Source of the DNA: Hyalangium minutum
GTDB lineage: Bacteria > Myxococcota > Myxococcia > Myxococcales > Myxococcaceae
Length of the DNA: 64,000 nucleotides
Direction of reading: 5' to 3'
Assembly: GCF_000737315.1 (NCBI RefSeq)
Contig: NZ_JMCB01000006.1
Coordinates: 973,820-1,037,819 of the forward strand
A model generated the notes under the pieces. The model saw only the letters and a list, made by a program, of their open reading frames with translations. It made no database searches and was not told where the DNA came from. Made by a program: the position numbers and the translations under genes. Positions 1 through 64,000 of the stretch are shown here, piece by piece. Numbering within the stretch: position 1 is the stretch's first letter; the number at the start of each line of letters is the position of its first letter.

Positions 1-448
1 CCTGCCATCGCTCCGCACCTTCTTTCGGAAGATGGAACAGCTCCTCCATCCTTCGGGGCGCCGTCCAGCCACTCTCCGGCCCGTGATACAGCACTACGGG
101 AATCACCACGGGCAGCGCTTCGCTGTCCGGGTGCCGTTGAAGCCAGTGCTCCAGCTGGCGCACCACGTAGCGCAGCATTCGGAAGGCCATCCATCGGTCT
201 ACCGAGGACTGGTGCTCCAGCAGGAAGTAGAGCAGCACGGGCTGCCCGCAATGGAGCCGGGCCGAGAACAGCAAGTCGCTCTGGCTCTCACGCAGCTTGG
301 GGTCCACCACGGTCCCCGACTCATGCTGGAGCGTAGACCAGTCCACCCGGGCAGCCACTTCGGGTGGCAACACGGCTCTCAGCTCCGCCGCTGCCCGCTC
401 GGGGTGACTGAAGGTGTAGCGCGCGAACAAGTCATGAGGCCCCGGCAT
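1..448 (-). CDS. Rpn family recombination-promoting nuclease / YhgA-like putative transposase (runs off the window start)
   Basis: Manual translation of the minus strand from ATG at 448: MPGPHDLFARYTFSHPERAAAELRAVLP...ESQSDLLFSARL...LYFLLEHQSSVDRWMAFRMLRYVVRQ...IPVVLYHG. These are Rpn/Transposase_31 PD-(D/E)xK motifs. The gene is absent from the ORF track because it has no stop in the window. Confidence 0.9.
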   Translation of the reverse strand, partial: MPGPHDLFARYTFSHPERAAAELRAVLPPEVAARVDWSTLQHESGTVVDPKLRESQSDLLFSARLHCGQPVLLYFLLEHQSSVDRWMAFRMLRYVVRQLEHWLQRHPDSEALPVVIPVVLYHGPESGWTAPRRMEELFHLPKEGAERWQ

Positions 449-599
449 TGCCAGCGCGGTACAGCATGTCGCGTGCCAACACGGCGGGACTGAGGGGCAC
501 GGACTAAACGCCCGTGGTTCCTCGGACAGACGAGAGGACCGAGGGCCTGTCCTCGCGCCACAATTCTCGCGCGGTGGACGGTGAGTCCGGCGAGGGAGA

Positions 600-674
600 C
601 GCTGAACTCCTTGTCGGCGCCACCCTCCGGGAAGGTTCTGGCTAAACCTGTCCGACAAGTAGACCGGTTCAGCG
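600..674. repeat. Nested imperfect inverted repeat (stem-loop / REP- or attC-like)
   Basis: CGCTGAAC (600-607) pairs with GTTCAGCG (667-674). TTGTCGG (611-617) pairs with CCGACAA (652-658). Confidence 0.45.
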
Positions 675-698
675 GAGTCCCGCAGGGACGGCGGCGGC

Positions 699-3600
699 TC
701 AGGGCAGCGTCACCTCGTAGTACGTGCGTTTCTCTCCGGGTCGCTCACCCGGCCAGACCGCCCAGCCTTCCCAGGCGCCGCCCTGCTTGCGCAGGCACCG
801 TGTGTGGACGCGCATGCGCTTCAGGTCGCGCTGAACCTCCAGCAGGTTGAACAGGCGCGGAACGGACTCGGGACGGTGGTGGGTGGGAGCACCGAAGCTC
901 CCTGCGCCCACGACATGGAGCCGCCGTCCCGGATGCAGGTAATTCACCAGGTCGGCTCGATCCTCGTGCACGTGTCCGTGGAGACAGGCGCGGATGTCCG
1001 CCTGCAGCAACCGGCCCATGAAAGAGTCCGCCTGGATCTTCTCGTTGCCCGTGATGGGGTGGTGCCACACCGCGATTCGCAGCACCTGGGCGTCCTCCTG
1101 AAGCTCACCCCGCTTCCGTGCTCCGGCCAGCTCGAGGTGGGCGGCCTCGAGGCCACGGGAGAGGGCCCGCTCGGAGATGCTGGAGCGCTCGGTGAAGTAC
1201 TCGTCGATCTCCCAGGCCGAGTTCATGGCCAGGAACTGGATGCGCGACTCGCTGAAGAAGAAGGAGAGGCACTGCTCCTCGGACGCCAGCGGGTACGGCC
1301 GCTGCATGAGCGGGTGGTAGAAGTGCTGGGAGAAGTTCTTGAAGCGCTCCGGATACTTCGCCTCGTCCCGCAGGTAGTACCCGTCACCGTCCTCCTTGTA
1401 CGTGCCCGGCACGAGCGCGCGGGCGTCCACCTGGCGCTTCTTCTTCCGGGTGTACACCTCCGTGTCCCAGTCCAGGTCGTGATTGCCCGGCACGAGGATG
1501 CAGCGCTCGGACGTGAGACCGAACCGCTCGATGAGCGAGGACACGAACTCGCGCGCCTTCTCGAACTCCTGGGGTGAGGCCCTGTTGGTGAGGTCTCCCG
1601 AGATGACCAAATAGTCCAGCCTGTCCACCCCGAGCCCGTCGTACCGGTCCTTCAGGTCCGCATCCAGCGGCTGGAGCAGGCTCAAGGGATCCTGCGTGGC
1701 GCCCACATGGAGATCGCTCAGGTGGAGGATGCGCAGCGGGGTGTCAGCGGAGGTTTTCACGGTCTTGGCCTCGGTGATGCTCACCCTCGTCTCGGTGATG
1801 TTTTGGGAGCGCTGCTCTTGAATGTCGGTGCGCAGCGCTCGGACCTGCTGGTGCAGCTCGGGGTTGCGCTCGCGTGCCTGTTGGGCGCCCAGCGTCAGCG
1901 GTGTCCGGCGATCGCACACGGGGCATCCAATGTCCGAGTGGCCCACGTGGAGCCGCTCCCGGACGACGTCCTCGGCGAACACCCGGCCACACGTGCAGGT
2001 GATACTCAGCCGCTCCAGCAGCTCCACCCCCTGCTCGCGCAGGTGCTCCTCGATGATGTTCACGAACAGCGCGCGGGTGGTGGTGGGCGTCTCCGGATCG
2101 AAGTAGACGTCGAGCCGTGCGTGGCCACGAGCCCCCTGGCGGCCCTCACGCACTCGGCGGACGCCCGAGCTCTCCTGGCCTGCAAGGCTGAACTCGGCCC
2201 GGTCTTGCCACAGCCGCATGGGACCAAACCGGCGGCTCAGCGCGAGCGAGGTGACCAGCGAGGCGTAGATGTTGTCGATGGGGCCGGAGAAGTCGTAGTG
2301 CAGCGAGATGGCGTGCGGGAAGTCCTGGCCTGCCTCCTGCTGCGTCGGGCGGAAGAGCGAGGGGAAGATGAGCAGCCCCTCATGGCGCAAGCAGAGCCCG
2401 TGCTCGAGCAGCAGCTCGATGACGCAGTCGAGCACCAACAGCTCCTGGTCGCGAGGCAGGCGCTCCGCGGCGGCGAGGCGCGGGAACTTCATGGCTGGGG
2501 AGAGCACCTTGGCCACGTCGATGGCGGGCACTCCGTGGGGATTGTCTCGCGCGGCGAGGATGAGCGAGCCGGCGTAGCGCTCCACCTGCTCCACTTCGAG
2601 GACGAGGACGCGGGTGCCGTCGGCCAGCCGTGTGTCGGCGACACGCCCCTGACGGGCGAGCGGTCCCACGACGGAGCGGAGCACCTCCGGGTCGAAGTCG
2701 TTGCCCATCTCCCGCCGCAGCTCGGCCTCCAGCTGCGAGAAGGTGAGCACCACGTGCCGGGCTTCGCGCAGCTGCTGCAGGTGCTGGCGCATGCGCTGGA
2801 AGAGCTCCGGGCGACTGACCTGCTCGATGCTGTTCCAGTCGATGGCCTCGGCCAGCGCGGCCTTCAGCTCGGGGATGCCCTGGCCCGTCTTGGCACTGGT
2901 GGACAGATAGGAGGTGAACTGGCAGCGCTGCACCAGCCGCTCGATGGCGGGCAGATCCACCGGCGAGTCCAGGCTGTCCACCTTGCTGCCCACCAGGAGC
3001 TTGCGGATGTTCCGGGTGCCGGTGTGCGCCAGGAGGCGCTGGTTCCAGCCTTCGATTTCCTCCAGGGCCCGCTCGCCGCGTCCCGGCTCCATGACCATCA
3101 CGGCAGCGGTCGAGTCCCGCAGGAAGAGCTGATGCACGAGCTGGTACTCGTTCTGTCCTCCCATGTCCCAGAGGATGAGCTCGCGCCGCGTCTGGGCGCT
3201 GGTGGGGTCCGAGCGCTGGGGCTCCGCCGGGAGGGACCAGAACCGCATCCCGTGGGTGGACTCCATCTCTTCGTAGCGATCCTGAGCCATGCGCAGCGCG
3301 AGGCTGCTCTTTCCCGCGCGCCCTTCCCCCACGAGCACCACCTTCGCGCTGACCTCGTGGACGGTGGCGGACGGAGGCTTGGCTCTCAAGAGAGTGTCCG
3401 CGTCGATGTCCCAGAGAAAAAGGCTGCGGAAGTCTGGTCCCACGGAGGCCAAGATGTTGCGCGTGGGAGAGAAAGCCACTCCCCGAGTCAGGAATTTCTT
3501 CGAGGAGGGGGACTGGAAGCGTGCCACTATCTCCCAGGTATCGGTGCGGAACAGGAGAATGTCTCCAGTCGTCGAATGGGAGGCGAGCAGGCGGCCATCT

Positions 3601-5504
3601 GCGGAGAACGAGACGGACAGCACCGAGGCTGTGTGGCCTTCCAATCGCGTCACTGTGCGGTCTTGCTCGGCATTCAAGACATGGATGCCGCCATCTGCCG
3701 TCGCTAGTGCCAAAAGCGGTGAGTGCGGCCTCCAAGTTAGGTCGAGCACCCCGAAGCCCTGCATTGAAGATGCAAGCGTGGGCACGAACCGGTTATCCAC
3801 TTCGCTCAGCCGCCAGAGGATGAGACAGGACCCACCTTGGGCATTAATAAAGCCGCAGGCTAGGATGGGTGCATCGGGAGCCCAACCCAAGCAACTCACA
3901 GGCTCGAGCGGTGCTGGCCTTGTGAGTTCACCCAGGAACTTGCGGGTGGGCGTGTTCCAGATGCGCAGGTTTCCCTGCCCGACATCAGCGGCGAGCCAAC
4001 CTAATGAAGAGCAGGCGAGTCTGTTCCCGTCACCGGCTGGGAGTAGCTCGACCTCGATGTCGCTGGGGGTCCCTTTCGTGTGCAAGAGCCGGAGAGCACG
4101 TTTGGAGCGCGAGAGAAGGGTTTCTCCGTCCGGCGTGAAGCAGAGGTCCGTAACGACGGTCGTGTGAGCAGATGCTATCCAGGAAGGGATCTGCTCTGCG
4201 AGGGGCCAGTACGCCAGATGCCCTTGTTCGCACCCAATTGCCAGCGCATCGCCGGATGGACTCCAGGCCAGCCGGCTTACGGTTTGGCGGCCCGTCCCCA
4301 GCACTTGGCGAAGCCGGATCCCCAATGGGAGCGGAGAGGGTTCTGGCATATCCTCCCGGATCCAGGGGGCCTGCGAGGAACTGTTCCTGGGAGACGGTAC
4401 GTCTTCCGGAGGCGTGCGCGTCAACAGAGGGAACCAGAGTGGAGAATCCGTGCGGTTCTCACCAGTCAGCTCACTGGGATATTGGATCAGCGCAGCCAGG
4501 GGTATGGAAGTTGTGTCGGGCTCCCAGCTCCATTTAGCTTGGAGCGTGGTGAACAGTTCCTCCTGCGAGGAGAGGGGGCGGGAATGAAGCCGGAGCTTGG
4601 ACTTGTAGATTTCTCCCACGGCGTATCCCCAAAAAAAAGTGTCGGCTCCTGTCTCCCCGAAGAGCGACAAAGCCTGCACTGCTCGAGCCCAGTGGGAGTA
4701 TTGGGGAGGATCGGGCCAGGGTTCCCTCCACCCTGTTATGTCGAACCCACCGCACAGGTGCAGGAAAGGACGGCCTGAGGGGCCAAGTCTCTCGTGCAGG
4801 CGTGCGAGGGACTTGGATCTCAAGACTCCCGGTGGAGCATGCGTCAGCAGCAGGATCAGCTCATGCTGATGCGCCCAACGTTGGAGGTCGTGGCCAGTGG
4901 CAGCCTCCGCTTGCTCTACGTTGATTTCTCGCTGGCTCTCACTGCTGTCTGTACCAGGCTCGAAGACAGAGTTGAGACCGATAACGCCGATCTTCCATTC
5001 GCCCGCCTTCACTGTCGTAGAGAAGTCTCCGGGTAGGAAACCGTTCCGCAGCTGGATCAAAGGTGAGTGCAGGCGTTGCTGCTGGGAAGCCCACTCTGTG
5101 TAGGCTTGGAACGCGCCGCTGACGACGTGTGTGGAGGAAGGACTTACGGCATGGCTGAAGGTTTTGGGAAACTGAGAAGCAGTGGTGCGGAGGAACAGGC
5201 TCGAGGAAGCATCACGCGGCGCAAAGTCTGATTCCCCAGGGACCGCGAGTAGCAAGGGATTCGAACCCAGGCTTCGAAAGTAGTCCCACAAGGAGTTCAG
5301 CGTGGAATTCAATAGCGCGAACTCACGGGGGCTGCCCGTCTGCGTCAGATTCCCAGTGAGGAACACCACGTCCCAAGGCCCGGCTTGGTCGTGGAGCTTG
5401 CGCAGATCGGTTTCAAGGGCCTCGCGGAACTCGGGGCGCATCAGCCGCGAGCCGTGGGGCCCGAAGAGAAGATCCGACAGGTGAAGCCAGCTGAACCGCG
5501 ACAC
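699..5504 (-). CDS. Roco-type multidomain protein: degenerate metallophosphoesterase, WD40 repeats, Roc GTPase, COR, Zn ribbon, active calcineurin-like metallophosphoesterase
   Basis: N-terminus WLHLSDL..GNLT..VPGESD (degenerate MPE). WD40-like repeats (LAWSPSG, LCFTPDG, LEGHTASVLSVSFSADG). GTPase motifs GEGRAGKSS, WDMGGQ, SKVD, SAKTG. CTCG...CPVC. C-terminus LHLSDLH, GDLT, PGNHD, WHH, HGHVH. Confidence 0.85.
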   Translation of the reverse strand: MSRFSWLHLSDLLFGPHGSRLMRPEFREALETDLRKLHDQAGPWDVVFLTGNLTQTGSPREFALLNSTLNSLWDYFRSLGSNPLLLAVPGESDFAPRDASSSLFLRTTASQFPKTFSHAVSPSSTHVVSGAFQAYTEWASQQQRLHSPLIQLRNGFLPGDFSTTVKAGEWKIGVIGLNSVFEPGTDSSESQREINVEQAEAATGHDLQRWAHQHELILLLTHAPPGVLRSKSLARLHERLGPSGRPFLHLCGGFDITGWREPWPDPPQYSHWARAVQALSLFGETGADTFFWGYAVGEIYKSKLRLHSRPLSSQEELFTTLQAKWSWEPDTTSIPLAALIQYPSELTGENRTDSPLWFPLLTRTPPEDVPSPRNSSSQAPWIREDMPEPSPLPLGIRLRQVLGTGRQTVSRLAWSPSGDALAIGCEQGHLAYWPLAEQIPSWIASAHTTVVTDLCFTPDGETLLSRSKRALRLLHTKGTPSDIEVELLPAGDGNRLACSSLGWLAADVGQGNLRIWNTPTRKFLGELTRPAPLEPVSCLGWAPDAPILACGFINAQGGSCLILWRLSEVDNRFVPTLASSMQGFGVLDLTWRPHSPLLALATADGGIHVLNAEQDRTVTRLEGHTASVLSVSFSADGRLLASHSTTGDILLFRTDTWEIVARFQSPSSKKFLTRGVAFSPTRNILASVGPDFRSLFLWDIDADTLLRAKPPSATVHEVSAKVVLVGEGRAGKSSLALRMAQDRYEEMESTHGMRFWSLPAEPQRSDPTSAQTRRELILWDMGGQNEYQLVHQLFLRDSTAAVMVMEPGRGERALEEIEGWNQRLLAHTGTRNIRKLLVGSKVDSLDSPVDLPAIERLVQRCQFTSYLSTSAKTGQGIPELKAALAEAIDWNSIEQVSRPELFQRMRQHLQQLREARHVVLTFSQLEAELRREMGNDFDPEVLRSVVGPLARQGRVADTRLADGTRVLVLEVEQVERYAGSLILAARDNPHGVPAIDVAKVLSPAMKFPRLAAAERLPRDQELLVLDCVIELLLEHGLCLRHEGLLIFPSLFRPTQQEAGQDFPHAISLHYDFSGPIDNIYASLVTSLALSRRFGPMRLWQDRAEFSLAGQESSGVRRVREGRQGARGHARLDVYFDPETPTTTRALFVNIIEEHLREQGVELLERLSITCTCGRVFAEDVVRERLHVGHSDIGCPVCDRRTPLTLGAQQARERNPELHQQVRALRTDIQEQRSQNITETRVSITEAKTVKTSADTPLRILHLSDLHVGATQDPLSLLQPLDADLKDRYDGLGVDRLDYLVISGDLTNRASPQEFEKAREFVSSLIERFGLTSERCILVPGNHDLDWDTEVYTRKKKRQVDARALVPGTYKEDGDGYYLRDEAKYPERFKNFSQHFYHPLMQRPYPLASEEQCLSFFFSESRIQFLAMNSAWEIDEYFTERSSISERALSRGLEAAHLELAGARKRGELQEDAQVLRIAVWHHPITGNEKIQADSFMGRLLQADIRACLHGHVHEDRADLVNYLHPGRRLHVVGAGSFGAPTHHRPESVPRLFNLLEVQRDLKRMRVHTRCLRKQGGAWEGWAVWPGERPGEKRTYYEVTLP

Positions 5505-5530
5505 GTTGCCTCCGAGTCCCTACACCTACG

Positions 5531-6250
5531 TCAGAACCGCCCGGCCAGTCCCCCGAGGAGCCCTCCTTGGGGCGTCACGCTCACCACGGGCATGAGCCGG
5601 ACCTTCGAGCGGGCTTGGAGCTCCAACTGGGAGCGCTGCATGGCCATACTGTGAGTCAGTTCGTAGGCCGTCACCGCGAAGAGCACCGGGGTCAAGGTCA
5701 GCCCCAGAATGAGTCCCGCCGTGCTCTGGGTGGCCACGCCGATGCCCGCGCCCACCGCTGAGCCCGCCAACGCGGCGAAGAACGTCACCAGCCCGTCTCC
5801 CTCGCCTCCCGTCATCCTCCCCACGAGGCTCACACCCAGGGTGACTCCCACGGCGTAGGACACGGACAGGGACGCGCCAATGGCGACGCCGCAAGCGGGC
5901 TTCTCGTCCGACGTCGCGCAGACGGGCAACGCGAGGATGGCCGTCGGGATGGTGCCCACGATGGCCCCCGCCAGTCCCATGATGACGCTGCTCCACGGCA
6001 TGATGACCAGCCGCAGCGCGGATTGATCCGGCTCGCCCCGTTGCCCCAGCAGCCGCCGCGGGATGAGCTCGCCCTTGGGCGGTGTCTCGGCGGGCGGCGG
6101 AGGAGGAGGCGGCTCCGCCGGAACGAGCGGCGGTGGCGGGAGCGCCTCCGTCGCAGGCGGCGTGTAGGGCGTCCACTCCTCGGAGGTCTGGGCGAACCCC
6201 AGGCCTGGGACAAGCAGCGTCAGGCACAGCACGAGGCGCGCAGGGCTCAT
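5531..6250 (-). CDS. Secreted/membrane hypothetical protein (Pro-rich linker, Gly-zipper helices)
   Basis: Signal peptide, poly-Pro, several hydrophobic Gly-rich helices, and a C-terminal VMPVVSV..GGLAGRF strand typical of myxobacterial proteins. Confidence 0.65.
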   Translation of the reverse strand: MSPARLVLCLTLLVPGLGFAQTSEEWTPYTPPATEALPPPPLVPAEPPPPPPPAETPPKGELIPRRLLGQRGEPDQSALRLVIMPWSSVIMGLAGAIVGTIPTAILALPVCATSDEKPACGVAIGASLSVSYAVGVTLGVSLVGRMTGGEGDGLVTFFAALAGSAVGAGIGVATQSTAGLILGLTLTPVLFAVTAYELTHSMAMQRSQLELQARSKVRLMPVVSVTPQGGLLGGLAGRF

Positions 6251-6362
6251 GCCTCCCAGCCTACCGAAACCGCGCCCCCCTGCGGGGTGTCTTGGGAAGC
6301 AACCCCAGAGGCGCTAGCCTCGGACCCGGCCGGTGGAGATGCGCCGCCACCCGGGTTCTCCC

Positions 6363-7991
6363 ATGTCGTCGTTCTTCCTCGCCTCGTCCGTGGTCGCCCT
6401 CCTGGTGGCGCTCTTCAACGCGCTGCTGGCCGGCTACGTGCTCGCCTCCGGCTGGAGCGATGCCCGCAAGCGCCTCTTCGCCGTGGGCCCCGTGGGCGTG
6501 ACGCTGTTCGCCCTCTCCTGGTTCGTCCTCTTGCTGGACCCCAACACCCGCGAGCCCGTGAGCGCCACCGCCTCCTTCGCGGCGCTGCTGGCCGTCTCGG
6601 GCTTCGCGGGGGATGCCTTGATGGACCTCGGTCCATCCCGGGTGCGCCGGTGGCTGGTGCTGGTGCTGCTCCTGGGAGGGCTGGGGCTCTCCGGGCTCGC
6701 CACCTTCGTGACGGCGACCACCCACCTCCCGCTGGCGCCGGTGCTGCTGCAATTGCTCGGACTGGGCACGGTGGTCTTCATCGGCGCCGTGCGCCTGCTG
6801 CTCTGCCGCAGTGAGAACGCGGCCATCCGGCGGCTCTCGCGGCACGTGGTCGCCGTGGTCGTCGCCTCGCTGCTCGTGTGTGCGATCCGCGAGGGCGTCG
6901 AGCTGCTGAAGGGCAGCGTCTCCGGCGCGGCCATCATCCTGTGCACCATCCTCGCCGCGGAGATGATGACGCTCAGCTACATCCTCCACGATCGCGTGGA
7001 TGTGCGCCCGCCCGTCACGCGCGCGGTCACCCATGCGCTGCTCGCCATCGCGTCGGCGTTCACCGTCATCGCGGTGCTGCGGGCGCTGGGTTACTCGGTG
7101 GATCTGGGCCAGGTGGCCATCACCGTGGGCGTGGCGCTGCTGGCCTCGCTGCTCTTCGTGGGGCTGGGAGATCCGCTCAGCCGGTGGCTCGAGTTCCTCC
7201 TGTTCCCCAAGCAGGCGCGGCTCACGGGGCTGCTGTCCGCCTCTCGCTCCGAGGCCGCCGCGCTGCGCAGCCGGCTGGAGCGCGCCGAGCGGCTCGCCAT
7301 CGCCGGAGAGCTGGCTGCCTCCGTGGCCCATGAAATCAAGAACCCGCTGGCGGCCCTGCGCGGCTACGCGGAGCTGCTCGGGGACTACCGCGCCCACGTC
7401 GCCTCCGAGCAGCGCGAGCGCTTCGAGAAGGCGGTGCGCATCATCCGCGAGGAGAGCGATCGCATCGACTCCAAGGTGCAGGAGCTGCTGAGCCTCGGGA
7501 GGGCGCCGAAGGGCCGCCTGGAGGGAAAGCCCCTGGACGTGTCCCGTGTCACCCTGGAGGCGGTGGCGGTGGCCGAGGGCGAGGTGGACATTCCTCCCAT
7601 CACCGCGAGGCTCGATCCGGCGCTGAGGGTGGTGGGTGACGAGGACGAGCTGCGGGGCGTGCTGCTGAACCTGCTGAAGAACGCCGCCGACGCGATGCGG
7701 GGGCGCCCCGGCGGCCGCATCGAAGTGGTGGCCCGGAGCGAGGAGGCTCAGGTGGTGATCGAGGTGCGCGATGAGGGCACGGGGCTCGGCGGGGTGGACC
7801 GCGAGCAACTCTTCCGGCCGTTCTACACGACGAAGCAGGGCGGCACGGGGCTGGGGCTGGCCATCTCGCGCTCGGCCATCGAGGCAGCGGGAGGCCGCCT
7901 GAGCCTGGTGCCCCGTGAGGACAAGACGGGCGCGGTGGCCCGGGTGGTGCTGCCCGTGGCCGTAGCCGAGGCGCGGGAGGTGTCGCGATGA
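6363..7991 (+). CDS. Membrane sensor histidine kinase
   Basis: Many TM segments, H-box VAHEIKNPL, N-box NLLKNAADA, DEGTG, FYTTK, GTGLGL. Likely start at ATG 6363. Confidence 0.92.
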   Translation: MSSFFLASSVVALLVALFNALLAGYVLASGWSDARKRLFAVGPVGVTLFALSWFVLLLDPNTREPVSATASFAALLAVSGFAGDALMDLGPSRVRRWLVLVLLLGGLGLSGLATFVTATTHLPLAPVLLQLLGLGTVVFIGAVRLLLCRSENAAIRRLSRHVVAVVVASLLVCAIREGVELLKGSVSGAAIILCTILAAEMMTLSYILHDRVDVRPPVTRAVTHALLAIASAFTVIAVLRALGYSVDLGQVAITVGVALLASLLFVGLGDPLSRWLEFLLFPKQARLTGLLSASRSEAAALRSRLERAERLAIAGELAASVAHEIKNPLAALRGYAELLGDYRAHVASEQRERFEKAVRIIREESDRIDSKVQELLSLGRAPKGRLEGKPLDVSRVTLEAVAVAEGEVDIPPITARLDPALRVVGDEDELRGVLLNLLKNAADAMRGRPGGRIEVVARSEEAQVVIEVRDEGTGLGGVDREQLFRPFYTTKQGGTGLGLAISRSAIEAAGGRLSLVPREDKTGAVARVVLPVAVAEAREVSR

Positions 7992-9433
7992 GCGAGCAGA
8001 CAGCAGAGGCAGCAGGGGCTGAGGTGGCGGTCGTCGAGGACGAGCGCAACCTGCGCGAGCTGTATGTGGACGTGCTGAGCGCGCGGGGCCTGCGCGTGGC
8101 GCCGCTGGAGTCCGTGGCGGCGGCGACGGCGTACCTCTCGCGGCGGGCGCCGGACTTGCTGATCCTCGATGTGAAGCTGGGCGATGGGGATGGGCTGGTG
8201 CTGCTGGACACGCTGCGAGGGCAGGGGCTGCGCACCCCGGTCATCGTGGCGACGGCGTTCGGTACGGTGGAGCGGGCGGTGCAAGCGCTCCGAGCCGGCG
8301 CGGCGGACTTCCTGGTGAAGCCGTTCACCAACGAGCGGCTCGTCTCCGCCGTGGGGGCCGCGCTGGAGTCCGGGAGGCGCTGGGAGGAGCTGGAGCTGGC
8401 GGCGCCCAAGATTGAAGAGAAGAAGGCGTCCGGTGGAGAGCTGATCGGCACCGAGGGAGGGCTCAAGGATGTGGCGGCGCTGCTGCCCCGGGTGGCGGCC
8501 TCGGAGGCCACGGTGCTGGTGCGCGGTGAGTCCGGCACAGGCAAGGAGCTGGTGGCCCGCGCCATCCACAGGGCCTCGCCCCGGATGGATGGGCCATTCG
8601 TGTCTGTGAACTGCGCGGCGCTGCCGTCCTCGCTGCTGGAGTCCGAGCTGTTCGGCTTCGAGCGCGGCGCCTTCACCGGAGCGCACGCCCGGCGCAAGGG
8701 CCTCATCGAGGCGGCGGAGGGCGGCACGCTCTTCCTGGACGAGATCGGCGACATGTCGCTGGATGCCCAGGCCCGGCTGCTGCGGGTGCTGCAGGAGCGC
8801 GAGATCACCCGGATTGGTGGACGTGAGGCGGTGCGGGTGGACATCCGCGTCATCTCCGCCACCCACAGAGACCTGGACGCGATGGCCGCGAGCGGGCAGT
8901 TCCGCGCGGATCTCCTCTATCGGTTGGCGGTCATCCCCATCCGGCTGCCCCCGTTGCGCGAGCGGGCCGGAGACATCCCTGGCCTCATCGACCACCTGTT
9001 GGAGAAGCACGCGGCGCGCCAGGGCCAGCGGGCACCCCGGCCCGACGCGGAGATGCTGCGGCGTGCGACGGAATACCCCTGGCCCGGCAACGTGCGCGAG
9101 CTGGAGAACTTCGTCGCGCGAGCGGTGGTGCTCGGCCGCTTCGACACGGAGTCACTCCGCGTGACAGCGCAGCCTACGAAGGCCGCTCCGCCCGCCGAGC
9201 CGGTGCCGCCCCACGAGGAGGCGTCAGCGCCCACGCCTCCGAGCCCCGAGTCTTCCTCCGTGCCCACGCTGCGCGAGGCGGTGGCGCGGGCCGAGCGCGC
9301 CGCGGTCATCGCCGCGCTGAAGGCCGCCGGGGGCCAGAAGACGGTGGCCGCCCGGCTGCTCGGGGTGAGCTACAAGACCCTCTTCAACAAGATCCACGAG
9401 CACGGCATCCGCGAAGAGGTGCACATCGCGTGA
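7988..9433 (+). CDS. Sigma-54-dependent (NtrC-family) response regulator
   Basis: REC domain, GESGTGKE, GAFTGA, LFLDEIGD, WPGNVREL and a C-terminal Fis HTH. Overlaps the kinase stop (ATGA). Confidence 0.95.
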   Translation: MSEQTAEAAGAEVAVVEDERNLRELYVDVLSARGLRVAPLESVAAATAYLSRRAPDLLILDVKLGDGDGLVLLDTLRGQGLRTPVIVATAFGTVERAVQALRAGAADFLVKPFTNERLVSAVGAALESGRRWEELELAAPKIEEKKASGGELIGTEGGLKDVAALLPRVAASEATVLVRGESGTGKELVARAIHRASPRMDGPFVSVNCAALPSSLLESELFGFERGAFTGAHARRKGLIEAAEGGTLFLDEIGDMSLDAQARLLRVLQEREITRIGGREAVRVDIRVISATHRDLDAMAASGQFRADLLYRLAVIPIRLPPLRERAGDIPGLIDHLLEKHAARQGQRAPRPDAEMLRRATEYPWPGNVRELENFVARAVVLGRFDTESLRVTAQPTKAAPPAEPVPPHEEASAPTPPSPESSSVPTLREAVARAERAAVIAALKAAGGQKTVAARLLGVSYKTLFNKIHEHGIREEVHIA

Positions 9434-9454
9434 GGCCGTGCTCGCGGCCTGTCA

Positions 9455-12400
9455 TCACTGCCCGCCCTGCTGCGGGTCGAGGTAGTCCCAGGCCCGGGTG
9501 TCGACCCGGGAGCCTTTGCCCAGGAACGTGAAGAAGTGGTTGGGGTTGTAGAACACGTCCTTCTCCATCTGCCGATCGAACACGAACAACTGGAAGGCCG
9601 AGTACAGCCGGTGGTTGAGGTTCAGGTTGTACAAGCTCGAGCTGTGCGGCGCGACAGCACGCGTTGGCAAGGCAAGCAACGCCTGGTTCGGATTCACCCG
9701 CTCTCCCGCGGGCGTCACGAACGAGCTCCGGAGCTTCACCATCATCCGCCGCCAGCGCGGCTGCTGGAGCACCCGCTCCAAGTCATTGTTGACGGCCTCG
9801 TAGTCGGCGTTGGTGCCCGGCATGATCTGCCGGTGGTCCACCTCGGTGTCCACGTGGGTGACGTAGAAGTCCCGGAGCGCCCTCAGCGTCCACCCCTCGC
9901 TCCGGGCGCGGAGGATAATCTGCCGCGCGCTGAGCCCGTGCAGCGCCAGCTCGTGGGACATGACGAGCGCCATGCCCCCGGGATGCCAGGTGACCATCCC
10001 GCCCAGCGCCATGTAGAGGAAGATCCGCAGGTGTTGGTTGGGATCGAACCCCGGCAGCTCCCGTGACAGCGAATACAGGGGCACCCAGTGCCCACCGGGA
10101 GTGGTGGTGTCCGAGGGATCCCGTACCTGAATGCCGCACCATCCATCAATGTCAGCCGGCTGCCGCCGGACGGTCATCACCAGCGGCACGTAGTCCGGCG
10201 CGTCCGGATCGCAGAAGGGCTCGATGGCCCGCTCCTGGAAGGCGTCCGAAGTCTCGATGATTTCGAACAGCTGCGGAATCATCGCCTTCGCCGCGGCGTA
10301 GCCCTCGATGGGCGGCCACGTGGAGGGCTCGGGCGTGGGCTCGGGCTGCGGGGTGCCCACTGCGTCCCCGCTGGAGCCCTCGGTGCCGCCCGTGGGCTGG
10401 CGGCCCTCGGCGCCGTTGCGGACTTCCACCTGGGACTCGCCGACGCTGACCTCCATGCCCGGGCTCTGGCGGACGGCGCCGATGGTCTCCATCAGGTCCA
10501 TCTGCTGCAGCGGGGACTCCTGCTTCCCCGGCTGTGAGCCGCCGCCGAGCTGCGCCTGGAGCACCCGCTCCTTCCACTCCTGGTTCTTCTCCGGGTACTT
10601 GCTGGGCGGGAAGGCGCGGTCGATCTGGTCGTTCAGGTTGGCGGCGTTGCGGCTGCTCTGGGCCGCCATGGCCAGCTGGGTGGCCATCTGGGCGTAGGAC
10701 TTCGCGGCCTCCTGGTTGGACGTCATCGCCGCCAGCGCGTTCTTCTGGTTCTGGTCCAGGCCGGTGAGGTTGGCGAACGGGCTCGCCTGCCCGAGCGCCG
10801 TCAGCAGCGCGCCCACCCCCGTCGGATCCGGAGCGGCCGGCGCGTTCTGGATGTTGACCACCGGCTGCGCCAGCGGCGAGGGCTTGGTGTCCTGCGGCGC
10901 CTGGTAGCGGCTGTCCGTGCTGACGGGGTTGATGGCGGTGGGCTCGTCGATGGGGGACTGCTCCCAGCGCCAGAACCGCGTGTCGTCGATGCGCTCGCAG
11001 GCGTTGCAGGCCCCGCGCACCGCCTCGGCGAAGACGCCCGGCGTGGGCACGCTCAGGCGGAAGGCGATCTTCTGGCCGCCCTCGCGCTCGGCCTCCGTCT
11101 GGTAGTGCTCCAGCAGGGAGGCGAAGGCCGTGGCCGCGCTGCCGCTCACCTCGGGTCGGCCCAGCTCATAGGTCGGGTCGAGGTTGAAGCCGCGCGCCAC
11201 CGGGAAGATGAGGCAGTTGCCCGCCACGCCCAAGAGCCGGTTCTCCACCAGCGACGCCAGCGAGCGCCCCAGCACTCCGCGCTGCGCGTAGACGGTGTTG
11301 AACTCGTCCTGCGCCAGGTGGATGCGGTCCAGCATCATGTACCGCCGGTGCGGGGTGATGCCGTGGCACCAGATGACGTGGTGGTAGTACTCGAGGTTCT
11401 CCCGGTTCAGGTGGTCCCGCAGCTGCTGGGCCATCCGCTGGTCCTCCTGCCACGGGTTGCGCTGCTCCTCGGGGGTGAGTGGCGTGGGCAGGAAGATCTG
11501 ATCCGCGAAGCCAATGTCGTTGCGGATGGCCCGGTCGTTCAGCAGCACGCCCGTGTGGTGGCGCGTCCGGTAGCGCAGCGTGCCCCGGTCGAGGATGGCG
11601 AAGCTGCCCGACACGCTCACGCTCGGGGACAGCAGCCGCAGGCCCACCACCTGGCTGCGCTTCAGGTCCGTGGGCGTCCCGGAGAAGCCCTGCCGGTTCA
11701 CTCCCGCCTGCAGGGCCTTGGGGTCCTGCACCCGCGTGGAGCGCACCGACACCGTGAGCGGCTTGCCCGGCGCGTAGTCCGTCAGCAGCGTGCAGTCCAG
11801 CCGCATGTCCCTCACCGTGGTGCCGTCCGCGAGGATGGCCTCGAAGCGCAGCTGCTCCACGAAGTTGCGCGCCAGGGCCGGGGCGTGCTGCTCCTGGAAG
11901 GCGCGGTCGCGCTCGGCGGCCGTCATCTTGACGAAGAGGTTGCGGACACCGTTGAGCTCCAGGCCCCGGAAGAGGTGGCTCAGGGTGGCCCAGGTGTTGA
12001 TGTCCAAGGTGCCATCCTGCGCGTCCGCCGGGCGGCTCAGCGTGAGCCGCAGCTGGAACTCACCGAAGACTTCATCGATGGACTCCTCGCAGAAGGGCAG
12101 GAACGTCACCGTGCCATTGGCCTCGCGGCGCTGCGGGAAGTCCACACCCTGGTAGTTGCGAGAGATTCGCTCGACGGCGTCGAAGCCCTTGCGCAGCTCC
12201 TGGCCCTTGGCCGTGTCCGGCCCGTAGAGCAGGTGCTCGGAGAGGCACTCGCGCCAGCGGAGCACCTTCCCGTCCGTGAAGCGGCTCATCGTCAGCGGGA
12301 CGAAGAGGCACTCCTGCACGTCCACCAGCTCCTGCTGGACGACGAAGTGCCGGAGGATTTCGAAGTACTGGATGGTGAGCGCGTGGCAGTGGTTGTGGTT

Positions 12401-14440
12401 GGCCACCACCTCCGTCTGCACGGAGAACGTCTCGCCCTGGCGTGCGCTGGTGACCACCGTGGAGCGCTGGCTGCGCACCGAGGAGGTGGCCTGCATCGTC
12501 GAGTCCCTCAGGCGGTTGTGCAGGCTGGACGTCATGTCGCGCGTGTTGTCCTGCCACGCCGACGAGGTGCCCGAGCCCCCCGAGAGGTTGAAGCCCGTGG
12601 CGATGCCCAGGGACATGTTGTCCTTGCTGCCGCTGCCCGCCAGCCCCAGGCCCGCGGACCAGCCCTTCGTCTTGGCCTTGCTGCCGCCCTTCATGGACTC
12701 GCTCAGGGTGCCGGTGAGGATCTCGTCGATGTCCCGGTCCCGCGAGAGGCTGTGGCTCAGCTGCTCGGAGACATCGGTGCTCTCGGCGCGCGAGGCCTCG
12801 TCCACGCGGTTCCAGTCGTAGATGACGAGCTGCTTCTTCTGCCCGGGCGCCAGCGGCAGCGAGTAGAGCAAGTCCCCCATGGAGTAGCCGTCCGCCTTGA
12901 ACGTCTGCTTGAAGTGGAGGACGTGGCCGTGGGCGAGCGTGACGGCCTGGTAGAGCTCGAACTCGGTGGCCTCGTCGTCCCAGCGGATGGGGTTCTTGGG
13001 CCCGAGCGTCTGCCGCAGCGTGCGGTGCAGGTGCTTGGCGTAGCCGGCGGTGTCCGCCGTGTTGCCATTCCACTCCCAGCGAGGATTCTCGTTGATGGGC
13101 ACCAGCTGGCCGCGCGGATCCGTGGTCCGCACGATGGCGTGGTGGCTGAACTCCTCCAGCGTGCGGTTGGGCACGGTGAAGTTGACGCACGAGCCGCCGA
13201 TGTCCTGCGAGTAGCTGGACTCGCCGGCGACGAGCTCCTCGGTGCCCGGCAGCCGGGGGGTGGGCTCATGGCAGGCGCAGTCCTCGTCCGCGCCACCTGG
13301 AGTGGGAGACTCCTCGGCCTCGATCACCAGCTGGGTGAAGGCAGGGAAGCGGCCATCGGCGTCGAGCAGCACGGGGCAGGGCGTGTCCGGGCGGGCGGAG
13401 ACCACGGCATAGGCGCCGGTGAACGGCTCGTTGGGGAGCACCGCCGAGAAGCTCCCGGTGCTGTGCGTGCTCACCGTGGCCAGCGGTACCTCCACGGGCT
13501 TGCCATCCGCGCCGAGGCGCTGGCCGTAGAGGATGATCTGCTGGCTCTTCATGGCCTTGCCGGTGCGCTCGACGAGCCGGCCCTTGAGGACGCGGGTGCT
13601 CGTGGGAGCGCTGGAGCCGGGGGTGAGGACGGGAGGGGTGAATGGCTCCACCTTCACCTCGAGCGAGGCGAGCTTGAGCGCCTGGGTCAGGGTGAGCTGG
13701 GGCGGCGAGACGATGCGCGCGGGCAGCCCGTTGGGGGTGCGCACCACGAGGGTGAGGGGGCTGTCCGCAAAGCGGCCCGAGGCGGTGAAGTCCACCTGGA
13801 AGGCGCCGTTGTAGCCGAGCGTGATTTCCCGGTGGATGGGCGTGGCCTTGTCATCCAGGGCGATGGTGTCGGGGCAGGAGATCTCCAGCACATAGCCTGC
13901 GATGGACTCGCTGGTGCGGGTGCTGGTGACGAAGCCTCGGAGGGGGAACAGCCGCAGCTCCTCCGCGGGCACGGGCGCGCCCGCCGCAGAGGGAGCCTTG
14001 GGCGTGTTGCTCACGGTCTGCACGGTCCCGGACGAGGTGTTCGCCTTGGAGGTCTCCGTCTGCGCCTCCTCCACGAGCACCGGGGCGCGGGTCGCGGTGG
14101 AGGCCTCGAGCTTCACCACCTTCTCGACGGCCTCGGGTGAGGGCAGCTCGAGGATGACGAGGCGCGCGGTCTCGGCGGCCTTGGTCTCCGCGAGCAGCAC
14201 CGCGTCCAATGAGGCCTTGTCCGGGAAGCTCCGCTCGGCGAGAGCGGCTCCGTCCTGGAGCACGAACAAGGTGAGGGGATAGGAGAGCTTCGAGGAGGTG
14301 ATGCCCTTGAGGAGGAAGTCGCCTTCGGGGCTCGTGAGCTCCCCGGTGAAGAGCGGCGCTTCGGGCTTGGCACCGAGGACGAGCTTGAGGGACGGGAGGA
14401 CACTGCTGTCGGAGAAGTTCAACTGCCCATAGAGTTTCAT
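9455..14440 (-). CDS. Giant (1661 aa) uncharacterised protein, possible pore-forming/toxin-like protein
   Basis: Long ORF with GC3-rich codons. N-terminal beta-sandwich-like repeats. Central block HVLHFKQTFKADGYSMGDLLYSLPLAPGQKKQ...NHNHCHALTIQYFEILRHF containing a Ser/Gly-rich alternating segment. Distinct C-terminal domain with SHELALHG. Confidence 0.75.
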   Translation of the reverse strand: MKLYGQLNFSDSSVLPSLKLVLGAKPEAPLFTGELTSPEGDFLLKGITSSKLSYPLTLFVLQDGAALAERSFPDKASLDAVLLAETKAAETARLVILELPSPEAVEKVVKLEASTATRAPVLVEEAQTETSKANTSSGTVQTVSNTPKAPSAAGAPVPAEELRLFPLRGFVTSTRTSESIAGYVLEISCPDTIALDDKATPIHREITLGYNGAFQVDFTASGRFADSPLTLVVRTPNGLPARIVSPPQLTLTQALKLASLEVKVEPFTPPVLTPGSSAPTSTRVLKGRLVERTGKAMKSQQIILYGQRLGADGKPVEVPLATVSTHSTGSFSAVLPNEPFTGAYAVVSARPDTPCPVLLDADGRFPAFTQLVIEAEESPTPGGADEDCACHEPTPRLPGTEELVAGESSYSQDIGGSCVNFTVPNRTLEEFSHHAIVRTTDPRGQLVPINENPRWEWNGNTADTAGYAKHLHRTLRQTLGPKNPIRWDDEATEFELYQAVTLAHGHVLHFKQTFKADGYSMGDLLYSLPLAPGQKKQLVIYDWNRVDEASRAESTDVSEQLSHSLSRDRDIDEILTGTLSESMKGGSKAKTKGWSAGLGLAGSGSKDNMSLGIATGFNLSGGSGTSSAWQDNTRDMTSSLHNRLRDSTMQATSSVRSQRSTVVTSARQGETFSVQTEVVANHNHCHALTIQYFEILRHFVVQQELVDVQECLFVPLTMSRFTDGKVLRWRECLSEHLLYGPDTAKGQELRKGFDAVERISRNYQGVDFPQRREANGTVTFLPFCEESIDEVFGEFQLRLTLSRPADAQDGTLDINTWATLSHLFRGLELNGVRNLFVKMTAAERDRAFQEQHAPALARNFVEQLRFEAILADGTTVRDMRLDCTLLTDYAPGKPLTVSVRSTRVQDPKALQAGVNRQGFSGTPTDLKRSQVVGLRLLSPSVSVSGSFAILDRGTLRYRTRHHTGVLLNDRAIRNDIGFADQIFLPTPLTPEEQRNPWQEDQRMAQQLRDHLNRENLEYYHHVIWCHGITPHRRYMMLDRIHLAQDEFNTVYAQRGVLGRSLASLVENRLLGVAGNCLIFPVARGFNLDPTYELGRPEVSGSAATAFASLLEHYQTEAEREGGQKIAFRLSVPTPGVFAEAVRGACNACERIDDTRFWRWEQSPIDEPTAINPVSTDSRYQAPQDTKPSPLAQPVVNIQNAPAAPDPTGVGALLTALGQASPFANLTGLDQNQKNALAAMTSNQEAAKSYAQMATQLAMAAQSSRNAANLNDQIDRAFPPSKYPEKNQEWKERVLQAQLGGGSQPGKQESPLQQMDLMETIGAVRQSPGMEVSVGESQVEVRNGAEGRQPTGGTEGSSGDAVGTPQPEPTPEPSTWPPIEGYAAAKAMIPQLFEIIETSDAFQERAIEPFCDPDAPDYVPLVMTVRRQPADIDGWCGIQVRDPSDTTTPGGHWVPLYSLSRELPGFDPNQHLRIFLYMALGGMVTWHPGGMALVMSHELALHGLSARQIILRARSEGWTLRALRDFYVTHVDTEVDHRQIMPGTNADYEAVNNDLERVLQQPRWRRMMVKLRSSFVTPAGERVNPNQALLALPTRAVAPHSSSLYNLNLNHRLYSAFQLFVFDRQMEKDVFYNPNHFFTFLGKGSRVDTRAWDYLDPQQGGQ

Positions 14441-14545
14441 AGCTCGGGCAGTATGTTCAGCAGGTCACAGATTCACAGAACCCACGGGATTCATGGCCGA
14501 AAGGCCAGGGGAAAACCTGAGAGAGAGGGTACGGCCCGTGAGGGA

Positions 14546-15538
14546 TCAGCCCAGCCGCTCCAGCTCCCGGGTGAGCAGCGTCTCGAGGTCGCGGATGCTG
14601 CGGTAGACGATGCAGCGGTACGAGGCCACGTCGAAGCGCAGCTCCTTCACGTCGCGCACCAGCAGCACGGTGGGGCGGCCCCGGCCCCACGCATAGCCGA
14701 CCTCCAGATACACGTTCGGGTTGGCCATGGAGAGGTCGGCGATGACGACCTTGGCCGTGTCAATCCGCTCGCGGATGCGCTGGATGATGGGGCCGTCGAA
14801 GGCGGCTTGGTCCACGCGCTCGCAGAGCATGCCGGTGGACTTCACGGGGCCGAGGATGCCGTAGTGGTAGGTGTCCTCCAGCTCGGGCTCGAAGGGCATG
14901 GCCACGAAGGCGTGCGGCTTCTGCATGGAGGTGGTGCCCGCGGTGGCCATGGGCGGGGCCTGGACGAAGGCGCTCATGCGCTGCACGCGGAAGCCACCGC
15001 CTGGCAGGGGCTGGACGCCGGGGGTTCCTCCGAGCCCGCGCTCCAGTGCCTTGCGCAGCCGCAGGGCGCGCCGCGGGTCGAGCTCCACGAGCGTGACGCG
15101 CTCCAGGGTCTCGGGGCCGGTGCCGCGCTGGAAGGCCTCTACCAGTCCGCCGGCGAGCGCGAGCACGGCCTCGTCCTCATCCAACCCATAGTTGGGGCCG
15201 TGCACGGTGCTGGCCAGGCGGCGCAGGCCGGGGCGGGACTCCAGGGCCTTGAGCGCGCGGACGGCGAGCTGGCGAATCTCGTGGTACCCGAGCTGGTTGA
15301 GGCGCACGGTGCCGAGGAACAGGGCCAGCGGGGCCGTCAGTGCGCCGCGTGTCTCCACGAAGCGAGCATCTCCGACAGGGGCTTCGAGGTCTGACTTGGG
15401 GACGCCCACGGCATCGAGCCGCTGCGAGACGACGCCCGACACTCCATAGAAGCTCTGCGCGTACTTGAAGAGCGCCACGTCCGCGCGCGCCTCGGTGATG
15501 TCTCCTGCCTCCAGCACCAATTCGAGGGCCGTGCTCAT
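14546..15538 (-). CDS. Macro domain fused to a nucleoside 2-deoxyribosyltransferase/TIR-like domain
   Basis: N-terminus LEAGDITEARAD...YGVSG...HGPNYGLD (Macro-like). C-terminus AFVAMPF...IIQRIRERIDTAKVVIADLSMANPNVYLEVGYAWG (NDT/TIR-like with catalytic Glu). Confidence 0.8.
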   Translation of the reverse strand: MSTALELVLEAGDITEARADVALFKYAQSFYGVSGVVSQRLDAVGVPKSDLEAPVGDARFVETRGALTAPLALFLGTVRLNQLGYHEIRQLAVRALKALESRPGLRRLASTVHGPNYGLDEDEAVLALAGGLVEAFQRGTGPETLERVTLVELDPRRALRLRKALERGLGGTPGVQPLPGGGFRVQRMSAFVQAPPMATAGTTSMQKPHAFVAMPFEPELEDTYHYGILGPVKSTGMLCERVDQAAFDGPIIQRIRERIDTAKVVIADLSMANPNVYLEVGYAWGRGRPTVLLVRDVKELRFDVASYRCIVYRSIRDLETLLTRELERLG

Positions 15539-15722
15539 GTCGAGCCACTGTAACCGGCGGAGAGGGCGCTCCGTACAGGTTGGTGAAACCACCTCACCAG
15601 ACAGGAGCCTACTCATGTGCATTCACTCGGTGGGCAGCGCTTCGTTAGAGTAGCCCGTGACTTCTTTCGGGCGACAGGTCCGCTACGACCAGCCTCCGCG
15701 TGAAGGTCCTCGTTCCTTCGCT

Positions 15723-16212
15723 TTGCGGCCATTTCGAAAACACGGGTTCGTTTCTGCCCTGTGGATGTTGGCAGCCGTCGCAGGCTGTGAAACGCCGAGC
15801 GGGACAACAGTTCCAGGTGCGGGACCCGCATCCGCCAAGTGGGAAGGCCCCCTGATGCCGGGCCCAGGTGGCGGGCAGGTCCGAACGACCATTTACTACG
15901 GGCCGTGGCAGTGCAATCAGCGGTGGATGGATTCCTGCCAGACGCATTGCGCCTCTGAAGGCCGCAAGCTCATGGGGTGCATGTGGCTGGCCGACATCAA
16001 AACGGAATGGCAGGGCAGGTACCCGGGACCGCCTGTCGCGGCGGGCGGACGCTACGCGGGATCTTCAGCGGGGAGGTTCTCCGACGAACGAGCGCAACGT
16101 GTTGCCCGTGCCGCCCGATGTTCATGGCGTTTTCACCGACGAGTACCCCATGTGCTACGCCGGAGGCAGCAGGTGGAGCACTGTGGGTCCAGACCTGCCC
16201 TACACGGATTGA
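15723..16212 (+). pseudogene. Lipoprotein HNH-type nuclease toxin, internally deleted and frameshifted
   Basis: Lipobox LAAVAGC and Cys-rich YYGPWQC..C...C....GCMWLADIK. At 16057 the sequence switches to the +1 frame: RDLQRGGSPTNERNVLPVPPDVH...YPMCY...PYTD*, an HNH-like tail lacking the preceding HH motif. Confidence 0.65.
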
Positions 16213-16223
16213 GATCCAGTTCC

Positions 16224-16694
16224 ATGAACGCTCTGCTCGAGGAGGTCTCGCGCCACCACTTTCCGAATCCACCTGCCACGCCAGAGCAAATCGAGGCGTT
16301 TGAGCGACGGATGGGCTGGCGCCTGGATCCCGAACTCCGAGCTTTCTATCTCCACTGTGATGGAGCGGCCCTCTTCAGGCGGCGCCCGGACGCGGACTAC
16401 CGCTTCCTGTCCTTGGCCGAGATCCAGCGAGCCAGAGTCGCCATCCGCGGCAAGGATGACGATTCGCGCGGCCCGGCCTCTATGTACACGATCTGCGATC
16501 TCCAGGACGGTGACTACATCTTGGTGGACATCAGCCGTCAGCAGGGCGGCTGCTACCCCATCCTCGATGGGTGGCACGAGGCATGGCCTGATCCGGAATA
16601 TTGCAAGCAAATCGCCCACTCCTTCTCCGGGTTCCTGGAGGGCGCTCTTCGGAGCGGGGGGAATTGGTTCTGGCTGCAACAGCGCGAATCATAA
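16224..16694 (+). CDS. SMI1/KNR4 (SUKH) family immunity protein
   Basis: PPATPEQIEAFERRMGWRLDPELRAFYLHCDGA...FLSLAEI...SFSGFLEGAL. Lies immediately after the toxin remnant. Confidence 0.9.
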   Translation: MNALLEEVSRHHFPNPPATPEQIEAFERRMGWRLDPELRAFYLHCDGAALFRRRPDADYRFLSLAEIQRARVAIRGKDDDSRGPASMYTICDLQDGDYILVDISRQQGGCYPILDGWHEAWPDPEYCKQIAHSFSGFLEGALRSGGNWFWLQQRES

Positions 16695-16709
16695 CGTTGG
16701 AAGGAGCGC

Positions 16710-17489
16710 TCAGGAGGCTTCCGCCACGTCATCCAGGCACTCGTCGGTCAGGGCCTGGATCAGCGCGATGACGGACATGCACAGCAGCGCTCCGAGCGTC
16801 AGCATCACCTGCGCCGTGAACCCCGCCAGCAGCGCGGACGTGAGCAGCAGCGGCTCGGAGTCCCGTGTCCACAGCAGGTACTGCTCGACAATCCAAGCAA
16901 TCCCGCCCAGCACCCATGCCGTCCACCACGCGGTCACCGCGGCCTTGGCGCTGCGGTGGCCTCCCAGGCTCCGGCACAGGCCGCGCACCACGAGGTACGG
17001 ATCGAACAAGTGCGCCAGCGGAATGAACCACCACGCCACGGCCCACCCCGGCGTCGTCCCCGGATCCAGGCCGAGCACCCTCGCCGTCCGCACCGCCAGG
17101 TGCAGCCACCGCAGGAAGAACAGCGCTGACAGCCCCAGCACCGCGAGCAGCGGCACGCGCAGCAACTCCCAGAGCCGCTGGTAGGTGGCCGCCGCGTCTC
17201 GGGGCACCCACCCTCCTTGGAGCCGGTTGATCAACCAGCCGTCGAGCATTGCGCCGAGCAACAACCCGATCGCTGCCAGCCCCAGCGCGCCCATCGCCAG
17301 GCTCCCCCGGGTCCGCAGCGAGGGCAGCTCCCGGAGCTGCCGGTACTCGCAAGCAGCGCAGCGGTCGCCCCACGTCTCACAGCGGGCACAGATGAAGCGG
17401 CCACACCGCGAGCACGTCCCCACCGGCTTGAAGGTGGGGTGCTCGGGACAGACCACATCGCGCGCCAGGGCGGCAGAGGCAGAGGTCAT
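16710..17489 (-). CDS. DUF4328-like membrane protein with N-terminal Zn finger
   Basis: CPEH..CSRCGRFICARC..C..C, followed by WLH..V...PGWAVAWWFIPLAHLFDPY and WWTAW. Confidence 0.8.
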   Translation of the reverse strand: MTSASAALARDVVCPEHPTFKPVGTCSRCGRFICARCETWGDRCAACEYRQLRELPSLRTRGSLAMGALGLAAIGLLLGAMLDGWLINRLQGGWVPRDAAATYQRLWELLRVPLLAVLGLSALFFLRWLHLAVRTARVLGLDPGTTPGWAVAWWFIPLAHLFDPYLVVRGLCRSLGGHRSAKAAVTAWWTAWVLGGIAWIVEQYLLWTRDSEPLLLTSALLAGFTAQVMLTLGALLCMSVIALIQALTDECLDDVAEAS

Positions 17490-17586
17490 CGGGAGCGATA
17501 CACCCCTCAAGGCCCTCAGGTTCCAGGGCCCGCGAAGTATCTCCCAACCTCCTTGGAAGATACACGGTCCCGCTTCTGACGCTTCC

Positions 17587-18708
17587 TCAGGTCCGGGCCG
17601 CGGCGGAGACGGTGAAAGCGCCCACGGGGGTGGCAGCTCCGTTGATGAGCGCCTCGACGCGGTGCGAGCCCGGGTAGTGCTGGCGCGTGGTGAGAGTCTC
17701 GAGAGACACAGTCTTCTCCAGCGTGGTGGAGGCACCGGGCGCCAGTTCCACCTTGCGCACCTTGAAGACCTTGGGGCGGGAAGCCCCGTTGGCCTTGATG
17801 AAGTGCACGGCCAAGTCCACCACGGCCTTCTGGCGCTCCGAGGAGCGGTTCTCCACGTGGAGTTGCACCTGCACGGACTGGCCCAGGCGCACGCGGCGCG
17901 GGTGGAAGGTGGCGGTGACCTCGAGCGCGGCGGGGCCCTCGAAGCCCAGCACGGCCAGGGCTCCGCGGTCGCCGCGCTTCACGGCCGAGCGCAGGGCATG
18001 ACGGACGATCCACTGGCGCTCGGGAGAGGCGCCTCGGCTCCAGCGCTCGCAGGTGGCCACGAGCAGCTCCGGGTGGTCCTTGCCGATGTCGTTGAGGTTG
18101 TTGGCCACCGAGCGGCGCACGTAGAGCTCGGGGTCGTCCTTGAGCAGCTCGAGCAGCTCGAGCACCGGCCGAGGATCCTCCTGGAACGCGCGCAGCCGGG
18201 ACGCCCAGGGCAGGCGCGGCCGGGTGCCCTCGGAGACGAGGCGCCGCACGTGCACGTTCGCATCCGCCGCCCACTGGCGCAGCCGCGCGAGCGTCTCCTT
18301 CGGGTAGCGCTCGAGGTAGGGGCGGATGCAGAACTCGGCGGTGAAGCGCTGGGTGAGCGCTCGCTGCAGGTGCATGGCGGGCTCGAAGTGCTCCAGCCCG
18401 TGCTCGGCCACATAGAGGGAGTGGGGCAGGTAGAGGAACACGGACATGCCATGGCTTTCGGTGCCCTCCAGCGGCGGCCCGAGCGAGCCCTGGAGGATGC
18501 GCGCCGTGTGCTCGAAGTCCTGGGGCAGCGCACGGTGCATGGCGCGCATGATGTGGCGCGCGCGGTCCATCAGCTCGAGGGCCTCCAGCCCTTCGGAGGC
18601 CTCGGCGACGAAGCGGCGCTCGGGGAAGGAGGGGTGGGCGGTGCGCAGCATGGCGGCAATGCGCCGCACCGCCTCCTCGTTGAAGAACGTCTTGAGGGAT
18701 TCGGCCAT
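17587..18708 (-). CDS. DNA alkylation repair (AlkD/HEAT-like) protein
   Basis: LELMDR...LTQRFTAEFCIRPYL...VRRLVSEGTRPRLPWA...LKDDPELYVRRSVANNLNDI. Confidence 0.85.
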   Translation of the reverse strand: MAESLKTFFNEEAVRRIAAMLRTAHPSFPERRFVAEASEGLEALELMDRARHIMRAMHRALPQDFEHTARILQGSLGPPLEGTESHGMSVFLYLPHSLYVAEHGLEHFEPAMHLQRALTQRFTAEFCIRPYLERYPKETLARLRQWAADANVHVRRLVSEGTRPRLPWASRLRAFQEDPRPVLELLELLKDDPELYVRRSVANNLNDIGKDHPELLVATCERWSRGASPERQWIVRHALRSAVKRGDRGALAVLGFEGPAALEVTATFHPRRVRLGQSVQVQLHVENRSSERQKAVVDLAVHFIKANGASRPKVFKVRKVELAPGASTTLEKTVSLETLTTRQHYPGSHRVEALINGAATPVGAFTVSAAART

Positions 18709-18753
18709 GGCCGGGAGCGGTCTACCGCGTTCCAGCGGGCTCCACCACCCGCG

Positions 18754-20154
<1,401 letters not shown>

Positions 20155-20316
20155 GAAGTACCTCGAAGGGGCATCTGGGTAAGGCGTTACATACCTCGGT
20201 TGCTGGCTCCCTGGGTTCGCGGGGGCGCTCGGCAGCTCTCCCCTCGGGGAACGGTGGGGCACGGCGCTTGCTCTCTCCCGCCAGCGGCGCGCTGAAGCGC
20301 CCTCGAAGGAGGCCCC

Positions 20317-20934
20317 ATGGGCTCGACAACCCTGGTGACGACGGTGGACCGTCCGAACCTCATTGACTCACTGCTGCGCCTGCTGGACAGGCCCGCGCGC
20401 TCGGCGCTGGAGCTGTCCCGCCGTCCCTTTGCCGCCACCCTGGCTCCGGCCACGCTCGGCATCTTCCTCGTGGCGGCGGCCTCGGCGCTGGCCGGGTGCA
20501 TCTCGCTGTCCGGCTTCCGGCTCGTGCCTCGGCTCGATGTGCTCCGCGCCGTCTTCGAGGCCCTGCTCGTCGTCGTCCCCGGCACCGCCGTGTTCTCCAT
20601 CTATCTGCGCCTGTGCATCCCCACCCGTGCCCTGCTGGCCGCCACCGCGCTCGGGCTGCTCGCGGCCGGTGTGGTGGCCGCCTGCATCCTGCCGCTCATG
20701 GGCTTCATCGCCGTGGTCGCCGTGAAGTCCCATCTGGAGGTTCCCGTCCCCCTGCTCTTCGTCCCCGGCCTCGCCCTGTCCACCGTGGCCGCGCTCGTCT
20801 CCCGCGTCATCGTCTCGATGGACAGCTCCCGCTCCGCTCGATGGCTCGCGCGGGCCTTCATCTTCTCCCTCGGTGCCGTCTTCGTGCTGCGGATCAACTC
20901 CGCGCTCCTCAACCTCCACACCTGGCTCTGGTAG
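20317..20934 (+). CDS. Hypothetical multi-pass membrane protein
   Basis: About 5 hydrophobic helices, with GGAGG RBS upstream. Confidence 0.65.
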   Translation: MGSTTLVTTVDRPNLIDSLLRLLDRPARSALELSRRPFAATLAPATLGIFLVAAASALAGCISLSGFRLVPRLDVLRAVFEALLVVVPGTAVFSIYLRLCIPTRALLAATALGLLAAGVVAACILPLMGFIAVVAVKSHLEVPVPLLFVPGLALSTVAALVSRVIVSMDSSRSARWLARAFIFSLGAVFVLRINSALLNLHTWLW

Positions 20935-20939
20935 CTCCC

Positions 20940-21650
20940 ATGCAAACTCAGGCTCTCTCCGAGCAGCTCTCTCCCTTCGTTCCCTGGACCTCCGAGGATC
21001 GCTCTCCGCTGGCGGAGGACGCCTCGGCTTCCAACAGCCCCTCGATCCTGGTGGATCTCCTGCGAGACCCCGCCGCCATCACCGAGCGGCTCCTGGATCC
21101 GCGGCGGCTCCAGGCCCTGGTGCTCGGCTCGGCCGGCATCATCGCCGGAGGCACCAGCTTCTTCGCCGCGGCGGCCACCATCGCGCGCGGCAAGGAGGCC
21201 TGGTGGGGCTCCGCCGCGCTGACGTCGCTCAACGTGCTCATGGCCCTGGCCGCGTCGCTCGGCCCCATCTACGCCACGGGCATCCTCCTGGCCGCCCGCG
21301 TCCCCCTGGCGCGGCTGGTGGCGGCGCTCCTGGCCGCGGCGGCCACGGGCTCACTGCTGCTCGCGGGGCTCGCCGCGCCCCTCTATCTGATGACGCGGCT
21401 CAGCGCCGAGTGGGCCGGGCCGATCATGCTCACCGCCTCGTTCCTGCTGGCCGGAGGCGCGGCGGGCGCGCGCATCCACCGGCTGCTCAGCCTCATGGCC
21501 GAGCATATTACTCGGCAGTCGCAGGGAGCCTCCGCCACGAGGCTCAGCGAGGGGGACGCCTTCCGCGTCGGCATCCTCGCGCGCATCTCCTGGATGATGT
21601 TGGCGTTCACCCTGGCCCTGGGCTTCTGGGCCTTCAACGCGCTGGGCTGA
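20940..21650 (+). CDS. Hypothetical multi-pass membrane protein (Yip1-like topology)
   Basis: About 5 TM helices. Starts 5 nt after the previous stop. Confidence 0.65.
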   Translation: MQTQALSEQLSPFVPWTSEDRSPLAEDASASNSPSILVDLLRDPAAITERLLDPRRLQALVLGSAGIIAGGTSFFAAAATIARGKEAWWGSAALTSLNVLMALAASLGPIYATGILLAARVPLARLVAALLAAAATGSLLLAGLAAPLYLMTRLSAEWAGPIMLTASFLLAGGAAGARIHRLLSLMAEHITRQSQGASATRLSEGDAFRVGILARISWMMLAFTLALGFWAFNALG

Positions 21651-21660
21651 GGAGTGAGCC

Positions 21661-22302
21661 ATGACGGCACTGTGGATTCTCGAGGCATACGTCGTGCTGG
21701 GCGTGGCGTCGGCGGTGCTCGTGCTCGTGCGCCGCGCGGGAGGACCCTTCGCGGTGCGCGCGGGGCAGGCGGTGGGCGCGCTCGTGCTGTGGCCCTTCAT
21801 GCTCCCGGTGATGCTGTCGCCGGGGCAGGCCCTCCCGGGCGCGACGACAGAGCGCCGCAGCGAGCGGGCCCGGCGGCTGGATGAGGTGGCGGGCCAGCTC
21901 GAGGAGGGCTGGAGGCAAGTGTCCACGGAGAGCAAGTGGGCCACGGAGCCTGGCCGCGAGCACCAGCTCCTGGACCGCTTCATCCTCCGGCTGCGCTCCC
22001 AGCTGCGCCGCATCGAGGAGATGGAGGCCACGCTGCTCACCGCGCCCGTAAGCGTGAAAGAGCGGCTCTCCCGGCTTCACGAGCACGCCGTGACAGAGCT
22101 CGAGCACAGCATTGGGTTGGTGGAGGACCTGACGGCGCAGCTCACCCTGCTGCGCTTCTCGGACCTGGGCAACCCCGCCTCTTCCCATGTGGACAAAAGC
22201 CACATCGAGGAGTTGCTGTTGCGAATCGAAACACTCGCGGAGGCATCCCAACCTGCAGAGAGCCCGGCCGCAGCCCCCTCGGGCACGGTGGCTCGGGCCT
22301 AA
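21661..22302 (+). CDS. Membrane-anchored coiled-coil hypothetical protein
   Basis: Two N-terminal TM helices followed by an E/R/L-rich coiled coil. GGAG RBS. Confidence 0.7.
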   Translation: MTALWILEAYVVLGVASAVLVLVRRAGGPFAVRAGQAVGALVLWPFMLPVMLSPGQALPGATTERRSERARRLDEVAGQLEEGWRQVSTESKWATEPGREHQLLDRFILRLRSQLRRIEEMEATLLTAPVSVKERLSRLHEHAVTELEHSIGLVEDLTAQLTLLRFSDLGNPASSHVDKSHIEELLLRIETLAEASQPAESPAAAPSGTVARA

Positions 22303-22540
22303 CACAGGGGTACGCCCCTGTACGCAGGAGGTCTGTCCCATGAATGGCCAGCGAAGACTTTTCAGAGCGATGAGCCCCACGCGCAGAATCCGCGCCTCCG
22401 ACGTGTCGACCGGGCACGTGGGAGTGGGGCTCGACGTGTCGGGCGGAGGGCATGCCGTGCGCCGTGCCTCCGCGCGCCCCATGGCCTCCGAGTTGCAACA
22501 TCTCCGTCCCAGCAACAGCGCTTCACGCAGGGAGTGGGAG

Positions 22541-22984
22541 ATGTCCACGACGACGTTCGGTGATGCGATGGCGGGTTTCTCGGATGTGCTCTACGCGCGG
22601 GCCATGGAGCACATGGCCGACAAGCACAAACACTTGTTGGACGCCGGGAGCATGCGCGCCAACGCCCGAGCGGCCATGAGCTTCGAGGTGAAGCTGGCGA
22701 AGGGCGGCCTGGCGAACATCTCGGTCAAGCGGTACTGCGCCGGTTTCACCCTGCGTTGCACCACGTGGGTCGAGCTGCCGGACAAGCTCACCTGGATGTC
22801 TGGGTACCTTCACTCCAGTGATGGGGGCGGGGCGGACTTCGACCGCCTCCGCTCCGAGCAGCGCGTCCAGTTCGAGCTCAAGACGAGCATGTGGCGCAGC
22901 ACGGAGCTGACCCTCCACCTGCGCACCAACCCCGCGCTGCCCGAGGGCACGGTGGTGAAGGTGCACATGGAGATCGACTACTGA
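22541..22984 (+). CDS. Hypothetical protein (beta-rich)
   Basis: GC3-biased ORF with a GGGAG RBS just before ATG 22541. Confidence 0.6.
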   Translation: MSTTTFGDAMAGFSDVLYARAMEHMADKHKHLLDAGSMRANARAAMSFEVKLAKGGLANISVKRYCAGFTLRCTTWVELPDKLTWMSGYLHSSDGGGADFDRLRSEQRVQFELKTSMWRSTELTLHLRTNPALPEGTVVKVHMEIDY

Positions 22985-23089
22985 GCAGGCCGCCGGGCCT
23001 ATGTCCCGGCCGTCCGTGGCACGTGCGGACGGTCACCTGGACGCCTACTGGAGTCGCGGAGCGTTCATGCTCTACTTCCGCGCCTCACC

Positions 23090-25021
23090 ATGCCCTTCCG
23101 AAGAAGCGTCGCGACGAAGCTGCTCGTCGCACTGTGCGCCGTCATCACCCTGGCTCTCGGGCTCCTCGGCTTCATTGCCAACCGCCATCTGTCGCAGGTG
23201 GCTGAAAAGGAGTCCACGCGCATCGCGGCCCAGCTGGCCGAGCACCACGCGGGGGTCATCAAGACCCGGCTCGATGAGGTGATGAGCGCCTCCAGGATTG
23301 TGGCGCAGGCGCTGCTGGCCCAGAAGGCCGGCGGGACGCCCGATCGACGCGTGGGCGAGGCGGTGCTCAAGAGAGTCCTCGAGGACAACCAGGACTTGCA
23401 CGGCATCTGGACGGTGTGGGAGCCGGACGCGTTCGATGGGCGTGACAAGAGCTTCATGAACACGCCCGGCACGGACGCCACCGGGCGCTTTCTCCCCTTC
23501 TTCAACCGCGGCTCCGGGGACATCCATTTCGAGGCCAGCGTCGACTACGAGGGCACGACCCTGGGCGGGGCCAGCGACTACTACCTCCTGCCGCAGCGGA
23601 GCAGGGGAGAGGTCCTCTTGAACCCCTACAGCTATGTCATCGCCGGCAAGCCGACGCTGCTGACCAGCGCCGTCGTGCCGCTCCTGCTCGATGGCAAGTT
23701 CCTCGGGGTGGTGGGCGCGGACCGCTCGCTGGGCCAACTTCAGCAGGACGTCGCGAAGATCCGCCCCTACGACACGGGCTATGCGGTCCTGGTCTCGAAC
23801 GACTTCCGGTACGTCGCCCATCCTTCGGAGCAGCTGCGTGCCAAGCCTCTGGGGAACTCGGACGCCGAGGCGGTGATGAAGGCGGCGATTTCGAGTGCCA
23901 GCGTGTCCACCCGCAGGGTCCACTCGGAGTTCTTGGGCGCTGACGCCCTCCTGGCGGTCATCCCATTCCAGGTCGGCCGGACGAAGACGCCGTGGGCGCT
24001 GGCTGTCTTCGTGCCGATGGCGCAGGTGCTCGCGGCAGCGGACGAGCTGCGCCAGTTCATCCTCCTGCTGGGCGTTGGCATGCTCGGAGGGCTGGGCATC
24101 GCGGTGGTCGTCGTGGTCCGCCGCGCCACCCAGCCCCTGGCGAGAATCTCCGAGGTGGCCAAGCGCATCGCGGAGGGGGACCTCACCGGGGAGCTCGAGC
24201 ACCGCTCCCGGGATGAGATTGGCGCCCTGGCGGAGTCGTTCCGAGTGATGCAGCACCGGCTGGCGCAAGTCATCGGCGAGGTGCGCACGGGCGCCAGCGC
24301 GCTCTCCGCGGCCTCCGCGCAGCTGTCGACGATGTCCCAGGCGCTCTCCAACGGCACCAGCGAGCAGTCCGCCACCGCCGAGGAGGTGGCGGAGAACCTT
24401 CACCGCATGAGCGTCTCCATCACCCAGAACGCCGACAGCAGCCGCTACATCGAGGGGCTTGCGCTCAAGGGCGCCGCTGACGCCGGAGAGTGCGGCCGGG
24501 CCGTCTCGGAGACGGTGGAGGCGATGAAGCAGATCGCCTCGCGCATCTCCGTCATCGACGAGATCGCCTACCAGACGAACCTGCTGGCGCTCAACGCCAC
24601 CATCGAGGCGGCGCGCGCGGGCGCGCATGGCCGGGGCTTCGCGGTCGTCGCGTCCGAGGTCCGCAAGCTCTCCGAGGGGAGCCAGACTTCGGCCAGGCAG
24701 ATCATCGAGCTGGCGGCGAAGAGCGTGAAGATCGCCGAGCGCTCGGGGATGCTGCTCCGGGAGCTGGCCCCGTCCATCGACTCGACCGCGCACCGGATGA
24801 AGGACGTGGCCACCGTGTCTGGGGACCAGTCGTCCGGCGTGGCGCAGATCCACCGGTCGATGCTCAGCCTGAACCAGTCCACGCAGCAGAACGCCGCCTC
24901 CGCCGAGGAGCTGTCGAGCATGGCCGAGGAACTGGCGGCGCAGGCCGAGGGGCTCCATCAGCTCATGGGCTTCTTCACCGTGGAGGAGTCCCACCCCGCT
25001 CGGCCCACTCGGCCCGCATGA
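23090..25021 (+). CDS. Methyl-accepting chemotaxis protein (dCache, HAMP, MA)
   Basis: TM, Cache (YYLLP..PY.Y), [45 protein letters not shown]. Confidence 0.95.
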
Positions 25022-25125
25022 GCAAACCGTGAGGAAGAAATGAGCCGGCCTGGAAGCTTCCCGGGCCCTCCAGTGAGACCTTGCCGAGTGTCCCGGCCCC
25101 TTTGGGCCGGAAGCCCGGAGGACTC

Positions 25126-26037
25126 ATGTCTCACACTTCCCTGCATCCCCTGACGCGCCGCACTTCGCCTCGAAAGCCCTCGAGCCCCCTCCTTTATATG
25201 GCGCTGCTCGCCCTGCTGTGTGGGACAGGGTGCGCAGCCCACCGGCCGCTCGAGGCGCCGATGTTGCCCGCGGCGTACGCGCTCGCGGAGACGGCGGTGG
25301 CGCCGGCCGAGCCGCCCATCCTCACGGAGAACCGCTTCAGCCGGGACAACGCGGGGAGCATTTCGGAGGAGTCGCTGCGCGAGGTGCTGGCCTCGCCGGT
25401 GTTCCTGGAGGAGAAGGCGCGGGTGGGCATCGTCCCGGTGCAGGGCTCGTACGCGCTGGACATGGACGTGCCGCTGCCGGCAGTGACGGCGGCGCTGGCC
25501 GAGGCGCTGGACAGCTCGGGCGAGTTCGAGCTGGCCAGCGAGGTGTCCACGGACTTCCCGGTGGACCGGGGCATCTCCGGCCTGCGCGAGCTGGCGGCGC
25601 GCTACCGCTGTGACTACCTGCTCATCTACCGGCACCGCTTCGTGGATGACAGCTACATGAACCCGGTGGCGTGGGGCTACCTCACGGTGCTGGGCGCGCT
25701 GTTCCTGCCGGGCCACACCCTGGAGAGCGCGGGCGTGCTGGAGGCCACGCTGTTCGATGTGAAGACGGGCACGCTGCTCTTCACGGTGAACGAGCGCGTG
25801 CATGATCAGCAGCGCGTCAACATGTGGCACAGCGAGCTGAAGACGCAGTGGATGAAGCGGAAGATGCTGGAGTCCTCGACGCAGAAGCTGGCGGATCAAG
25901 TGGTGGGGAAGATCCGCCGGCTGGTGGCGGCGCGCCCGGCCCCCGAGCGGAGGAGCTCGAAGGCGGTGGTATCGTCCCCGCCGGTGCCGGTGGAAGCGGC
26001 CGGGGTTCCGGTGACGGTCTCCACCACGGGCCTCTGA
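25126..26037 (+). CDS. Hypothetical lipoprotein
   Basis: Lipobox LCGTGC and an alpha/beta body. Forms an apparent operon with the VWA gene. Confidence 0.7.
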   Translation: MSHTSLHPLTRRTSPRKPSSPLLYMALLALLCGTGCAAHRPLEAPMLPAAYALAETAVAPAEPPILTENRFSRDNAGSISEESLREVLASPVFLEEKARVGIVPVQGSYALDMDVPLPAVTAALAEALDSSGEFELASEVSTDFPVDRGISGLRELAARYRCDYLLIYRHRFVDDSYMNPVAWGYLTVLGALFLPGHTLESAGVLEATLFDVKTGTLLFTVNERVHDQQRVNMWHSELKTQWMKRKMLESSTQKLADQVVGKIRRLVAARPAPERRSSKAVVSSPPVPVEAAGVPVTVSTTGL

Positions 26038-26053
26038 GAGCGAGAGGGACACC

Positions 26054-27694
26054 ATGAAGACGCACCTGACGATGAAGAAGCTCGCGCTGGCCTCGCTCAC
26101 GGTGGCCTCGGTGCTCGCCCTGGGGGCGGGCTGCGCCATGCGGGCTCCCGCGTATGAGCCGCCCCCGACGATGGAGGCCTCACCGCTCCCCCGCGGCGAC
26201 AGCCCGGCGGACTTCTCCAAGCTCGCGGTGGTGAACGGCAAGCCGTTCGCGGACATGTACTTCAAGAGCTACGGGGTGAACCCCACCATCGACACGGAGG
26301 AGGAGAGCGTCTCCACCTTCTCGGTGGACGTGGACACGGCCTCGTACACGCTGGCGCGCTCGTACCTGGCGCGCGGCCACCTCCCGGAGGAGGAGGCCAT
26401 CCGCGTGGAGGAGTTCATCAACGCCTTCAAGTACGACTACCCGGATCCGGGCGCTGCGCCCTTCGGGGTGCAAGTGGAGGCGTTCCCGTCTCCGAACCGC
26501 CGCGGCTACCACGTGCTGCACGTGGGCATCAAAGGCCGCGAGGTGAGCACCTCCGAGCGCCTGCCCGCCCACCTCGTCTTCACCATCGACGTGTCCGGCT
26601 CCATGGGCATGGAGAACCGGCTGGGGCTGGTGAAGCGCTCGCTGGCGCTGCTGGTGGAGCAGCTGGACGCGCGGGACTCGCTGGCCATCGTCGTGTACGG
26701 AGACAGCGCGCGCACGGTGCTCGAGCCCACGCGCGCCACGAACCGCTCGCGCATCCTCGCGGCCATCGACGCGCTGCAGCCGGAGGGCGCCACCAACGTC
26801 CAGGCTGGGCTCGAAGTCGCGTACGCCATCGCCGCCAGCCAGGTGCGCGAGGGCACCGTGAGCCGCGTCATCCTGTGCTCGGATGGCGTGGCCAACAGCG
26901 GGATTACAGGCGCGGATGCCATCTTCGAGTCCATCAAGGAGTACGCGCGGCGCGGCGTGCGGCTCACCACGGTGGGCTTCGGCATGGGCAACTACAATGA
27001 CGTGCTGATGGAGCGGCTGGCGCAGCAGGGCGATGGGCAGTACGCGTACGTGGACCAACTGCCGCAGGCCCGGCGCCTCTTCGTGGAGCAGCTCACCGGC
27101 ACGCTGCAGCTCATTGCCCGGGATGTGAAGGTGCAGCTGGAGTTCGACAAGGCGGTCATCTCCCGCTACCGGCTCATCGGCTTCGAGAACCGGCTGCTGA
27201 ACAAGGAGGACTTCGCCAACGACAAGGTGGACGCGGGCGACATCGGCGCGGGCCACACCGTCACGGCGCTGTATGAGGTGAAGTTCCGGGATGCCCAGGC
27301 GCTCACGGCGCCCGCGCTCGCCACGCTGCGCATCCGCTACAAGGACCCGGGCACCCTGCTGGAGGCGGGCAGCTCTGAGAAGGTGGAGAAGGCGCTGCCC
27401 ACGGCCATTGTCCGCCAGAGCCTGGAGGCGGCCGCGGGGCCGACGCAGCTGTCCCTGGTGGTGGCGCTGTTCGCGGAGAAGCTGCGCGGCTCGTACTGGG
27501 CTCGCAACGTCTCCTATGCGGACCTGCTGCGGCTGTGGAGCCAGCTGCCCGAGCGCATCCGCGCCCGCGAGGATGCGGGCGAGCTGCGGCAGCTCATCCA
27601 GCAGGCGCGCTCGTATGACAAGCGCGGGGACAAGTTCGAGAAGATGACGCCCGTGGCGGAGATGGACTTCGACCGCGTGCCGGTGGTGCGCTAA
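26054..27694 (+). CDS. VWA-domain lipoprotein (YfbK-like)
   Basis: Lipobox LGAGC, STFSVDVDTASY, MIDAS DVSGSM...TN..CSDG, VTALYEV. Confidence 0.9.
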   Translation: MKTHLTMKKLALASLTVASVLALGAGCAMRAPAYEPPPTMEASPLPRGDSPADFSKLAVVNGKPFADMYFKSYGVNPTIDTEEESVSTFSVDVDTASYTLARSYLARGHLPEEEAIRVEEFINAFKYDYPDPGAAPFGVQVEAFPSPNRRGYHVLHVGIKGREVSTSERLPAHLVFTIDVSGSMGMENRLGLVKRSLALLVEQLDARDSLAIVVYGDSARTVLEPTRATNRSRILAAIDALQPEGATNVQAGLEVAYAIAASQVREGTVSRVILCSDGVANSGITGADAIFESIKEYARRGVRLTTVGFGMGNYNDVLMERLAQQGDGQYAYVDQLPQARRLFVEQLTGTLQLIARDVKVQLEFDKAVISRYRLIGFENRLLNKEDFANDKVDAGDIGAGHTVTALYEVKFRDAQALTAPALATLRIRYKDPGTLLEAGSSEKVEKALPTAIVRQSLEAAAGPTQLSLVVALFAEKLRGSYWARNVSYADLLRLWSQLPERIRAREDAGELRQLIQQARSYDKRGDKFEKMTPVAEMDFDRVPVVR

Positions 27695-27852
27695 TCGTGC
27701 CCCTTCCATGCTCCCGAGTCTCGCCAAGCTGGTCGAGGACGCCAGGCGGACGCTGAGCCGGAGTCCGACGCATCCTGTCCCCGTTCCGAGTGGAACAGGC
27801 CTGTCCGTTTGGGGCTCCTGCGCCGCGAAGACAGTCCTCCGCCTAGGGTGCG

Positions 27853-28590
27853 TCACAACACGCGGGCGGCGCGGGCCTCCTCCAGCGTGTACTCCTGCAT
27901 CATGGTACCGAAGGGGCCTGTCTTCTGGATGAGCCACGCGCAAGAGCCCTGCGGCATGTAGAAGTCCTCCTCGAAGGGAGCCAGCCCCAGGTGGCGCAGG
28001 TAGTCCTTGAGCATCTCAAAGGTGAAGCGGTCCCTTACCCGGCGCTCCTGGTACTTCTCCACCTGCTCGAAGGGGAAGGGCTCACCTTCCTGGTCGAAGA
28101 CCCAGCGGCCTCCATCATTGGAAGCGCTCAGGGCGCGCACATAGTTGTGGATCTTCCCCGGCTGCTCCGGGCCGAACACATCCAGCATGACGGCACCATA
28201 GCGGCCTTGGTCCCCGCGCAGCGTGTGGGGCACGGCGACCACCCGCAGGCACCGGATGCTCAACCTCCGGGCCATGGAGCGCATGGGGCTGGCGGCATCC
28301 GTCCCGGTCCACTGGCTGGAGACATAGGCTGTCCAGGCGCTGCGCGTCGGGATGAACAGGTGCCGCTGGGTTTCTCCACCGTTCAGGGGCAGCAGGCTGG
28401 AGAGAACTTGCTCCAGGGTGCCCGAGACGGGGAGCACCTCCACGGTGATGCCACGAGGCGTCATCACCTCTCTCTCCCACGTGGCGAAGGCTTGCGCCGC
28501 CTGCTCCGCCCCCAACTCCAGAAAGCCCATCGTCGAGGTGACAGGCGCCCAGCGGTCCTCCAGCAGCAGACCCTTCATCTCTTGCGTCAT
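27853..28590 (-). CDS. Putative immunity protein (copy 1)
   Basis: 245 aa, directly downstream of the toxin. Near-identical paralogue at 40165-40902. Confidence 0.75.
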   Translation of the reverse strand: MTQEMKGLLLEDRWAPVTSTMGFLELGAEQAAQAFATWEREVMTPRGITVEVLPVSGTLEQVLSSLLPLNGGETQRHLFIPTRSAWTAYVSSQWTGTDAASPMRSMARRLSIRCLRVVAVPHTLRGDQGRYGAVMLDVFGPEQPGKIHNYVRALSASNDGGRWVFDQEGEPFPFEQVEKYQERRVRDRFTFEMLKDYLRHLGLAPFEEDFYMPQGSCAWLIQKTGPFGTMMQEYTLEEARAARVL

Positions 28591-28601
28591 TCAGGCTCGC
28601 C

Positions 28602-30497
28602 TCATTCCTCGGGGATGATGATCCGGATGATGATGGCTTTGGGGTCGTTGTTGGTGAGGCGCGACTGGTGTGCAGGGCCACGGCCCGAGGTGGGTGAGTC
28701 GTACTCCACCTGATAGCGCTGGCCCTGATAATCGAATTGCAGATCCGGCCGATTGATTCCCACGCGCTGACCATTCTTGAGCGTCAGTTGCTGCTGGTTC
28801 ACCCGAATGTTCTCGGCGTGTAGCACGTCCTCCAGGTACTTGATGTCCTCCTGGAGTTGAGCATTCTGCCTGGGGCTGGGGCTAATGGGACGGGTCGTCG
28901 GGCGTAGGCCTGGCACCTTCGGCTTGACGGTGACGTCCTGACGCAAGCGTGGGCCGGCTGGCACCTGCGGCGTTGGGTTCTTGCCCGTGAGCGCTTGAGC
29001 CAGTTCGGGTGAGGGCGCGAGGGTGCCCGGCGCCGGAGGGAGCGGTGCTGGCGCCGGAGCGGGTTCTGGAGCAGGCGCCACAGCTCTCGGCGGAGCGAGT
29101 GGAGCCTCCACCCTGCCAGGGCCCACCGGCTCCACCGGCTCCGGGACACCCCACCCGGGCACCGGCCGCGTGGCGGTCATCAACTTCCCAGCGGCCACTC
29201 CCACCGCAAGCGCTGTGAAGAACTCCTGGGCCGCGCCGAGCCGGGACACCTCCTGCTCGGTGAACATCTCCTGGCCACTGCCCATCTGCCACCCGCGCTC
29301 CAGCGCGAAGTGCAGCGGGTTGACATCCCTCGCCAGCCCATACACCCCCAGCAAGGCCTGAAGGGTGGCTGGGTGAGTCATGAAGTAGTGCTTGACGATT
29401 CTCCGCCGGTTCTCCCAGTGGGCATATCCCTCGGCGGCGGCGGCTCCCGTGCCCAGGCGCCGCTCCATGTCCTCGCGCTGCTCGGGGGTGAGGCGCTGTG
29501 GCGTCACCAACGGCCACATGCGGAGAGCCTCGGGCACCGTCTCCGCGCTCATGGCCTCGGCGTACTTGCGCTCCCACTGCGACAGCGGGTGGCTCCAGTG
29601 AGCCATGTCCTCCCAGGGGCCCGAGTTCCACCAGGCCTGGACGGCCCCGGGCTTCTGGAGCAGGAGAATCTGCTGAATCACGTCCCGCTCTGCGAAGGCG
29701 GTGAGCGCCACCTGCGAAGCAGCGGGCTCAAGCCCCGCCGTCCTCGCCTCCGCCGCGGAGGAGGGGCCTGGCTCACGTGGCGGCAAGGCGCCTTGTGGAC
29801 TCTGGGCGGATTGCTGCGCCCACGGGCGCTGAGGCGGGGCGAGGGCAGGCGTGCGGGACGGTGCGCCGAAGCCGAAGAGAAGACCCACCCCGAGGGAGAA
29901 CACTCCTTCGCCTTGCGCGAAGCGGGAGGGCGGGAACGCGTACACGCCCGAAAGGCCCACCTCCAGCCCGATGCCGCCACGGATGGCGTGCACTCCGGCT
30001 TCGCCGCCAGCGCGCAGCCGGGGAGGCCACCAGGAGCGGGGGGTAACTGCCGCTCCACCGAGGGCCTTGAAGTACAGCGGCCCCTCCCCCGTGAAGCGCG
30101 CCACCGCGTCGGTGGACAGCTCCCACGCTCCGGCGGAGGTGGCTGGGGGCAGCAAGCTCCAGCGCGCCCCGAGCCCCTGGCCTGCTTCCGACAAGCCCCA
30201 CAGGCTCACGCTGTACGAGGTGCGCGGTGCCCACGCGCTACCCAGTGCAGCGCCCCGGGAAACCTCTGCCCCCACCACGGCCCGCATCTGGCTCGTCTCG
30301 TCAGAGGCCTGTGCCCCGGGCGAGGCCAAGACGGCCAGCAACAAGAGGCTGACAGCCGCATGCCACCGCGAGGGTTGGCGCGCTCCCGGGCCCCTCATTC
30401 GGCAAACCCTTCGAGGGCGGTGCCTCCGGCGCTGGCGCCGAGCAACACAAGGGACAGCGCTCCGGCCTTCCAGAGAAGCCTCTGCCACGGCCAGCAT
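28602..30497 (-). CDS. Polymorphic toxin: signal peptide, 8-strand OM beta-barrel-like domain, helical linker, C-terminal PD-(D/E)xK-like nuclease (copy 1)
   Basis: Amphipathic strands ending GVGLLFGF, a Pro-rich linker, and a C-terminal RVNQQQ..GINRPDLQFDY.G.RY.VEYD. Confidence 0.75.
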   Translation of the reverse strand: MLAVAEASLEGRSAVPCVARRQRRRHRPRRVCRMRGPGARQPSRWHAAVSLLLLAVLASPGAQASDETSQMRAVVGAEVSRGAALGSAWAPRTSYSVSLWGLSEAGQGLGARWSLLPPATSAGAWELSTDAVARFTGEGPLYFKALGGAAVTPRSWWPPRLRAGGEAGVHAIRGGIGLEVGLSGVYAFPPSRFAQGEGVFSLGVGLLFGFGAPSRTPALAPPQRPWAQQSAQSPQGALPPREPGPSSAAEARTAGLEPAASQVALTAFAERDVIQQILLLQKPGAVQAWWNSGPWEDMAHWSHPLSQWERKYAEAMSAETVPEALRMWPLVTPQRLTPEQREDMERRLGTGAAAAEGYAHWENRRRIVKHYFMTHPATLQALLGVYGLARDVNPLHFALERGWQMGSGQEMFTEQEVSRLGAAQEFFTALAVGVAAGKLMTATRPVPGWGVPEPVEPVGPGRVEAPLAPPRAVAPAPEPAPAPAPLPPAPGTLAPSPELAQALTGKNPTPQVPAGPRLRQDVTVKPKVPGLRPTTRPISPSPRQNAQLQEDIKYLEDVLHAENIRVNQQQLTLKNGQRVGINRPDLQFDYQGQRYQVEYDSPTSGRGPAHQSRLTNNDPKAIIIRIIIPEE

Positions 30498-30599
30498 GTG
30501 TCACCCCTTCATGCGAGGAGGTGATCAGGTTAGAGGGCCGCCACGGAGAAGAGGAGGATCCGCCGGGTGGCACCCGTGCTTCGGCTCCAGCTCCCTTGT

Positions 30600-30696
30600 C
30601 GAAGCTGTTGGGGAGGGTGACGGGGCCGGGATTCTCGATGGCGGCGAGGGCTGCGCGTAACAGGGAGTAGAAGAGCGCGGCCACCTCGGTGCCTCG
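30600..30696 (-). pseudogene. IS66-family transposase C-terminal remnant
   Basis: The minus strand reads RGTEVAALFYSL|LRAALAAIENPGPVTLP, which resembles the IS66 TnpC tail with an internal deletion. Confidence 0.6.
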
Positions 30697-31533
30697 TTGG
30701 GAGAAGCTTGCCGCCCTGGAGGAATTCCTCTCCTACGAGTCCTTCAAAGAACTTCGCCTGCAGGTGCTGCCCCATCGGCGGGATTTCTTGTCGCCGGAGG
30801 ATCCCGGGGCCGCTGTCCGGATAGCGGGGCCCGGAATTTGGTCCGAACGATGGGGTCCACCTCAGCTATCAGCCGCCATGTCGTGGCGACGGCGGGCCAC
30901 TGCATCTGCAAGCGCAGGCAGGGAGCGTCGCCTGGTCAAGGGAGTCAAGCCATCATTGACGCGTCAGCCTGTTTCGAGGGCGCGAAGGTGGAGACGGTCT
31001 TCTATAAACCCCCGGTCGAGGAAGGGGCCCGGAATTTGGTCCGAACGATGGGGTCGCGGGGGAAGATCTACAAGGGCAGGGCCCGACCGCACCCCGCGTT
31101 GAAGGTCATGCTCGATGAACAGGGTCGCGTCATGTCGAGCCGTGCGGATCTCGCCCTCATCTTTCTGGAGAAGCCCCTGGAGTCTCCGGGCATTCCTCTG
31201 GCTGATGAGGACACCCGGGTGGGTGACTCCGTCATCATCGCGGGATATGGCTACGACGAAGTCGCTGACGTGTTCGGCTGGGAGCGCCGCTTCTGCACCA
31301 ACAAGATCACCCGGCTCTCGCTGACGGAGGATGAGCGGATCCTGATTGAGCAGCCGGGAGGGCATCAGTACAGGCAGGACAGTGGCGGACCCTGTCTTCG
31401 CCAGGGAGAGAAGGGGCCCGAGATTGTGGGGATCTCCAGCCGCTGGCTTGGAGAAGGAGCCGCCTGCACGAGCATTCATGGCCACCTTGATTGGCTGCGC
31501 GAGGAAGTCCGTCGTGCGGAAACACCTGATTGA
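30697..31533 (+). pseudogene. Trypsin-like (S1) serine protease with scrambled N-terminus
   Basis: Catalytic triad motifs TAGHC, ADLAL and QDSGGPC are present. There is no signal peptide, and an ectopic 32-bp copy precedes the His motif. Confidence 0.7.
30826..31055 (+). repeat. Exact 32-bp direct repeat GGGGCCCGGAATTTGGTCCGAACGATGGGGTC
   Basis: Copies at 30826-30857 and 31024-31055, 198 bp apart. Confidence 0.9.
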
Positions 31534-31591
31534 GGAAGGACGGTCGAACGATGACTCGATGGCAGGTGGCAGTCATCTGACGCTGCCTGAC

Positions 31592-31639
31592 TGCACAGGG
31601 GTGCTGGTTGCGCCTCGCGTTGTCGTGACGGCCGGCCAC
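31592..31639 (+). pseudogene. Second trypsin fragment
   Basis: CTGVLVAPRVVVTAGH followed by unrelated sequence. Confidence 0.55.
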
Positions 31640-31715
31640 CCCCTAAAGGCTGGGCATCTTCCGGGAGCCTCTGGGTATGATGGAGCCTCGACCCAAGAGG
31701 GGGGCTTGACGCGAG

Positions 31716-32522
31716 ATGGTGCCTCGGACGGCCTTGGTGAGGAACAATGTGCAGGTTCTGGGCAAGGGCCAGAGCCTGATCATGTTTGCCCACGGTTTTG
31801 GGAGCACGCAGGCCGTCTGGCAGGCGCAGGTGCAAGCCTTCGCGGAGACGCACCGCATCCTCCTGTTTGATCACGTGGGCGCCGCAGGCGGCAACCTGGC
31901 GGCCTACAGCCCCTACCGCTATGCGAGCGTGGAGGGCTACGCCGCGGACATGCTCGAGGTTCTGGAGGCGGTGGACGCCCGAGACGTCATCTATGTCGGG
32001 CACTCCATGAGCGGCATGGTGGGGTTGCTGGCGGGACTGGCCCGGCCCGAGCTCTTCCGGGGCATGGTCTTCATCAGCTCCTCGCCTCGCTACCTCAACG
32101 CTCCAGGCTATGTGGGAGGCTTCGAGCGGGCGGACCTGGATGCGCTCTATGCCTCCATGGAGGCGGACTTTGGCGCCTGGGCCAGTGGCTTTGCCCGGGC
32201 CGTGGTGGGCTCGTCCGCCACGCCCGAGCTGGCGGAGTCCTTCGCACGGTCGCTCGGCTCGCTCCGCCCCGATGTGGCGCTCGGCGTGGCGCGCGTCATC
32301 TTCGAGGCGGATCTGCGAGAGAAGGTGCCCAAGCTCTCGCTGCCCACCTGGATCCTCCAGCCGCGCAGCGACCTGGCCGTGCCTCGCGAGGTGGGGAGCT
32401 ATCTGGCGCACCACCTCCCTCAGGGCCAACTCGTCGTCGTGGACAGCGAGGGGCACCTGCCCCACCTCACCTCTCCTGGCCAGGTCAATGCCATCCTGGC
32501 GGAGATCCTCTCGGAACTCTGA
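31716..32522 (+). CDS. RsbQ/KAI2/D14-like alpha/beta hydrolase
   Basis: NNVQVLG..MFAHGFG..Q..W, YVGHSMSG (Ser), DLAVP (Asp), EGHLPHL (His). Confidence 0.92.
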   Translation: MVPRTALVRNNVQVLGKGQSLIMFAHGFGSTQAVWQAQVQAFAETHRILLFDHVGAAGGNLAAYSPYRYASVEGYAADMLEVLEAVDARDVIYVGHSMSGMVGLLAGLARPELFRGMVFISSSPRYLNAPGYVGGFERADLDALYASMEADFGAWASGFARAVVGSSATPELAESFARSLGSLRPDVALGVARVIFEADLREKVPKLSLPTWILQPRSDLAVPREVGSYLAHHLPQGQLVVVDSEGHLPHLTSPGQVNAILAEILSEL

Positions 32523-32527
32523 GCGCC

Positions 32528-35026
32528 ATGGCGGAAGCGTCTCCATCGCCCGGCGAGCGCTCACTGCCAGAGTGGGTGGCTGCCGCCGTGGCGGCGCTCT
32601 CCCCCAGGGATGGGAAGCAGCTGGAGCGCGTGCTGGAGGTCGCCCGGAGCGCCTGTGGGGCGGACCTGGCGCTGGCGCTTCGCCGGGTGGATGCCGTCAC
32701 GCTCTTCGAGCTGGGAGGCGCGCCCGCTCAACATCCGAGCCTGCCTCCGGTGGGAGAGTCCCTCTTCCGGGGCGTGCTGGGCGGGCAGGGCTGCTCCTTC
32801 TTCGAGCCCGAGCAGGCTGAGCCAGGGTGGCCTTACTCCCTTCGCGGGGCGGTGGCGCTCGTGCCCTGGGAGTCCGTGGAGGAGCGGCGCGGCGCCGTGC
32901 TGCTCGTGCGCCGGGGCACCCAGTCCTTCTCTCCGGACGAGCGCGGCCGGCTCGAGGCCCTGTGTGGGCTGCTGGTCACCGTCGCCCGCGAGAGTGACTT
33001 GGAGCGCCTGACGGCCGGGCTGCGCGAGCGGGTGGAGGCCATCTCTCACGCGCTCCCCTGCGGGCTCATCTTCCTGAACCCGCAGGAGGCCGAGGCATGG
33101 CTGAACGAGCCCGCGGCCGAGCTGCTCGGGCTCCCGGCGGGCAAGGCGCCCGCGCACCTCGTTGCCCAGGCCATGGCCGCGCTGCGCGAGCGCGCCGTGA
33201 ACCGCCAGGAGCTGGAGGTGAAGCTGGAGCACCTGTTCCGGGGAGGTGCCTCGGAGCTTCGGGACGTGCTGTGGCGCTTCGAGAACCCTCACCGCATCTT
33301 CTCCGTGTCCTGCGTGCTGGCCAGCCGAGGGCCCACGCGCGGCCGGCTCTGGGCCTTCCTCGACGTCACCCAAGCCCAGGACACGCTCGCGCTGCTGGAG
33401 CAGCAGAACCTCGCGCTGGAGGCCGCCCGGCGCGAGGCGGACGCTGCCAACGCCGCCAAGTCCCAGTTCCTGGCCACCATGAGCCACGAGATTCGCACGC
33501 CCATGAACGGGGTGCTCGGCATGACTCACCTCCTGCGGCGCACGCCCCTGTCCCAGGAGCAGCAGGAGTACGTGGACGTCATCCACACCAGCGGCGAGGC
33601 GCTGCTGACGATCATCAACGACATCCTCGACTTCTCGAAGATCGAAGCGGGTGCCCTGGAGCTCGACAGCGCGGCGTTCTCGCTGCGGCAGACCCTGGAC
33701 GAGTGTGTGCGTCTGCTGAGCCCCTCGGCCGAGGCGCGGGGGCTGTACTGCCGCCAGGAAGTCGAGCCCACCGTGCCGGACACGCTGGTGGGCGATCGGA
33801 TGCGGCTGCGGCAGATCCTCCTCAACCTCGTGGGCAATGCGCTGAAGTTCACGCACCAGGGCGGAGTGACTGTCCACGTGTCGCGAGGCGAGGCGCCAGC
33901 CTCGGGCCTGCCCTCCGAGGTGCGGGTGTGCTTCGCCGTGAGCGACACGGGCATCGGCATTCCCGCCGAGCGCATGGATCGGCTCTTCCGCACCTTCAGC
34001 CAGGTGGACTCCTCCACCAGCCGCCACTATGGGGGAACGGGCCTGGGGCTCGTCATCAGCCAGCGCCTCGCGCAGATGATGGAGGGCCACATCCACGTGC
34101 GGAGCACCGAGGGCGTGGGCTCCACGTTCACGCTCGAGGTGGTGCTGCAAGAGGGCTCGGAGGCCTCGCTCCCGCCCCGCACCGAGGTGGACGAGAGCCT
34201 GGGTGCCCGCCACCCGCTGCGCGTCCTCCTGGTGGAGGACAACCCCATCAACCAGAAGGTGAACCTGCGCGTCTTCCAGCGCCTGGGCTACGAGGCGCAC
34301 GTGGTGGGCAACGGGCTGGAGGCGCTCGCGGCCATGCGGGAGGCGGCCTATGACGTGGTCTTCATGGACGTCCACATGCCGCGCCTGGACGGCCTGGAGG
34401 CGGCCCGGCGGGTGCGCGCCGATGCGGCGGAGTACGGGTCGCCGTACATCGTCGCCATGACGGCGAGCGCGGTGAAGGGAGATCGCGAGCGCTGCCTCCA
34501 GGCGGGGATGAACGACTACGTGGCCAAGCCCGTGGAGTTCCCGATGCTCGCCGCGGCCTTGGAGCGGGCCGCCTTCGCCAGGGCCCAGGGGCTCTCTCTC
34601 TCTCTCTCTCCTGCTCCGCTGCAGGAACTCGCCTCCCCGGAGCCATCCTCCGCCAACGAGGCGCCGGTGCTCCAGAGGGAGATCCTCCAGCGGCTGGAGC
34701 TGCTCGTCGGCAACAACCGGGAGGAGCTCGGTACATTGACGCGGGACTTCCTGAAGAACGCCCGTAAGCACCAGGAGGCCCTGCTCCAAGGCGTCCTGGA
34801 CAGGGACGCGCGGGCGTTGGGGGAGCATGCCCACAGCCTCCGGTCGAGCGCGGCGCTCTTTGGGGCCTCCCAGCTGTCGCGCTTCTGCGAGGAACTCGAA
34901 CAGTGCGCGGAGGCGGGCTTCTCGGATCAGCTGAAGGCGCTGGCCAAGTCTACGGCGCAAGCTTTCGAGCAGGCGCGGGCGGCGCTCGAGGAGGCCGTGC
35001 CCGAGGCCTGTCCCGCGCGGAGCTGA
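32528..35026 (+). CDS. Hybrid histidine kinase (GAF/PAS-like, HisKA, HATPase, REC, Hpt)
   Basis: KSQFLATMSHEIRTPMNG, NLVGNALKFT, GGTGLGL, VFMDVHMP, AHSLRSSA. Confidence 0.92.
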   Translation: MAEASPSPGERSLPEWVAAAVAALSPRDGKQLERVLEVARSACGADLALALRRVDAVTLFELGGAPAQHPSLPPVGESLFRGVLGGQGCSFFEPEQAEPGWPYSLRGAVALVPWESVEERRGAVLLVRRGTQSFSPDERGRLEALCGLLVTVARESDLERLTAGLRERVEAISHALPCGLIFLNPQEAEAWLNEPAAELLGLPAGKAPAHLVAQAMAALRERAVNRQELEVKLEHLFRGGASELRDVLWRFENPHRIFSVSCVLASRGPTRGRLWAFLDVTQAQDTLALLEQQNLALEAARREADAANAAKSQFLATMSHEIRTPMNGVLGMTHLLRRTPLSQEQQEYVDVIHTSGEALLTIINDILDFSKIEAGALELDSAAFSLRQTLDECVRLLSPSAEARGLYCRQEVEPTVPDTLVGDRMRLRQILLNLVGNALKFTHQGGVTVHVSRGEAPASGLPSEVRVCFAVSDTGIGIPAERMDRLFRTFSQVDSSTSRHYGGTGLGLVISQRLAQMMEGHIHVRSTEGVGSTFTLEVVLQEGSEASLPPRTEVDESLGARHPLRVLLVEDNPINQKVNLRVFQRLGYEAHVVGNGLEALAAMREAAYDVVFMDVHMPRLDGLEAARRVRADAAEYGSPYIVAMTASAVKGDRERCLQAGMNDYVAKPVEFPMLAAALERAAFARAQGLSLSLSPAPLQELASPEPSSANEAPVLQREILQRLELLVGNNREELGTLTRDFLKNARKHQEALLQGVLDRDARALGEHAHSLRSSAALFGASQLSRFCEELEQCAEAGFSDQLKALAKSTAQAFEQARAALEEAVPEACPARS
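34592..34610 (+). repeat. (CT)9C simple sequence repeat in the REC-Hpt linker
   Basis: ctctctctctctctctctc, currently in frame (LSLSLS). Confidence 0.85.
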
Positions 35027-35117
35027 GCCCGGGAGTGGGTGGATCTGAGAAGGTTCCTTCGATTCCCTGTAGAGTCACCGCCCGCTCGGCATGAGCCGGC
35101 GTGGGAGGTGCCGCACG

Positions 35118-35468
35118 ATGCACGGTATCGGGACAGCGCTCTGCCTCTTCATTGTCGCCGAACACGTGGCCTTCATGGTCCTGGAGATGGTCTTCTGGCA
35201 GAAGCCGCTGGGCCGGGCCCTCTTCAAAAGGTCGGTCGAGGAAGCGCGGACCTCCGCGAGCCTGGCCGCGAACCAGGGGCTCTACAATGGCTTCCTCGCC
35301 GCTGGGCTGGCGATGGCGGTCTTTCTGGGCGAGGGCCGCTTCACGGCGTTCTTCCTGGCCTGCGTCGTGGTGGCGGGAACCTTCGCGGGCATCACGGTGA
35401 GCCGCGGCATCTTCTTCGTCCAGGCAGCGCCGGCCCTCCTCGCGGGCCTCGTGCTGTTCGTCTCATAG
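35118..35468 (+). CDS. DUF1304 membrane protein
   Basis: AEH..F..LEM..W...LAANQGLYNGFLAAGL...VQAAPALL. Confidence 0.9.
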   Translation: MHGIGTALCLFIVAEHVAFMVLEMVFWQKPLGRALFKRSVEEARTSASLAANQGLYNGFLAAGLAMAVFLGEGRFTAFFLACVVVAGTFAGITVSRGIFFVQAAPALLAGLVLFVS

Positions 35469-35480
35469 AGCGATAGCGCC

Positions 35481-36842
35481 GTGACCCACCCCACCATCGA
35501 GCGCCACGCGCGCCATGTGAACCCCGCCTTCGTGAAGCTGCTGGGAGTGCTCGGCTATGGCCGGGTGTTTACGCGGGCGCGGGATGTGTGGCTCTGGGAT
35601 GATCAGGAGCGGCAGTACCTCGACTTCCTGGCGGGGTTCGGCTCGGTGAACCTGGGCCACAACCACCCGAGGCTCATGGCGCGGCTGCAGCGCTTCCTGG
35701 CCGAGGACGCGCTCCACTTCTGCCACGTGGGCCTGACGGAGCACTCGGCGCTGCTGGGCGAGGCACTCTGCCAACGGCTCGATGCTCCGCTGGAGGTGGT
35801 GCTGCTGGCGTCCAGCGGCGGCGAGGCGGTGGAGGCCGGCATGAAGCTGGCCCGCGCGGCCACGCGGCGCTCGGCCTTCGTGTTCTGCGAGGGAGGCTTT
35901 CACGGGACGAGCTTCGGCACGCTCTCGATGATGGGCTCCGAGCGCATGCGCAAGCCCTTCGAGCCGCTGCTCGCGGGTTGCCACCGCGTGCCCTTCGGGG
36001 ACCTGGAGGCACTGGAGCGGGTGCTCCGGCGCGAGAAGGTCGCGGCGTTCGTGGTGGAGCCGCTGCTGGCCGAGGGCGGCGTCGTCTCTCCGCCTCCGGG
36101 GTATTTAAAGGAGGCACAGGCGCTGTGCCGCAAGCACGGGGCCCTGCTGGTGCTGGACGAGGTGCAGACGGGGCTGGGCCGCCTGGGCCGGCGCTTCGCG
36201 TACCAGGGCCAGGGCTTCGTGCCGGATGTGCTGGTGCTGGCCAAGGCGCTGAGCGGCGGAGCGGTGCCGGTGTCCGCGGCCATCACCTCCACGGAGATTC
36301 ACGGGCGCGCCTACGGAGGGACGGAGCGGTTCGATCTGCACAGCACCACGTTCGGTGGCAACGCGCTGGCGTGCACGGCGGCCATGGAGACGCTGGCCAT
36401 CGTGGATGACGAGGGGCTCGTGGCGAACGCCGCCGCGAGAGGGACCGAGCTGCTGGAGGGCCTGCGGAAGCGGCTCGCGGGGCATCCGCTGGTGCGGGAG
36501 ATCCGCGGCGAGGGATTGCTGGTGGGCGTGGAGCTGGGGCCCACCGAGAGCGGGCTGCTCAACCGCCTGGTTCCGAGCCTGGTGGGACAGGTGTCGGAGA
36601 AGGTCTTCGGACAGTGGGCGGCGCTGCGGCTGTTGGAGGAGGGCATCGTGTGCCAGCCAGCCTCGCACCGGTGGGACGTGCTGCGGCTGGAGCCGCCGCT
36701 GACGGTGAAGTCCGAGGAGATTCAGCGGGTGGTGGATGCGGTGGCGCGCATCCTGGGGGACTACACGGGGCTGGTGCCGCTGCTGCGCGATGTGGTGGCG
36801 AGGGTGGGCGAGCAGCGCAAGCGGGAAGGAGCGTTCCGATGA
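35481..36842 (+). CDS. Class III PLP aminotransferase (ornithine-AT / HpnO-like)
   Basis: FHGTSFG, EPLLAEGG, DEVQTGLGR, PDVLVLAKALSGG, STTFGGN. Confidence 0.9.
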   Translation: MTHPTIERHARHVNPAFVKLLGVLGYGRVFTRARDVWLWDDQERQYLDFLAGFGSVNLGHNHPRLMARLQRFLAEDALHFCHVGLTEHSALLGEALCQRLDAPLEVVLLASSGGEAVEAGMKLARAATRRSAFVFCEGGFHGTSFGTLSMMGSERMRKPFEPLLAGCHRVPFGDLEALERVLRREKVAAFVVEPLLAEGGVVSPPPGYLKEAQALCRKHGALLVLDEVQTGLGRLGRRFAYQGQGFVPDVLVLAKALSGGAVPVSAAITSTEIHGRAYGGTERFDLHSTTFGGNALACTAAMETLAIVDDEGLVANAAARGTELLEGLRKRLAGHPLVREIRGEGLLVGVELGPTESGLLNRLVPSLVGQVSEKVFGQWAALRLLEEGIVCQPASHRWDVLRLEPPLTVKSEEIQRVVDAVARILGDYTGLVPLLRDVVARVGEQRKREGAFR

Positions 36843-37858
36843 GCCTGGCCGAGCTTCGGCGGGACGCGCGCTTCGCGGCGGGGTTGGTGGCGCGGCGGCC
36901 CTTCCAGGTGCTGGTGCAGGTGACGAACCGCTGCAACGCCACGTGCTCCTTCTGCGACTTCTGGCCCAACGGCGCGCACCCTCGCGAGGAGCTGACGGCG
37001 GACGACTTCCGCAAGCTGTCGGCCGAGCTGGCGAAGATCGGCACATTCCTCATCTCCATCGAAGGCGGGGAGCCGTTCGTCCGGCAGGACCTGGTGGAGA
37101 TCGTCCGGGCGTTTGGAGAGCACCACGTGCCGCTGCTGTACACGAACGGTTGGTTCGTGACCGAGGAGAAGGTGAAGGCGCTGTTTGCGGCGGGACTGGC
37201 GCAGGTGGGCGTGTCCATCGACTACTCGGAGGCGGCGCGGCACGACGCCAAGCGCGGACTGAAGGGCGGCACGGAGCGGGCGTGGCAGGCGGTGGACCTG
37301 TTCCGGAAGCACGCGCCGCACGGGAACCGTCAAGTGCACGTGATGACGGTGCTGATGCGCGACAACCAGAACGACTTGGAGGCGCTGCTAAAGCAGAGCG
37401 CCGCGCATGACGTGGGCCACTGCCTGACGCTGATCTCCACGCAGGGGTACCGGCGCGGGAAGGACTCGCCGGACGGTGTGCCGGACGTGTCGCTGTCACC
37501 GCAACTGCTGTCGCTGTGGAAGCAGTACCCGCACTTCCGCATGTTCCGCGACTACCTGGGGAGCGTGGACACGTTCCTCGCGGACCGAAGCCAGCTCCCG
37601 GCGTGCCAAGCGGGGACGCAGAGCTTCAACATCGATCACCTGGGGAACGTGTCCCCGTGCATCGAGAAGATCGATCGCCGGTTCGGGAACGTGCGGGACG
37701 AGCCGCTGGCGGCCATCCTCCAGCGTATGCGCGAGGGCGGGACGGCGCGGGGCTGCCAGGACTGCTGGACGCTCTGCCGGGGCTTCAACCAGAGCCTCGG
37801 GCAGGGGGGCACACTGAAGGGCTGGATGGACCTGAGCACGCGCATGCGCTCGGCGTGA
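36839..37858 (+). CDS. Radical SAM protein with SPASM/twitch-type C-terminus
   Basis: CNATCSFC, EGGEPF, YTNG, CQAG..PCIE..CQDCWTLC. Overlaps the aminotransferase stop. Confidence 0.9.
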   Translation: MSLAELRRDARFAAGLVARRPFQVLVQVTNRCNATCSFCDFWPNGAHPREELTADDFRKLSAELAKIGTFLISIEGGEPFVRQDLVEIVRAFGEHHVPLLYTNGWFVTEEKVKALFAAGLAQVGVSIDYSEAARHDAKRGLKGGTERAWQAVDLFRKHAPHGNRQVHVMTVLMRDNQNDLEALLKQSAAHDVGHCLTLISTQGYRRGKDSPDGVPDVSLSPQLLSLWKQYPHFRMFRDYLGSVDTFLADRSQLPACQAGTQSFNIDHLGNVSPCIEKIDRRFGNVRDEPLAAILQRMREGGTARGCQDCWTLCRGFNQSLGQGGTLKGWMDLSTRMRSA

Positions 37859-38267
37859 GGTGCCGCGCGCTCAGGCTTGGGGCCCAGGAGCTACTGGATC
37901 GACCTTACCCATTGCTTCGCTGGCTTGAACTCGGTGGAGGAAGCCGGGGAGGAGAGTTTGAGAGGGGGCCAGCGGCGCCGCTGCTGAAGCTCATCCACGA
38001 GGCTGCGGCTCGTTGCCTCACCTGCTTCCTCACGCGGGAAGGTGGAGCAGCGCGCTAGATGCAACCCAGCAGGCAGGACAGTGGCAGCGGCGCGGCGTTA
38101 CGTGGGGAGGGAGCAGGGACGTGGCGAGCGCCCAGGCGTCAGCGTCGGGCGCGAGGCTGCCCCCGCAGGGGGGCTGGAGGTGAAGCACGGGCGCCGCCCG
38201 GCGGATCCTCCTCTTCTCCGTGGCGGCCCTCTAGCCTGATCACCTCCTCGCATGAAGGGGGTGACAC

Positions 38268-40154
38268 ATGCTGGCCGTGGCAGAGGATTCTCTGGAAGGC
38301 CAGAGCGCTGTCCCTTGTGTTGCTCGGCGCCAGCGCCGGAGGCGCCGCCCTCGAAGGGCTTGCCGAATGAGGGGCCCGGGAGCGAGTCAGCCCTCGCGGC
38401 TCCATGCGGCTGTCAGCCTCTTGCTCATGGCAGTCTTCGCCGCGCCCGGGGCGCACGCCTCCGGAGAGACAAGCCAGATGCGGGCCGTTGTGGGGGCGGG
38501 TATCTCTCAGGGCACCGCGCTGGGCAGCCCCTGGGCGCCGCGCACCTCGTACAGCGTGAGCCTGTGGGGCCTGTGGGAAGCAGGCCAGGGGGTGGGGGCG
38601 CGCTTGACGTTGCTGCCCCCGGCCACCTCCGCCGGAGCGTGGGAGCTGTCCACGGACGCGGTCGCGCGCTTCACGGGTGAGGGGCCGCTGTACTTCAAGG
38701 CCCTCGGTGGAGTGGCCGTCACCCCCCGCCCCTGGTGGCCTCCGCGGCTGCGCGCCGGGGGCGAAGTCGGGGTGCACGCCATCCGTGGAAGCATTGGCCT
38801 GGAGGTGGGCGTTGGTGGCGTGTACTCGTTCCCGCCCTCGCGGCTCTCGCAAGGCGAAGGGGTGCTCTCCCTCGGGGTGGGAATCCTCTTCGGCTTCGGC
38901 ACACCGTCCCGCACGCCTGCTCTCGTCCCGCCTCAGCGCCCGTGGGCGCAGCAGTCCGCTCACAGTCCACAAGGCGCCTTGCCACCACGTGGCCCAGGCT
39001 CCTCATCCGCAGCGGAGGCGAGGACGGAGGGGCTTGCGCCCGCTGCTTCGGAGGTGGCGCTCACCCCCTTCGGAGAGCGGGACGTGATTCAGCAGATTCT
39101 GCTGCTCCAGAAACCCGGGGCCGTCCAGTCCTGGTGGGCCTCGGGCCCCTGGGAGGACATGGCTCACTGGAGCCACCCGCTGTCGGAGTGGGAGCGCAAG
39201 TACGCCGAGGCCATGAGCGCGGAGACGGTGCCCGAGGCCCTCCGCATGTGGCCGCTGGTGACGCCCGAGCGCTTCACCCCCGCGCAGCGCGAGGACATGG
39301 AGCGGCGCCTGGGCACAGGAGCCGCCGCCGCCGAGGGGTATGCCCACTGGGAGAACCGGCGGAGAATCGTCAAGCACTACTTCATGACGCACCCAGCAAC
39401 CCTTCAAGCCTTGCTGGGGGGGTATGGGCTGGCGAGGGATGTCAACCCGCTGCACTTCGCGCTGGAGCGCGGGTGGCAGATGGGCAGTGGCCAGGAGATG
39501 TTCACCGAGCAAGAGGTGTCCCGGCTCGGCGCGGCCCAGGAGTTCTTCACGGCGCTGGCGGTGGGAGTGGCCGCTGGGAAGTTGATGACCGCCACGCGGC
39601 CGGTGCCCGGGTGGGGTGTCCCAGAGCCGGTGGGCCCTGGCAAGGTGGAGGCTCCGCCCGCTCCGGCGAGAGCTGTGGCGCCTGCTCCAGAACCCGCTCC
39701 GGTGCCAGCACCGCTCCCTCCGGCGCCGGGCACCCTCGCGCCCTCACCCGAACTGGTTCAAGCGCTCACGGGCAAGAACCCAACGCCGCAGGTGCCCGCC
39801 GGCCCACGCTTGCGTCAGGACGTCACCGTCAAGCCGAAGGTGCCAGCCCTACTCGAGACAACCCGTCCCATTAGCCCCAGCCCCAGGCAGAATGCTCAAC
39901 TCCAGAGGGATATCGAGTATGTGAAGAATGAGCTACTCGCCGAGAACATTCGGGTGAACCAGCAGCAACTCACGCTGGAGAACGGCCAGCGCGTGGGAAT
40001 CAACAGGCCGGACCTGCAATTCGATTACAAGGGCCAGCGCTATCATGTGGAGTACGACTCACCCACCTCGGGCCGTGGTCCTCGCCACCAGTCGCGCCTC
40101 ACCGCCAACGACCCGGAAGCCATCATCATCCGGATCATCATGCCTGAGGAATGA
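38268..40154 (+). CDS. Polymorphic toxin, beta-barrel plus PD-(D/E)xK-like tip (copy 2)
   Basis: Paralogue of 28602-30497, with RPDLQFDYKGQRYHVEYD. Confidence 0.75.
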   Translation: MLAVAEDSLEGQSAVPCVARRQRRRRRPRRACRMRGPGASQPSRLHAAVSLLLMAVFAAPGAHASGETSQMRAVVGAGISQGTALGSPWAPRTSYSVSLWGLWEAGQGVGARLTLLPPATSAGAWELSTDAVARFTGEGPLYFKALGGVAVTPRPWWPPRLRAGGEVGVHAIRGSIGLEVGVGGVYSFPPSRLSQGEGVLSLGVGILFGFGTPSRTPALVPPQRPWAQQSAHSPQGALPPRGPGSSSAAEARTEGLAPAASEVALTPFGERDVIQQILLLQKPGAVQSWWASGPWEDMAHWSHPLSEWERKYAEAMSAETVPEALRMWPLVTPERFTPAQREDMERRLGTGAAAAEGYAHWENRRRIVKHYFMTHPATLQALLGGYGLARDVNPLHFALERGWQMGSGQEMFTEQEVSRLGAAQEFFTALAVGVAAGKLMTATRPVPGWGVPEPVGPGKVEAPPAPARAVAPAPEPAPVPAPLPPAPGTLAPSPELVQALTGKNPTPQVPAGPRLRQDVTVKPKVPALLETTRPISPSPRQNAQLQRDIEYVKNELLAENIRVNQQQLTLENGQRVGINRPDLQFDYKGQRYHVEYDSPTSGRGPRHQSRLTANDPEAIIIRIIMPEE

Positions 40155-40164
40155 GGGGGCCTGA

Positions 40165-40902
40165 ATGACGCAAGAGATGAAGGGACTGCTGCTGGAGGAC
40201 CGCTGGGCGCCTGTCACCTCGACGATGGGCTTTCTGGAGCTGGGGGCGGAGCAGGCGGCGCAAGCCTTCGCCACGTGGGAGAGAGAGGTGATGACGCCCC
40301 GTGGCATCACCGTGGAGGTGCTCCCCGTCTCGGGCACCTTGGAGCAAGCCCTCTCCAGCCTGCTGCCTCTGATCAGTGGGGAGAGGCGGCGGCGCCTGTT
40401 CATCCCGACGCGCAGCGCCTGGACAGCCTACGTCGCCGACCAGTGGACTGGGACGGATGCCGCCAGCCCCATGAGCGCCATGGCCCAGAGGCTAGGCATC
40501 CGGTGTCTGCGGGTGGTCGCCGTGCCCCACACGCTGCGCGGGAACCAAGGCCGCTATGGTGCCGTCATGCTGGATGTGTACGGCCCGAAGCAGCCGGGGA
40601 AACTCCACAACTATGTGCGCGCCCTGGGCGCTTCCAATGATGGAGGCCGCTGGGTCTTCAGCAATGTGGGTGAGCCCTTTCCCTTCGAGCAGGTGGAGAG
40701 GTATCAGGCGCGCCGGGTGACGGACCGCTTCACCTTCGAGATGCTCAAGGACTATCTGCGCCACCTGGGGCTGGCTCCCTTCGACGAGGACTTCTACATG
40801 CCTCCCGGCTCCTGCGCGTGGCTCCTCCAAAAAACAGGCCCCTTCGGCACCGTCATGCGGGAGTACACGCTGGAGGAGGCCCGCGCCGCCCACGTGTTGT
40901 GA
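40165..40902 (+). CDS. Putative immunity protein (copy 2)
   Basis: Paralogue of 27853-28590, starting 10 nt after the toxin stop. Confidence 0.75.
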   Translation: MTQEMKGLLLEDRWAPVTSTMGFLELGAEQAAQAFATWEREVMTPRGITVEVLPVSGTLEQALSSLLPLISGERRRRLFIPTRSAWTAYVADQWTGTDAASPMSAMAQRLGIRCLRVVAVPHTLRGNQGRYGAVMLDVYGPKQPGKLHNYVRALGASNDGGRWVFSNVGEPFPFEQVERYQARRVTDRFTFEMLKDYLRHLGLAPFDEDFYMPPGSCAWLLQKTGPFGTVMREYTLEEARAAHVL

Positions 40903-41163
40903 CGCACCCCAGACGGAGGACTGTCTTCGCGGCGCGCCCGGACGGCAGCCATGGTCGCCGCGTTGGAGTGCGCACCCAAGCCCACTACGCCTTCGCGAGG
41001 GCGGGACTGCGCCGCAGCAGGCCCGCTCGTGACTGGTACGCCAATTTCGAGGCCTACCTCATGTACGGCCACGTCACTCCTGCCGAATGGAAGGAAGCCG
41101 CCCAGTGGGAGTGGCAGCTCTACAACCTGCCCAGGACGGGCCCCCAAAATGGGTAAGGTCGAA

Positions 41164-41850
41164 TTACTGGATGTTGACTGTGGCGAGCTTGCGGTCCTGG
41201 TGCAGCTCCCAGAACTTCTCGGCGATGGTGGAGGCCTCGAGCGTCGCGTTGCCGGAGTCGAACGGGGTGCCCTTCACGGACGCGAGCACCACCACCTCAC
41301 CCACGTAGACGCCCTCACCGGCGAGCTTCTGGTGGAGCAGGCCCACGGTCTTGTGCTGCGCGGCCTTGGCGACCGCGAGTCCCATCGCATTCCAGGAGAC
41401 GGCCATCGCGTCGACCTGGGGGTCGTAGAACGAGAGGCCACCGCCGGTGACGAGCACCGCGCCCTTCTCCTTCTTCAAGTCGGACAGTGCCTCCTGGACA
41501 CCGGCCACCAGCCCGAGCACCGACACGCCGAGCGGGCCGTTCAGCTCCTCGACGGGTGAGCTCGTCAGGTCCCCCGCTCCACCGGCATAGGCGTTCCAGT
41601 GGAGCACTGCGATGGGCCCCAGCGAGGAGCGCACATCGCGGAGCATCGCGCGCACGGCCTGCGGGTTCGCGAGATCACAGGGAAAGGCCTTCGCGGTGAT
41701 GCCCGCGCTGGAGAGCGCCTCGGCGGCGGCCTTGAGCCGGTCCGCGCTGCGGGCGACGAGCGCGACCGCGAATCCTTCCTTGCCGAACCGGCGTGCCACT
41801 GCGTCAGAGATGCCAGGGCCATGACCACACACGACGAGGGTTCGTTTCAT
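41164..41850 (-). CDS. Short-chain dehydrogenase/reductase
   Basis: VCGHGPGISDAVARRF..VALVARS, LVTGGG, SxAKAA. Confidence 0.88.
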   Translation of the reverse strand: MKRTLVVCGHGPGISDAVARRFGKEGFAVALVARSADRLKAAAEALSSAGITAKAFPCDLANPQAVRAMLRDVRSSLGPIAVLHWNAYAGGAGDLTSSPVEELNGPLGVSVLGLVAGVQEALSDLKKEKGAVLVTGGGLSFYDPQVDAMAVSWNAMGLAVAKAAQHKTVGLLHQKLAGEGVYVGEVVVLASVKGTPFDSGNATLEASTIAEKFWELHQDRKLATVNIQ

Positions 41851-41889
41851 GGCCGGCGGTATAGCACACGCCCTCTGGGGCGGCGGTGA

Positions 41890-43209
41890 TCAGCCCTTGG
41901 AGGGGATGAGGATGAGCTCCTCCTGAGGAGGGATGAGGTACTCGGCGCCGGACTCGGTGACGACGGCCATCTCCTCCACGGAGATCGTCTTGGTCTCGCC
42001 CTCGGTGGGCAACTTCCAGGCGAAGAAGCCATCGAAGGCGAACACCTGTCCGGGGCGGATGATGCGCGCCGAGGTGCCCTTGGCGGGCAGGCCCTTCTGC
42101 GCGCCGGAGAGCGCGGGGCCCACGTCATGCGCCCAGTAGCCCACGGGGTGGCCGGTGCCCCACATGACGAACTCGCTGCCGGCCTCGCGCATCCAGTCGC
42201 GCTGGGCCTTGTCCACGTCCCAGCCGCGAGCGCCGGGCTTGATGGCCGCCAGCGCCACGCGGCTGCCCTTCTTCGCCTTCTCCCACTTCGCGAGCGCCTC
42301 GGGCGAAGGCTTCGTCTCACCGGGGGCGAGCACGTAGGCGAAGCGCTGGATGTCCGTGACCCAGCGCCCCTGCACGGCGATGCCGAAGTCCGTCTGGATG
42401 AAGTCACCGGGCTGGATGACACGGTCCGTGGCGTGCGAGTGCCCGCGGTCCGGGCCCGAGTTGACGTTGGGGTTCTGATCCGGGGCCCAGCCATCGGTGA
42501 CACTGAGCTCGGCCATGCGCCGCTTGAGGAAGCGCGCCACGTCCGAGTCCCGCGTCTTGCCGGGGACCACCTGCCGGTAGGCCTCCTCTTCCAGCTGAGC
42601 GGTGAGGACGGCGGCGCGGCGCATCACCTCCACCTCTTCGGGGAGCTTGATGCTGAGCCACTCGGTGACGAGCTCTTCGGAGGAGACGAGCCGCTGGCGC
42701 AGCGCGGCGGGCAGCGCGGCGGTGAGACGCTTGAGCTGCGAGGAGGACAGCCCATCCGCCACGGACATGTTCTCGGAGAAGTTGAGTGCGATGCGGCGCG
42801 GCTTCGCGCGGCCGAGGTGCTCGGCCATCTGGGCGAAGAGGTCCGTGCCGCGAGGCAGGGAGACCACCTCATCATGGAGGCCCACATCGCGCAGGGCCTT
42901 GGCCTCGCCTTCGGGAGAGAGGGCCACGGAGCGAAGCTGCTCGCCCTGGCGCAGGAAGAGGAAGGCGGCCGGGGCGCTCGCGTTCTCGCCGCCCACGTGG
43001 ACGGCCAGCGGGTCATTGGCGTTCTCGCGGCACACCACCACCCACGCGTCCACGTTGGCGCGCGTCATGGCGGAGGGCAGCAGCTGGCGGACCCGGTGCT
43101 TGCGGACTTCTGCCCAGGAGGGGGCAGGCACGGCGGGGGTCTCCGCTGCTTCCGCGAGGGGAGGGAGGAGGGTGAAGAGGAGGAGGAGCGCGGAGAGGAG
43201 GACTCGCAT
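41890..43209 (-). CDS. Secreted M24 (Xaa-Pro) peptidase
   Basis: Signal peptide, DFIQTDFG, TDIQR, GTGHPVG..AHD, SVEE. Confidence 0.88.
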   Translation of the reverse strand: MRVLLSALLLLFTLLPPLAEAAETPAVPAPSWAEVRKHRVRQLLPSAMTRANVDAWVVVCRENANDPLAVHVGGENASAPAAFLFLRQGEQLRSVALSPEGEAKALRDVGLHDEVVSLPRGTDLFAQMAEHLGRAKPRRIALNFSENMSVADGLSSSQLKRLTAALPAALRQRLVSSEELVTEWLSIKLPEEVEVMRRAAVLTAQLEEEAYRQVVPGKTRDSDVARFLKRRMAELSVTDGWAPDQNPNVNSGPDRGHSHATDRVIQPGDFIQTDFGIAVQGRWVTDIQRFAYVLAPGETKPSPEALAKWEKAKKGSRVALAAIKPGARGWDVDKAQRDWMREAGSEFVMWGTGHPVGYWAHDVGPALSGAQKGLPAKGTSARIIRPGQVFAFDGFFAWKLPTEGETKTISVEEMAVVTESGAEYLIPPQEELILIPSKG

Positions 43210-43336
43210 GGGGGCTCTTCAAAGCAGAGGGGGCCCCAGGGGTCACACGCTTTCTCTCCACAGGTGAGCAGTGGGTGGCTCCTCGGCGCGAGGTTCCAGG
43301 CCGAGGAGCATCTCCCATGCGCTCACGGACGGTGGC

Positions 43337-44041
43337 CTACTTGGCGACGCCCGCCATGACGGGGCGCATCTGGAAGGACTTGAGGTCGAACTGCGTGCCC
43401 GGCTTGCTGTGGCGGGTGATGTCCTGCTGGGCGCGGTTCTGGCTGAGGTCCGTCACCTTGTCGTTCAGGGCGCCGGGGAGGTCGCGCCGGCCCGCGATGC
43501 GCGCCTGATCGCCGAGCAGGTTCCCGGCCTCGGAGTGGGTGATGGTGCCGCGGGCGCGGCCGTTGGCGATCTGGTCGATCTGGCCGGCCTGGCGCTGCGC
43601 GGTCTTGTCGAAGGCGGCGAAGACGTCGCGGCTGGAGTTGCCCTTGGCGCTGTCGATGTTCTGGCCGGCGCGGGCCTGCTCCAGGCCCAGCTTGAGCTTC
43701 TCTCCGAGCGACAGCTGGCCGTCCGCGAGGGCCGTCTTCTGGCTGTTGGCGAGCTTCTGCTGCTCGGCCAGCAAGCCCTGGGCCTCCTTCCCGGTGATGG
43801 AGCCGCTGCGCACGCCGCTGGCGATGTCATTGAGCTGGCTGCCCTGGGTGGTGCGCTGCTGGGCGCCCTGGGACTGCAGCAGCGGGCGCGGAGAGAAGGT
43901 GTCCATGAGGGGCCCAGGCCCCAGCTTCTTGCTGATGTCGGGGGGCAAGGTCGAGGGGCTCTGCGGGGCAAGCGGCTTGGTGAAGTTCTGGAGGTCAGAG
44001 ATCCGGGAGGTGTTCTGGGGGGCGACAGGAGCGAGGCGCAT
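43337..44041 (-). CDS. Hypothetical protein with two helical repeats
   Basis: Pro/Ser-rich N-terminus. Repeats QLNDIASGVRSGSITGKEA and QIDQIANGRARGTITHSEA. GGAC RBS. Confidence 0.65.
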   Translation of the reverse strand: MRLAPVAPQNTSRISDLQNFTKPLAPQSPSTLPPDISKKLGPGPLMDTFSPRPLLQSQGAQQRTTQGSQLNDIASGVRSGSITGKEAQGLLAEQQKLANSQKTALADGQLSLGEKLKLGLEQARAGQNIDSAKGNSSRDVFAAFDKTAQRQAGQIDQIANGRARGTITHSEAGNLLGDQARIAGRRDLPGALNDKVTDLSQNRAQQDITRHSKPGTQFDLKSFQMRPVMAGVAK

Positions 44042-44274
44042 GGGGGAGTCCTTGTGAAGGGCGGCCGGGGTTGGCCAGTCCGTGTGCAGGACCCCTATTG
44101 CACCCCGCATGCCATGAAATGGAGGAGAGCTGCCGACATGGGAGTCCCTGTGGTTTCAGGGACTTGGGACACGGGGGCTCTGGCGATGGGGAGCGGGCTG
44201 GTGAGTGCAGCCACCAAGCCGGAGCACTGACGCGAGTCACCAGTGGTGACTGGAGTCTCAGGCGGCGCGAGCAC

Positions 44275-44600
44275 CTATTTTTTGCGCTGCGGGTAGATCG
44301 TCTCGCCGCGCTTGAGCATGGCGACCAGGGTCTCGATCTTCTTCTTCCGCCCGGCTTCGGTCTTCATCGTGTGGGTCCGGAAGGCGGGGGCGAAACGGTT
44401 CTGCGCGCTGAGCTTCTCGAACATCGCCCTCGCCTTGGGCTCGGCAGCGATCGCGGCCTGAAGCTCGTCGGGGATCCTCATGTCCTTGCCGCTCTTGGAG
44501 GCGCGATCCCAGCGGCCGTCGGCCTTATCAGCGTTGGGACACTCGGCATCACTCCCCCCGTTCCATGCCCTTACCCTTCTGATGCGCCGGCGCGTCGGCA
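44275..44600 (-). pseudogene. YdeI/OmpD-associated protein, N-terminally decayed
   Basis: DGRWDRA...IPDELQAAIAAEPKARAMFEKLSAQNRFA...KTEAGRKKKIE. The upstream part is degenerate. Confidence 0.7.
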
Positions 44601-44687
44601 GCGGCTCGAAACGGGTTGCACGCCCGGAACTTCTCGCAAGAGGATGCGCGCCCGGGCCGCCCATTAGCCACGGCCTTGGAGACACAC

Positions 44688-45371
44688 ATGGTTCGCTGGA
44701 TTCAGGGAGCACTGGTCGGAGTCATTGCGGTGGTGAGCTGTACCGTGATGGGTGGATGCGCCGCCATGCGCGACCAGGGGACAAACGAGCGAATTGCCCG
44801 CATGGTGAGCGAGTACGACGAGGGCATGTCCGCCGCCGAGAGAGTCTCGCCCGACTCGCCCGACGCAGCCGCAAACATCCGAGTGCCCTACCAGCAAGTC
44901 CGCCACTGCCGGGAGGACCACCCGAGCGAGGTCCGGGACTATCCGGAGGTCGAGGTGCAGACCTCCCGCGGCACCAAGACCATCAGACAGATGGCCGATG
45001 AGTGTGCAGAGATGGAGAAGAAGATTCGCGCCCAGCGCTATCGCGGCTGTGGCGAGAGGCGCATCTACCTGACGAGCAATGTGGATGGGACGGGTGCCTG
45101 GACGCGTCCGATTCTCCAGGCGCAGGATGACGACTACATTCCGAAGCCGTGCGACAAGATGGAGGAGGCGTCCCCGCCTCCGCCCAGCAAGGATTTCGAA
45201 TCGGCGCACGCTGGCATCCAAGGCATCTGCGGCCCGACCGCGCGCATCTATTACCAGAAGGAGTGGCAGCACCGGACGAATGCCCTGGGCGTGGCGGTGC
45301 AGCGCCAAGCGAGCGCCACCTGCCGGGTGATCGACGAGACGCGTCCGAAGTGGTGGATGGAGAGCTTCTAG
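44688..45371 (+). CDS. Hypothetical Cys-rich lipoprotein
   Basis: Lipobox VMGGC, with GGAG RBS. Confidence 0.65.
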   Translation: MVRWIQGALVGVIAVVSCTVMGGCAAMRDQGTNERIARMVSEYDEGMSAAERVSPDSPDAAANIRVPYQQVRHCREDHPSEVRDYPEVEVQTSRGTKTIRQMADECAEMEKKIRAQRYRGCGERRIYLTSNVDGTGAWTRPILQAQDDDYIPKPCDKMEEASPPPPSKDFESAHAGIQGICGPTARIYYQKEWQHRTNALGVAVQRQASATCRVIDETRPKWWMESF

Positions 45372-45585
45372 CCCTCAGCGCGAAGCGGCGCTCGCCGAGT
45401 TCGCCGGGGCCAGCTCCAGACTCCAGGGGCCCGGTCCCCGAGGCTCAAAGACCGTCTCCGGCGTCCCCGCGTCCGGAGTCTCCGCCGGGACATGCTCCGC
45501 CGCGCTCTCAAGGGTTCTGCACAGCGCCTCAAAGTCGAAATCTTCAGGTCGTGTCGGCACGAGCCCACTCCTCGCCAGCTGAAAT

Positions 45586-45608
45586 GAGCCTACGTCTAGG
45601 GTAGGCTC
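45586..45608. promoter_or_regulatory. Palindromic operator-like site upstream of the kinase
   Basis: GAGCCTAC-N7-GTAGGCTC, 13 nt before ATG 45622. Confidence 0.45.
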
Positions 45609-45621
45609 CGCGGAGCCCCCC

Positions 45622-46995
45622 ATGGATCGAACTTTGGCGCCCTCTCTGCACCCGGCATTGCTTCCCCCTGGCACCGTGCTGGGGACTTGGCGCGTGGAGC
45701 GCTGGGCCGGCCGAGGGATGTACGGCACGGTCTATCAGGCAGTGCCCGTGGGCGCGGAGCCAGCGGCTCCCGTTGCGCTCAAGGTGGCTTTTCTGCAGGG
45801 AGACCCGCGTTTCGCACGGGAGGTAGAGCTGCTCTCGCGCATGAGCCACCTGCATGTCCCGCGCTTGGTAGGGCATGGAGAGTGGCAGGCCCCCGATGGC
45901 GCCCGTTACCCGTTCATCGCGATGGAGTGGATAGAGGGAGTGCCGCTGTACGACTGGGCGCGGTTGCACCCTGTGTCCTGTCATCACGTGCGGCACTGGC
46001 TGATCCAGCTCGCGCGGGCCCTTGCTTCTCTCCATGCGCAAGGCGGTTTCCATCGCGACGTGAAGGGGGGAAATGTGCTGGTGCGGCGTGCGGACGGCAG
46101 CGCCGTGCTCACCGACTTCGGTACAGGCATCTACGCGGGTGCCACCACCCTGACTCCCCCGAACTTCTACCCGGGCACTCCGGCTTACCAAGCTCCAGAG
46201 AGCGTGTTGTTCGAGCGGCAGTTCAGCGAGGACTTCACGGCCCGTTACCAAGCCAGTCCAGCGGATGACCTCTATGCGTTGGGGGTCACCGCCTGCCGGT
46301 TGCTCACGGGGGAATACCCGGAGATGGGTGAGTTCACCCGGGATGAGCACGGCACGTGGCATCTGGGGGCCGTGCGGCTACCTCCTGCGCTCTTGAAAGG
46401 CCCTCGCGTGGAACCGCGGCTGCGCGCCGTGGTGCTGCGGCTGCTCTCGGTCCACCCCGAGCAGCGTGGCACCGCCGAGGAGTTGGCGGAGGCCCTGGAG
46501 CGGCAGGACGCCTTTGTCGAAGTGCGCGCGGGTCACGTCCTGTCCCGAGCAACCGTGCGGCACTGGCTCCCAGGGGCAGCAGCGGGCTTGCTGCTCGCTC
46601 TGGGCGCTCAATGGATGGCTGCGGAGAGAGCCTCGAAGGAGCACCCCGTCGCTCAGGGCATCACTTCAGAGGTGAGCTCATCGGAGACAGGGCCAGCAAG
46701 GCTCGCAGAGGCCGCTGTGTCTGAGTCCCTGGAACCTGCACCTCCTGACTCCACTCGAGGCGGAGTGACCGACGATCTCCTGCCCGAGCCGTTGCCAGGA
46801 CAGACGCGGCCCGACGAGAAGGGGCGCTGTCCTCGCAAGGGGCAGGTTGCCCTCAACAAGGGGTGCTGGGCAGCGAATGCGGTGGATCGCGAAGGGTGCG
46901 AGGAGCTGGACGGGCAGATGTTCAAGGGCACCTGCTACGTGCCCTTCATGCCTCGCGGGCGCCGCCCCAACAACAGCTCCATGGATAAGCGGTGA
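45622..46995 (+). CDS. Hanks-type Ser/Thr protein kinase (myxobacterial type)
   Basis: GRGMYGTVY, ALK, HRDVKGGN, DFG, GTPAYQAPE, DDLYALG, a TM segment, and a C-terminal Cys motif. Confidence 0.9.
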   Translation: MDRTLAPSLHPALLPPGTVLGTWRVERWAGRGMYGTVYQAVPVGAEPAAPVALKVAFLQGDPRFAREVELLSRMSHLHVPRLVGHGEWQAPDGARYPFIAMEWIEGVPLYDWARLHPVSCHHVRHWLIQLARALASLHAQGGFHRDVKGGNVLVRRADGSAVLTDFGTGIYAGATTLTPPNFYPGTPAYQAPESVLFERQFSEDFTARYQASPADDLYALGVTACRLLTGEYPEMGEFTRDEHGTWHLGAVRLPPALLKGPRVEPRLRAVVLRLLSVHPEQRGTAEELAEALERQDAFVEVRAGHVLSRATVRHWLPGAAAGLLLALGAQWMAAERASKEHPVAQGITSEVSSSETGPARLAEAAVSESLEPAPPDSTRGGVTDDLLPEPLPGQTRPDEKGRCPRKGQVALNKGCWAANAVDREGCEELDGQMFKGTCYVPFMPRGRRPNNSSMDKR

Positions 46996-47033
46996 GGATT
47001 CTCTTCACTCCGCGCGTTGGCTGGCGCCGTCAT

Positions 47034-47057
47034 GCAGTTTACCGCACGGTAAACTGC
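47034..47057. repeat. Perfect 11-bp inverted repeat
   Basis: GCAGTTTACCG-CA-CGGTAAACTGC between convergent genes. Confidence 0.8.
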
Positions 47058-47121
47058 GCGGTCTGAGCATCACCCAAGCGCTCTAGAGCTTCCTACAGTG
47101 CGAGCAAGCGCCCGCTGACTC

Positions 47122-47304
47122 TCAGACTCCCACTTCTTGTGGAGCGTTCCTGGGAAGCTTTTCCTCGGAGGGCGTTTCAGCCTGCTTCGGTGGGTGAGTA
47201 TCCAGCGCCTCAAGGCCGCGGGCCTGCCGCATCCATTGCGGCCAATTACGAATCTCCGCCTTCACGTCCTCTATCTGCGCTTTGAGCCAGCCCGGTTTGC
47301 TCAC
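47122..47304 (-). CDS. 60-aa small protein overlapping the deaminase 3' end
   Basis: GTG start preceded by GAGGAGAG. MSKPGWLKAQIEDVKAEIRNWPQWMRQARG is amphipathic-helix-like. Confidence 0.55.
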   Translation of the reverse strand: MSKPGWLKAQIEDVKAEIRNWPQWMRQARGLEALDTHPPKQAETPSEEKLPRNAPQEVGV

Positions 47305-48934
47305 TGGAGCTCTCCTCACGTGATTGCACCGCGCCCCTGAATTTAAGGCCAATGGCCTCCACAATGGAGGCGAATCGAAAGAGATATTCGGCCTCCATAG
47401 CCCAGTACACAGTGTAGTTTCCTGGATGTTTCGGGACCACCTTGGTCGGTACCCAGGGGAGCACACTGCCGTCTTTGGCCTTCCGGTCCCCCTTGAGCTC
47501 GAAGAATTCCGTGTACTTCCTGGGGGCAATCCCCACGAATGGCGAAAAGATGACCTTGCCAGTGGAGCTCCCTTCGGACCCCTCTAAGGTGATGGAGTCC
47601 GAGTAGAGGTCAGCCGCGAGGCTCTTGGGATAAGGGTCGATGTAGACGACCCGCGAGATGCCCGCCGCGATGATATGCCGCGCACATTCGTGACATGGGA
47701 ACGTCGTGACGTACATCACGCTGCCTTGTACGGATACGCCGCGTCGAGCTGCCTCCATGAGCGCCGCCATCTCTGCGTGGACGGGACGCATGAACTCGAT
47801 GATGTTCATCACCCTGGAGTCGCGCCAGGGACCCGGTGCGACCTCGTCCTTCTTGAGAACCCGCTCTCGCAGTTCCTGGACATCCAGCTCGCGGTATGTG
47901 TCTGCCAGCCACTTCTCTTTCTGCAAGAGCCGGAGGAGTTCGGAGATGAGGTCATGCTTGTGCCGGTCGCTGGTGTCCTCGCCCCCCACAAAGTCACGTC
48001 CATCCGGCTCGTCGTCCTCCCAGTACAAGCCTCCACCCGCTTTGGGCACCTCATTGGTACCTACCGCGAGGAGTTCTCCCGAGCGAGAGGTGATGGCAGA
48101 ACCGACTTGCCGGCCCAATGCCGCGGAGCGCATGGCGGCGGCCTTCGCGAAGAAGATGCCCCATTCACTTCGTGTTGGCGTGTGGAAGGGGTGACCGAAG
48201 ACAAGGCGTACGAAGCGCTTGATACTGCGCTCCATCTCCTTGGGGTTTGTCGCGTCGATGAAGACATCTGCCTCGGGAAAAGCCCGTTGGACGTCTTGGC
48301 CCATAGGCTCGTCCAGGTCTCGCTCATCGGTGCGTACGAGAGCCTCGGCTTCGCTGCGAAACTCCATCGAAAGCCATAAACCCCGGCTCTCGGAGATGCT
48401 CCTGGAGAGCTTATCGACACGTTTGTCTCGCGGGGCATAGGCGGACAGGAGGAAGAAGGCGGGGCCGTAGATCTTTCTGAGCGACTCCACTTCTTCCCGT
48501 CGCTTGAGCGAGTGCAGGATGAACGCACGCCGCGTGTTGCGGCGATCGGCCCTGATCATGTTGTCTCGTTCCTGCCGGATGGCGCTCAGGGCCAGCCACG
48601 CCATGGCATCCGCACACTTCATCTTCCGGCGCAGCTCCGTCCCAGCCTGCATGTGTTCTTTGTAGTAGCGGAGCTTGTCTCCACTCAGGCTCAGCGGGCT
48701 ATCGAGCCCCTCGATCTCGTGCAGCAACGACGAGAGGCGGATGGTCCGCGCCTCGTAGTTCGCCTCAGCCATCAGCGCAGTAGAGAGCGCCTTGGCGACG
48801 GCAGCCAAGTCTGTCCCGATGGCGCCCACGAGGGCAATGACGAGCTCAGGATCGGAACTCGCGGCTCGCCGGTTGAGTTCGTCCTTGTCCGCCTGGCTCT
48901 GCGAATCTTCATGACCCATGCCGTCATCCCCCAT
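47246..48934 (-). CDS. Anti-phage dCTP deaminase (P-loop kinase-like plus deaminase; AvcD-like)
   Basis: LVIALVGAIGT, HSLKRREEV..LR.IYG, SAALGRQVG, GTNEVPKAGGGLYW, VHAEMAAL, TTFPCHECA, VVYIDPYPKS. Lower GC than the flanks. Confidence 0.92.
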   Translation of the reverse strand: MGDDGMGHEDSQSQADKDELNRRAASSDPELVIALVGAIGTDLAAVAKALSTALMAEANYEARTIRLSSLLHEIEGLDSPLSLSGDKLRYYKEHMQAGTELRRKMKCADAMAWLALSAIRQERDNMIRADRRNTRRAFILHSLKRREEVESLRKIYGPAFFLLSAYAPRDKRVDKLSRSISESRGLWLSMEFRSEAEALVRTDERDLDEPMGQDVQRAFPEADVFIDATNPKEMERSIKRFVRLVFGHPFHTPTRSEWGIFFAKAAAMRSAALGRQVGSAITSRSGELLAVGTNEVPKAGGGLYWEDDEPDGRDFVGGEDTSDRHKHDLISELLRLLQKEKWLADTYRELDVQELRERVLKKDEVAPGPWRDSRVMNIIEFMRPVHAEMAALMEAARRGVSVQGSVMYVTTFPCHECARHIIAAGISRVVYIDPYPKSLAADLYSDSITLEGSEGSSTGKVIFSPFVGIAPRKYTEFFELKGDRKAKDGSVLPWVPTKVVPKHPGNYTVYWAMEAEYLFRFASIVEAIGLKFRGAVQSREESSSEQTGLAQSADRGREGGDS

Positions 48935-49135
48935 GCTGCCATCATGGACTCTTGGGCTTCGCCTGGACCCTACTACTTCGTGGCGTGAGCAGCAGCTACG
49001 TAGAGGCAATCGCGAAGTCTCGTCTTGCCTCTCGGAGAGCGAAGTCCTCAGACGCAGTGATATCGTCCGGCCGATACCATGAGGACGACGATGCAGAGGC
49101 CCACGCGGTGCTCACGGCTGGGGCGTCATTAGCCC

Positions 49136-50974
49136 ATGTGGCGCCGGCTCCTCCCCATGCTGGCCGGGATCGGTCTCGGGCTCGCGGTGCTCACCGCGGG
49201 GCTCGTCTCGCTGCACGGCATCTTCGTGCGCGAGCGAGAAGATGGCCGGCGCGCCCTGGAGGACCGGCGCCATGCGCTCGAACTCTACGCGCGGCAGGCG
49301 CTGATGGACTCGCTCCGCCGAGCCATGGAGGAGGCCGCTCCCAGGCTCCAGCAGGCCGCGGTGGACCCGCTCGTGCCGGACTCGGACCTGCTCCTCTTCC
49401 GCGCAGGCCGCCAGCTCCTGCCGAGGACCTCCGCGCCGCGCAGTGACTCCGCCGCCCCGGCCCGGATGATCCACGAAGCCCTGGGCACTCAAGGCCCTCG
49501 GGCCCTCGCCACGAAGGAAGATCCCGAAGAGCCCTGGGCGGAGCGGCTCGTGCTGATGGACCGCTTCCTGGCCGCGCTCAAATCCTCCGACTCCCAGGCC
49601 GTGACGCTCACGCTGCGCGAGTGGCTGGCCCACCGCGCTCGCTTCGTCCTGCCCGTCGCCAAGGACACCGCCGCTGCGCTCTGGCTCCTGGAGCAGTTCC
49701 AAGCCGGTGGAAGGCCGGATTCGCTCCTGATGCGCTCGCTCCTACGGGACGGCGTGCAGGGCTCCAGTGGCACCCGGGTAGAGGGACTCCAGAGGGTACT
49801 CCTCGATCGCCGGGATGCATTCGGGAGCACTGACTTCACCTTCCTCCGCGAGCGCATCGCCCACCTGTCCGAGCTGACGCACGTGGACTACGTGGACTTC
49901 AACCAGCGCGCCACGGCTGAGCCCGGCACCAGCATTCCCCTCTCGCTCCCACTGCCCGAAGCCCAGCTGCGGCCCGAGGGCTGGTACGTCGAGCCGCTCG
50001 GCCGGGACGGAGCCCGAGGCATCCACGTTGGTGCCACCGCCCTCATCGAATCTATCCGCGAGCAGATGCGAGACCGCGGCCTCCTGGATGACGAGGATCG
50101 CCTGGCGCTCTCGCGAACGGACACCCCCGCGCCGCTCTCTACCCTGGCCATCGCCCTGGAGTCCCCGCGCATGCTCGCCGCCGTCTCCGAACTGGAGTCC
50201 CGCTACCGGCTCAAGGCGCTGCTGCTCGGGTTCAGCGGAGCGCTGGCGCTCGTCATCATCGGGCTGGCGGTGCTGGCCCACGAGCGCAAGGTGCGCTTCC
50301 TCGCGTTGCGCTCCGAGTTCGTCTCCACCGTCTCCCACGAGCTGCGCACCCCGCTCTCCGCCATCCGCGTCATGGCGGAGACGCTGGAGCGGCGCGTGGG
50401 CGGCATGCCAGGCGCGGGCAACTACCCCTCCCGCATCATCTCCGAGGCGGACGCGCTGGGCCGGCTCGTGGAGAACATCCTCACCTACAACCGTCTGGAG
50501 AAAGGCCGCTGGGACACCCGCCGAGAACCGGTGCCCCTGGCCGAGCTTCTCCAGCGCATCGTCGAGGACGCCGCTGCCCAGAACGCCACCCGCGTGGAGC
50601 TCAAGACCGAGGGCCTCACCGGGCTCGCCGTCCCAGGAGACCCCGAGCTGCTCCGAATGCTCTTCTCCAACCTCGTCCACAACGCCTGCCGCTACACCAC
50701 GCGCTCCCCCGTAGAGCTCCGCGTCGAGGCCCGTCAGCAAGGCGCCACCGTGGTCCGCTTCAGCGACAACGGGGTGGGCATCCCTCGCGAGAGCTGGGAG
50801 GCCGTCTTCGAGGAGTTCCGCCGCCTGCGCAACGAGGCGCTCCCGGCGCGCGGCGGCAGTGGCCTCGGGCTGGCCATCTGTCGAAGAATCATGTCGCTGC
50901 ACGGCGGCACCCTGCGCGTCGCCGCCTCGAGCCCCGAGGGCACCACGTTCGAACTGAGCTTCCCGCCCGCATGA
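49136..50974 (+). CDS. Membrane sensor histidine kinase
   Basis: VSHELRTPL, NLVHNACRY, DNGVG, GSGLGL. Confidence 0.9.
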   Translation: MWRRLLPMLAGIGLGLAVLTAGLVSLHGIFVREREDGRRALEDRRHALELYARQALMDSLRRAMEEAAPRLQQAAVDPLVPDSDLLLFRAGRQLLPRTSAPRSDSAAPARMIHEALGTQGPRALATKEDPEEPWAERLVLMDRFLAALKSSDSQAVTLTLREWLAHRARFVLPVAKDTAAALWLLEQFQAGGRPDSLLMRSLLRDGVQGSSGTRVEGLQRVLLDRRDAFGSTDFTFLRERIAHLSELTHVDYVDFNQRATAEPGTSIPLSLPLPEAQLRPEGWYVEPLGRDGARGIHVGATALIESIREQMRDRGLLDDEDRLALSRTDTPAPLSTLAIALESPRMLAAVSELESRYRLKALLLGFSGALALVIIGLAVLAHERKVRFLALRSEFVSTVSHELRTPLSAIRVMAETLERRVGGMPGAGNYPSRIISEADALGRLVENILTYNRLEKGRWDTRREPVPLAELLQRIVEDAAAQNATRVELKTEGLTGLAVPGDPELLRMLFSNLVHNACRYTTRSPVELRVEARQQGATVVRFSDNGVGIPRESWEAVFEEFRRLRNEALPARGGSGLGLAICRRIMSLHGGTLRVAASSPEGTTFELSFPPA

Positions 50975-51669
50975 GCCCACCCCTGCGCGTCCTCGTGGTG
51001 GAGGACGATGTGAACCTCCGCCTCACGCTCGTCGACAACCTGGAAGAGGAGGGCTACGCCGTCCAGGCCGCCAGCTCTCTGGCCGAGGCCCGCCCCCAGT
51101 GGAAGGCCACGGCCTTCGACGTGGTGGTGCTCGACATCATGCTTCCGGATGGGGACGGGTACGCGCTGTGCCGAGAGATGCGCCAGGCGGGCACTTCCAG
51201 CCGGGTGCTCATGCTCACCGCGCGCACACTGGAGGACGACGTGGTGCGCGGCTTCGACGTGGGCGCGGACGACTACGTAGCCAAGCCCTATCGCCTGCGC
51301 GAGCTGCTGGCCCGCATCCGCGTGCTGGCCCGCCGGGGCGCTCCGGCCGCGCCGCCCGAGGAGGTGCTCGCGTTCGACCGCTTCCGTGTGGACCTGTCCT
51401 CCCGGCAGCTGCTGGACGCGGGCGGCAAGGCGGTGGAGCTGACGCGCACCGAGTTCGAGCTGCTCGTCTACCTGCTGCGCAACGCGGGCAAGGCGCTCAC
51501 GAGAGACCAGATCCTCTCCTCCGTCTGGGGCGAGGACACCGTGGTGGACGGGCACACCGTGGACAACTTCGTCTCCAACCTGCGCAAGAAGCTCGAGTGG
51601 ACCTCCGCGTCACGCTTCGAGATCCGCTCCGTGCGCGGGGTGGGCTACCGGATGGACCTGCACGGGTAG
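50971..51669 (+). CDS. OmpR-family response regulator
   Basis: LDIMLP, MLTAR, GADDYVAKP, and winged HTH (RGVGYR). Confidence 0.93.
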   Translation: MSPPLRVLVVEDDVNLRLTLVDNLEEEGYAVQAASSLAEARPQWKATAFDVVVLDIMLPDGDGYALCREMRQAGTSSRVLMLTARTLEDDVVRGFDVGADDYVAKPYRLRELLARIRVLARRGAPAAPPEEVLAFDRFRVDLSSRQLLDAGGKAVELTRTEFELLVYLLRNAGKALTRDQILSSVWGEDTVVDGHTVDNFVSNLRKKLEWTSASRFEIRSVRGVGYRMDLHG

Positions 51670-51810
51670 AACCACGAGCCTCGGCTTTTTTTCACCCGGA
51701 GTACCAAGGGTCACGGAGTACCCGGTGCGAGTGTTGTCTTCCTACCAAAGCGAGGGGGCCTCTCCATACCTCCATCCCCTTGCGGTACGCGGACGGACTA
51801 GGAGACAGGG

Positions 51811-53448
51811 GTGCTCGACACGCCCCCCCCAGCGAGCATTCTCCTCGTCGATGACATGCCCGCGAACCTCGTGGCGCTGGAGGCGTTGCTCTCCGGGTAT
51901 GGCCATCGGCTCGTGCGGGCGGCGTCTGGCCACGAGGCGCTGCGGTGCGCGCTGCTGGAGGACTTCGCCGTCATCCTCATGGACGTGCGGCTGGGGGACA
52001 TGAGCGGCATCGACGTGACGGCGATGCTGCGGGACCGCGAGCGCACCCGGCACACGCCCGTGCTGCTGATGACGGCGGCCAGCGGCGATGACCGGGAGCT
52101 GCTGGAGGGCTACGCCCACGGCGCGGTGGACTACCTGCGCAAGCCGCTGGTGGCCGAGGTGCTGCGCGCCAAGGTGTCGGTATTCGTGGACCTCTACCGC
52201 GCCCGCGGGGCCGTGAAGCGCCAGGAAGAGCTGTTGCGCGCCCGGGAGCGCGAGGCCCTGGAGAGCGCCCACCGCGAGCGGCTCCACCACCTGCTGATGC
52301 AGGCGCCCGCGTCCATCGCCATCCTTCGCGGGCCCGACTTCATCTACGACTTCGCCAACCCGCTCTACGAGCGGATCGTCGGCCGCCCCGTGCGCCTGGG
52401 CAAGCCGCTGCGGGAAGTGCTGCCGGAGGTCGCCGCCCAGCCCGGGGAGATGGAGCGCCTGCGGCAGGTGCTGACGACAGGTCAGCCCTTCGAGGGCCAC
52501 GAGCTCGTCAGCAAGTGGGACCGGCATGGCACGGGCACGCTGACGGAGGGCTACTTCAACGTCTTCTTCCAGCCGGTCCGCGACGAGCAGGGCCGCGTCA
52601 CGGGCGTGCTCACCTTCGCGGTGGAGGTGACGGAGCAGGTGCTGGCCCGCCACAAGCTGGAGGGCCTGGCCCACGAGCTCAACCAGCTCAACGCCGGGCT
52701 GGAGCACCGCGTCCGCGAGCGCACCTCTCAGCTCCAGGAGGCCCTCCAGGAGCTGGAGTCCTTCAGCTACTCGGTCTCGCACGACTTGCGGGCCCCGCTG
52801 CGCCACATCACCGGCTTCGCCCAGCTGATGGAGCGCAGGTCGGGGCCGATGCTGGACGACACCTCGCGCACCTACCTGAAGACCATCATCACGGCCGCGC
52901 AGCAGGGCGGCACGCTGGTGGACGACCTGCTCTCCTTCTCCCGCATGGGGCGCGCGGAGCTGCGCCAGAGCCGGGTGTCGCTCCAGGAGCTGGTGGGCGA
53001 GGTCCGCCGCGAGCTCGACGCCGACACCCACGGGCGCTCCATCGAGTGGCGCATCGGCTCGTTGCCAGTCGTCCAGGCGGACGCGGCGCTGCTGCGTCAG
53101 GTGATCCGAAACCTGATAGGCAACGCAATGAAGTACACGCGGCCCAAGTCCCAGGCCGTCATCGAGGTGGGCTCGCGCGAAGTCCCGGGAGCGGTCGAGG
53201 TGTGGGTGCGGGACAATGGCGTAGGTTTCCAGATGCAGTATGTGGATAAGCTCTTCGGCGTCTTCCAGCGGCTCCACACCGTCGAGGAGTTCGAGGGCAC
53301 CGGTATCGGGCTGGCCAATGTGCGGCGCATCATCGCCCGCCACGGAGGCCGCACCTGGGCGGAGGGGGCCGTGGGGCAGGGCGCCACCTTCTATTTCTCA
53401 CTGCCATGCGCAGCACCTGACATGAAAGACGAGCCTCGCCGTGACTGA
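51811..53448 (+). CDS. REC-PAS-histidine kinase
   Basis: N-terminal REC, PAS/PAC, ESFSYSVSHDLRAPLRH, FEGTGIGLA. Confidence 0.92.
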   Translation: MLDTPPPASILLVDDMPANLVALEALLSGYGHRLVRAASGHEALRCALLEDFAVILMDVRLGDMSGIDVTAMLRDRERTRHTPVLLMTAASGDDRELLEGYAHGAVDYLRKPLVAEVLRAKVSVFVDLYRARGAVKRQEELLRAREREALESAHRERLHHLLMQAPASIAILRGPDFIYDFANPLYERIVGRPVRLGKPLREVLPEVAAQPGEMERLRQVLTTGQPFEGHELVSKWDRHGTGTLTEGYFNVFFQPVRDEQGRVTGVLTFAVEVTEQVLARHKLEGLAHELNQLNAGLEHRVRERTSQLQEALQELESFSYSVSHDLRAPLRHITGFAQLMERRSGPMLDDTSRTYLKTIITAAQQGGTLVDDLLSFSRMGRAELRQSRVSLQELVGEVRRELDADTHGRSIEWRIGSLPVVQADAALLRQVIRNLIGNAMKYTRPKSQAVIEVGSREVPGAVEVWVRDNGVGFQMQYVDKLFGVFQRLHTVEEFEGTGIGLANVRRIIARHGGRTWAEGAVGQGATFYFSLPCAAPDMKDEPRRD

Positions 53449-53902
53449 GCTCAAGAAAATTCTCCTGGTGGAAGACAGCGCCAACGACGTGGCCCTCTCG
53501 ATGGCCGCGCTGGAAGAGATCAACCTGGCCAACGAAGTGGTGGTGGTCCGGGACGGACAGCAAGCGCTCGACTTCCTCACCCGCAAGGGCGAGTTCGCGG
53601 ACCGCAATGACGGCAACCCCGCCGTGGTGCTGCTGGACTTGAAGCTGCCCAAGGTGGACGGCATCGAGGTGCTCGCCCGGGTGAAGAGTGATCCGCAGCT
53701 GAAGACCATCCCCATCGTCATGCTCACCTCCTCGCGCGAGGAGCGTGACTTGGCGCGCAGCTACGGCCTGGGGGTGAATGCCTACGTAGTCAAACCGGTG
53801 GCTTTCCCCGACTTCGTCGCGGCGCTCAAGGAGCTGGGACTCTTCTGGGCCGTGGTCAATCAGCCCCCACCGGGGTCTCTCTCTCAACCCACCGGGAGGT
53901 AG
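53441..53902 (+). CDS. Single-domain response regulator (Rcp1-like)
   Basis: LLDLKLPKVDG, MLTSSREE, NAYVVKP. Confidence 0.92.
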   Translation: MTELKKILLVEDSANDVALSMAALEEINLANEVVVVRDGQQALDFLTRKGEFADRNDGNPAVVLLDLKLPKVDGIEVLARVKSDPQLKTIPIVMLTSSREERDLARSYGLGVNAYVVKPVAFPDFVAALKELGLFWAVVNQPPPGSLSQPTGR

Positions 53903-53906
53903 TGGC

Positions 53907-55475
53907 ATGCAGAGCGCGGCGCACGAGCTGGAGCCGGTCCCGGGGGAGCGGCCGCTGGCCATCCTGTTGCTGGAGGACAGCGAGCAGGACGCCCGGCTCA
54001 TCCATGCGCAGCTCGAGGAGGGTGGGCTCGTTTTCCACCTGGAGCGGGTGGACGGCCGCGAGGGCTTCCAGTGGGCGCTCGCGCGCACCTCGTATGACTT
54101 GATCCTCTCCGACTACAACATCCCGGGCTTCGATGGCCTGAGCGCGCTGACCACCGCGCGGCGGTTCCAGCCGGACACGCCCTTCCTCTTCGTCTCGGGC
54201 GCGCTGGGCGAGGAGCGCGCCATTGACTTGCTCAAGCGCGGCGCCACGGACTACGTGCTCAAGGAGCGGCTGGAGCGGCTGGTGCCCAGCCTGAAGCGGG
54301 CCCTGCGCGAGGCCGAGAGCGAGCTGCGCCGCAAGCGCACCGAGGAGGCCCTGCGCCGCTCCGAGGAGCGCTACCAGTTGGTGATGCGGGCCACCAGTGA
54401 CGCGATCTGGGACTGGGACCTGGAGACAGGCCAGGTGCACCGGAGCGACGCCATCGAGCAGGTGCTCGGCTGCGGGCCCTCCGGGCTGCCGGCGGACGCC
54501 CAGGCATGGATGCAGCGTGTCCACCCGGAAGAGCGGAGCCGGGTCTGGGACAAGCTCCAGCGCGTCCTGGGCTCGCGGCAGGACCGCTGGCAGGACGAGT
54601 ACCGGCTGCGGCGGGAGGACGGGACGTACGCCACCGTGTCGGACCGGGGCTACATCGTCCGCGACTCCAGCGGCCGGGCGCTGCGCATGGCGGGGGCCGT
54701 GCAGGACATCTCGGTTCGCCGGCACTCCGAGGAGGAGCGGCAGCGGCTCTTGAGCGAGGCGCGCCAGCGGGTGGAGTTCGAGCAACAGCTGGTGGGCATC
54801 GTCAGCCACGACTTGCGAGGGCCGCTGAATGCCATCCTGGCGGGGGCCTCGATGATGCTGCAGCGCGACAGCATCGAGCCGTGGCAGGCGAAGACGGTGG
54901 CCCGCATCCTCTCGTGCGCCGAGCGCTCCAACCGGCTGATCCGGGATCTGCTCGACTTCACGCAGGCGCGCATGGGCGGTGGCATCCCCGTGAGGCCGGG
55001 GCCCGCGGACCTCCACGAGCTGACGCTGCAGGTGGTGGAGGAAGCGCGTGTGGCGCATGTGGAGCGGGAGATTCAGGTGAGCCAGAGCGGGGACGGGCGG
55101 GGGCAGTGGGACTCGGACCGGATGGCGCAGGTCATCTCCAACCTGGTGACGAACGCGGTGAAGTACAGCCCGGAGAAGACGCCCGTGCGGGTGGAGACGG
55201 AGGGCACGGCGGAGCAGGTGGTGCTCCGCATCCACAACCAGGGCGAGCCCATCGCCGCGGACCTGCTGCCGCGCATCTTCGAGCCGCTGCGGCGGGGGAA
55301 GCGGCGGGCGAACCGCTCGGACCGGAGCATCGGCCTGGGGCTCTACATCGTCCGCGAGCTCGTCCTGGCGCACGGGGGCACCGTGGAGGTGCGCTCCACG
55401 GAGGCCGAGGGCACCACCTTCACCCTCTCGCTGCCGCGCCTCTTCCCCGCGAGCGACGAGGTCTCGGGGGCCTGA
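53907..55475 (+). CDS. REC-PAS-histidine kinase
   Basis: REC, PAS (IWDWD..VHPE), VSHDLRGPL, NAVKY, IGLGL. Confidence 0.92.
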   Translation: MQSAAHELEPVPGERPLAILLLEDSEQDARLIHAQLEEGGLVFHLERVDGREGFQWALARTSYDLILSDYNIPGFDGLSALTTARRFQPDTPFLFVSGALGEERAIDLLKRGATDYVLKERLERLVPSLKRALREAESELRRKRTEEALRRSEERYQLVMRATSDAIWDWDLETGQVHRSDAIEQVLGCGPSGLPADAQAWMQRVHPEERSRVWDKLQRVLGSRQDRWQDEYRLRREDGTYATVSDRGYIVRDSSGRALRMAGAVQDISVRRHSEEERQRLLSEARQRVEFEQQLVGIVSHDLRGPLNAILAGASMMLQRDSIEPWQAKTVARILSCAERSNRLIRDLLDFTQARMGGGIPVRPGPADLHELTLQVVEEARVAHVEREIQVSQSGDGRGQWDSDRMAQVISNLVTNAVKYSPEKTPVRVETEGTAEQVVLRIHNQGEPIAADLLPRIFEPLRRGKRRANRSDRSIGLGLYIVRELVLAHGGTVEVRSTEAEGTTFTLSLPRLFPASDEVSGA

Positions 55476-55508
55476 GGCGGCGGGCCGCAGGCGCCACGCG
55501 CGTGAGCC

Positions 55509-56933
55509 CTACCGCTGGGGGCTCTCCAGGCTGGCCACCGGCGCCTTGGGAGGCACGGGGGCCTCGGGGTTCAGGGCCTTCACCAGCGCCATCATCTGCG
55601 CCACCATTGCCGTCAGCGCCTGCCCTTCTTGCATGCCCGCACCGGCGCCGATGGAGACGGAGCGCAGCTCCTGAGGCTTGGGCAGCTTCTCGGCGATGGT
55701 GGGCAGCAGCTCCACCAGCCGGGCCTGCACGTTGGAGGGGCTCAGGCCGTTGAGGACCCGCTGCCGGGCCTCGAGCAGCTCCAGCTCCGCGCGGGCCTGC
55801 CGGTTGGCCGCGCCGCGCTCGGCGTCCTCCACGTCGATGACGGCCAGCGCCTCGCGCTTGCGCCGGGCGGAATCCACGTCGTGCTTGAGCTCGGCCAGCG
55901 CTCCCTCCACGGCGAGCCGTGCCTTCTCCAGCTCGGCGGTGTGCAGGGTGGTCTGCTGCCGCTCCACGGCCAGCTTGCGCGCATCCTCCTCCTCGCGATG
56001 CTGGCGGCGCAGGCGCTCGGCCTGCTCGCGGTCATAGGCCTCGGCGCCCTTCGCCGCGCGCAGCTGGGACAGCTCGCTCTCGGTCTCCAGGCGGGAGCGC
56101 TCGCGCTCCTGCTCCACCTGCAGCTCGCGGCGGGAGATGGCCTCCTCTGTCTCCAGTCCGGCCAGCCGGGCCACGCGCTCGCGCTCGGCGCGGAAGGGCT
56201 TCTGCAGGCTCTCCCACAGCCGCGCGGAGCTGACCACGGCCTCCTTGATTTGCACGGTGACGATGCGCAGGCCCAGGCCCTTGTCACTGCCTCCGCCACC
56301 CTCGGCCACCTGGCGCAGGCGGGCGGTGAGCTCCTCGATGATGGGCTGCTTGTCGGAGAGCACCGCGTCGATGCTCATGGTGGCCACCTTGTCCTTGATG
56401 GCGGCCTCGGCCTGCTCGCGCAGCTGCACGTTCACCACGCGCATGGGGTCCTCGGCGTCGGTGAAGTCCAGCTTCTTATACGCAGTGCCGAAGTCCTCGA
56501 TGATCCACTGCACGTAGCCCTGGACGAGCAGCCCCTGGAGCTCGCGGCAGATGCTGTGCGCGTTGATGAGGATGGTCTGCATGGCGCCGGGGACCACGAG
56601 GAACGAGTCCGTCGCCGGGTTGAAGCGGAAGGAGACGCCCAGGCCGAGGGTCAGCGGTTTGTCATGGCCCCGGCGGGTGTGGACGACATAGGCGTTGGGC
56701 GGGACGACGACGGTGCGCCAGCGCCAGAAGCCGGTGATGCGGACCTCCACGGCGTTGCCGCCGGGCATCTCGGGAGGCGGCGGCGCGAGGCCCCCTCGGC
56801 GCCGGGGCGCGGCCATGGCCTGCTGGGGCAGGGAGTTCGCGGCCATCTTCCGGGCTTTGAGATCGACCTCGAGGCGCTGCTGCTGCTCCTGGACCTGGTC
56901 CAGGTACTCGTTCCGAATGGGTGACTGGCTCAT
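55509..56933 (-). CDS. SPFH/band-7 (flotillin-like) protein
   Basis: VVVPPNAYVVH, LREQAEAAIKD..GLGLRIVTVQIKE, and a long coiled coil. Confidence 0.88.
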   Translation of the reverse strand: MSQSPIRNEYLDQVQEQQQRLEVDLKARKMAANSLPQQAMAAPRRRGGLAPPPPEMPGGNAVEVRITGFWRWRTVVVPPNAYVVHTRRGHDKPLTLGLGVSFRFNPATDSFLVVPGAMQTILINAHSICRELQGLLVQGYVQWIIEDFGTAYKKLDFTDAEDPMRVVNVQLREQAEAAIKDKVATMSIDAVLSDKQPIIEELTARLRQVAEGGGGSDKGLGLRIVTVQIKEAVVSSARLWESLQKPFRAERERVARLAGLETEEAISRRELQVEQERERSRLETESELSQLRAAKGAEAYDREQAERLRRQHREEEDARKLAVERQQTTLHTAELEKARLAVEGALAELKHDVDSARRKREALAVIDVEDAERGAANRQARAELELLEARQRVLNGLSPSNVQARLVELLPTIAEKLPKPQELRSVSIGAGAGMQEGQALTAMVAQMMALVKALNPEAPVPPKAPVASLESPQR

Positions 56934-57054
56934 GGGTCTGTACCCCCCTTCTCTTGGCGCGCCATCTAACCAGAATGGGCACCTGGGGGGATCCACCCCC
57001 AGGACTCCTTTCCACGGAACCGGGGGCTTGCGAGAGTTGTCAGGGAGGGTGTCT

Positions 57055-60000
57055 ATGCGCCGGCAAGCCTGGGGAGTCATCGGAGCAGCGGTGGTGGGGC
57101 TGGGGGTCGTGGTGTTCCTGGGCCTGCCTCAGGGCACGGACCCCGAGAGCACCCAGGTGAGCCAGCGTCCGGAGGGAGCGTCCGGGAAGCGGAAGCAGAA
57201 GGTCCACGCCACGCCCACGCCTCCGCCGAGCGGCACCTTGAGCATCCGGGGCCTTGTGAAGGTGGGCCAGGCCCCCGTGGCCGGAGTCCGCGTCTCTGCG
57301 ACACGGCCCATGCCGGGGGAGACGCTCTCGGAGCTGCCGTGCCCGGTGGACGAGAGCGATCCGGCGCCCAGCTCGCGCGGCAAGCGCCTCCCGGAGTGCA
57401 TGCGCGAGGCCCGCGCGCAGGTGCTGGAGCTGGTGCAAGGCCGCTACGGGGAGGCGCCCGTCTACGCGGAGACGGTGACGGGGGCGGATGGGAGCTTCGC
57501 CCTGGAAGGGCTGCCGGAGGGGGAGTTCACGCTCTGGGCGCTGGGCGAGCAGGGGGCGGAGCTGCGGCCCCAGGTGGCTGCGGGAGCGGAGGGGGTGGAG
57601 CTGGTGTTGGGCGAGGGGGTGACGGTGGAGGGCCGCGTGGTGGACGCGAGCGAGCACCCGCTGTCCGAGGTGCGGCTCACGGTGCTGCACGCGAAGTACA
57701 CCCGCTTCTTTGATGTGCGCACCAGCGCGGATGGGCGCTTCCAGGTGGGGCCGCTGCCGAAGGGCGAGTACGCCCTCGTGGCGGAGAAGGAGGAGTGGCT
57801 GCCGGAGTTCCTGCCGCCCTATCTCGTGAGGAGCCGGACGGCCGTGGTCCTCTACCAACCGGTTCGGCTTGCGGGGCTCGTGCTGTCGGAAGGGACGCCG
57901 GCGCCGGGGACGGAGGTGCGCCTGACCGCAGGCAGTGAGGCTGGCCAGGTCACCACGGCGGACGCGCAGGGGCGCTTTGTCTTCGAGGGCCTCAAGCCGC
58001 TCGGCTATGAGCTCACCGCGGAGCGCGCGGGCCGTTTTGCCAGGGCAGAGGTCCACCTGCGGACGATGGAGCTCTCCGCGGAAGAGGTGGTGCTGCGCCT
58101 GGGCGAGAGCCGCCATGTCGAGGGCACGGTGCGGGATGACGCGGGCAACCCCATTCCGGGAGCGCGCGTGGCGCTCTGGCGCAAGCGGGACTACGGGCAG
58201 AACTGGAAGGTCTTCACGGACGAGGAAGGCCACTACCGAGTCGGTCCGCTGCCGCTGAGCGACTATGTCTTCGACGTGACGGCGCCTCGGTACCGCCACG
58301 TGGAGAACGAGGTGCACGCCATCACCCGGGAGCCGGTGCCACTGGACTTCACCTTGCCGCGAGCCTTCTCCCTCGCTGGGACGCTCGTGGACGAGGAAGG
58401 GGTCCCGGTGGCCGAGGCCAGCCTTGAGCTGATCTCGGGCGATGGGGAGCAGCCGCAGGGCACCCAGAGCAACACCATGACAGAGGAGGATGGGCGCTTC
58501 GTGCTGGACGCGCCCGCGGCGGGTACCTGGACGCTCTCCACGGAGGACGAGCGCTTCCTCCCCGAGAAGAAGCAGGTGCAGGTTCCCTCGGAGAACCTCC
58601 GCTGGGTGCTGCGGCGGGGGGCTCGGATCGACGGGAGTGTCACCGACGCGGAGGGGACCCCCATGAGTGAGGTGGGCATCACGGTGTGGATGCCGGGAGA
58701 GGAGGGGGAGTGGAGCTACTCCCGGAGAGCCATGACGGACGCGCAGGGGCGCTTCTCGGTGAGCGGGATGGAAGCGGGGAGCTACCGGGTGGAGGCCTCG
58801 CTCACGGACGAGGGCGTGGAGCGCTCGGCCTCGCAGCCGGTGACGCTGCGGGACAACGGGCGCGCCGAAGTCGCTCTGCGCTTCGAGACCGGCTGGAGCC
58901 TCTCGGGTCTCGCGGTGGATGAAGCGGGACAGCCTGTGGCCGAGGCGACCATCAACGTGTACCAGCCCCCCAATGCCACCGCTGCGTGGCGGCGGAACCG
59001 ATTCAGGTGCGGCAACGATCGGCCTCGAATCGTCACGGGGAGGGACGGCCGCTTCACCCTCGAGCACCTCACGGGCGAGCAGTACGTGCTTTGGGCCTAC
59101 AAGGAGGGCTACATCTTTCTGGCTGCGAAGTCCGAGGGAGCCGCGGCCGTGGACGAGGACAGCATCCGGGTGCGCTCGGGCACGGAGCAGGTGCGGCTCG
59201 TGTTCCAGTCCCAGGCGCGGATTCGAGGGCGGCTCGTGGACCCGGACGGGGCACCCATTCCGCGCTTCGAGCTGAACATGCGCTTCATGAGCGACGCGCA
59301 AGGCGCCTTCACCACGCCCATCACGGAGACGGGCACCCAGCATCTCCTCTTCGGTGCGCCGGGGATGGCGCAGACCACCCGTGCGGTGAAGGTGCAGGAG
59401 GGGGTGGACGTGGACCTCGGCGAGGTGCGGATGGAGCCGGGTCGCCGGGTGCGAGGCGTGGTGGTGGATGCCGAGACCGGAGCGCCCCAGGCGGGGGCGG
59501 AGGTCCGGGTCTTGGGGCCGGCACGAGAGCAGGAGGAAGGCCTCGCGCGGCCGAGCCTCTTCATGAGGGCCCAGGACGATGGCACCTTCGAGTTCCCCCA
59601 CGTGGAGTCCGAGCCCTTGCAACTGGAGGTGAGCCACACGAACTACCGCATGGCGCGAGTCGCCCTGGGCGCGTCGGACGCCTCGGTGACGGTGCGGCTC
59701 GTGTCGGGGGCCACCGTGGTGGTGAGCGCGGTGGACTCCGCGGGGCGTCCACTGGATGCGGACGTGCGGTTCATCCTCGAGAGGGACGAGAGCTCTTGGG
59801 AGACCCTTGATGTGGTCGAGGGGGTGGGCCAACGGAGGGGCTTGGAGCCAGGCTCCTATTGGGTGCAGCTATCGACAGCGGCTGGCACGACAGAGGGCTT
59901 TGTGCCCCAGCGAGCGGAGATCCCCGAGCAGGGTCAGGTGAAGCTGGCCTTCGTGCAGCGGAAGGCGGGCCCCACGCTGGTCCTGCGTACGGAGGGCTTG

Positions 60001-60267
60001 GACGAAGGGGTCGAAGCCATCCTCCTGCCGGGAGCCTTCACCGTTCCGGTGTCGATGAAGACCGTCCCACTGTGGACGAGCATGGGGCTGTCCGGTGTGC
60101 AGGACGAGGGCGTGAGGAGGTTCACCGCGCTCTCACCGGGACGTGTCCGGCTCCTGCTGTTCGCGGGCCCGCCGGCCCGGTTCCACCTGGAGGAGCTGGA
60201 GCTCCCGGCCGAGGGAGTCGTGGAGCGAGGGGTGCAACCGCGCTGGCAGCCGATGCCGGAGAAGTAG
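57055..60267 (+). CDS. Membrane-anchored protein with carboxypeptidase-regulatory-like (prealbumin-fold) repeats
   Basis: N-terminal TM, then repeated G.V.D..G.P..GA.V...TD..G.F modules. Confidence 0.85.
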   Translation: MRRQAWGVIGAAVVGLGVVVFLGLPQGTDPESTQVSQRPEGASGKRKQKVHATPTPPPSGTLSIRGLVKVGQAPVAGVRVSATRPMPGETLSELPCPVDESDPAPSSRGKRLPECMREARAQVLELVQGRYGEAPVYAETVTGADGSFALEGLPEGEFTLWALGEQGAELRPQVAAGAEGVELVLGEGVTVEGRVVDASEHPLSEVRLTVLHAKYTRFFDVRTSADGRFQVGPLPKGEYALVAEKEEWLPEFLPPYLVRSRTAVVLYQPVRLAGLVLSEGTPAPGTEVRLTAGSEAGQVTTADAQGRFVFEGLKPLGYELTAERAGRFARAEVHLRTMELSAEEVVLRLGESRHVEGTVRDDAGNPIPGARVALWRKRDYGQNWKVFTDEEGHYRVGPLPLSDYVFDVTAPRYRHVENEVHAITREPVPLDFTLPRAFSLAGTLVDEEGVPVAEASLELISGDGEQPQGTQSNTMTEEDGRFVLDAPAAGTWTLSTEDERFLPEKKQVQVPSENLRWVLRRGARIDGSVTDAEGTPMSEVGITVWMPGEEGEWSYSRRAMTDAQGRFSVSGMEAGSYRVEASLTDEGVERSASQPVTLRDNGRAEVALRFETGWSLSGLAVDEAGQPVAEATINVYQPPNATAAWRRNRFRCGNDRPRIVTGRDGRFTLEHLTGEQYVLWAYKEGYIFLAAKSEGAAAVDEDSIRVRSGTEQVRLVFQSQARIRGRLVDPDGAPIPRFELNMRFMSDAQGAFTTPITETGTQHLLFGAPGMAQTTRAVKVQEGVDVDLGEVRMEPGRRVRGVVVDAETGAPQAGAEVRVLGPAREQEEGLARPSLFMRAQDDGTFEFPHVESEPLQLEVSHTNYRMARVALGASDASVTVRLVSGATVVVSAVDSAGRPLDADVRFILERDESSWETLDVVEGVGQRRGLEPGSYWVQLSTAAGTTEGFVPQRAEIPEQGQVKLAFVQRKAGPTLVLRTEGLDEGVEAILLPGAFTVPVSMKTVPLWTSMGLSGVQDEGVRRFTALSPGRVRLLLFAGPPARFHLEELELPAEGVVERGVQPRWQPMPEK

Positions 60268-60276
60268 GCGCGCCGC

Positions 60277-60918
60277 TCAGGTCTTCTGGAGCACGGCGAG
60301 CGCGTCCAGGAGGGCCTGGGTGTAGTCGGTGAACCCATCGGGCGGCCGGGCTCCGGGGCGGACGACAGCGCCTTTGTTGTTGAGCACGCCGAAGCGGGAG
60401 CCGGAGGTCTCGAAGTACGCGCTGCGGTACGCGTCCTGGATCATCTGTCCCTGCTGCTCGGGGTTCATCTTCGCCCACGGCTTGCCTTCGCGGAGCGCCT
60501 TGGCGAAGTCATAGCCATCACCGAAGAACTGGGCCTTGACGGCGCTGGGCACGTAGCCCCAGCCGCCGTGCTGGTACTGCCACACATGGACGAGCTCGTG
60601 GATGATGACGGAGGTGTACTGGTGCGGGTAGGCGTGGGCCTTGCCGGGCAGGTTGATGGTGTTGCCCAGGGTGTAGGCGCGGCTGCCGTTGAGGAGCTCG
60701 GTGAAGGAGCCCATCTTCTCGACGCTGACGGCCTCGTACTTGAGGCCGGCGCCGAACACCTTGCGAGAGGCCACGAGCTCGGCTTCGCTGAGCTTGCGCT
60801 TGTCGGGGATCTTCTGGGCAGAGCTCGTGGCGGCGCTCACCAGGTGAAGGTAAGAGGAGGCGGGAGAGGCTCCTTCGGGTGGAGGGACTTGCGATTCGGG
60901 TTCGATCTTGGCGCCCAT
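60277..60918 (-). CDS. DUF4157-like (HExxH) protein
   Basis: RAYTLGNTI, IIHELVHVWQY, NPEQQG. Confidence 0.8.
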   Translation of the reverse strand: MGAKIEPESQVPPPEGASPASSYLHLVSAATSSAQKIPDKRKLSEAELVASRKVFGAGLKYEAVSVEKMGSFTELLNGSRAYTLGNTINLPGKAHAYPHQYTSVIIHELVHVWQYQHGGWGYVPSAVKAQFFGDGYDFAKALREGKPWAKMNPEQQGQMIQDAYRSAYFETSGSRFGVLNNKGAVVRPGARPPDGFTDYTQALLDALAVLQKT

Positions 60919-61099
60919 GCCCCAGACTCCTCGCGCGGGTTGGAGGGGAAGCGTACCGCATCGGGCTGAGCGCCCGCCTCCTCAGGTCGGGAGGGAGTTC
61001 CGGGAGCGGACATCCGGGTCGCCTGGCCGCCGGGCATGGAGGAAGGGGGAGAGGGACTCCCGAGCGATTGACTACGATGGGCCGCAACGGAGGCAGGGC

Positions 61100-61528
61100 A
61101 TGAGCACGGGAGAGCTGTCGGACGAGGAGTTCCTGGCGGCGGTGGCGGTGGCGAAGTTCCCGGGGGGGAAGTTTGACCATCGGGGGCACCTGCGCATGGC
61201 GTGGATTTGCCTGCGAGGCCAGGAGTTCGACGCGGGGCTGGAGCGCATCCGCGTGACGGTGCGGGGCTTCGCCACGGTGCTGGGAGTGGTGGAGAAGTAC
61301 CACGAGACCGTGACGCGGGCCTGGGCCGAGCGCATTCAAGCGGCGATAGAGCAGACGCCGGAACTCGGTACGTTCGACGCGTTCCTCGGGGCGCACCCGG
61401 AGCTGCTGAACCCGGGGCTCTTGGCGCAGCACTACCGGAAGGAGACGCTGGAGTCGCCGGGGGCGAAGGCAGGCTGGGTGGCGCCGGACTTGGAGCCGCT
61501 GCCCCGGCGCAAGCAGGCGCGGGAGTGA
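61100..61528 (+). CDS. Conserved hypothetical protein
   Basis: FDHRGHLRMAW...YHETVTRAW...HPEL...HY pattern, with GGAGG RBS. Confidence 0.75.
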   Translation: MSTGELSDEEFLAAVAVAKFPGGKFDHRGHLRMAWICLRGQEFDAGLERIRVTVRGFATVLGVVEKYHETVTRAWAERIQAAIEQTPELGTFDAFLGAHPELLNPGLLAQHYRKETLESPGAKAGWVAPDLEPLPRRKQARE

Positions 61529-61529
61529 C

Positions 61530-62015
61530 TCAGGGGGAGCCGGAGACGCCGCGCTCTTTCATCCACTGCTCGAGGCTGGCGCGAGCCTTGGCCTGGACCT
61601 TCTTCTGAAGGAAGGGGGTCCACCCGAGCAACAGGCCTGGGAGGCCGAGGGCCTGCTTGGACCAGCGGTGGAAGTGGAAGCGGTCGCGGTGGCGGAGAAT
61701 CTTGCCGTCGCGGAACTCGAACTCGGCGTCGATGATGTTGTGAACCTTCCGGCCGGAGCCAGAGAAGGTGTAGTGGGCCTCCCAGTGGGCGCGGCCGGTG
61801 CGGTCATCGGCCTGGATGTTGTTGAACTCGAGGGTGAGGTCCTTGCCGCGCTCGCAGAGCATGCGCCACATGGAGGTGACGCCGGCATGGTGGAGGCCGA
61901 CGAAGGCCGCGTCGGAGAACTCGGCGTCCGGGTGGTAGCAGGCGGCCATGGTGTCCGCGTCCTTGCGTTGGAAGGCGGAGTAGAAGGTGTTCAGGAGCTG
62001 GGCATTGGGGTGCAT
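61530..62015 (-). CDS. NTF2/SnoaL-like protein
   Basis: FYSAF..D...MAACYHPDAEFSD..F, MWRML, F.F.DGKI..HRD.F. Confidence 0.85.
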   Translation of the reverse strand: MHPNAQLLNTFYSAFQRKDADTMAACYHPDAEFSDAAFVGLHHAGVTSMWRMLCERGKDLTLEFNNIQADDRTGRAHWEAHYTFSGSGRKVHNIIDAEFEFRDGKILRHRDRFHFHRWSKQALGLPGLLLGWTPFLQKKVQAKARASLEQWMKERGVSGSP

Positions 62016-62108
62016 GGAGGGGGAGTGTTAGCAGACTCCCAGCTGCCTTCGAACGAGGGATGTGCGGTTGTGCTCAGCACGGAGGCGCAAGCGTGGCAGA
62101 GTGGGGGC

Positions 62109-62615
62109 ATGGCGCGAGACATCGTCATCTGGCCGCACAAGGTGCTCACTTCTGCGACGAAGCCGGTCACGGACTTCGGCCCAGCGCTCGAGAAGCTGCT
62201 GGAGGAAATGGCCGAGTCCATGAAGGAGGCGAAGGGCATCGGCATTGCGGCGAATCAAGTGGGAGAAGCGCTCCGGATGGCCTGGGTGGGCCGGGAGGAC
62301 GGGACGTTCTTCGAGATCATCAACCCGGAGGTGCTGGAGCGGTCGGGGAAGGTGACATGGGAAGAGGGGTGCCTGTCGGTGCCGGACGAGTGGCACAAGG
62401 TGGAGCGCTACGAGAAGGTGAAGGTGCGCTACCAGGACAAGACGGGGCAGTGGCACGAGGTGGCGGCGGAAGGGAAGCTGGCGCACGTGTTCCAGCACGA
62501 GATTGACCACCTGGACGGGCACGTGTTCGTGGACCACCTCTCGAGCCTGAAGCGCACGCTCATCCAGGAGCGGATGAAGAAGCTTCAGAAGATGCTGAAG
62601 CGCAAGAAGGACTGA
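62109..62615 (+). CDS. def: Peptide deformylase
   Basis: GIGIAANQVG, EGCLSVP, QHEIDHLDG. Confidence 0.97.
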   Translation: MARDIVIWPHKVLTSATKPVTDFGPALEKLLEEMAESMKEAKGIGIAANQVGEALRMAWVGREDGTFFEIINPEVLERSGKVTWEEGCLSVPDEWHKVERYEKVKVRYQDKTGQWHEVAAEGKLAHVFQHEIDHLDGHVFVDHLSSLKRTLIQERMKKLQKMLKRKKD

Positions 62616-62720
62616 GCGCGGGAAGGCGGCCTTCGGAGGAGGACGCCGCAAGGCAGCGGGCGCTGGAGTGGCTTGCGGAGCGGCGGTGAGCCGGCGCGGG
62701 GTTGGCGCTACACTGTGAGC

Positions 62721-63425
62721 ATGAGCGCGTCGCCCCTTCCCGAGCACGTGGCGAAGTTCCGGGCCGAGTTCCGGCGAGCAGAGCCGGGGAGGCGCTACGT
62801 GGGCTGGGCGCACTTCGCGTTCACGAGCGTGGGCTCGCTGTGCGTGGTGGGGTTCGCTCTGAGTCGGCTCTCGGGAGTACGGCCAGTGGAGTGGCTGACG
62901 GTGCCCGCGAGCTTCTTGCTGGCGAACGTGGCGGAGTACTTGGGGCACCGAGGACCGATGCACCACCGGGCGAGGGGCCTGGGGCTGGTGTACCGGCGGC
63001 ACACGCAGCAGCACCACCACTTCTTCACGCACGAGGCGATGGCATACGAGTCCAGCCACGACTTCCGGATGGTGCTCTTCCCGCCGGTGCTGCTGCTGTT
63101 CTTCCTGGGGGGCATCGCGACACCCCTGGGAGCGATCTTCTTTGCGCTCGGCTCACCGAACGTGGGGTGGCTCTTCGTGGCGACGGCGATGGGCTACTTC
63201 CTGACCTACGAGTGGCTGCACTTCTGCTACCACCTTCCAACAGAGCATCCGCTGGGCCGCCTGCCGTTTCTGGCGGGGTTGAGGAGGCACCACCAGGTGC
63301 ACCACGACCTGAGGCGGATGGGGCACTTCAACTTCAACCTCACCTTCCCCCTCTGTGACTGGCTGTTCAGGACGGTGTGGAGGCGGAAGCCGGAGCAGCC
63401 GACCGGTTCCTTCCCTGAAGGGTAG
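62721..63425 (+). CDS. Fatty acid hydroxylase / sterol desaturase family protein
   Basis: His boxes EYLGHR..MHH, HTQQHHHFF, YEWLH, RRHHQVHH. Confidence 0.85.
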   Translation: MSASPLPEHVAKFRAEFRRAEPGRRYVGWAHFAFTSVGSLCVVGFALSRLSGVRPVEWLTVPASFLLANVAEYLGHRGPMHHRARGLGLVYRRHTQQHHHFFTHEAMAYESSHDFRMVLFPPVLLLFFLGGIATPLGAIFFALGSPNVGWLFVATAMGYFLTYEWLHFCYHLPTEHPLGRLPFLAGLRRHHQVHHDLRRMGHFNFNLTFPLCDWLFRTVWRRKPEQPTGSFPEG

Positions 63426-63552
63426 GCGGCCGCAGTGGGGCGAAAGCCGCGGGAAAAAATCCGGTGGAAGAGCTCGGAGGGCCCGGGGGGTTCTCACCTC
63501 TGGGAGCCCTGTGCACCATGGCAGGTCTGATCACCTGCTGATCACGAAGGAT

Positions 63553-63957
63553 TTGACGAGACGGGGGCGAAGCGGTACTCATCGTGACCCCTCGCCCGGC
63601 GCGCGCGGCACACCGGTGCCGAGTGCTTTGGCGGGGCGGAATCAAAGGTCAACGAAGTCGGTTGACACAGGACGCGGTGGTGGTAGAAGCCGCGCCCCCT
63701 CGACCGGGAAAGCCGTTCAACGGAACAGCTGGACCGGAGTTGAACCGAGGGAAATGACATCTTGAATAAGTCACCGGTAGCGGTTGACGGAGGACGCGGC
63801 GATGAAGTAAAAGCCGCGCCCCCGACGGACGAAAGAAGAGAAGCGGTTCACCGCTGAACAGAAATCGGCCGGAAATCAGGTGGCGGTAGACGGTGGTTGA
63901 AGAAAACACCGAAACCGGTTGACAGAGAAGGCGGCGGCGAAGTAAAAGCCGCGCCCC
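63553..63957 (+). promoter_or_regulatory. Four tandem sigma70-type promoters, probable rRNA operon leader
   Basis: TTGACG-17-TACTCA (63553), TTGACA-16-TAGAAG (63662), TTGACG-18-TAAAAG (63784), TTGACA-18-TAAAAG (63919). The last three are followed by the GC-rich discriminator CCGCGCCCC. The region is purine-rich and non-coding. Confidence 0.7.
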
Positions 63958-64000
63958 TCCTCGAAGCGAAAGAACGAAGCCACTGGGCGGGTTCAGAAGC

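Follow-up and report, generated by a model that had tools for sequence, protein, structure and literature searches.

A macro-like domain fused to an NDT/TIR-like domain in Hyalangium minutum: a putative stand-alone sensor-effector of NAD+/ADP-ribose conflict

In type II Thoeris the ThsA protein combines a Macro sensor with a membrane effector and works together with the ThsB TIR. Base exchange by the ThsB TIRs of Macro-type Thoeris, whose active sites are NDT-like, yields ADPR conjugates, and Macro sensors are the partners of these proteins (PMC11204291). The Hyalangium gene described here occupies positions 14546..15538 on the (-) strand of the window, the whole 64-kb stretch of DNA that was analysed, and is a complete CDS of 330 aa plus stop, encoding a macro-like domain, a linker and an NDT/TIR-like domain. 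As in ThsA, a macro fold lies N-terminal to the killing or output domain of a protein that would be NAD/ADPr-centred, and as in type II Thoeris the macro-like module is joined to TIR domains, here by domain fusion in relatives. The locus differs from type II Thoeris in being solo and syntenic, with no adjoining TIR gene and none within the 64 kb (an HMM from 36 TIR domains found no TIR ORF in the window); the protein has no ThsA_Macro match, and its output is a soluble NDT/TIR-like domain, whereas that of ThsA is transmembrane. A sensor and a TIR-class glycosidase also share one chain in the CBASS/Pycsar TIR effectors (CAP12/PCTIR), in SARM1 and in the TIR-APAZ proteins of SPARTA. In contrast to CBASS and SPARTA, the Hyalangium gene has no cyclase or Argonaute partner and its sensor is macro-like, where those systems use SAVED, STING or APAZ. 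PADLOC, run on 39 genes of the window, returned just generic AAA, radical-SAM and phosphoesterase matches, with no CD-NTase gene that would indicate CBASS membership and no cyclase/CBASS core. The reading favoured here, with a probability of roughly 0.5, is that the protein is a stand-alone sensor-effector of an NAD+/ADP-ribose conflict and cell-death network. A literature search found the macro-like and NDT/TIR-like fusion in no paper; the likeliest earlier mention, Burroughs et al. 2015, lay outside its scope.

The initial annotation had placed the gene at the same positions, and this is borne out by a conserved start and by full-length homologues, with E-values down to 1e-208, of which those of 330-331 aa share the start Met. 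The GC3 of the CDS is 0.89. A longer ORF reaching to 15622 was rejected, as its 28-aa extension is unconserved and the extension of the H. rubrum relative P0007 is unrelated to it. The orthologue in M. xanthus DK1622 is MXAN_3123, on which a literature search retrieved no paper. NCBIfam searches gave no match for the 330-aa protein or its neighbours, and scans for promoters and terminators around the CDS found none.

The N-terminal half (residues 1-190; 14969..15538, (-) strand) is a divergent macrodomain-fold domain, predicted by AF2 with a pLDDT of 85.7. When this model was compared with the PDB by Foldseek, the matches were the macrodomains of Af1521, YmdB, TTHA0132, PARP9/14 and macroH2A, with TM(target) of 0.65-0.72, probability 1.0 and E-values from 1e-5 to 1e-8, and a search of a viral structure library again returned macrodomains. 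The model thus has the three-layer α/β/α macro fold. The macro-like assignment made from sequence alone therefore holds for the fold but not at the level of curated Macro sequence models: the 330-aa protein matched no Macro family in Pfam at E-values up to 1, and 26 N-halves searched up to E 10 matched no Macro-clan model, the sole clan-related match being Peptidase_M17_N (E 0.017, 3/26). A profile of the N-half found nothing significant in the PDB or Pfam, and TTHA0132, with which it gave a weak alignment, appeared at E 0.46.

With MacroD-type macrodomains (Af1521, E. coli YmdB, T. thermophilus TTHA0132) the N-half shares 11-23% identity, a GDIT-like start and the loop 2 glycines. The GDIT motif, read in the sequence from the beginning, is G12-D13-I14-T15 (15494..15505, (-) strand) and aligns with GDIT of TTHA0132, which puts D13 where macrodomains have their adenine-contacting Asp; position 13 is D in 52/56 two-domain clusters. 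The N-half departs from the MacroD type by a Lys in place of Asn, a shorter GGG loop and an extra D-E-x-E with His113. Thus, the macrodomain NAAN becomes K25-Y-A-Q, in which K25 (15464..15466, (-) strand), aligned to the first Asn of the TTHA0132 motif, is invariant in three homologue alignments and kept in all architectures, and Gly-rich loop 1 becomes a shortened Y-G-[AV]-D. MacroD proteins have the signature N-x6-GG[VLI]-D, and the similar spacing K-x6-G-[AV]-D in this family may serve as a lead. D34 is conserved in most of the family and is Ser in the Hyalangium protein. At the position of loop 2, the phosphate-binding G-x-x-G, lies the signature H113-G-P-N-Y-G-L-D-E-D-E123 (15170..15202, (-) strand), aligned to GTGVGGLPVE of TTHA0132 and running into an acidic cluster. 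H113, G114, G118, L119, D120, E121 and E123 show no variation between phyla, and the glycines G114 and G118 are retained within the pattern H-G-x-x-x-G-L-D-E-x-E. The G-rich loops first seen in the N-half are canonical in part. The N-domain has a family-specific invariant set of its own, K25, H113, D120, E121, E123 and R157. ADP-ribose sensing, which the initial annotation had proposed, is not upheld by these data, as Macro-clan matches are absent and NAAN and GGG have given way to this set; with no curated Macro model match and altered ADP-ribose motifs, we can only infer that the N-domain senses ADP-ribose.

The two halves are connected by a low-confidence linker of variable length (residues 191-206; 14921..14968, (-) strand), of which residues 193-205 have a pLDDT below 50 and lie in a region rich in indels across the homologue alignment. 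The C-terminal half (residues 207-330; 14549..14920, (-) strand) is an NDT/DNPH1/MilB-type (DrHyd), TIR-related Rossmannoid domain with an AF2 model pLDDT of 87.8. Foldseek aligned the model with NDT (8qc0, E 5e-6), BcmB (4jen) and DNPH1, and the TIR domains of SARM1, SPARTA and RPS4 ranked under NDT at E 2e-4 or weaker. The predicted structure is therefore a Rossmannoid NDT fold related to TIR, in agreement with the first description of this half. The C-half scored 25.7 bits against Pfam Nuc_deoxyrib_tr (PF05014), under the cut-off of 28.8, which is passed by the relatives P0135 (29.5) and P0239 (31.2); precomputed PF05014 matches are present on many homologues. The Pfam TIR, TIR_2, ThsB_TIR and CAP12 models did not match the 330-aa protein. 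Against the PDB, the family profile found MilB at E 0.005, and a single-sequence search with the 330-aa protein gave a weak match to MilB alone. Curated sequence-model support is confined to the C-half, the N-half being without it.

The nearest solved relatives of the C-half, MilB, BcmB, DNPH1 and NDT, are metabolic N-glycosidases, and this favours an alternative in which the protein would have no role in conflict and would instead be a bifunctional housekeeping enzyme that degrades nucleotides, NAD or ADP-ribose or repairs metabolites. Hydrolysis in the macro-like domain would rely on Lys, His, Asp and Glu residues that are invariant, and the NDT-like domain would free a base, either from that intermediate or from the one that follows. 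Such an enzyme is judged unlikely. Against it stand the match of the C-half to the PADLOC 'Effector TIR' model PDLC00733 (3e-13), a CBASS effector model that also matches small prophage and plasmid proteins bearing the same domain, and the patchy spread of the family. Compared with the NDT/DNPH1 (Rcl)/MilB-BcmB-BlsM proteins, the Hyalangium protein has the same fold and the pattern D/E...N-P-N-V-Y-L-E-V-G-Y-A with the catalytic Glu column, but it is sub-threshold for PF05014, apparently carries Phe at the Tyr site and is fused to a macro-like domain, and its relatives are found in immune-type architectures and not in antibiotic or nucleotide-salvage operons.

The motif N273-P-N-V-Y-L-E-V-G-Y-A283 (14690..14722, (-) strand), already noticed in the sequence, is unchanged across Myxococcota, Chloroflexota, Acidobacteriota and one Methanosarcina MAG. 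It contains E279 (14702..14704, (-) strand), the predicted catalytic Glu, which would act as nucleophile or oxocarbenium stabiliser. This column is that of the MilB catalytic Glu (PDB 4ohb is the Glu-to-Ala mutant there) and aligns also with 'YELG' of Rcl/DNPH1. The catalytic-type Glu that had been expected is thus present, and is kept in 54/56 two-domain clusters; it is lost in 19/32 TIR-fused clusters and in 3/3 EAD7 clusters. That TIR-fused and EAD7 forms retain a C-domain without the Glu indicates that the domain has a role besides catalysis, and it would suit a protein in which both domains just bind nucleotides as a non-catalytic scaffold, like inactive TIR, DrHyd and SLOG sensors; inactive DrHyd and SLOG sensor versions are known (PMC9503650). 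In the two-domain forms, however, the active-site set N273, N275, Y277, E279, F302 and D303 is nearly invariant, which favours catalysis over scaffolding and makes the scaffold very improbable. D222, C239, E240, G281, Y282 and Y312 are conserved in every architecture, including the Glu-less C-domains, and C239-E240-R241 and F302-D303 are invariant and family-specific.

By motif alignment (A-F-V-A-M-P-F against x-Y-F-A-G-P), F211 would fall at the NDT/DNPH1 Tyr position. In NDT and DNPH1 the active-site Tyr after strand 1 forms a pair with the Glu and enforces 2'-deoxy specificity, and NADase TIRs have Phe or Ala (PMC11204291). Phe211 would then take the place of the 2'-deoxy-selecting Tyr, as in NADase TIRs. 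The same position bears on a further alternative, that the protein is a signal maker whose NDT-like domain carries out NAD+ base exchange or cyclisation, with the macro-like domain holding ADP-ribose or the product and another protein reading the messenger. The NDT class consists of transferases, the NDT-like ThsB TIRs make ADPR conjugates (PMC11204291), and DrHyd domains are counted among the second-messenger generators of conflict systems (PMC7159879; PMC9503650). Nevertheless, a signal maker is improbable, as the NDT Tyr position is apparently Phe, no conserved gene for a signal-reading partner adjoins in any lineage examined, and the adaptors EAD1, EAD7 and bDLD are described as recruiting effectors, not signalling components (PMC7159879).

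The two-domain module was found in at least 534 species of about 185,000, and the macro-like N-domain in 694 representative clusters. Architectures were counted in the best 148 representative clusters. Among these, 63 have N+C alone, about 33 have TIR_2+N+C and 2 have CHAT+N+C; an EAD7 insert occurs in 3, EAD1 in 3 and bDLD1 (bacterial Death-like) in 1. In this sample the N-domain hardly ever lacks an output domain, and the pairing of the domains is obligate. In one cluster, P0204, a canonical TIR takes the place of the C-domain after the N-domain. Add-ons of the TIR, CHAT, EAD1, EAD7 or bacterial Death-like kind are thus recurrent, being present in about 40% of the examined representative clusters that are complete, and a rough NJ tree interleaves TIR-fused and two-domain forms. 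C-domains of the largest clade with a TIR fusion are without N275, E279 and D303 and the TIR Glu is retained there, and K25, H113, D120, E121, E123 and R157 are unchanged in all architectures. Since the N-domain residues are fixed while the C-domain loses E279 and the TIR keeps its Glu, the sequences fit a constant sensor with what would be interchangeable TIR-type catalytic outputs. This replacement pattern is not universal, because E279 is retained in several TIR-fused groups.

Fusions with TIR, CHAT, EAD1, EAD7 and bDLD1 are not seen on housekeeping enzymes, and the displacement of the C-domain by a TIR in P0204 and the absence of Glu279 from many TIR-fused forms also argue against one. EADs and death-like domains bring effectors to NTP-dependent conflict systems (PMC7159879). 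The relatives, by virtue of their EAD1, EAD7, bDLD1, CHAT and TIR domains, resemble the EAD/Death-like-coupled effectors (Kaur et al. 2020, PMC7159879), as does the multicellular host, here a myxobacterium; in contrast, the Hyalangium protein has no adaptor and no linked core NTPase, and no core NTPase was found within 8-10 kb in the contexts of the EAD7- and TIR-fused relatives. A NAD/ADP-ribose-linked effector of cell defence or cell death is plausible, given that relatives carry TIR, caspase-like CHAT and death-like adaptors. The idea that a sensor and a base-cleaving effector share one chain gains from the immune-type fusions, the TIR swap of P0204 and the CBASS effector match, but the ADP-ribose ligand attached to it in the initial annotation does not.

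For a stand-alone sensor-effector we infer the substrate, the ligand gating and the physiological role as follows. The C-domain would be an N-glycosidase that relies on Glu279 to split base from ribose in a ribonucleotide, most likely NAD+, which would make the C-domain a TIR-equivalent NADase. A small molecule of the phosphoribosyl or ADP-ribose type would bind to the divergent macrodomain, which would either gate the glycosidase or pass substrate on to it. The Hyalangium protein starts straight with the macro-like domain and has no adaptor or TIR, so activation would need a diffusible ligand, which would be produced elsewhere in the cell. A bolder version, considered rather unlikely, is that of a widespread, undescribed single-protein NAD+-cleaving switch in which a new macrodomain subtype reads a small messenger derived from ADP-ribose, the product of unlinked TIR proteins, and thereby turns on a TIR-equivalent glycosidase; in myxobacteria the switch would be domesticated as a vertically inherited core gene, for instance for phage-triggered or developmental programmed cell death. 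If the stand-alone sensor-effector model were right, a macrodomain subtype with its own ligand would join SLOG, Macro, SAVED, STING and CARF among bacterial immune sensors, an NDT-class domain would be able to replace TIR as NADase-type output, and MXAN_3123 would give a tractable genetic entry to NAD/ADPr signalling in a multicellular bacterium. Testable predictions are offered by the natural 'experiments' in which a TIR is added or swapped in, Glu279 is lost beside a TIR, or EAD and death-like adaptors are present. Were the protein a housekeeping enzyme instead, it would represent an undescribed step in the breakdown of ADP-ribose or nucleotides, with conservation reaching from Myxococcota to Chloroflexota.

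The genomic context also speaks for the housekeeping alternative. The gene stands alone in the chromosome and is syntenic across Myxococcus, Corallococcus and Pyxidicoccus, and its divergence in Myxococcaceae equals that of its housekeeping neighbours; in this family it behaves as an ordinary vertically inherited chromosomal gene. Pfam assigns the flanking genes from many phyla to metabolic and housekeeping functions, and no two-domain copy was present in the phages or plasmids searched, by which carriage on mobile elements was rejected. Conservation between phyla amounts to 40-50%, and each of the two domains contains polar residues that are invariant. These features, the genus-spanning synteny, the neighbour-like divergence, the metabolic surroundings, the absence from phages and plasmids and the inter-phylum conservation, all favour a housekeeping enzyme. 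The initial annotation had named housekeeping contexts as evidence against an anti-phage role and, as to gene context, such a setting is what was found in the Myxococcaceae synteny and the metabolic neighbours. Likewise, the defence-island neighbourhood it looked for was absent both from the window and from relatives of many phyla: in 54 flanking genes, PADLOC labelled 2/54 as generic 'mad2' and one more as a methyltransferase, and a defence island was discarded.

Neither the downstream 1661-aa ORF nor the upstream SUKH gene stands beside any homologue at 84 loci, and the gene contexts vary from genus to genus; a shared operon with either was therefore rejected as well. No conserved partner gene was found beside the two-domain gene in the lineages examined. 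Searches of the PDB and Pfam gave no relative for the 1661-aa ORF, which also lacks an HExxH motif. With no demonstrated link to the gene, a WD40-Roc-phosphoesterase giant lies 9 kb from it. For an immune gene, the two-domain sequence is unusually strongly conserved.

The two-domain protein is encoded on the minus strand at window positions 14546-15538 by a 330-aa ORF with host-type codon bias (GC3 0.89; genome ~68% GC). A longer in-frame ORF extends to 15622; since the homologues measure 330-331 aa with the Met at 15538 as their start, and since the extension in the sole other long annotation, that of the Hyalangium rubrum homologue (P0007), is unrelated, the coordinates of the initial annotation are right. 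Its observation is confirmed, comprising the gene, the motifs GDIT (residues 12-15) and NPNVYLEVGYA (residues 273-283) and both folds. The genera with full-length homologues (56-92% identity) are Hyalangium, Myxococcus (among them MXAN_3123, P0067), Pyxidicoccus, Corallococcus, Archangium and Vitiosangium, which places the window in a Hyalangium-like myxococcotal genome.

The full-length AlphaFold2 model, built from 46 homologues (pLDDT 85.7), predicts two domains, a macro-like N-half (residues 1-190) and an NDT/TIR-like C-half (residues 207-330), separated by a disordered linker (193-205); the C-half was also modelled apart (residues 200-330, pLDDT 87.8). In Foldseek searches of the PDB the N-half resembles the macrodomains Af1521, YmdB, TTHA0132, PARP9/14 and macroH2A (TM(target) 0.65-0.72, probability 1.0, sequence identity 11-23%). 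The modelled C-half matches nucleoside 2'-deoxyribosyltransferase 8qc0 (E 5e-6), as well as the CMP N-glycosidase BcmB and DNPH1, its matches to the TIR domains of SARM1, SPARTA and RPS4 being weaker. Hence, as far as predicted structures indicate, the Macro-like and NDT/TIR-like labels given to the halves hold. A viral structure library returned the same two kinds of single-domain match and no two-domain protein.

The N-half matches no Macro-clan model in Pfam. Its only contacts with macro-fold families, both weak, are with Peptidase_M17_N, in 3 of 26 members (E 0.017), and with TTHA0132, whose alignment to the family profile is nevertheless sensible (E 0.46). There, GDIT pairs with GDIT, K25-Y-A-Q with NAAN, Y-G-A-D with G-A-G, and H-G-x-G-Y-G-L-D-E-x-E with G-T-G-V-G-G-L-P-V-E of TTHA0132. 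The adenine-contacting Asp and the loop-2 glycines are retained, and a family-specific set of invariant residues (K25, Y85, H113, D120, E121, E123 and R157) stands in for the Asn of NAAN and for Gly-rich loop 1; the G-rich loops originally reported are canonical in part. Given this family-specific replacement, ADP-ribose itself is only a putative ligand. D34, otherwise conserved in the family, is Ser or Ala in the window protein and its closest relatives. No model of the domain is present in Pfam (2025 copy), NCBIfam or PADLOC, and it is an undescribed macrodomain subtype. A literature search found neither the family nor MXAN_3123 described in any paper; Burroughs et al. 2015, outside that search, may mention Macro-DrHyd fusions.

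The C-half scores just under the Pfam Nuc_deoxyrib_tr cut-off (25.7 against 28.8 bits) and matches the PADLOC CBASS 'Effector TIR' model PDLC00733 (3e-13). Its family profile aligns in the PDB with MilB (E 0.005), Rcl/DNPH1 and BlsM, E279 coinciding with the catalytic Glu in these alignments, and 4ohb, a Glu-to-Ala mutant of MilB, departs from the wild type at exactly this column. The C-domain is a member of the NDT/DrHyd superfamily at the level of fold and catalytic residue. In NDT and DNPH1 a Tyr enforces 2'-deoxy specificity, and NADase TIRs have Phe or Ala in its place (PMC11204291); the motif alignment puts F211 at this position. In the proposed mechanism, which draws on this Phe, the C-domain would be a catalytically active N-glycosidase whose ribonucleotide substrate is most likely NAD+, and the macro-like domain may bind a phosphoribosyl or ADPr-type ligand and gate or feed the enzyme. 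It is less likely that the protein is a signal maker performing base exchange, as in Macro-type Thoeris, whose ThsB TIRs are NDT-like (PMC11204291).

A search with the N-half among 1.84 billion representative proteins yielded 694 clusters (474 at E <= 1e-10), the best 148 of which were assigned to architectures with local HMMs and Pfam. The N+C form of the window protein accounts for 63 clusters and TIR_2+N+C, including several truncated TIR+N, for about 33; the remainder are CHAT+N+C (2), an EAD7 insert within the C-domain (3), EAD1+N(+C) (3), bDLD1+N+C (1), P0204, in which a canonical TIR_2 follows the N-domain and replaces the NDT-like one (1), and short fragments (about 28). By these counts a TIR-class output domain accompanies the macro-like domain with essentially no exception. 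In about 40% of the complete clusters among these 148 there are domains that define the NTP-dependent conflict systems and the apoptosis-like systems of multicellular bacteria; there, EAD1, EAD7 and death-like domains serve to recruit effectors (PMC7159879). The module has additional undescribed partners in P0242 (388 aa), with a ~200-aa helical region of no Pfam match in place of the NDT-like domain, and P0247 (413 aa), with a ~90-aa N-terminal extension of no assigned family.

Besides both folds, the conserved Glu of catalytic type, the obligate domain pairing and the immune-type fusions, the analysis shows a correlated loss of residues. Every architecture keeps D20, K25, G32, Y85, H113, G114, G118, D120, E121, E123 and R157 of the N-domain, and D222, C239, E240, G281, Y282 and Y312 of the C-domain are likewise conserved throughout. 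In two-domain forms N273, N275, Y277, E279, F302 and D303 are near-invariant (E279 in 54 of 56 clusters), and a purely non-catalytic protein is less likely. The largest TIR-fused clade and all EAD7 forms have lost this active-site set, E279 being Q in 11 TIR-fused clusters and L, H, S, R, G or Y in others; the clade devoid of E279 retains the TIR Glu. Together with P0204, this loss suggests that a TIR can take over the catalytic role of the C-domain, which would imply TIR-like chemistry (NAD+ N-glycosidic cleavage) in the Glu-bearing two-domain forms. The pattern is suggestive and not absolute, because both glutamates persist in several TIR-fused groups. In a rough NJ tree two-domain and TIR-fused forms are interleaved, and outside the myxobacteria the window protein has its closest relative in the TIR-fused P0127.

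Of known systems, the nearest in operation would be the Macro-type ThsA and the TIR-type effectors of CBASS, in which a single chain holds both a sensor domain and an NAD-directed output. The protein falls outside Thoeris, since thsB and a ThsA_Macro match are lacking, outside CBASS, since there is no cyclase, and outside the curated Macro families. It would be of the sensor plus TIR-class effector type; it is widespread and, in myxobacteria, unusually stably inherited. Relatives occur in at least 534 species (one genome scanned per species), the best 80 being full-length two-domain genes, at 50-80% identity in Myxococcota and 40-50% in Chloroflexota, Acidobacteriota, Leptospirales, Binatia, Gallionellales, Verrucomicrobiota, Gemmatimonadota and one Methanosarcina MAG. 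One conserved stretch of chromosome (a D-serine-dehydratase-like gene, peptidases S9 and S13) surrounds the gene in Myxococcus, Corallococcus, Pyxidicoccus and Citreicoccus; here the gene averages 73% identity to the M. xanthus copy and most neighbours 67-81%, a GerE-family regulator being more conserved (93.5%); inheritance in these genera is therefore ordinary and vertical. Archangium and Vitiosangium share a second neighbourhood, and H. rubrum and the window each differ again. No neighbour recurs across phyla. In distant taxa 54 flanking genes are metabolic or housekeeping, with three generic PADLOC matches, and the 39 window genes also gave generic matches only; neither set shows a defence-island neighbourhood. 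The fused relatives, too, are solo amid housekeeping genes. Neither a TIR gene nor a second copy of either domain exists elsewhere in the 64-kb window, and searches of phage and plasmid collections found no copy with both domains.

This genomic context, the vertical inheritance and the strong conservation favour a housekeeping ADPr or nucleotide-catabolic enzyme, the main alternative, but the fusion partners disfavour it and we consider it rather improbable. The protein would instead act as a conflict or cell-death effector. The reading as an ADP-ribose-sensing, plausibly anti-phage glycohydrolase is partly supported, by the Macro-fold and NDT/TIR-like halves in one chain and the immune-type fusions of relatives; a curated Macro match and defence neighbours are missing.

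Some records deserve comment. In H. rubrum an RVT_1 reverse-transcriptase gene (L002, 4263-5681), possibly a retron, precedes the orthologue by ~4 kb on its upstream side; it is absent from the neighbourhood in the window. 'Comamonas sp. KCTC 72670' (BNCN01000010.1), with the gene at 75% identity in full Myxococcus-type synteny, is very likely a misnamed myxobacterial genome. The 'uncultured Enterobacterales' labels of three high-GC MAG contigs bearing the gene (L056, L057, L061) look doubtful, L056 and L057 being duplicates from a single MAG.

The C-half-type domain also occurs alone: small proteins next to integrases have it, as do prophage-like regions and Staphylococcus phages, and all of them match PDLC00733. 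The Staphylococcus phage copies are oppositely oriented within the replication module, as a moron or defence gene would be; P630_47 of phage P630 (L087, 2923-3573; 216 aa, PDLC00733 5e-12) has counterparts in 15 further Staphylococcus and 7 Streptococcus phage records. These are probably the 'distinct TIR version of small Firmicute phages' (PMC9503650). A 259-aa protein in a prophage-like stretch of a Bacillus albus plasmid (L086, 4659-5438) joins such a domain to an N-terminal region weakly similar to SLATT or 2TM effectors (Pfam 0.016, PADLOC 0.009).

Directly downstream of the gene in the window, on the same strand after 105 bp, a 1661-aa ORF (9455-14440, minus) of strong coding bias (GC3 0.95) has no relatives in Pfam, NCBIfam, PADLOC or PDB and is absent beside homologues in all 84 loci. 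About 9 kb away, a 1601-aa protein (699-5504, minus) combines WD40 beta-propeller repeats, a Ras/Roc-type GTPase domain (721-887) and a C-terminal calcineurin-like phosphoesterase matching PADLOC 'Effector endonuclease' PDLC00736 (8e-15) and PDC-S60; it appears to be a giant protein of conflict or signalling built around its GTPase. Divergently upstream, the ORF at 15657-16694 (plus) encodes a SUKH-1/SMI1_KNR4 immunity-type domain (7e-19); as its 5' two-thirds lack host codon bias, the true gene is probably ~16227-16694, about 155 aa. A DUF4328 membrane protein that begins with a stretch resembling a zinc ribbon (16710-17735, minus) and a HEAT/DNA-alkylation-repair-like gene (17587-18708, minus) overlap by ~150 bp at the listed start of the latter, and one of the two start codons was probably mis-set in the mechanical ORF list.

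Follow-up and report, generated by a model that had tools for sequence, protein, structure and literature searches.

Paralogous toxin-immunity operons with a predicted outer-membrane barrel probably form the two inverted arms of a Hyalangium minutum locus

Introduction

Two long inverted repeats that bracket a small block of genes raise the question of whether the block is an invertible switch, or whether two members of a dispersed gene family merely lie near each other. Such a pair occurs in Hyalangium minutum DSM 14724, within the 64-kb stretch of DNA analysed here (the window), where two arms of about 92% identity, termed L and R, end sharply on both sides of 7,567 nt of other DNA. A preliminary description of the locus took the arms for toxin-immunity cassettes and the DNA between them for an invertible segment, and proposed the pair as an allele-shuffling substrate for kin-discrimination toxins. 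Here we assign a probability of about 0.72 to the reading that the arms are paralogues, two copies of a polymorphic toxin-immunity operon expanded in Hyalangium, with a toxin anchored by an outer-membrane barrel and with copies that recombine, the inverted layout being incidental.

Myxobacteria possess polymorphic lipoprotein toxins of the SitA/SitI type (with SitB), which are delivered by TraAB-dependent outer-membrane exchange (PMC5562445, PMC8546572). SitB is predicted to look like an 8-strand barrel (PMC5562445), and H. minutum is among the species in a survey of traAB alleles (PMC6372800).

Results

Extent and contents of the inverted arms

The repeat search revealed four contiguous inverted segments of 92-93% complementarity, separated only by small indels, which together span arm L (2,779 nt) and arm R (2,770 nt) (Table 1). 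In a global alignment that included the flanks, the identity per 100 nt is 79-99% inside the arms and drops to about 35-47% outside. Each arm consists of two outward-pointing ORFs, a leader of about 200 nt upstream and about 33 nt 3' of the second gene, which confirms the earlier picture of two inverted, outward-pointing cassettes that include non-coding DNA at both ends. However, the conserved 5' half attributed to them was not seen: the L-R identity per 100 nt is 79-92% in the barrel-coding 5' part, compared to 92-99% in the middle (29,000-29,650) and 84-91% in the tip. Repeat collapse in the assembly is implausible because about 220 differences separate the arms, in agreement with the previous judgement that an artefact is unlikely. 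No further copy of the cassette beyond L and R was found in the window.

The leader of toxL, in which we assume the promoter to lie, is common to L, R and a copy termed D, whereas a copy termed C has only its last ~45 nt. A scan for promoter and terminator consensus sequences found no promoter and was uninformative; an Rfam scan gave no match, and the leader fold showed zero covariation.

Table 1. Positions (numbered within the window) of the arms, their genes and modules, and the enclosed genes
Feature	Position	Strand	Description
Arm L	27820..30598	-	Leader, toxin gene, immunity gene and about 33 nt of tail
immL	27853..28590	-	245-aa cytoplasmic protein, putative cognate immunity; 11 nt past toxL stop
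toxL	28602..30398	-	598-aa form starting MRGPG; longest ORF reaches 30497
toxL tip	28605..28949	-	C-terminal 115-aa toxin tip; RVNQQQ...RVGINRPD...EYD...RG..H..R...ND; predicted PD-(D/E)xK-like fold
toxL core	29163..29693	-	Conserved helical core (pre-toxin/escort-like), residues about 236-412; family alignment and AF2
toxL barrel	29874..30287	-	Predicted 8-stranded outer-membrane beta-barrel, residues 38-175; AF2 and Foldseek; OmpX/Ail/NspA/OmpA-TM class
toxL leader	30399..30598	-	Probable promoter region, inside arm L
Enclosed block	30599..38165	+	Six genes, all +; unrelated to arms
Trypsin-like peptidase	30697-31533	+	Enclosed block
Alpha/beta hydrolase	31716-32522	+	Enclosed block
Hybrid histidine kinase	32528-35026	+	Enclosed block; with REC and Hpt
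DUF1304	35091-35468	+	Enclosed block
Class-III aminotransferase	35481-36842	+	Enclosed block
Radical SAM/SPASM	36614-37858	+	Enclosed block
Arm R	38166..40935	+	Content as arm L, about 92% identical
toxR	38367..40154	+	595-aa form; longest ORF from 38268; 88% aa identity to toxL
toxR tip	39807..40151	+	C-terminal tip, same family as toxL tip; dN 0.083, dS 0.286 vs L
immR	40165..40902	+	245 aa; 88% aa identity to immL

The enclosed block and its orientation

The six enclosed genes do not form a conserved unit. Elsewhere only two parts of the block recur, separately from each other: the pair of aminotransferase and radical SAM genes, and the pair of hydrolase and kinase genes. A genome scan with the aminotransferase retrieved only the former pair, in four Hyalangium/Archangiaceae MAGs, and a metagenome scan with the hybrid kinase gave nothing closer than 61%. 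No syntenic locus that might show the other orientation was found in the genome and metagenome collections. Pfam detected no recombinase, integrase or transposase among the large ORFs of coding-like composition in the window, and no tRNA was found there. The GC3 skew of the block (+0.078) lies between those of its surroundings (+0.060 and +0.108), which fits a present, stable orientation.

In the sap locus of Campylobacter fetus and in invertase-driven shufflons, a flip switches the expressed gene, either because the only promoter lies on the invertible segment or because a dedicated recombinase works on short sites. The H. minutum locus resembles these systems in having homologous genes in opposite orientation on both sides of a few kb of DNA. 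However, its arms are each equipped with a leader, the ORFs scanned revealed no recombinase gene, and one orientation is documented. A flip would not switch expression because each arm carries its own leader.

Family copies and mosaicism

H. minutum DSM 14724 has at least six members of the family to which the arms belong, and this contig carries four of them. Among these four paralogues, the quartet topology switches in clustered blocks (p <= 1e-4), which shows that the family recombines and that the same-contig copies are clearly mosaic. Site patterns specific to L and R occur in three stretches, in the leader, the Pro-linker and the 3' part of the immunity gene, and the two arms share several perfect tracts of 50-90 nt. 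A GENECONV-style longest-run test detected only short runs, mostly in the leader; the gene-conversion tracts whose search had been suggested were thus not found as long, recent ones, the longest perfect L-R match being 90 nt. The synonymous divergence between L and R (dS 0.19) equals that between L and copy D (dS 0.187), which is 220 kb away. Moreover, the closest relatives of immL and immR are metagenomic alleles from other samples, nearer than the partner arm. The equal dS values, the nearer alleles elsewhere and the absence of long identical tracts do not support L and R as a privileged shuffling pair. Allele shuffling is supported for the family in general, and not for L and R in particular.

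All three same-contig cassette pairs examined face outwards, which hints that cassette orientation may be non-random. Since 30 and 120 kb separate the members of the other such pairs, enclosure of a short stretch of DNA is not conserved among them.

These data bear first on the proposal of a functional invertible segment, with the L/R pair as a dedicated device for shuffling alleles of kin-discrimination toxins. The perfect tracts within such long inverted repeats would be adequate RecA substrates, and the mosaic family, the patterns specific to L and R and the recurrence of outward-facing pairs all agree with the proposal. Nevertheless, we consider it unlikely, given the equal distance from L to the remote copy D, the nearest immunity alleles in other samples, the lack of long identical tracts, the lack of a detected recombinase gene in the scanned ORFs, a leader in each arm that leaves a flip without regulatory effect, the GC3 skew and the wide spacing of the other pairs. 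An invertible segment in the functional sense is not borne out. Inversion of the block by RecA-type recombination is possible: recombination between the 8%-diverged arms could occasionally flip it and would yield barrel/core-tip chimeras, each tip still linked to its own immunity gene, but this would not be a programmed switch, with expression unchanged. Most likely, the inverted arrangement 7.6 kb apart is incidental.

A recent local inverted duplication that has not yet decayed, or an assembly artefact, would account for the closeness of the copies and for their common leader and tail sequences. Such an origin is very improbable in view of an L-R dS no lower than that of L against distant copy D, the number of differences between the arms and the nearer alleles of other samples. 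Neither operon is disrupted, and purifying selection acts on both, with a dN/dS of 0.3-0.4 for the toxin and immunity genes alike.

Alternatively, the arms might delimit a composite mobile element with the enclosed genes as its cargo, or the cassettes might be passengers of mobile elements. In other strains, a cassette adjoins a tyrosine integrase and HTH_17 gene (L142) or a DDE_3 transposase gene (L143), and the cassette sites of H. minutum and H. versicolor are not orthologous. In the window, however, neither transposase nor integrase was detected among the ORFs scanned, nor any tRNA; the cassette ends are ragged, the leader being present in L, R and D and not in C; and the enclosed block is found as a unit nowhere else. 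This origin is accordingly also very unlikely.

Modular structure of the toxin

The toxL product is predicted to comprise, in order, a Sec-type signal, an 8-strand outer-membrane barrel, a linker, a helical core, a Pro-rich linker and the toxin tip. The signal ends with AQA|SD or AHA|SG, which corresponds to a Sec-type AxA cleavage site, and both toxins are devoid of Cys. Scans against Pfam, NCBIfam and PADLOC gave no match for the four arm proteins or for the isolated barrel, core and tip, and sequence searches of the PDB, run with the tip and with profiles of the immunity protein and of the full toxin, returned nothing usable, a RecA entry with no passing stretch being disregarded.

In the AF2 model, the barrel has eight strands with a pLDDT of 80-91 and ends in ...LLFGF with a terminal aromatic residue. 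Structural similarity search using Foldseek revealed that it resembles NspA, Ail, OmpX, OprF-N and OmpA, with a probability of 1.0 and a TM score on the target of 0.57-0.64. The predicted fold is that of OmpA/OmpX, and the layout is OmpA-like, the barrel preceding a C-terminal part that would be periplasmic; by contrast, the protein has no sequence-family match to them, and its C-terminal part is a toxin module instead of a peptidoglycan-binding domain.

The core (AF2 pLDDT 90-96) alone holds every invariant column of the toxin family. In distant relatives it is joined to lipoprotein N-termini with an LAGC or LVAC lipobox and to other tips, including the YwqJ deaminase (PF14431), AHH-like tips and others; in Rhs proteins it stands upstream of other toxins, for instance between the Rhs shell and a TNT toxin. 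A cluster look-up of representatives that bear the core gave metagenome singletons. The barrel is likewise fused to other tips in relatives.

The toxin tip and its predicted fold

An exhaustive HMMER search with the tip gave 611 matches; the tip forms the very C-terminal end of its carriers, the longest of which has 3,706 aa. The carriers include barrel-core proteins, Rhs/YD proteins, an SpvB/TcdB/RHS protein with a PT-TG domain directly N-terminal to the tip, and many short proteins.

The AF2 model of the tip (pLDDT 90.1) adopts an alpha-beta-beta-beta-alpha-beta topology, with helices at residues 26-41 and 92-101 and strands at 46-50, 70-74, 77-84 and 106-111. The invariant Asp69, which follows a Pro, is located at the start of beta2, and the invariant Glu82 in beta3. 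Nearly all Foldseek matches are PD-(D/E)xK nucleases, among them Bax1, the R2 RLE domain, RecU, VRR_NUC/FAN1 and restriction enzymes; they are individually weak, the best probability being 0.94 and the best E-value only 0.028. The tip is thus similar to the PD-(D/E)xK toxins of the Tox-REase families in the predicted core fold and in the positions of these Asp and Glu residues, but differs in the motif, which is PD...ExD, with the Asp of EYD in the place of the Lys of the classical ExK. Neither Tox-REase nor any other Pfam model matched the tip, even at E-values up to 10. The model and the Foldseek matches support a PD-(D/E)xK nuclease-like assignment at the level of the fold only; the "nuclease tips" of the preliminary description stand to this extent, as putative nucleases.

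The putative immunity protein

The toxin and immunity genes are separated by only 10-11 nt. Homologues of the 245-aa protein are also encoded directly downstream of two Rhs toxins that bear the same tip, with identities of 39% (E 1e-40; L138) and 32% (E 4e-23; L139), and this gene travels with the tip irrespective of the delivery module. From this conserved linkage across delivery systems, we infer that the 245-aa protein is the cognate immunity protein of the tip. The same tip is found on different delivery modules, and the same core or barrel with different tips, as is characteristic of polymorphic toxins. Altogether, the reading of the arms as toxin-immunity operons is strongly supported, and the cassettes originally proposed as such are borne out by the Rhs and Tc-like carriers of the tip and by the gene downstream of the Rhs toxins.

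The arm proteins have no family annotation, and with 82-93% over more than 100 matches the 245-aa protein shows a degree of conservation that is unusual in immunity proteins, as would suit an OmpA-like envelope protein with a housekeeping C-terminal domain, but a tip that invariably ends its carriers, whether Rhs, Tc-like or one of many others, its co-occurrence with the 245-aa protein across delivery systems and the swapping of anchor, core and tip make this hardly credible.

Discussion

The toxins of the window share the tip and the immunity family with Rhs/YD and Tc-like toxins, and their core is likewise known from an Rhs context, with the shell before it and a TNT toxin after it. They differ in having no RHS/YD shell by Pfam, although other carriers of the tip have RHS repeats. 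Their delivery must differ from that of Rhs toxins, because Pfam found in toxL and toxR no RHS/YD repeats, PAAR, PT-TG or other known delivery domain.

In several respects, the cassettes are reminiscent of the SitA system. They are also myxobacterial and multi-copy within a genome, with a conserved N-terminal delivery part, a C-terminal toxin and an immunity gene directly downstream in the operon. As described for SitA4/6/7, allelic variation falls within a non-modular tip; the outer membrane would hold the toxin on its inner face; and in some strains the cassettes lie beside mobile-element genes. Moreover, distant lipoproteins that share the core have a Cys-rich N-terminus weakly resembling that of SitA6. 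The N-terminal escort domains of SitA reportedly fall into six families, as defined in one study. TIGR02269, the SitA6 model and the only one of that name seen in NCBIfam, did not match the window toxins, and it aligned with the lipoprotein relatives weakly, over the first ~60 positions only, at 13-24 bits against a cut-off of 85.75. Unlike SitA, the window toxins have a Sec-type AxA site and a predicted integral 8-strand barrel as the anchor. They were rejected as SitA lipoproteins, as they have no Cys and the lipobox is present in 0/65 close homologues. A fusion resembling SitB joined to SitA is conceivable for the barrel toxin.

For the paralogous, recombining operons that we favour, we propose the following model. 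The toxin would be exported by its Sec-type signal peptide, as its sequence suggests, and anchored in the outer membrane by the OmpX/OmpA-like barrel of the predicted structure. The even number of strands would place the core, the Pro-rich linker and the PD-(D/E)xK-like tip on the periplasmic face, while the cytoplasmic 245-aa protein, judging from its linkage, would confer cognate immunity. As the mosaicism shows, the copies have swapped segments by homologous recombination or gene conversion, both mutually and with an allele pool across strains. Our best guess for the route into the target cell is the outer-membrane exchange that SitA toxins use, and a role of the cassettes in kin discrimination may be supposed by analogy.

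A bolder interpretation, which we regard as doubtful, is that the operons represent an undescribed class of myxobacterial kin-discrimination toxins, in which a SitB-like barrel replaces the lipid anchor of SitA, barrel proteins are cargo of outer-membrane exchange, a new escort or pre-toxin core is shared with lipoprotein and Rhs toxins, and a new, widespread PD-(D/E)xK-like toxin is paired with the 245-aa immunity protein. Recombination among dispersed copies, sometimes with inversions between outward pairs, would then make new self-identity barcodes.

The inverted-repeat geometry matters less, being a potential site of genome instability and not a demonstrated switch. The locus brings to light a toxin tip and an immunity family that had no annotation and that extend across Rhs, Tc-like and myxobacterial toxins, together with a new pre-toxin core domain. 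The predicted fusion of an integral outer-membrane barrel to a toxin breaks the lipoprotein rule that defines SitA toxins. If barrel toxins are exchanged between cells, both the cargo range of outer-membrane exchange and the self-identity repertoires of myxobacteria would have been underestimated.

Organization of the inverted repeat

A repeat search of the window, which is the terminal 64 kb of contig JMCB01000006.1 (1,037,819 bp) of Hyalangium minutum DSM 14724, identified two arms that are 92-93% complementary, confirming the inverted repeat described earlier. When the arms were aligned together with their flanking DNA, identity per 100 nt was 79% to 99% within the arms and ~35-47% outside them; the arm ends are thus sharp. 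Each arm carries a large gene (598 and 595 aa in the left and right arm, or 631 and 628 aa from the first possible start), followed 10-11 nt downstream by a 245-aa gene, in addition to a leader of ~200 nt and a tail of ~33 nt. All genes point outwards, as the preliminary description had stated, and no third copy was found across the 64-kb window.

Coordinates of the cassettes and neighbouring features (window position = contig position minus 973,819; strand same)
Feature	Frame	Position	Strand	Description
Left arm	window	27820-30598	-	
Left-arm genes	window	27853-30398	-	
Right arm	window	38166-40935	+	
DNA between arms	window	30599-38165		7,567 bp
Leader hairpin, left	window	30430-30460	-	
Leader hairpin, right	window	38300-38335	+	
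Trypsin-like peptidase	window	30697-31533	+	abuts left arm
Aminotransferase-radical SAM	window	35481-37858	+	class-III aminotransferase, radical SAM/SPASM
GTPase-domain protein	window	699-5519	-	1,606 aa; WD40 repeats, Roc/Ras-type GTPase and metallophosphatase domains
1,669-aa ORF	window	9455-14464	-	without Pfam domain
SUKH-1 protein	window	15657-16694	+	SMI1/KNR4 immunity type
Deaminase ORF	window	47246-49009	-	587 aa; cytidine-deaminase and MafB19-like deaminase domains
eCIS_core protein	window	60277-60981	-	DUF4157
Copy C	contig	~749-751 kb	-	cassette on the same contig as both arms
Copy D	contig	~781-784 kb	+	cassette adjoining dnaA-rpmH-rnpA-yidC
Copy D locus	L056	8216-12202		contig ~781.5-785.5 kb
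Trypsin-like gene	L057	10960-11943		just downstream of copy C
Metagenomic cassette locus	L142	7732-9140		adjoins tyrosine integrase and HTH_17; Imm11 gene close by
Metagenomic cassette locus	L143	3910-4788		adjoins DDE_3 transposase

Modular architecture of the large protein

None of the four arm proteins matched any Pfam, NCBIfam or PADLOC model. Comparison of homologues, a predicted structure and exhaustive searching with profiles divided the large protein into modules. It starts with a Sec-type signal (cleavage …AQA|SD), followed at residues 38-175 by eight predicted β-strands (pLDDT 80-91). Foldseek matched this barrel to NspA, Ail, OmpX, OprF-N and the OmpA transmembrane domain, with a probability of 1.0 and a TM-score on target of 0.57-0.64. 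As in OmpA, the part following the even-stranded barrel should be periplasmic. It comprises a disordered linker, a helical core (residues ~236-412, pLDDT 90-96), a Pro-rich disordered linker and a C-terminal tip of 115 aa.

The invariant columns of the family alignment (56 sequences) all lie within the core. The core is retained in distant relatives, in which the N-terminus is a lipobox with a Cys-rich region and the tip is exchanged for a YwqJ-like deaminase (PF14431), an AHH-like motif or other domains. In a 4,287-aa protein, the core has an Rhs shell on one side and a TNT toxin on the other. The barrel also occurs without the core, joined to other tips.

The tip and the 245-aa protein as a putative toxin-immunity pair

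An exhaustive HMMER search with the tip profile yielded 611 matches among 1.84 billion representatives. The tip lies 0-7 residues from the C-terminus in carriers of ~130 to 3,706 aa, which include Rhs/YD proteins; in one SpvB/TcdB/RHS carrier, a PT-TG pre-toxin domain immediately precedes it. In two genomes with quite unlike neighbouring genes, the gene directly downstream of a tip-bearing Rhs toxin encodes a relative of the 245-aa protein (39% identity with E 1e-40 in one, 32% with E 4e-23 in the other). It follows that the tip and the 245-aa protein move together regardless of the delivery module, as a toxin-immunity pair would. The putative toxin-immunity assignment first made for the arms is well supported by a tip on unrelated carriers, swapped modules and a co-travelling 245-aa protein.

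The tip is predicted, from a deeper alignment, to adopt an α-β-β-β-α-β fold (pLDDT 90.1, pTM 0.83). In this model the second strand opens with the invariant Asp of RPD, and the third contains the invariant Glu of EYD. The third motif residue is Asp, where Lys would be expected. Structural similarity search gave no individually significant match (best E 0.028), but the Foldseek neighbours are nearly all PD-(D/E)xK nucleases, including Bax1, the R2 restriction-like endonuclease domain, RecU, FAN1/VRR_NUC, SdaI, MGME1 and McrC. The model thus points to the tip as a likely but unproven nuclease.

Comparison with SitA toxins

SitA toxins are lipoproteins with family-specific escort domains that are delivered by TraAB outer-membrane exchange, and the gene just upstream of sitA encodes SitB, an accessory protein with a type-I signal and a predicted β-barrel (PMC5562445, PMC8546572). 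H. minutum is included in a survey of traAB alleles (PMC6372800). In contrast to SitA, the window toxins lack any cysteine, and a lipobox is found in 0 of 65 close homologues; they therefore do not qualify as SitA lipoproteins. They also gave no match to TIGR02269 (SitA6), which the core-sharing lipoprotein relatives match over the first ~60 positions only, far under the cut-off. The layout of a barrel fused to an escort-like core and a toxin would put the toxin at the site occupied by SitA lipoproteins, and makes a SitB-SitA-like fusion conceivable.

Recombination within the cassette family

The source names of the homologues indicate at least six cassettes in H. minutum. The two arms, copy C and copy D share one cassette unit with a 3' end common to all four; a leader of ~190 nt is shared by both arms and D, of which C has just the last ~45 nt. 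Copy D lies directly beside dnaA, followed by rpmH-rnpA-yidD-yidC, which places it in the probable replication origin region.

Local identity is mosaic: the right arm and C share 98% where the two arms share 83%, and the left arm and D share 96% where the left arm and C share 78%. The three possible quartet patterns, seen at 50, 32 and 16 sites, fall into marked clusters, with an adjacent-same count of 64 compared to 37.6 +/- 4.4 expected (p <= 1e-4). Together with a dS between the arms that varies from 0.05 to 0.31 across domains, these patterns demonstrate that recombination within the family is real. The dN/dS of 0.3-0.4, alike in toxin and immunity genes, indicates that both are functional.

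The proposal that the two arms form an allele-shuffling pair was not supported. Their dS (0.19) equals that between the left arm and D (0.187), and the 245-aa genes of the arms (88% identical to each other) are nearest to alleles of other samples (up to 93%). The search for gene-conversion tracts between the arms, by a longest-run test, found no long recent tract; the longest stretch over which the arms match perfectly is 90 nt. Judged from these sequences, the arms did not arise by recent duplication, and neither is a preferred exchange partner of the other.

Possible inversion of the enclosed block

A crossover inside the arms would flip the enclosed block and create chimeras in which barrel and core come from one arm and the tip with its immunity gene from the second; no tip would be parted from its own immunity gene. 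Inversion is mechanistically possible; the evidence does not support a dedicated device at this locus for either the inversion or the shuffling that had been suggested. Among the ORFs scanned across the 64-kb window, none had a domain of a recombinase, integrase or transposase, and a tRNA search of the window found none. These absences, the separate leader of each arm and the 8% divergence between arms count against a functional switch. A frequently flipping block would drift to zero GC3 skew, so the match of the enclosed plus-strand genes (+0.078) with the outside genes of both orientations (+0.060 and +0.108) argues, weakly given the large gene-to-gene scatter, against frequent flipping. In addition, the block is not conserved as a unit: only the aminotransferase with the radical SAM gene, and separately a hydrolase with a kinase, recur elsewhere. 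No syntenic genome or contig was found in the genome and metagenome collections searched.

The left-arm genes have a positive coding-strand GC3 skew (+0.05, +0.08), as in the right arm, and the skew is negative in 9 of 11 other minus-strand genes of the window (-0.03 to -0.48); arm composition tracks the gene family, not the local strand. All three placeable same-contig pairs, a small sample, are arranged minus then plus, i.e. outwards: the two arms (7.6 kb apart), C and D (about 30 kb) and an H. versicolor pair (about 120 kb). The leader hairpin TCACCTCC...GGGGTGA is kept in both arms and D; with zero covariation and no Rfam match, it provides no evidence for a structured RNA.

Dispersal and neighbouring genes

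Cassette sites are non-orthologous between H. minutum and H. versicolor, and two cassettes from metagenomic strains (L142 and L143) adjoin mobile-element genes. New copies were probably seeded by mobile elements, none of which was found in the window. The trypsin-like peptidase abutting the left arm shares 46% identity (E 1e-65) with its counterpart beside C, so that two of the four cassettes on the contig are associated with such a gene. The aminotransferase and radical SAM/SPASM genes are the sole enclosed part kept in sister MAGs; the aminotransferase also occurs in Pyrinomonadaceae and Planctomycetes MAGs (64-69% aa identity), a distribution suggesting that the two genes form a mobile module. 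The listed radical SAM ORF overlaps the aminotransferase by 229 nt, and its true start is therefore probably later.

Elsewhere in the window, the deaminase ORF, in the stretch of lowest GC (~0.60), is a candidate further polymorphic toxin, and the SUKH-1 protein and the nearby 1,669-aa ORF may form another toxin-immunity locus. The eCIS_core domain is typically N-terminal in contractile-injection-system effectors. A large multidomain GTPase-type protein is also encoded.

Overall, the cassettes are a variant within polymorphic toxin systems. Sequence comparison strongly supports reading them as toxin-immunity cassettes, and this reading brings out domain families that lack annotation, as well as an architecture anchored by a predicted barrel.

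Follow-up and report, generated by a model that had tools for sequence, protein, structure and literature searches.

The locus raises the question whether a 3.27-kb segment of the Hyalangium minutum genome, which encodes a putative toxin-immunity pair and no transposase, is a mobile element, and from what kind of element its ends are derived. The whole stretch of DNA analyzed is 64 kb long and is called the window. The segment is bounded by the 15-mer TCGACCTTACCCATT and its exact reverse complement (Table 1), and with up to three mismatches tolerated, the 15-mer has no third match in the window. These inverted ends, as well as a direct repeat TACTGGAT at 37892-37899 and 41165-41172 (8/8 identical), were found where an earlier note on this DNA had placed them. 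The interior contains three ORFs, corresponding to the toxin gene, the putative immunity gene, and a truncated small gene, of which the first two are intact. None of the three belongs to a Pfam or NCBIfam family, and Pfam, NCBIfam, and tblastn searches of the element revealed no transposase or recombinase, as the earlier note had read from the letters. A MITE is ruled out, as MITEs are a few hundred bp long and non-coding, while this element is 3.27 kb long with two intact genes.

Table 1. Features of the 3.27-kb element and its surroundings in the window.
Feature	Position	Strand	Remark
Second toxin-immunity module copy	27820..30598	-	91.4% nt identical to 38166-40935; no inverted repeats, no transposon termini
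Radical SAM/SPASM gene	36839..37858	+	Converges on the SDR gene at the empty site of relatives
Left target-site duplication CTACTGGA	37891..37898	no strand	Holds the original SDR stop (CTA = TAG on the minus strand); single-copy in L004/L005
Left terminal inverted repeat TCGACCTTACCCATT	37899..37913	+	Identical 15-mer at the left ends of L073 element B and L085
Left terminus	37899..37977	+	blastn match to L073 1690-1768, left end of the 8.9-kb element, 77% over ~80 nt
Junction DNA, left terminus to toxin module	37978..38060	no strand	No relative among the loci compared
Toxin-immunity module	38061..40935	+	2.87 kb: upstream region, toxin, putative immunity gene, ~33 nt
Polymorphic toxin gene	38367..40154	+	595 aa counted from the conserved start
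Putative immunity gene	40165..40902	+	245 aa, no family; 10 nt 3' of the toxin gene
Small end-proximal transposon gene, remnant	40989..41123	+	Homologous to P0242/P0243 (92-99 aa)
Right tip	41131..41163	+	85% to the corresponding tips in L073 (elements A and B)
Right terminal inverted repeat AATGGGTAAGGTCGA (plus-strand letters)	41148..41162	-	Exact inverse of the left 15-mer
Right target-site duplication TTACTGGA	41164..41171	no strand	Provides today's SDR stop TAA
SDR-family oxidoreductase, target gene	41164..41850	-	ORF intact; insertion at its stop codon

The site without the insert is preserved in relatives. In L004, whose SDR gene is 90% identical, and in L005/L006 (82%), the SDR and radical SAM genes converge with a spacer of 20-32 nt, and the SDR gene ends with TAG. 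When the element is subtracted, the window is collinear with L004 and the spacers are equal in length; the two alignments of L004 to the window overlap by 10 nt, precisely at the duplicated site. Comparison of these loci demonstrates that the 3.27-kb segment is an insertion into an ancestral convergent SDR/radical-SAM arrangement, and that the duplication spans the SDR stop codon. The empty-site junction, which the earlier note had proposed to look for in relatives, is present in two of them with a single-copy target and a collinear spacer. The predicted preservation of the stop codon was also confirmed: the relatives use TAG, and the window uses a TAA that comes from the right duplication.

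The inverted and direct repeats might be suspected to be chance matches in GC-rich DNA. The window includes 33 perfect 15-mer inverted pairs within 10 kb, most of them from the two inverted toxin copies, and the 15-mer alone yields dozens of chance matches in large collections. However, the empty-site relatives give the insertion boundaries independently, and the repeats coincide with them exactly; in other genomes, related elements terminate in the same 15-mer and in homologous subterminal DNA. The probability of a perfect 15-nt inverted repeat at both boundaries is estimated here at ~1e-8. Because the comparison with L004 fixes the boundaries independently, the perfect repeat is not a product of chance. 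A chance origin has a negligible probability and is refuted by the L004 alignment, the inverted repeats of L073, and the homology of the L073 termini.

The ends of the window element are shared with a larger, transposase-bearing element. In L073, a Hyalangium MAG, an 8.9-kb element (element B) is bounded by the same 15-mer, with inverted repeats at 1689-1713 and 10553-10577 that agree at 24/26 nt, and with the duplication GTCGGCCC on both sides (8/8). It encodes a DDE transposase, a small end-proximal gene, and many passenger genes. The left ~80 nt and the right ~175 nt of the window element are homologous to its two ends. Further ends of the family were recognized at the right of L073 element A (1665-1680), the right of L072, the left of L085, and the right of L102; L085 and L102 are loci in JGI metagenomes. 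Outside the window, six ends of the family carry the 15-mer, five of them without a change and one (L073 element A) with two mismatches; the subterminal DNA beside it is more variable, at only ~69-85% identity. L074 belongs to the same family and has lost L073 4583-9415 and the right end. A SitA5/AHH and Imm11 pair abuts another right end of this end family in L073.

Cassettes that carry passenger genes between IS-type ends but no transposase have been described as a class, the MICs (PMC4337579). The window element has ends related to those of a transposase-bearing element, passengers without a transposase, and an 8-bp duplication as in L073 element B. The 3.27-kb segment is likely, with a probability of about 0.75, to have been derived from an unnamed transposon family of Hyalangium as a non-autonomous, MIC-like element.

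The register of the insertion can be set by L073, and the window then reads CTACTGGA, followed by TCGACC...GGTCGAA and TTACTGGA, with a duplication of 7/8 and a left tip one base short. By this comparison, each end probably measures 16 nt (TTCGACC...GGTCGAA), and the 8-bp duplication directly adjoins it. The offset of 2-3 nt between the right inverted repeat and the direct repeat, recorded in the earlier note, is explained by this register, and the 8/8 register of TACTGGAT is equally present. Because of the 7/8 duplication and the short tip in this register, the window copy may be inactive. It is decayed in other respects as well. The small gene has lost both its ends, and its frame now enters the inverted repeat and stops at a TAA within it; in addition, ~260 nt of the subterminal sequence of L072/L073 are deleted at the right end. 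A direct repeat flanking an insert without an internal transposase could alternatively come from a circular cassette integrated site-specifically or by microhomology, in an integrase- or integron-like manner, the 8-nt repeat being an att-like core. This is highly improbable, since no integrase is encoded in or beside the element, the flanking repeats have no common core (xTACTGGA in the window and GTCGGCCC in L073), and in each of two independent elements the duplication directly adjoins both inverted repeats.

The transposase of L073 element B is a candidate partner for the MIC-like element; the candidate comes from a MAG, and tblastn for this type of transposase gave no match in the 64-kb window. 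The protein has a DDE_Tnp_1 domain (PF01609, E = 1.5e-11) and a complete Y-2-R-3-E-6-K (YREK, IS4-type) motif, YLNRWGVEEANRFTK, at aa 330-344. Its best HMM match is IS701 with 61 bits against a cutoff of 150, the IS4 models gave 49 bits (IS4_2, cutoff 152) and 37 bits (IS4_1, cutoff 115), and it is below every curated IS-family cutoff. The IS4 family is characterized by the YREK motif, ends with 5'-CA or 5'-CT, and a target duplication of about 7-13 bp (8-10 for IS4Sa, 8-9 for IS50, and 7-8 for ISPepr1), while IS701 shows a 4-bp duplication and an absent or incomplete YREK motif (PMC2266710). IS701 was ruled out for the L073 transposase, as the duplication is 8 bp and not 4, the YREK motif is complete, and the HMM score is far below the cutoff. 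The enzyme resembles the IS4 family in its DDE_Tnp_1 domain and complete YREK motif, and the 8-bp duplication of the L073 and window ends is within the family range. It differs in scoring under all curated IS4/IS701 cutoffs, the ends begin with T(T)CGACC instead of CA/CT, and the L073 element, with its many passenger genes, is far larger than the 1.2-1.8 kb of the family (PMC2266710).

The link from this enzyme to the ends rests on one element, L073 element B, and the transposase is a singleton with no close relatives among the sequences compared. The gene could be a passenger or a decayed nested IS, with another protein acting on the TCGACCTTACCCATT ends; it is located mid-element, 2.6 kb from the nearest end and amid unrelated cargo, and the L074 relative is without the whole 4.8-kb block that holds it. 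The single link, the low score to IS701, and the ends without IS4-type tips would also fit this explanation. Nevertheless, a nested IS is made less likely by the lack of inverted repeats tightly flanking the gene, and upstream of the transposase an HTH/M78 gene is preserved to within 22 nt. The deletion in L074 also truncates a neighbouring gene, which indicates a secondary loss, and the observed duplication agrees with the one of about 8-10 bp expected from the YREK motif. A passenger or nested origin is unlikely. If the L073 transposase is the cognate enzyme, a DDE transposase of this type would make an 8-bp staggered cut in the target and join the ends to it, and the window element, presumably immobile alone, would need such an enzyme in trans.

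MICs from two other bacteria are close parallels. MIC231 of Bacillus cereus (Chen et al. 1999, cited in PMC4337579) is derived from IS231, a member of the IS4 family, and its mobilization in trans was shown experimentally; passenger-carrying IS231 elements are also described (PMC2266710). The window element is similar to MIC231 in having passengers between IS-type inverted repeats, no transposase, the duplication length of the cognate family, and a related larger transposase-bearing element that also carries passenger DNA. It differs in the ends, the transposase lineage, the host (Myxococcota), and a cognate element that is 8.9 kb long and comes from one MAG only, and it is known from sequence, in contrast to the experimental mobilization of MIC231. 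The TnXax1-derived MICs of Xanthomonas, which carry TALE and other type III effector genes (PMC4337579), likewise lack a transposase, and their inverted repeats are those of a larger transposon. In common with the present case, they have "weapon" genes, target duplications, neighbouring cassettes that sometimes abut, and cargo copies outside the MICs. They belong to the Tn3 family, with long inverted repeats, a GAGGG tip, a 5-bp duplication, and many copies per genome, whereas here the inverted repeats are 15-25 nt, the duplication is 8 bp, the enzyme is an IS4-like DDE transposase, and the toxin-bearing copy is single. The type of element is thus already known, and the cargo and the host group are new.

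The cargo has the architecture of a polymorphic toxin with a putative immunity gene. The toxin consists of a Sec signal peptide, an N-terminal beta domain, a helical domain (aa 224-410), a Pro-rich linker, and a C-terminal domain of ~100 aa. The helical domain is 56% identical to proteins ending in YwqJ-like or DddA-like deaminase domains, so that a conserved central region is joined to alternative C-terminal domains in different proteins; in contrast to the deaminase-tipped relatives, the C-terminal domain here is a private one. The putative immunity gene, directly downstream, is co-conserved with the toxin C-terminus in all module copies, and orphan modules composed of the toxin 3' tip and the putative immunity gene are present in L018 and L021. 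This architecture and the tightly linked downstream gene support the toxin-immunity pair proposed in the earlier note, as far as can be judged from sequence. The module shows 80-92% nt identity to the second copy in the window and to 15 loci in other Hyalangium/Archangiaceae genomes. It is found in at least 16 other places, always without these inverted repeats, and the transposon is therefore not the usual route by which this toxin family spreads. The "undescribed dissemination route" of the earlier note is accordingly overstated, both for these copies and because MICs are already a described class (PMC4337579).

Illegitimate recombination or a deletion would have brought the module into the transposon, in place of the transposase and the cargo region. 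The toxin-carrying composite is known as a single copy: no second one was found in the 15 related genome loci or in a metagenome scan, in which the pattern was an exact match to the ends of the window element, while other members of the end family are present at other sites. One copy fits a replacement before the insertion, which would make it a true mobilized cassette, as well as one after it. In the latter case, a full element like L073 B landed at the SDR stop, its interior was later replaced by the toxin module, and the 3.27-kb unit never moved and was never mobilized in trans. Such decay in situ is a realistic alternative, although somewhat improbable. It would account for the truncated small gene, the lost right subterminal DNA, the atypical left tip, and the failure to find a second composite; L074 shows the same family decaying in place by large internal deletions, and one of the 16 modules without ends is 10 kb away in the window. 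Against it, the inverted repeats of the window are still perfect, no exchange footprint is visible at 38061 or 40935, and the unrelated SitA5/AHH and Imm11 pair at another right end in L073 suggests that toxin carriage near the right end is recurrent and not a one-off. Regarding the cargo-only mobile cassette of the earlier note, the part that stands is a real insertion with transposon-type ends, a target duplication, and ends shared with a transposase-bearing element; the toxin may have been on board at insertion, and the 3.27-kb unit may have been mobilized in trans.

Myxobacteria are believed to diversify their toxin-immunity repertoires through horizontal transfer, and the vehicles named so far are Mx-alpha prophage-like units, plasmids, and unspecified "other mobile elements", on which sitAI cassettes are found (PMC5562445, PMC10047993). 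In this literature, none of the vehicles is defined as a transposon by inverted repeats and a target duplication, and the transposon row of the review contains CDI systems only. The element described here is a vehicle that can be recognized by its sequence, since its ends, the length of its duplication, and a candidate transposase are specified, and it can be searched for in every myxobacterial genome. If toxin-bearing derivatives are common, the arrival of single toxin-immunity pairs in ordinary housekeeping neighbourhoods would have an explanation; otherwise, the element is just another decayed transposon in which a toxin module happens to be present. A more speculative proposal, which is doubtful at present, is that Hyalangium has a dedicated transposon family with TTCGACCTTACCCATT ends, an 8-bp duplication, and a divergent IS4-like transposase. 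Derivatives of this family without a transposase would repeatedly capture toxin-immunity modules near the right end (an unclassified toxin here, SitA5/AHH-Imm11 in L073), be mobilized in trans, and insert beside each other's ends, and would in this way assemble and reshuffle the strain-specific toxin repertoires on which kin groups are based.

The pair is similar to the sitAI cassettes as a myxobacterial polymorphic toxin-immunity pair that is tied to mobile DNA and has many paralogous copies, and a SitA5-type pair adjoins an end of this transposon family. The window toxin itself is not a SitA protein. A lipobox Cys is absent from its N-terminus MRGPGASQPSRLHAAVSLLLMAVFAAPGAHASGETSQ and from the consensus of 37 homologues, and no NCBIfam family, including the SitA escort models, was matched at E <= 1, whereas the L073 toxin matched SitA5_escort at 5.5e-27 in the same library. 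The window toxin may act in kin discrimination, as the earlier note inferred. Its C-terminal domain has no sequence match in Pfam or PDB, and Foldseek gave no match to the domain. A low-confidence model of this domain shows an alpha-beta5-alpha-beta topology with RPD...VEYD, and the domain is possibly PD-(D/E)xK-like.

The 3.27-kb element at the stop codon of the SDR gene is a real insertion. Its site is empty in related sequences, as the earlier note had anticipated: in the metagenome contig L004, which has the SDR orthologue nearest to that of the window (90% identical), and in L005/L006 (82%), the SDR gene, with a TAG stop, and the radical SAM gene are convergent with 20-32 nt spacing and no element. 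Comparison of L004 with the window by blastn gave two alignments, 43145-41162 and 37898-37469, which share 10 nt of L004 precisely at the duplicated site. L004 is collinear with the window minus the element and one repeat copy, and the spacer length is equal. The empty-site sequence expected in H. minutum is GGAGCTACTGGATGTTGAC. The perfect inverted ends and the 8-nt direct repeat reported from first reading were confirmed, and the two 15-mer sites are the only ones in the 64-kb window with up to three mismatches. The L004 alignment and collinearity set the boundaries without recourse to the repeats, so that chance cannot account for perfect 15-nt inverted repeats at both of them. The coordinates of the features are listed in the table.

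Features of the window element, the second module copy and related loci
Feature	Sequence	Position	Strand	Remark
Radical SAM/SPASM gene	window	ends 37858	+	left flank of element
Direct repeat TACTGGAT, left copy	window	37892-37899		
Inverted repeat TCGACCTTACCCATT (15-mer), left	window	37899-37913		
Toxin ORF, 595-628 aa	window	38268 or 38367 to 40154		inside element
Putative immunity ORF, 245 aa	window	40165-40902		inside element
62-aa ORF	window	40968-41156		stop codon within right inverted repeat
15-mer, exact reverse complement, right	window	41148-41162		
SDR gene	window	41164-41850	-	right flank of element
Direct repeat TACTGGAT, right copy	window	41165-41172		
Module copy 2	window	27820-30598	-	91.4% identical to 38166-40935
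7.8-kb block	window	27690-35480		contains copy 2
32-nt direct repeat gaccccatcgttcggaccaaattccgggcccc	window	31055-31024 and 30857-30826	-	two units with 198-nt spacing, immediately upstream of copy 2
SitA5-escort/AHH-nuclease toxin gene and Imm11 immunity gene	L073	1-1688		precede right end of element A
Exact 15-mer	L073	1690	+	element B
B genes 1 and 2: DUF2381/TIGR02268 gene; Ser/Thr kinase gene	L073	1890-4583		
B gene 3: without assigned function	L073			
B gene 4: HTH/peptidase-M78 regulator	L073			
B gene 5: DDE transposase, 415-422 aa	L073			
B gene 6: tRNA_anti-like/Zn-ribbon gene	L073			
B gene 7: XRE regulator	L073			
B gene 8: small gene	L073			
Exact 15-mer	L073	10562	-	element B
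Orphan module	L018	11442-12297		
Orphan module	L021	1458-2344		
Unrelated element in small-gene homologue	L075	236-2675		

The toxin-immunity module has a wider distribution than the ends. A scan of species-representative genomes with the toxin as query, which returned loci of other species and not of H. minutum, found 15 further module loci, from H. versicolor and several MAGs. They have 38061-40935 in common with the window at 80-92% identity. The 15-mer is absent from all 15 loci with two mismatches permitted, and 37900-38060 and 40936-41162 have no counterpart in any of them. Copy 2 of the module in the window is likewise without inverted repeats and terminal segments. Since the end segments are missing from all other module copies, the window element is a composite. 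The ~160 nt on the left and the 227 nt on the right differ in origin from the 2.87-kb interior, and the toxin family, as represented by these loci, is mostly found without these ends. A direct-repeat motif at both module borders, AGGAC.GT....GCGGCGCG, was dropped as a candidate; it is unconvincing in GC-rich DNA and missing from copy 2.

The 7.8-kb block around copy 2 has no counterpart in the syntenic relative L005, where the VWA and aminotransferase genes flanking this position are ~490 nt apart. With this block missing in L005 and the element missing in relatives, both toxin copies are insertions. Alongside copy 2, the block has genes for a hybrid histidine kinase and an alpha/beta hydrolase, a DUF1304 gene and non-coding debris. 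The 32-nt repeat upstream of copy 2 could represent a small repeated element or a scar left by such an element. A candidate IS66-like remnant upstream of copy 2 was rejected on translation.

The termini belong to a transposon family. One frame of the right segment has a raised GC3 of 0.77, and an exhaustive HMMER search with it against 1.8 billion representative proteins yielded a single further cluster, P0242 (92 aa, 60% identity). The 1.2-kb contig encoding P0242 (L072) carries the end of an XRE-type gene, the small gene and, 260 nt beyond, AATGGGTAAGGTCGA, preceded by bases similar to those in the window. A word-index search revealed three more relatives, including P0243 on the 70-kb contig L073, which comes from a Hyalangium MAG. 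In L073 the exact 15-mer is present in both orientations at the ends of the 8.9-kb element B; the inverted repeat of B extends to 24/26 nt, and the 8-mer GTCGGCCC abuts B at both ends. The 25-nt end is TTCGACCTTACCCATTTTTTSGSAG. The left end of B is 77% identical to window 37899-37977, and window 41051-41123 and 41131-41163 match the small gene and right tip of B; a fuller small-gene match, 40989-41123, is given by L072 and L074. As its termini match those of B, the window element derives by deletion from a B-like element, whose interior has been replaced by the toxin module. The proposal of a cargo cassette without a transposase is partly supported, in the form of an inverted-repeat-bounded, transposon-derived element with only a toxin-immunity module inside. 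This unit may have moved in trans, as the earlier note proposed, by means of a putative partner enzyme in H. minutum.

The expectation that the 15-mer would recur as an element end was borne out in L073 B and in three metagenome or SRA contigs, L072, L085 and L102. It is identical in these and the window, and the adjoining subterminal DNA is about 69-85% identical. This pattern suggests that the 15-nt ends are under selection or homogenised, as putative transposase binding sites. L085 (left end) and L102 (right end, adjoining a DUF2381 fragment) are the only true relatives in the metagenome scan with the extended pattern TCGACCTTACCCATTKYNNSG, which gave 35 matches, mostly by chance (~29 by our own rough estimate). 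Viral contigs scanned with the 15-mer gave 50 single matches, consistent with chance, and zero pairs. L072, L073 B and L074 have the same right flank and therefore represent one old insertion; L074, at the same site as the other two, has lost 4.8 kb of the interior and the right end. The inverted repeat was not found in L074 or L075, both of which have small-gene homologues. The homologue in L075 is split by an unrelated element whose rve-type transposase and AAA_22 ATPase are TniA/TniB-like or Mu-like.

When B-type ends (TTCGACC...GGTCGAA) are imposed on the window, the junctions read GGAG CTACTGGA / TCGACC ... GGTCGAA / TTACTGGA TGTTGAC. In this register the left tip is shorter by one base, and the 8-bp duplication has one difference (C/T), by which the TAG stop of the SDR gene becomes TAA. 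The base just outside the 15-mer is variable (T at 5/8 ends), so the register of the earlier note is possible as well.

The right end (TCTGGGTAAGGTCGAA) of a neighbouring element, A, lies directly left of B, eight bases off, and the 135-nt subterminal region of A is 78% identical to that of B. The position of B exactly 8 nt from the end of A may reflect end-adjacent targeting or array building; clusters of mobile insertion cassettes (MICs) in Xanthomonas offer a comparison for adjoining elements (PMC4337579). B carries a gene of DUF2381, the Myxococcus xanthus paralogous family TIGR02268, followed by a Ser/Thr kinase gene, and the expansion of this family may be partly owed to these elements.

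The L073 transposase (P0246) contains a DDE_Tnp_1 domain. In NCBIfam it scores best with IS701 (61 bits), followed by IS4 models at 32-49 bits; each of these scores is far under its cutoff. A complete Y-2-R-3-E-6-K motif, YLNRWGVEEANRFTK, is present at aa 330-344. This motif marks IS4-family enzymes, which generate duplications of 7-13 bp; in IS701 elements it is absent and the duplications are 4 bp (PMC2266710). The 8-bp duplications of L073 and the window therefore fit the L073 transposase. The gene could instead belong to an IS nested within B, but the only inverted repeats found around it were a 12-nt, 92% pair deemed unconvincing, and the lack of close flanking repeats speaks against such nesting. 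The connection of this enzyme with the ends is a putative one drawn from one element, L073 B. The transposase forms a singleton 90% cluster with no relatives in viral contigs, and its matches in the plasmid collection, from Thermus and Deinococcus, are only 27-28% identical.

In MICs, IS-type inverted repeats enclose passenger genes but no transposase, and a cognate enzyme can mobilise the cassette (PMC4337579). TnXax1-derived cassettes in Xanthomonas, carrying TALE and other effector genes, are examples, as is MIC231 of Bacillus cereus (PMC4337579). Within the IS4 family, the IS231 group is a noted carrier of passenger DNA (PMC2266710). As MICs are already described, the kind of element is known; the novelty lies in the transposon family, its host group and its cargo. 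Myxobacterial sitAI loci are reported on Mx-alpha prophage-like units and plasmids and beside "other mobile genetic elements" (PMC5562445, PMC10047993). Where the review tabulates mobile elements that bear kin-discrimination systems, only CDI systems appear in the transposon row. The word transposase was absent from all 17 papers matched on sitAI, SitA5 or self-identity barcodes.

Pfam and NCBIfam searches assigned no family to any of the three ORFs inside the window element. From the conserved start at 38367, the toxin has a Sec-type signal peptide that lacks a lipobox cysteine. Residues 224-410 show 56% identity to proteins whose terminal toxin domain is a YwqJ-like or DddA-like deaminase; sharing a central region with proteins that have other toxin tips is a hallmark of polymorphic-toxin architecture. 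The final ~100 residues had no match in the family search, and the toxin tip and the immunity protein, each compared with PDB sequences, gave only noise. The AlphaFold model of the toxin, of low confidence (mean pLDDT 54), includes a beta-rich N-terminal part (residues 1-180), a separate confident helical domain, and a C-terminus (residues 495-595) with alpha-beta5-alpha-beta topology and RPD...VEYD. On this model the C-terminal ~100 aa are possibly a PD-(D/E)xK-type nuclease; Foldseek found no match for the toxin domain. The N-terminal part weakly matches 8-stranded outer-membrane barrels in Foldseek (Ail, OmpA, OmpX; E about 2e-3; low pLDDT). An outer-membrane-anchored polymorphic toxin, if true, would be a delivery format other than SitA lipoproteins.

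The 245-aa gene begins 10 nt after the toxin gene and is co-conserved with it everywhere. Together with the domain architecture, this co-conserved downstream gene makes the predicted toxin-immunity pair well supported. The orphan modules in L018 and L021 consist of a complete immunity gene and the 3'-terminal ~110 nt of the toxin gene; orphan immunity genes are typical of polymorphic toxin loci. Without a lipobox or a match to the escort model, the window toxin is not a SitA, in contrast to the L073 toxin, which matches SitA5_escort. By analogy, we infer that the window toxin may have a role in kin discrimination.
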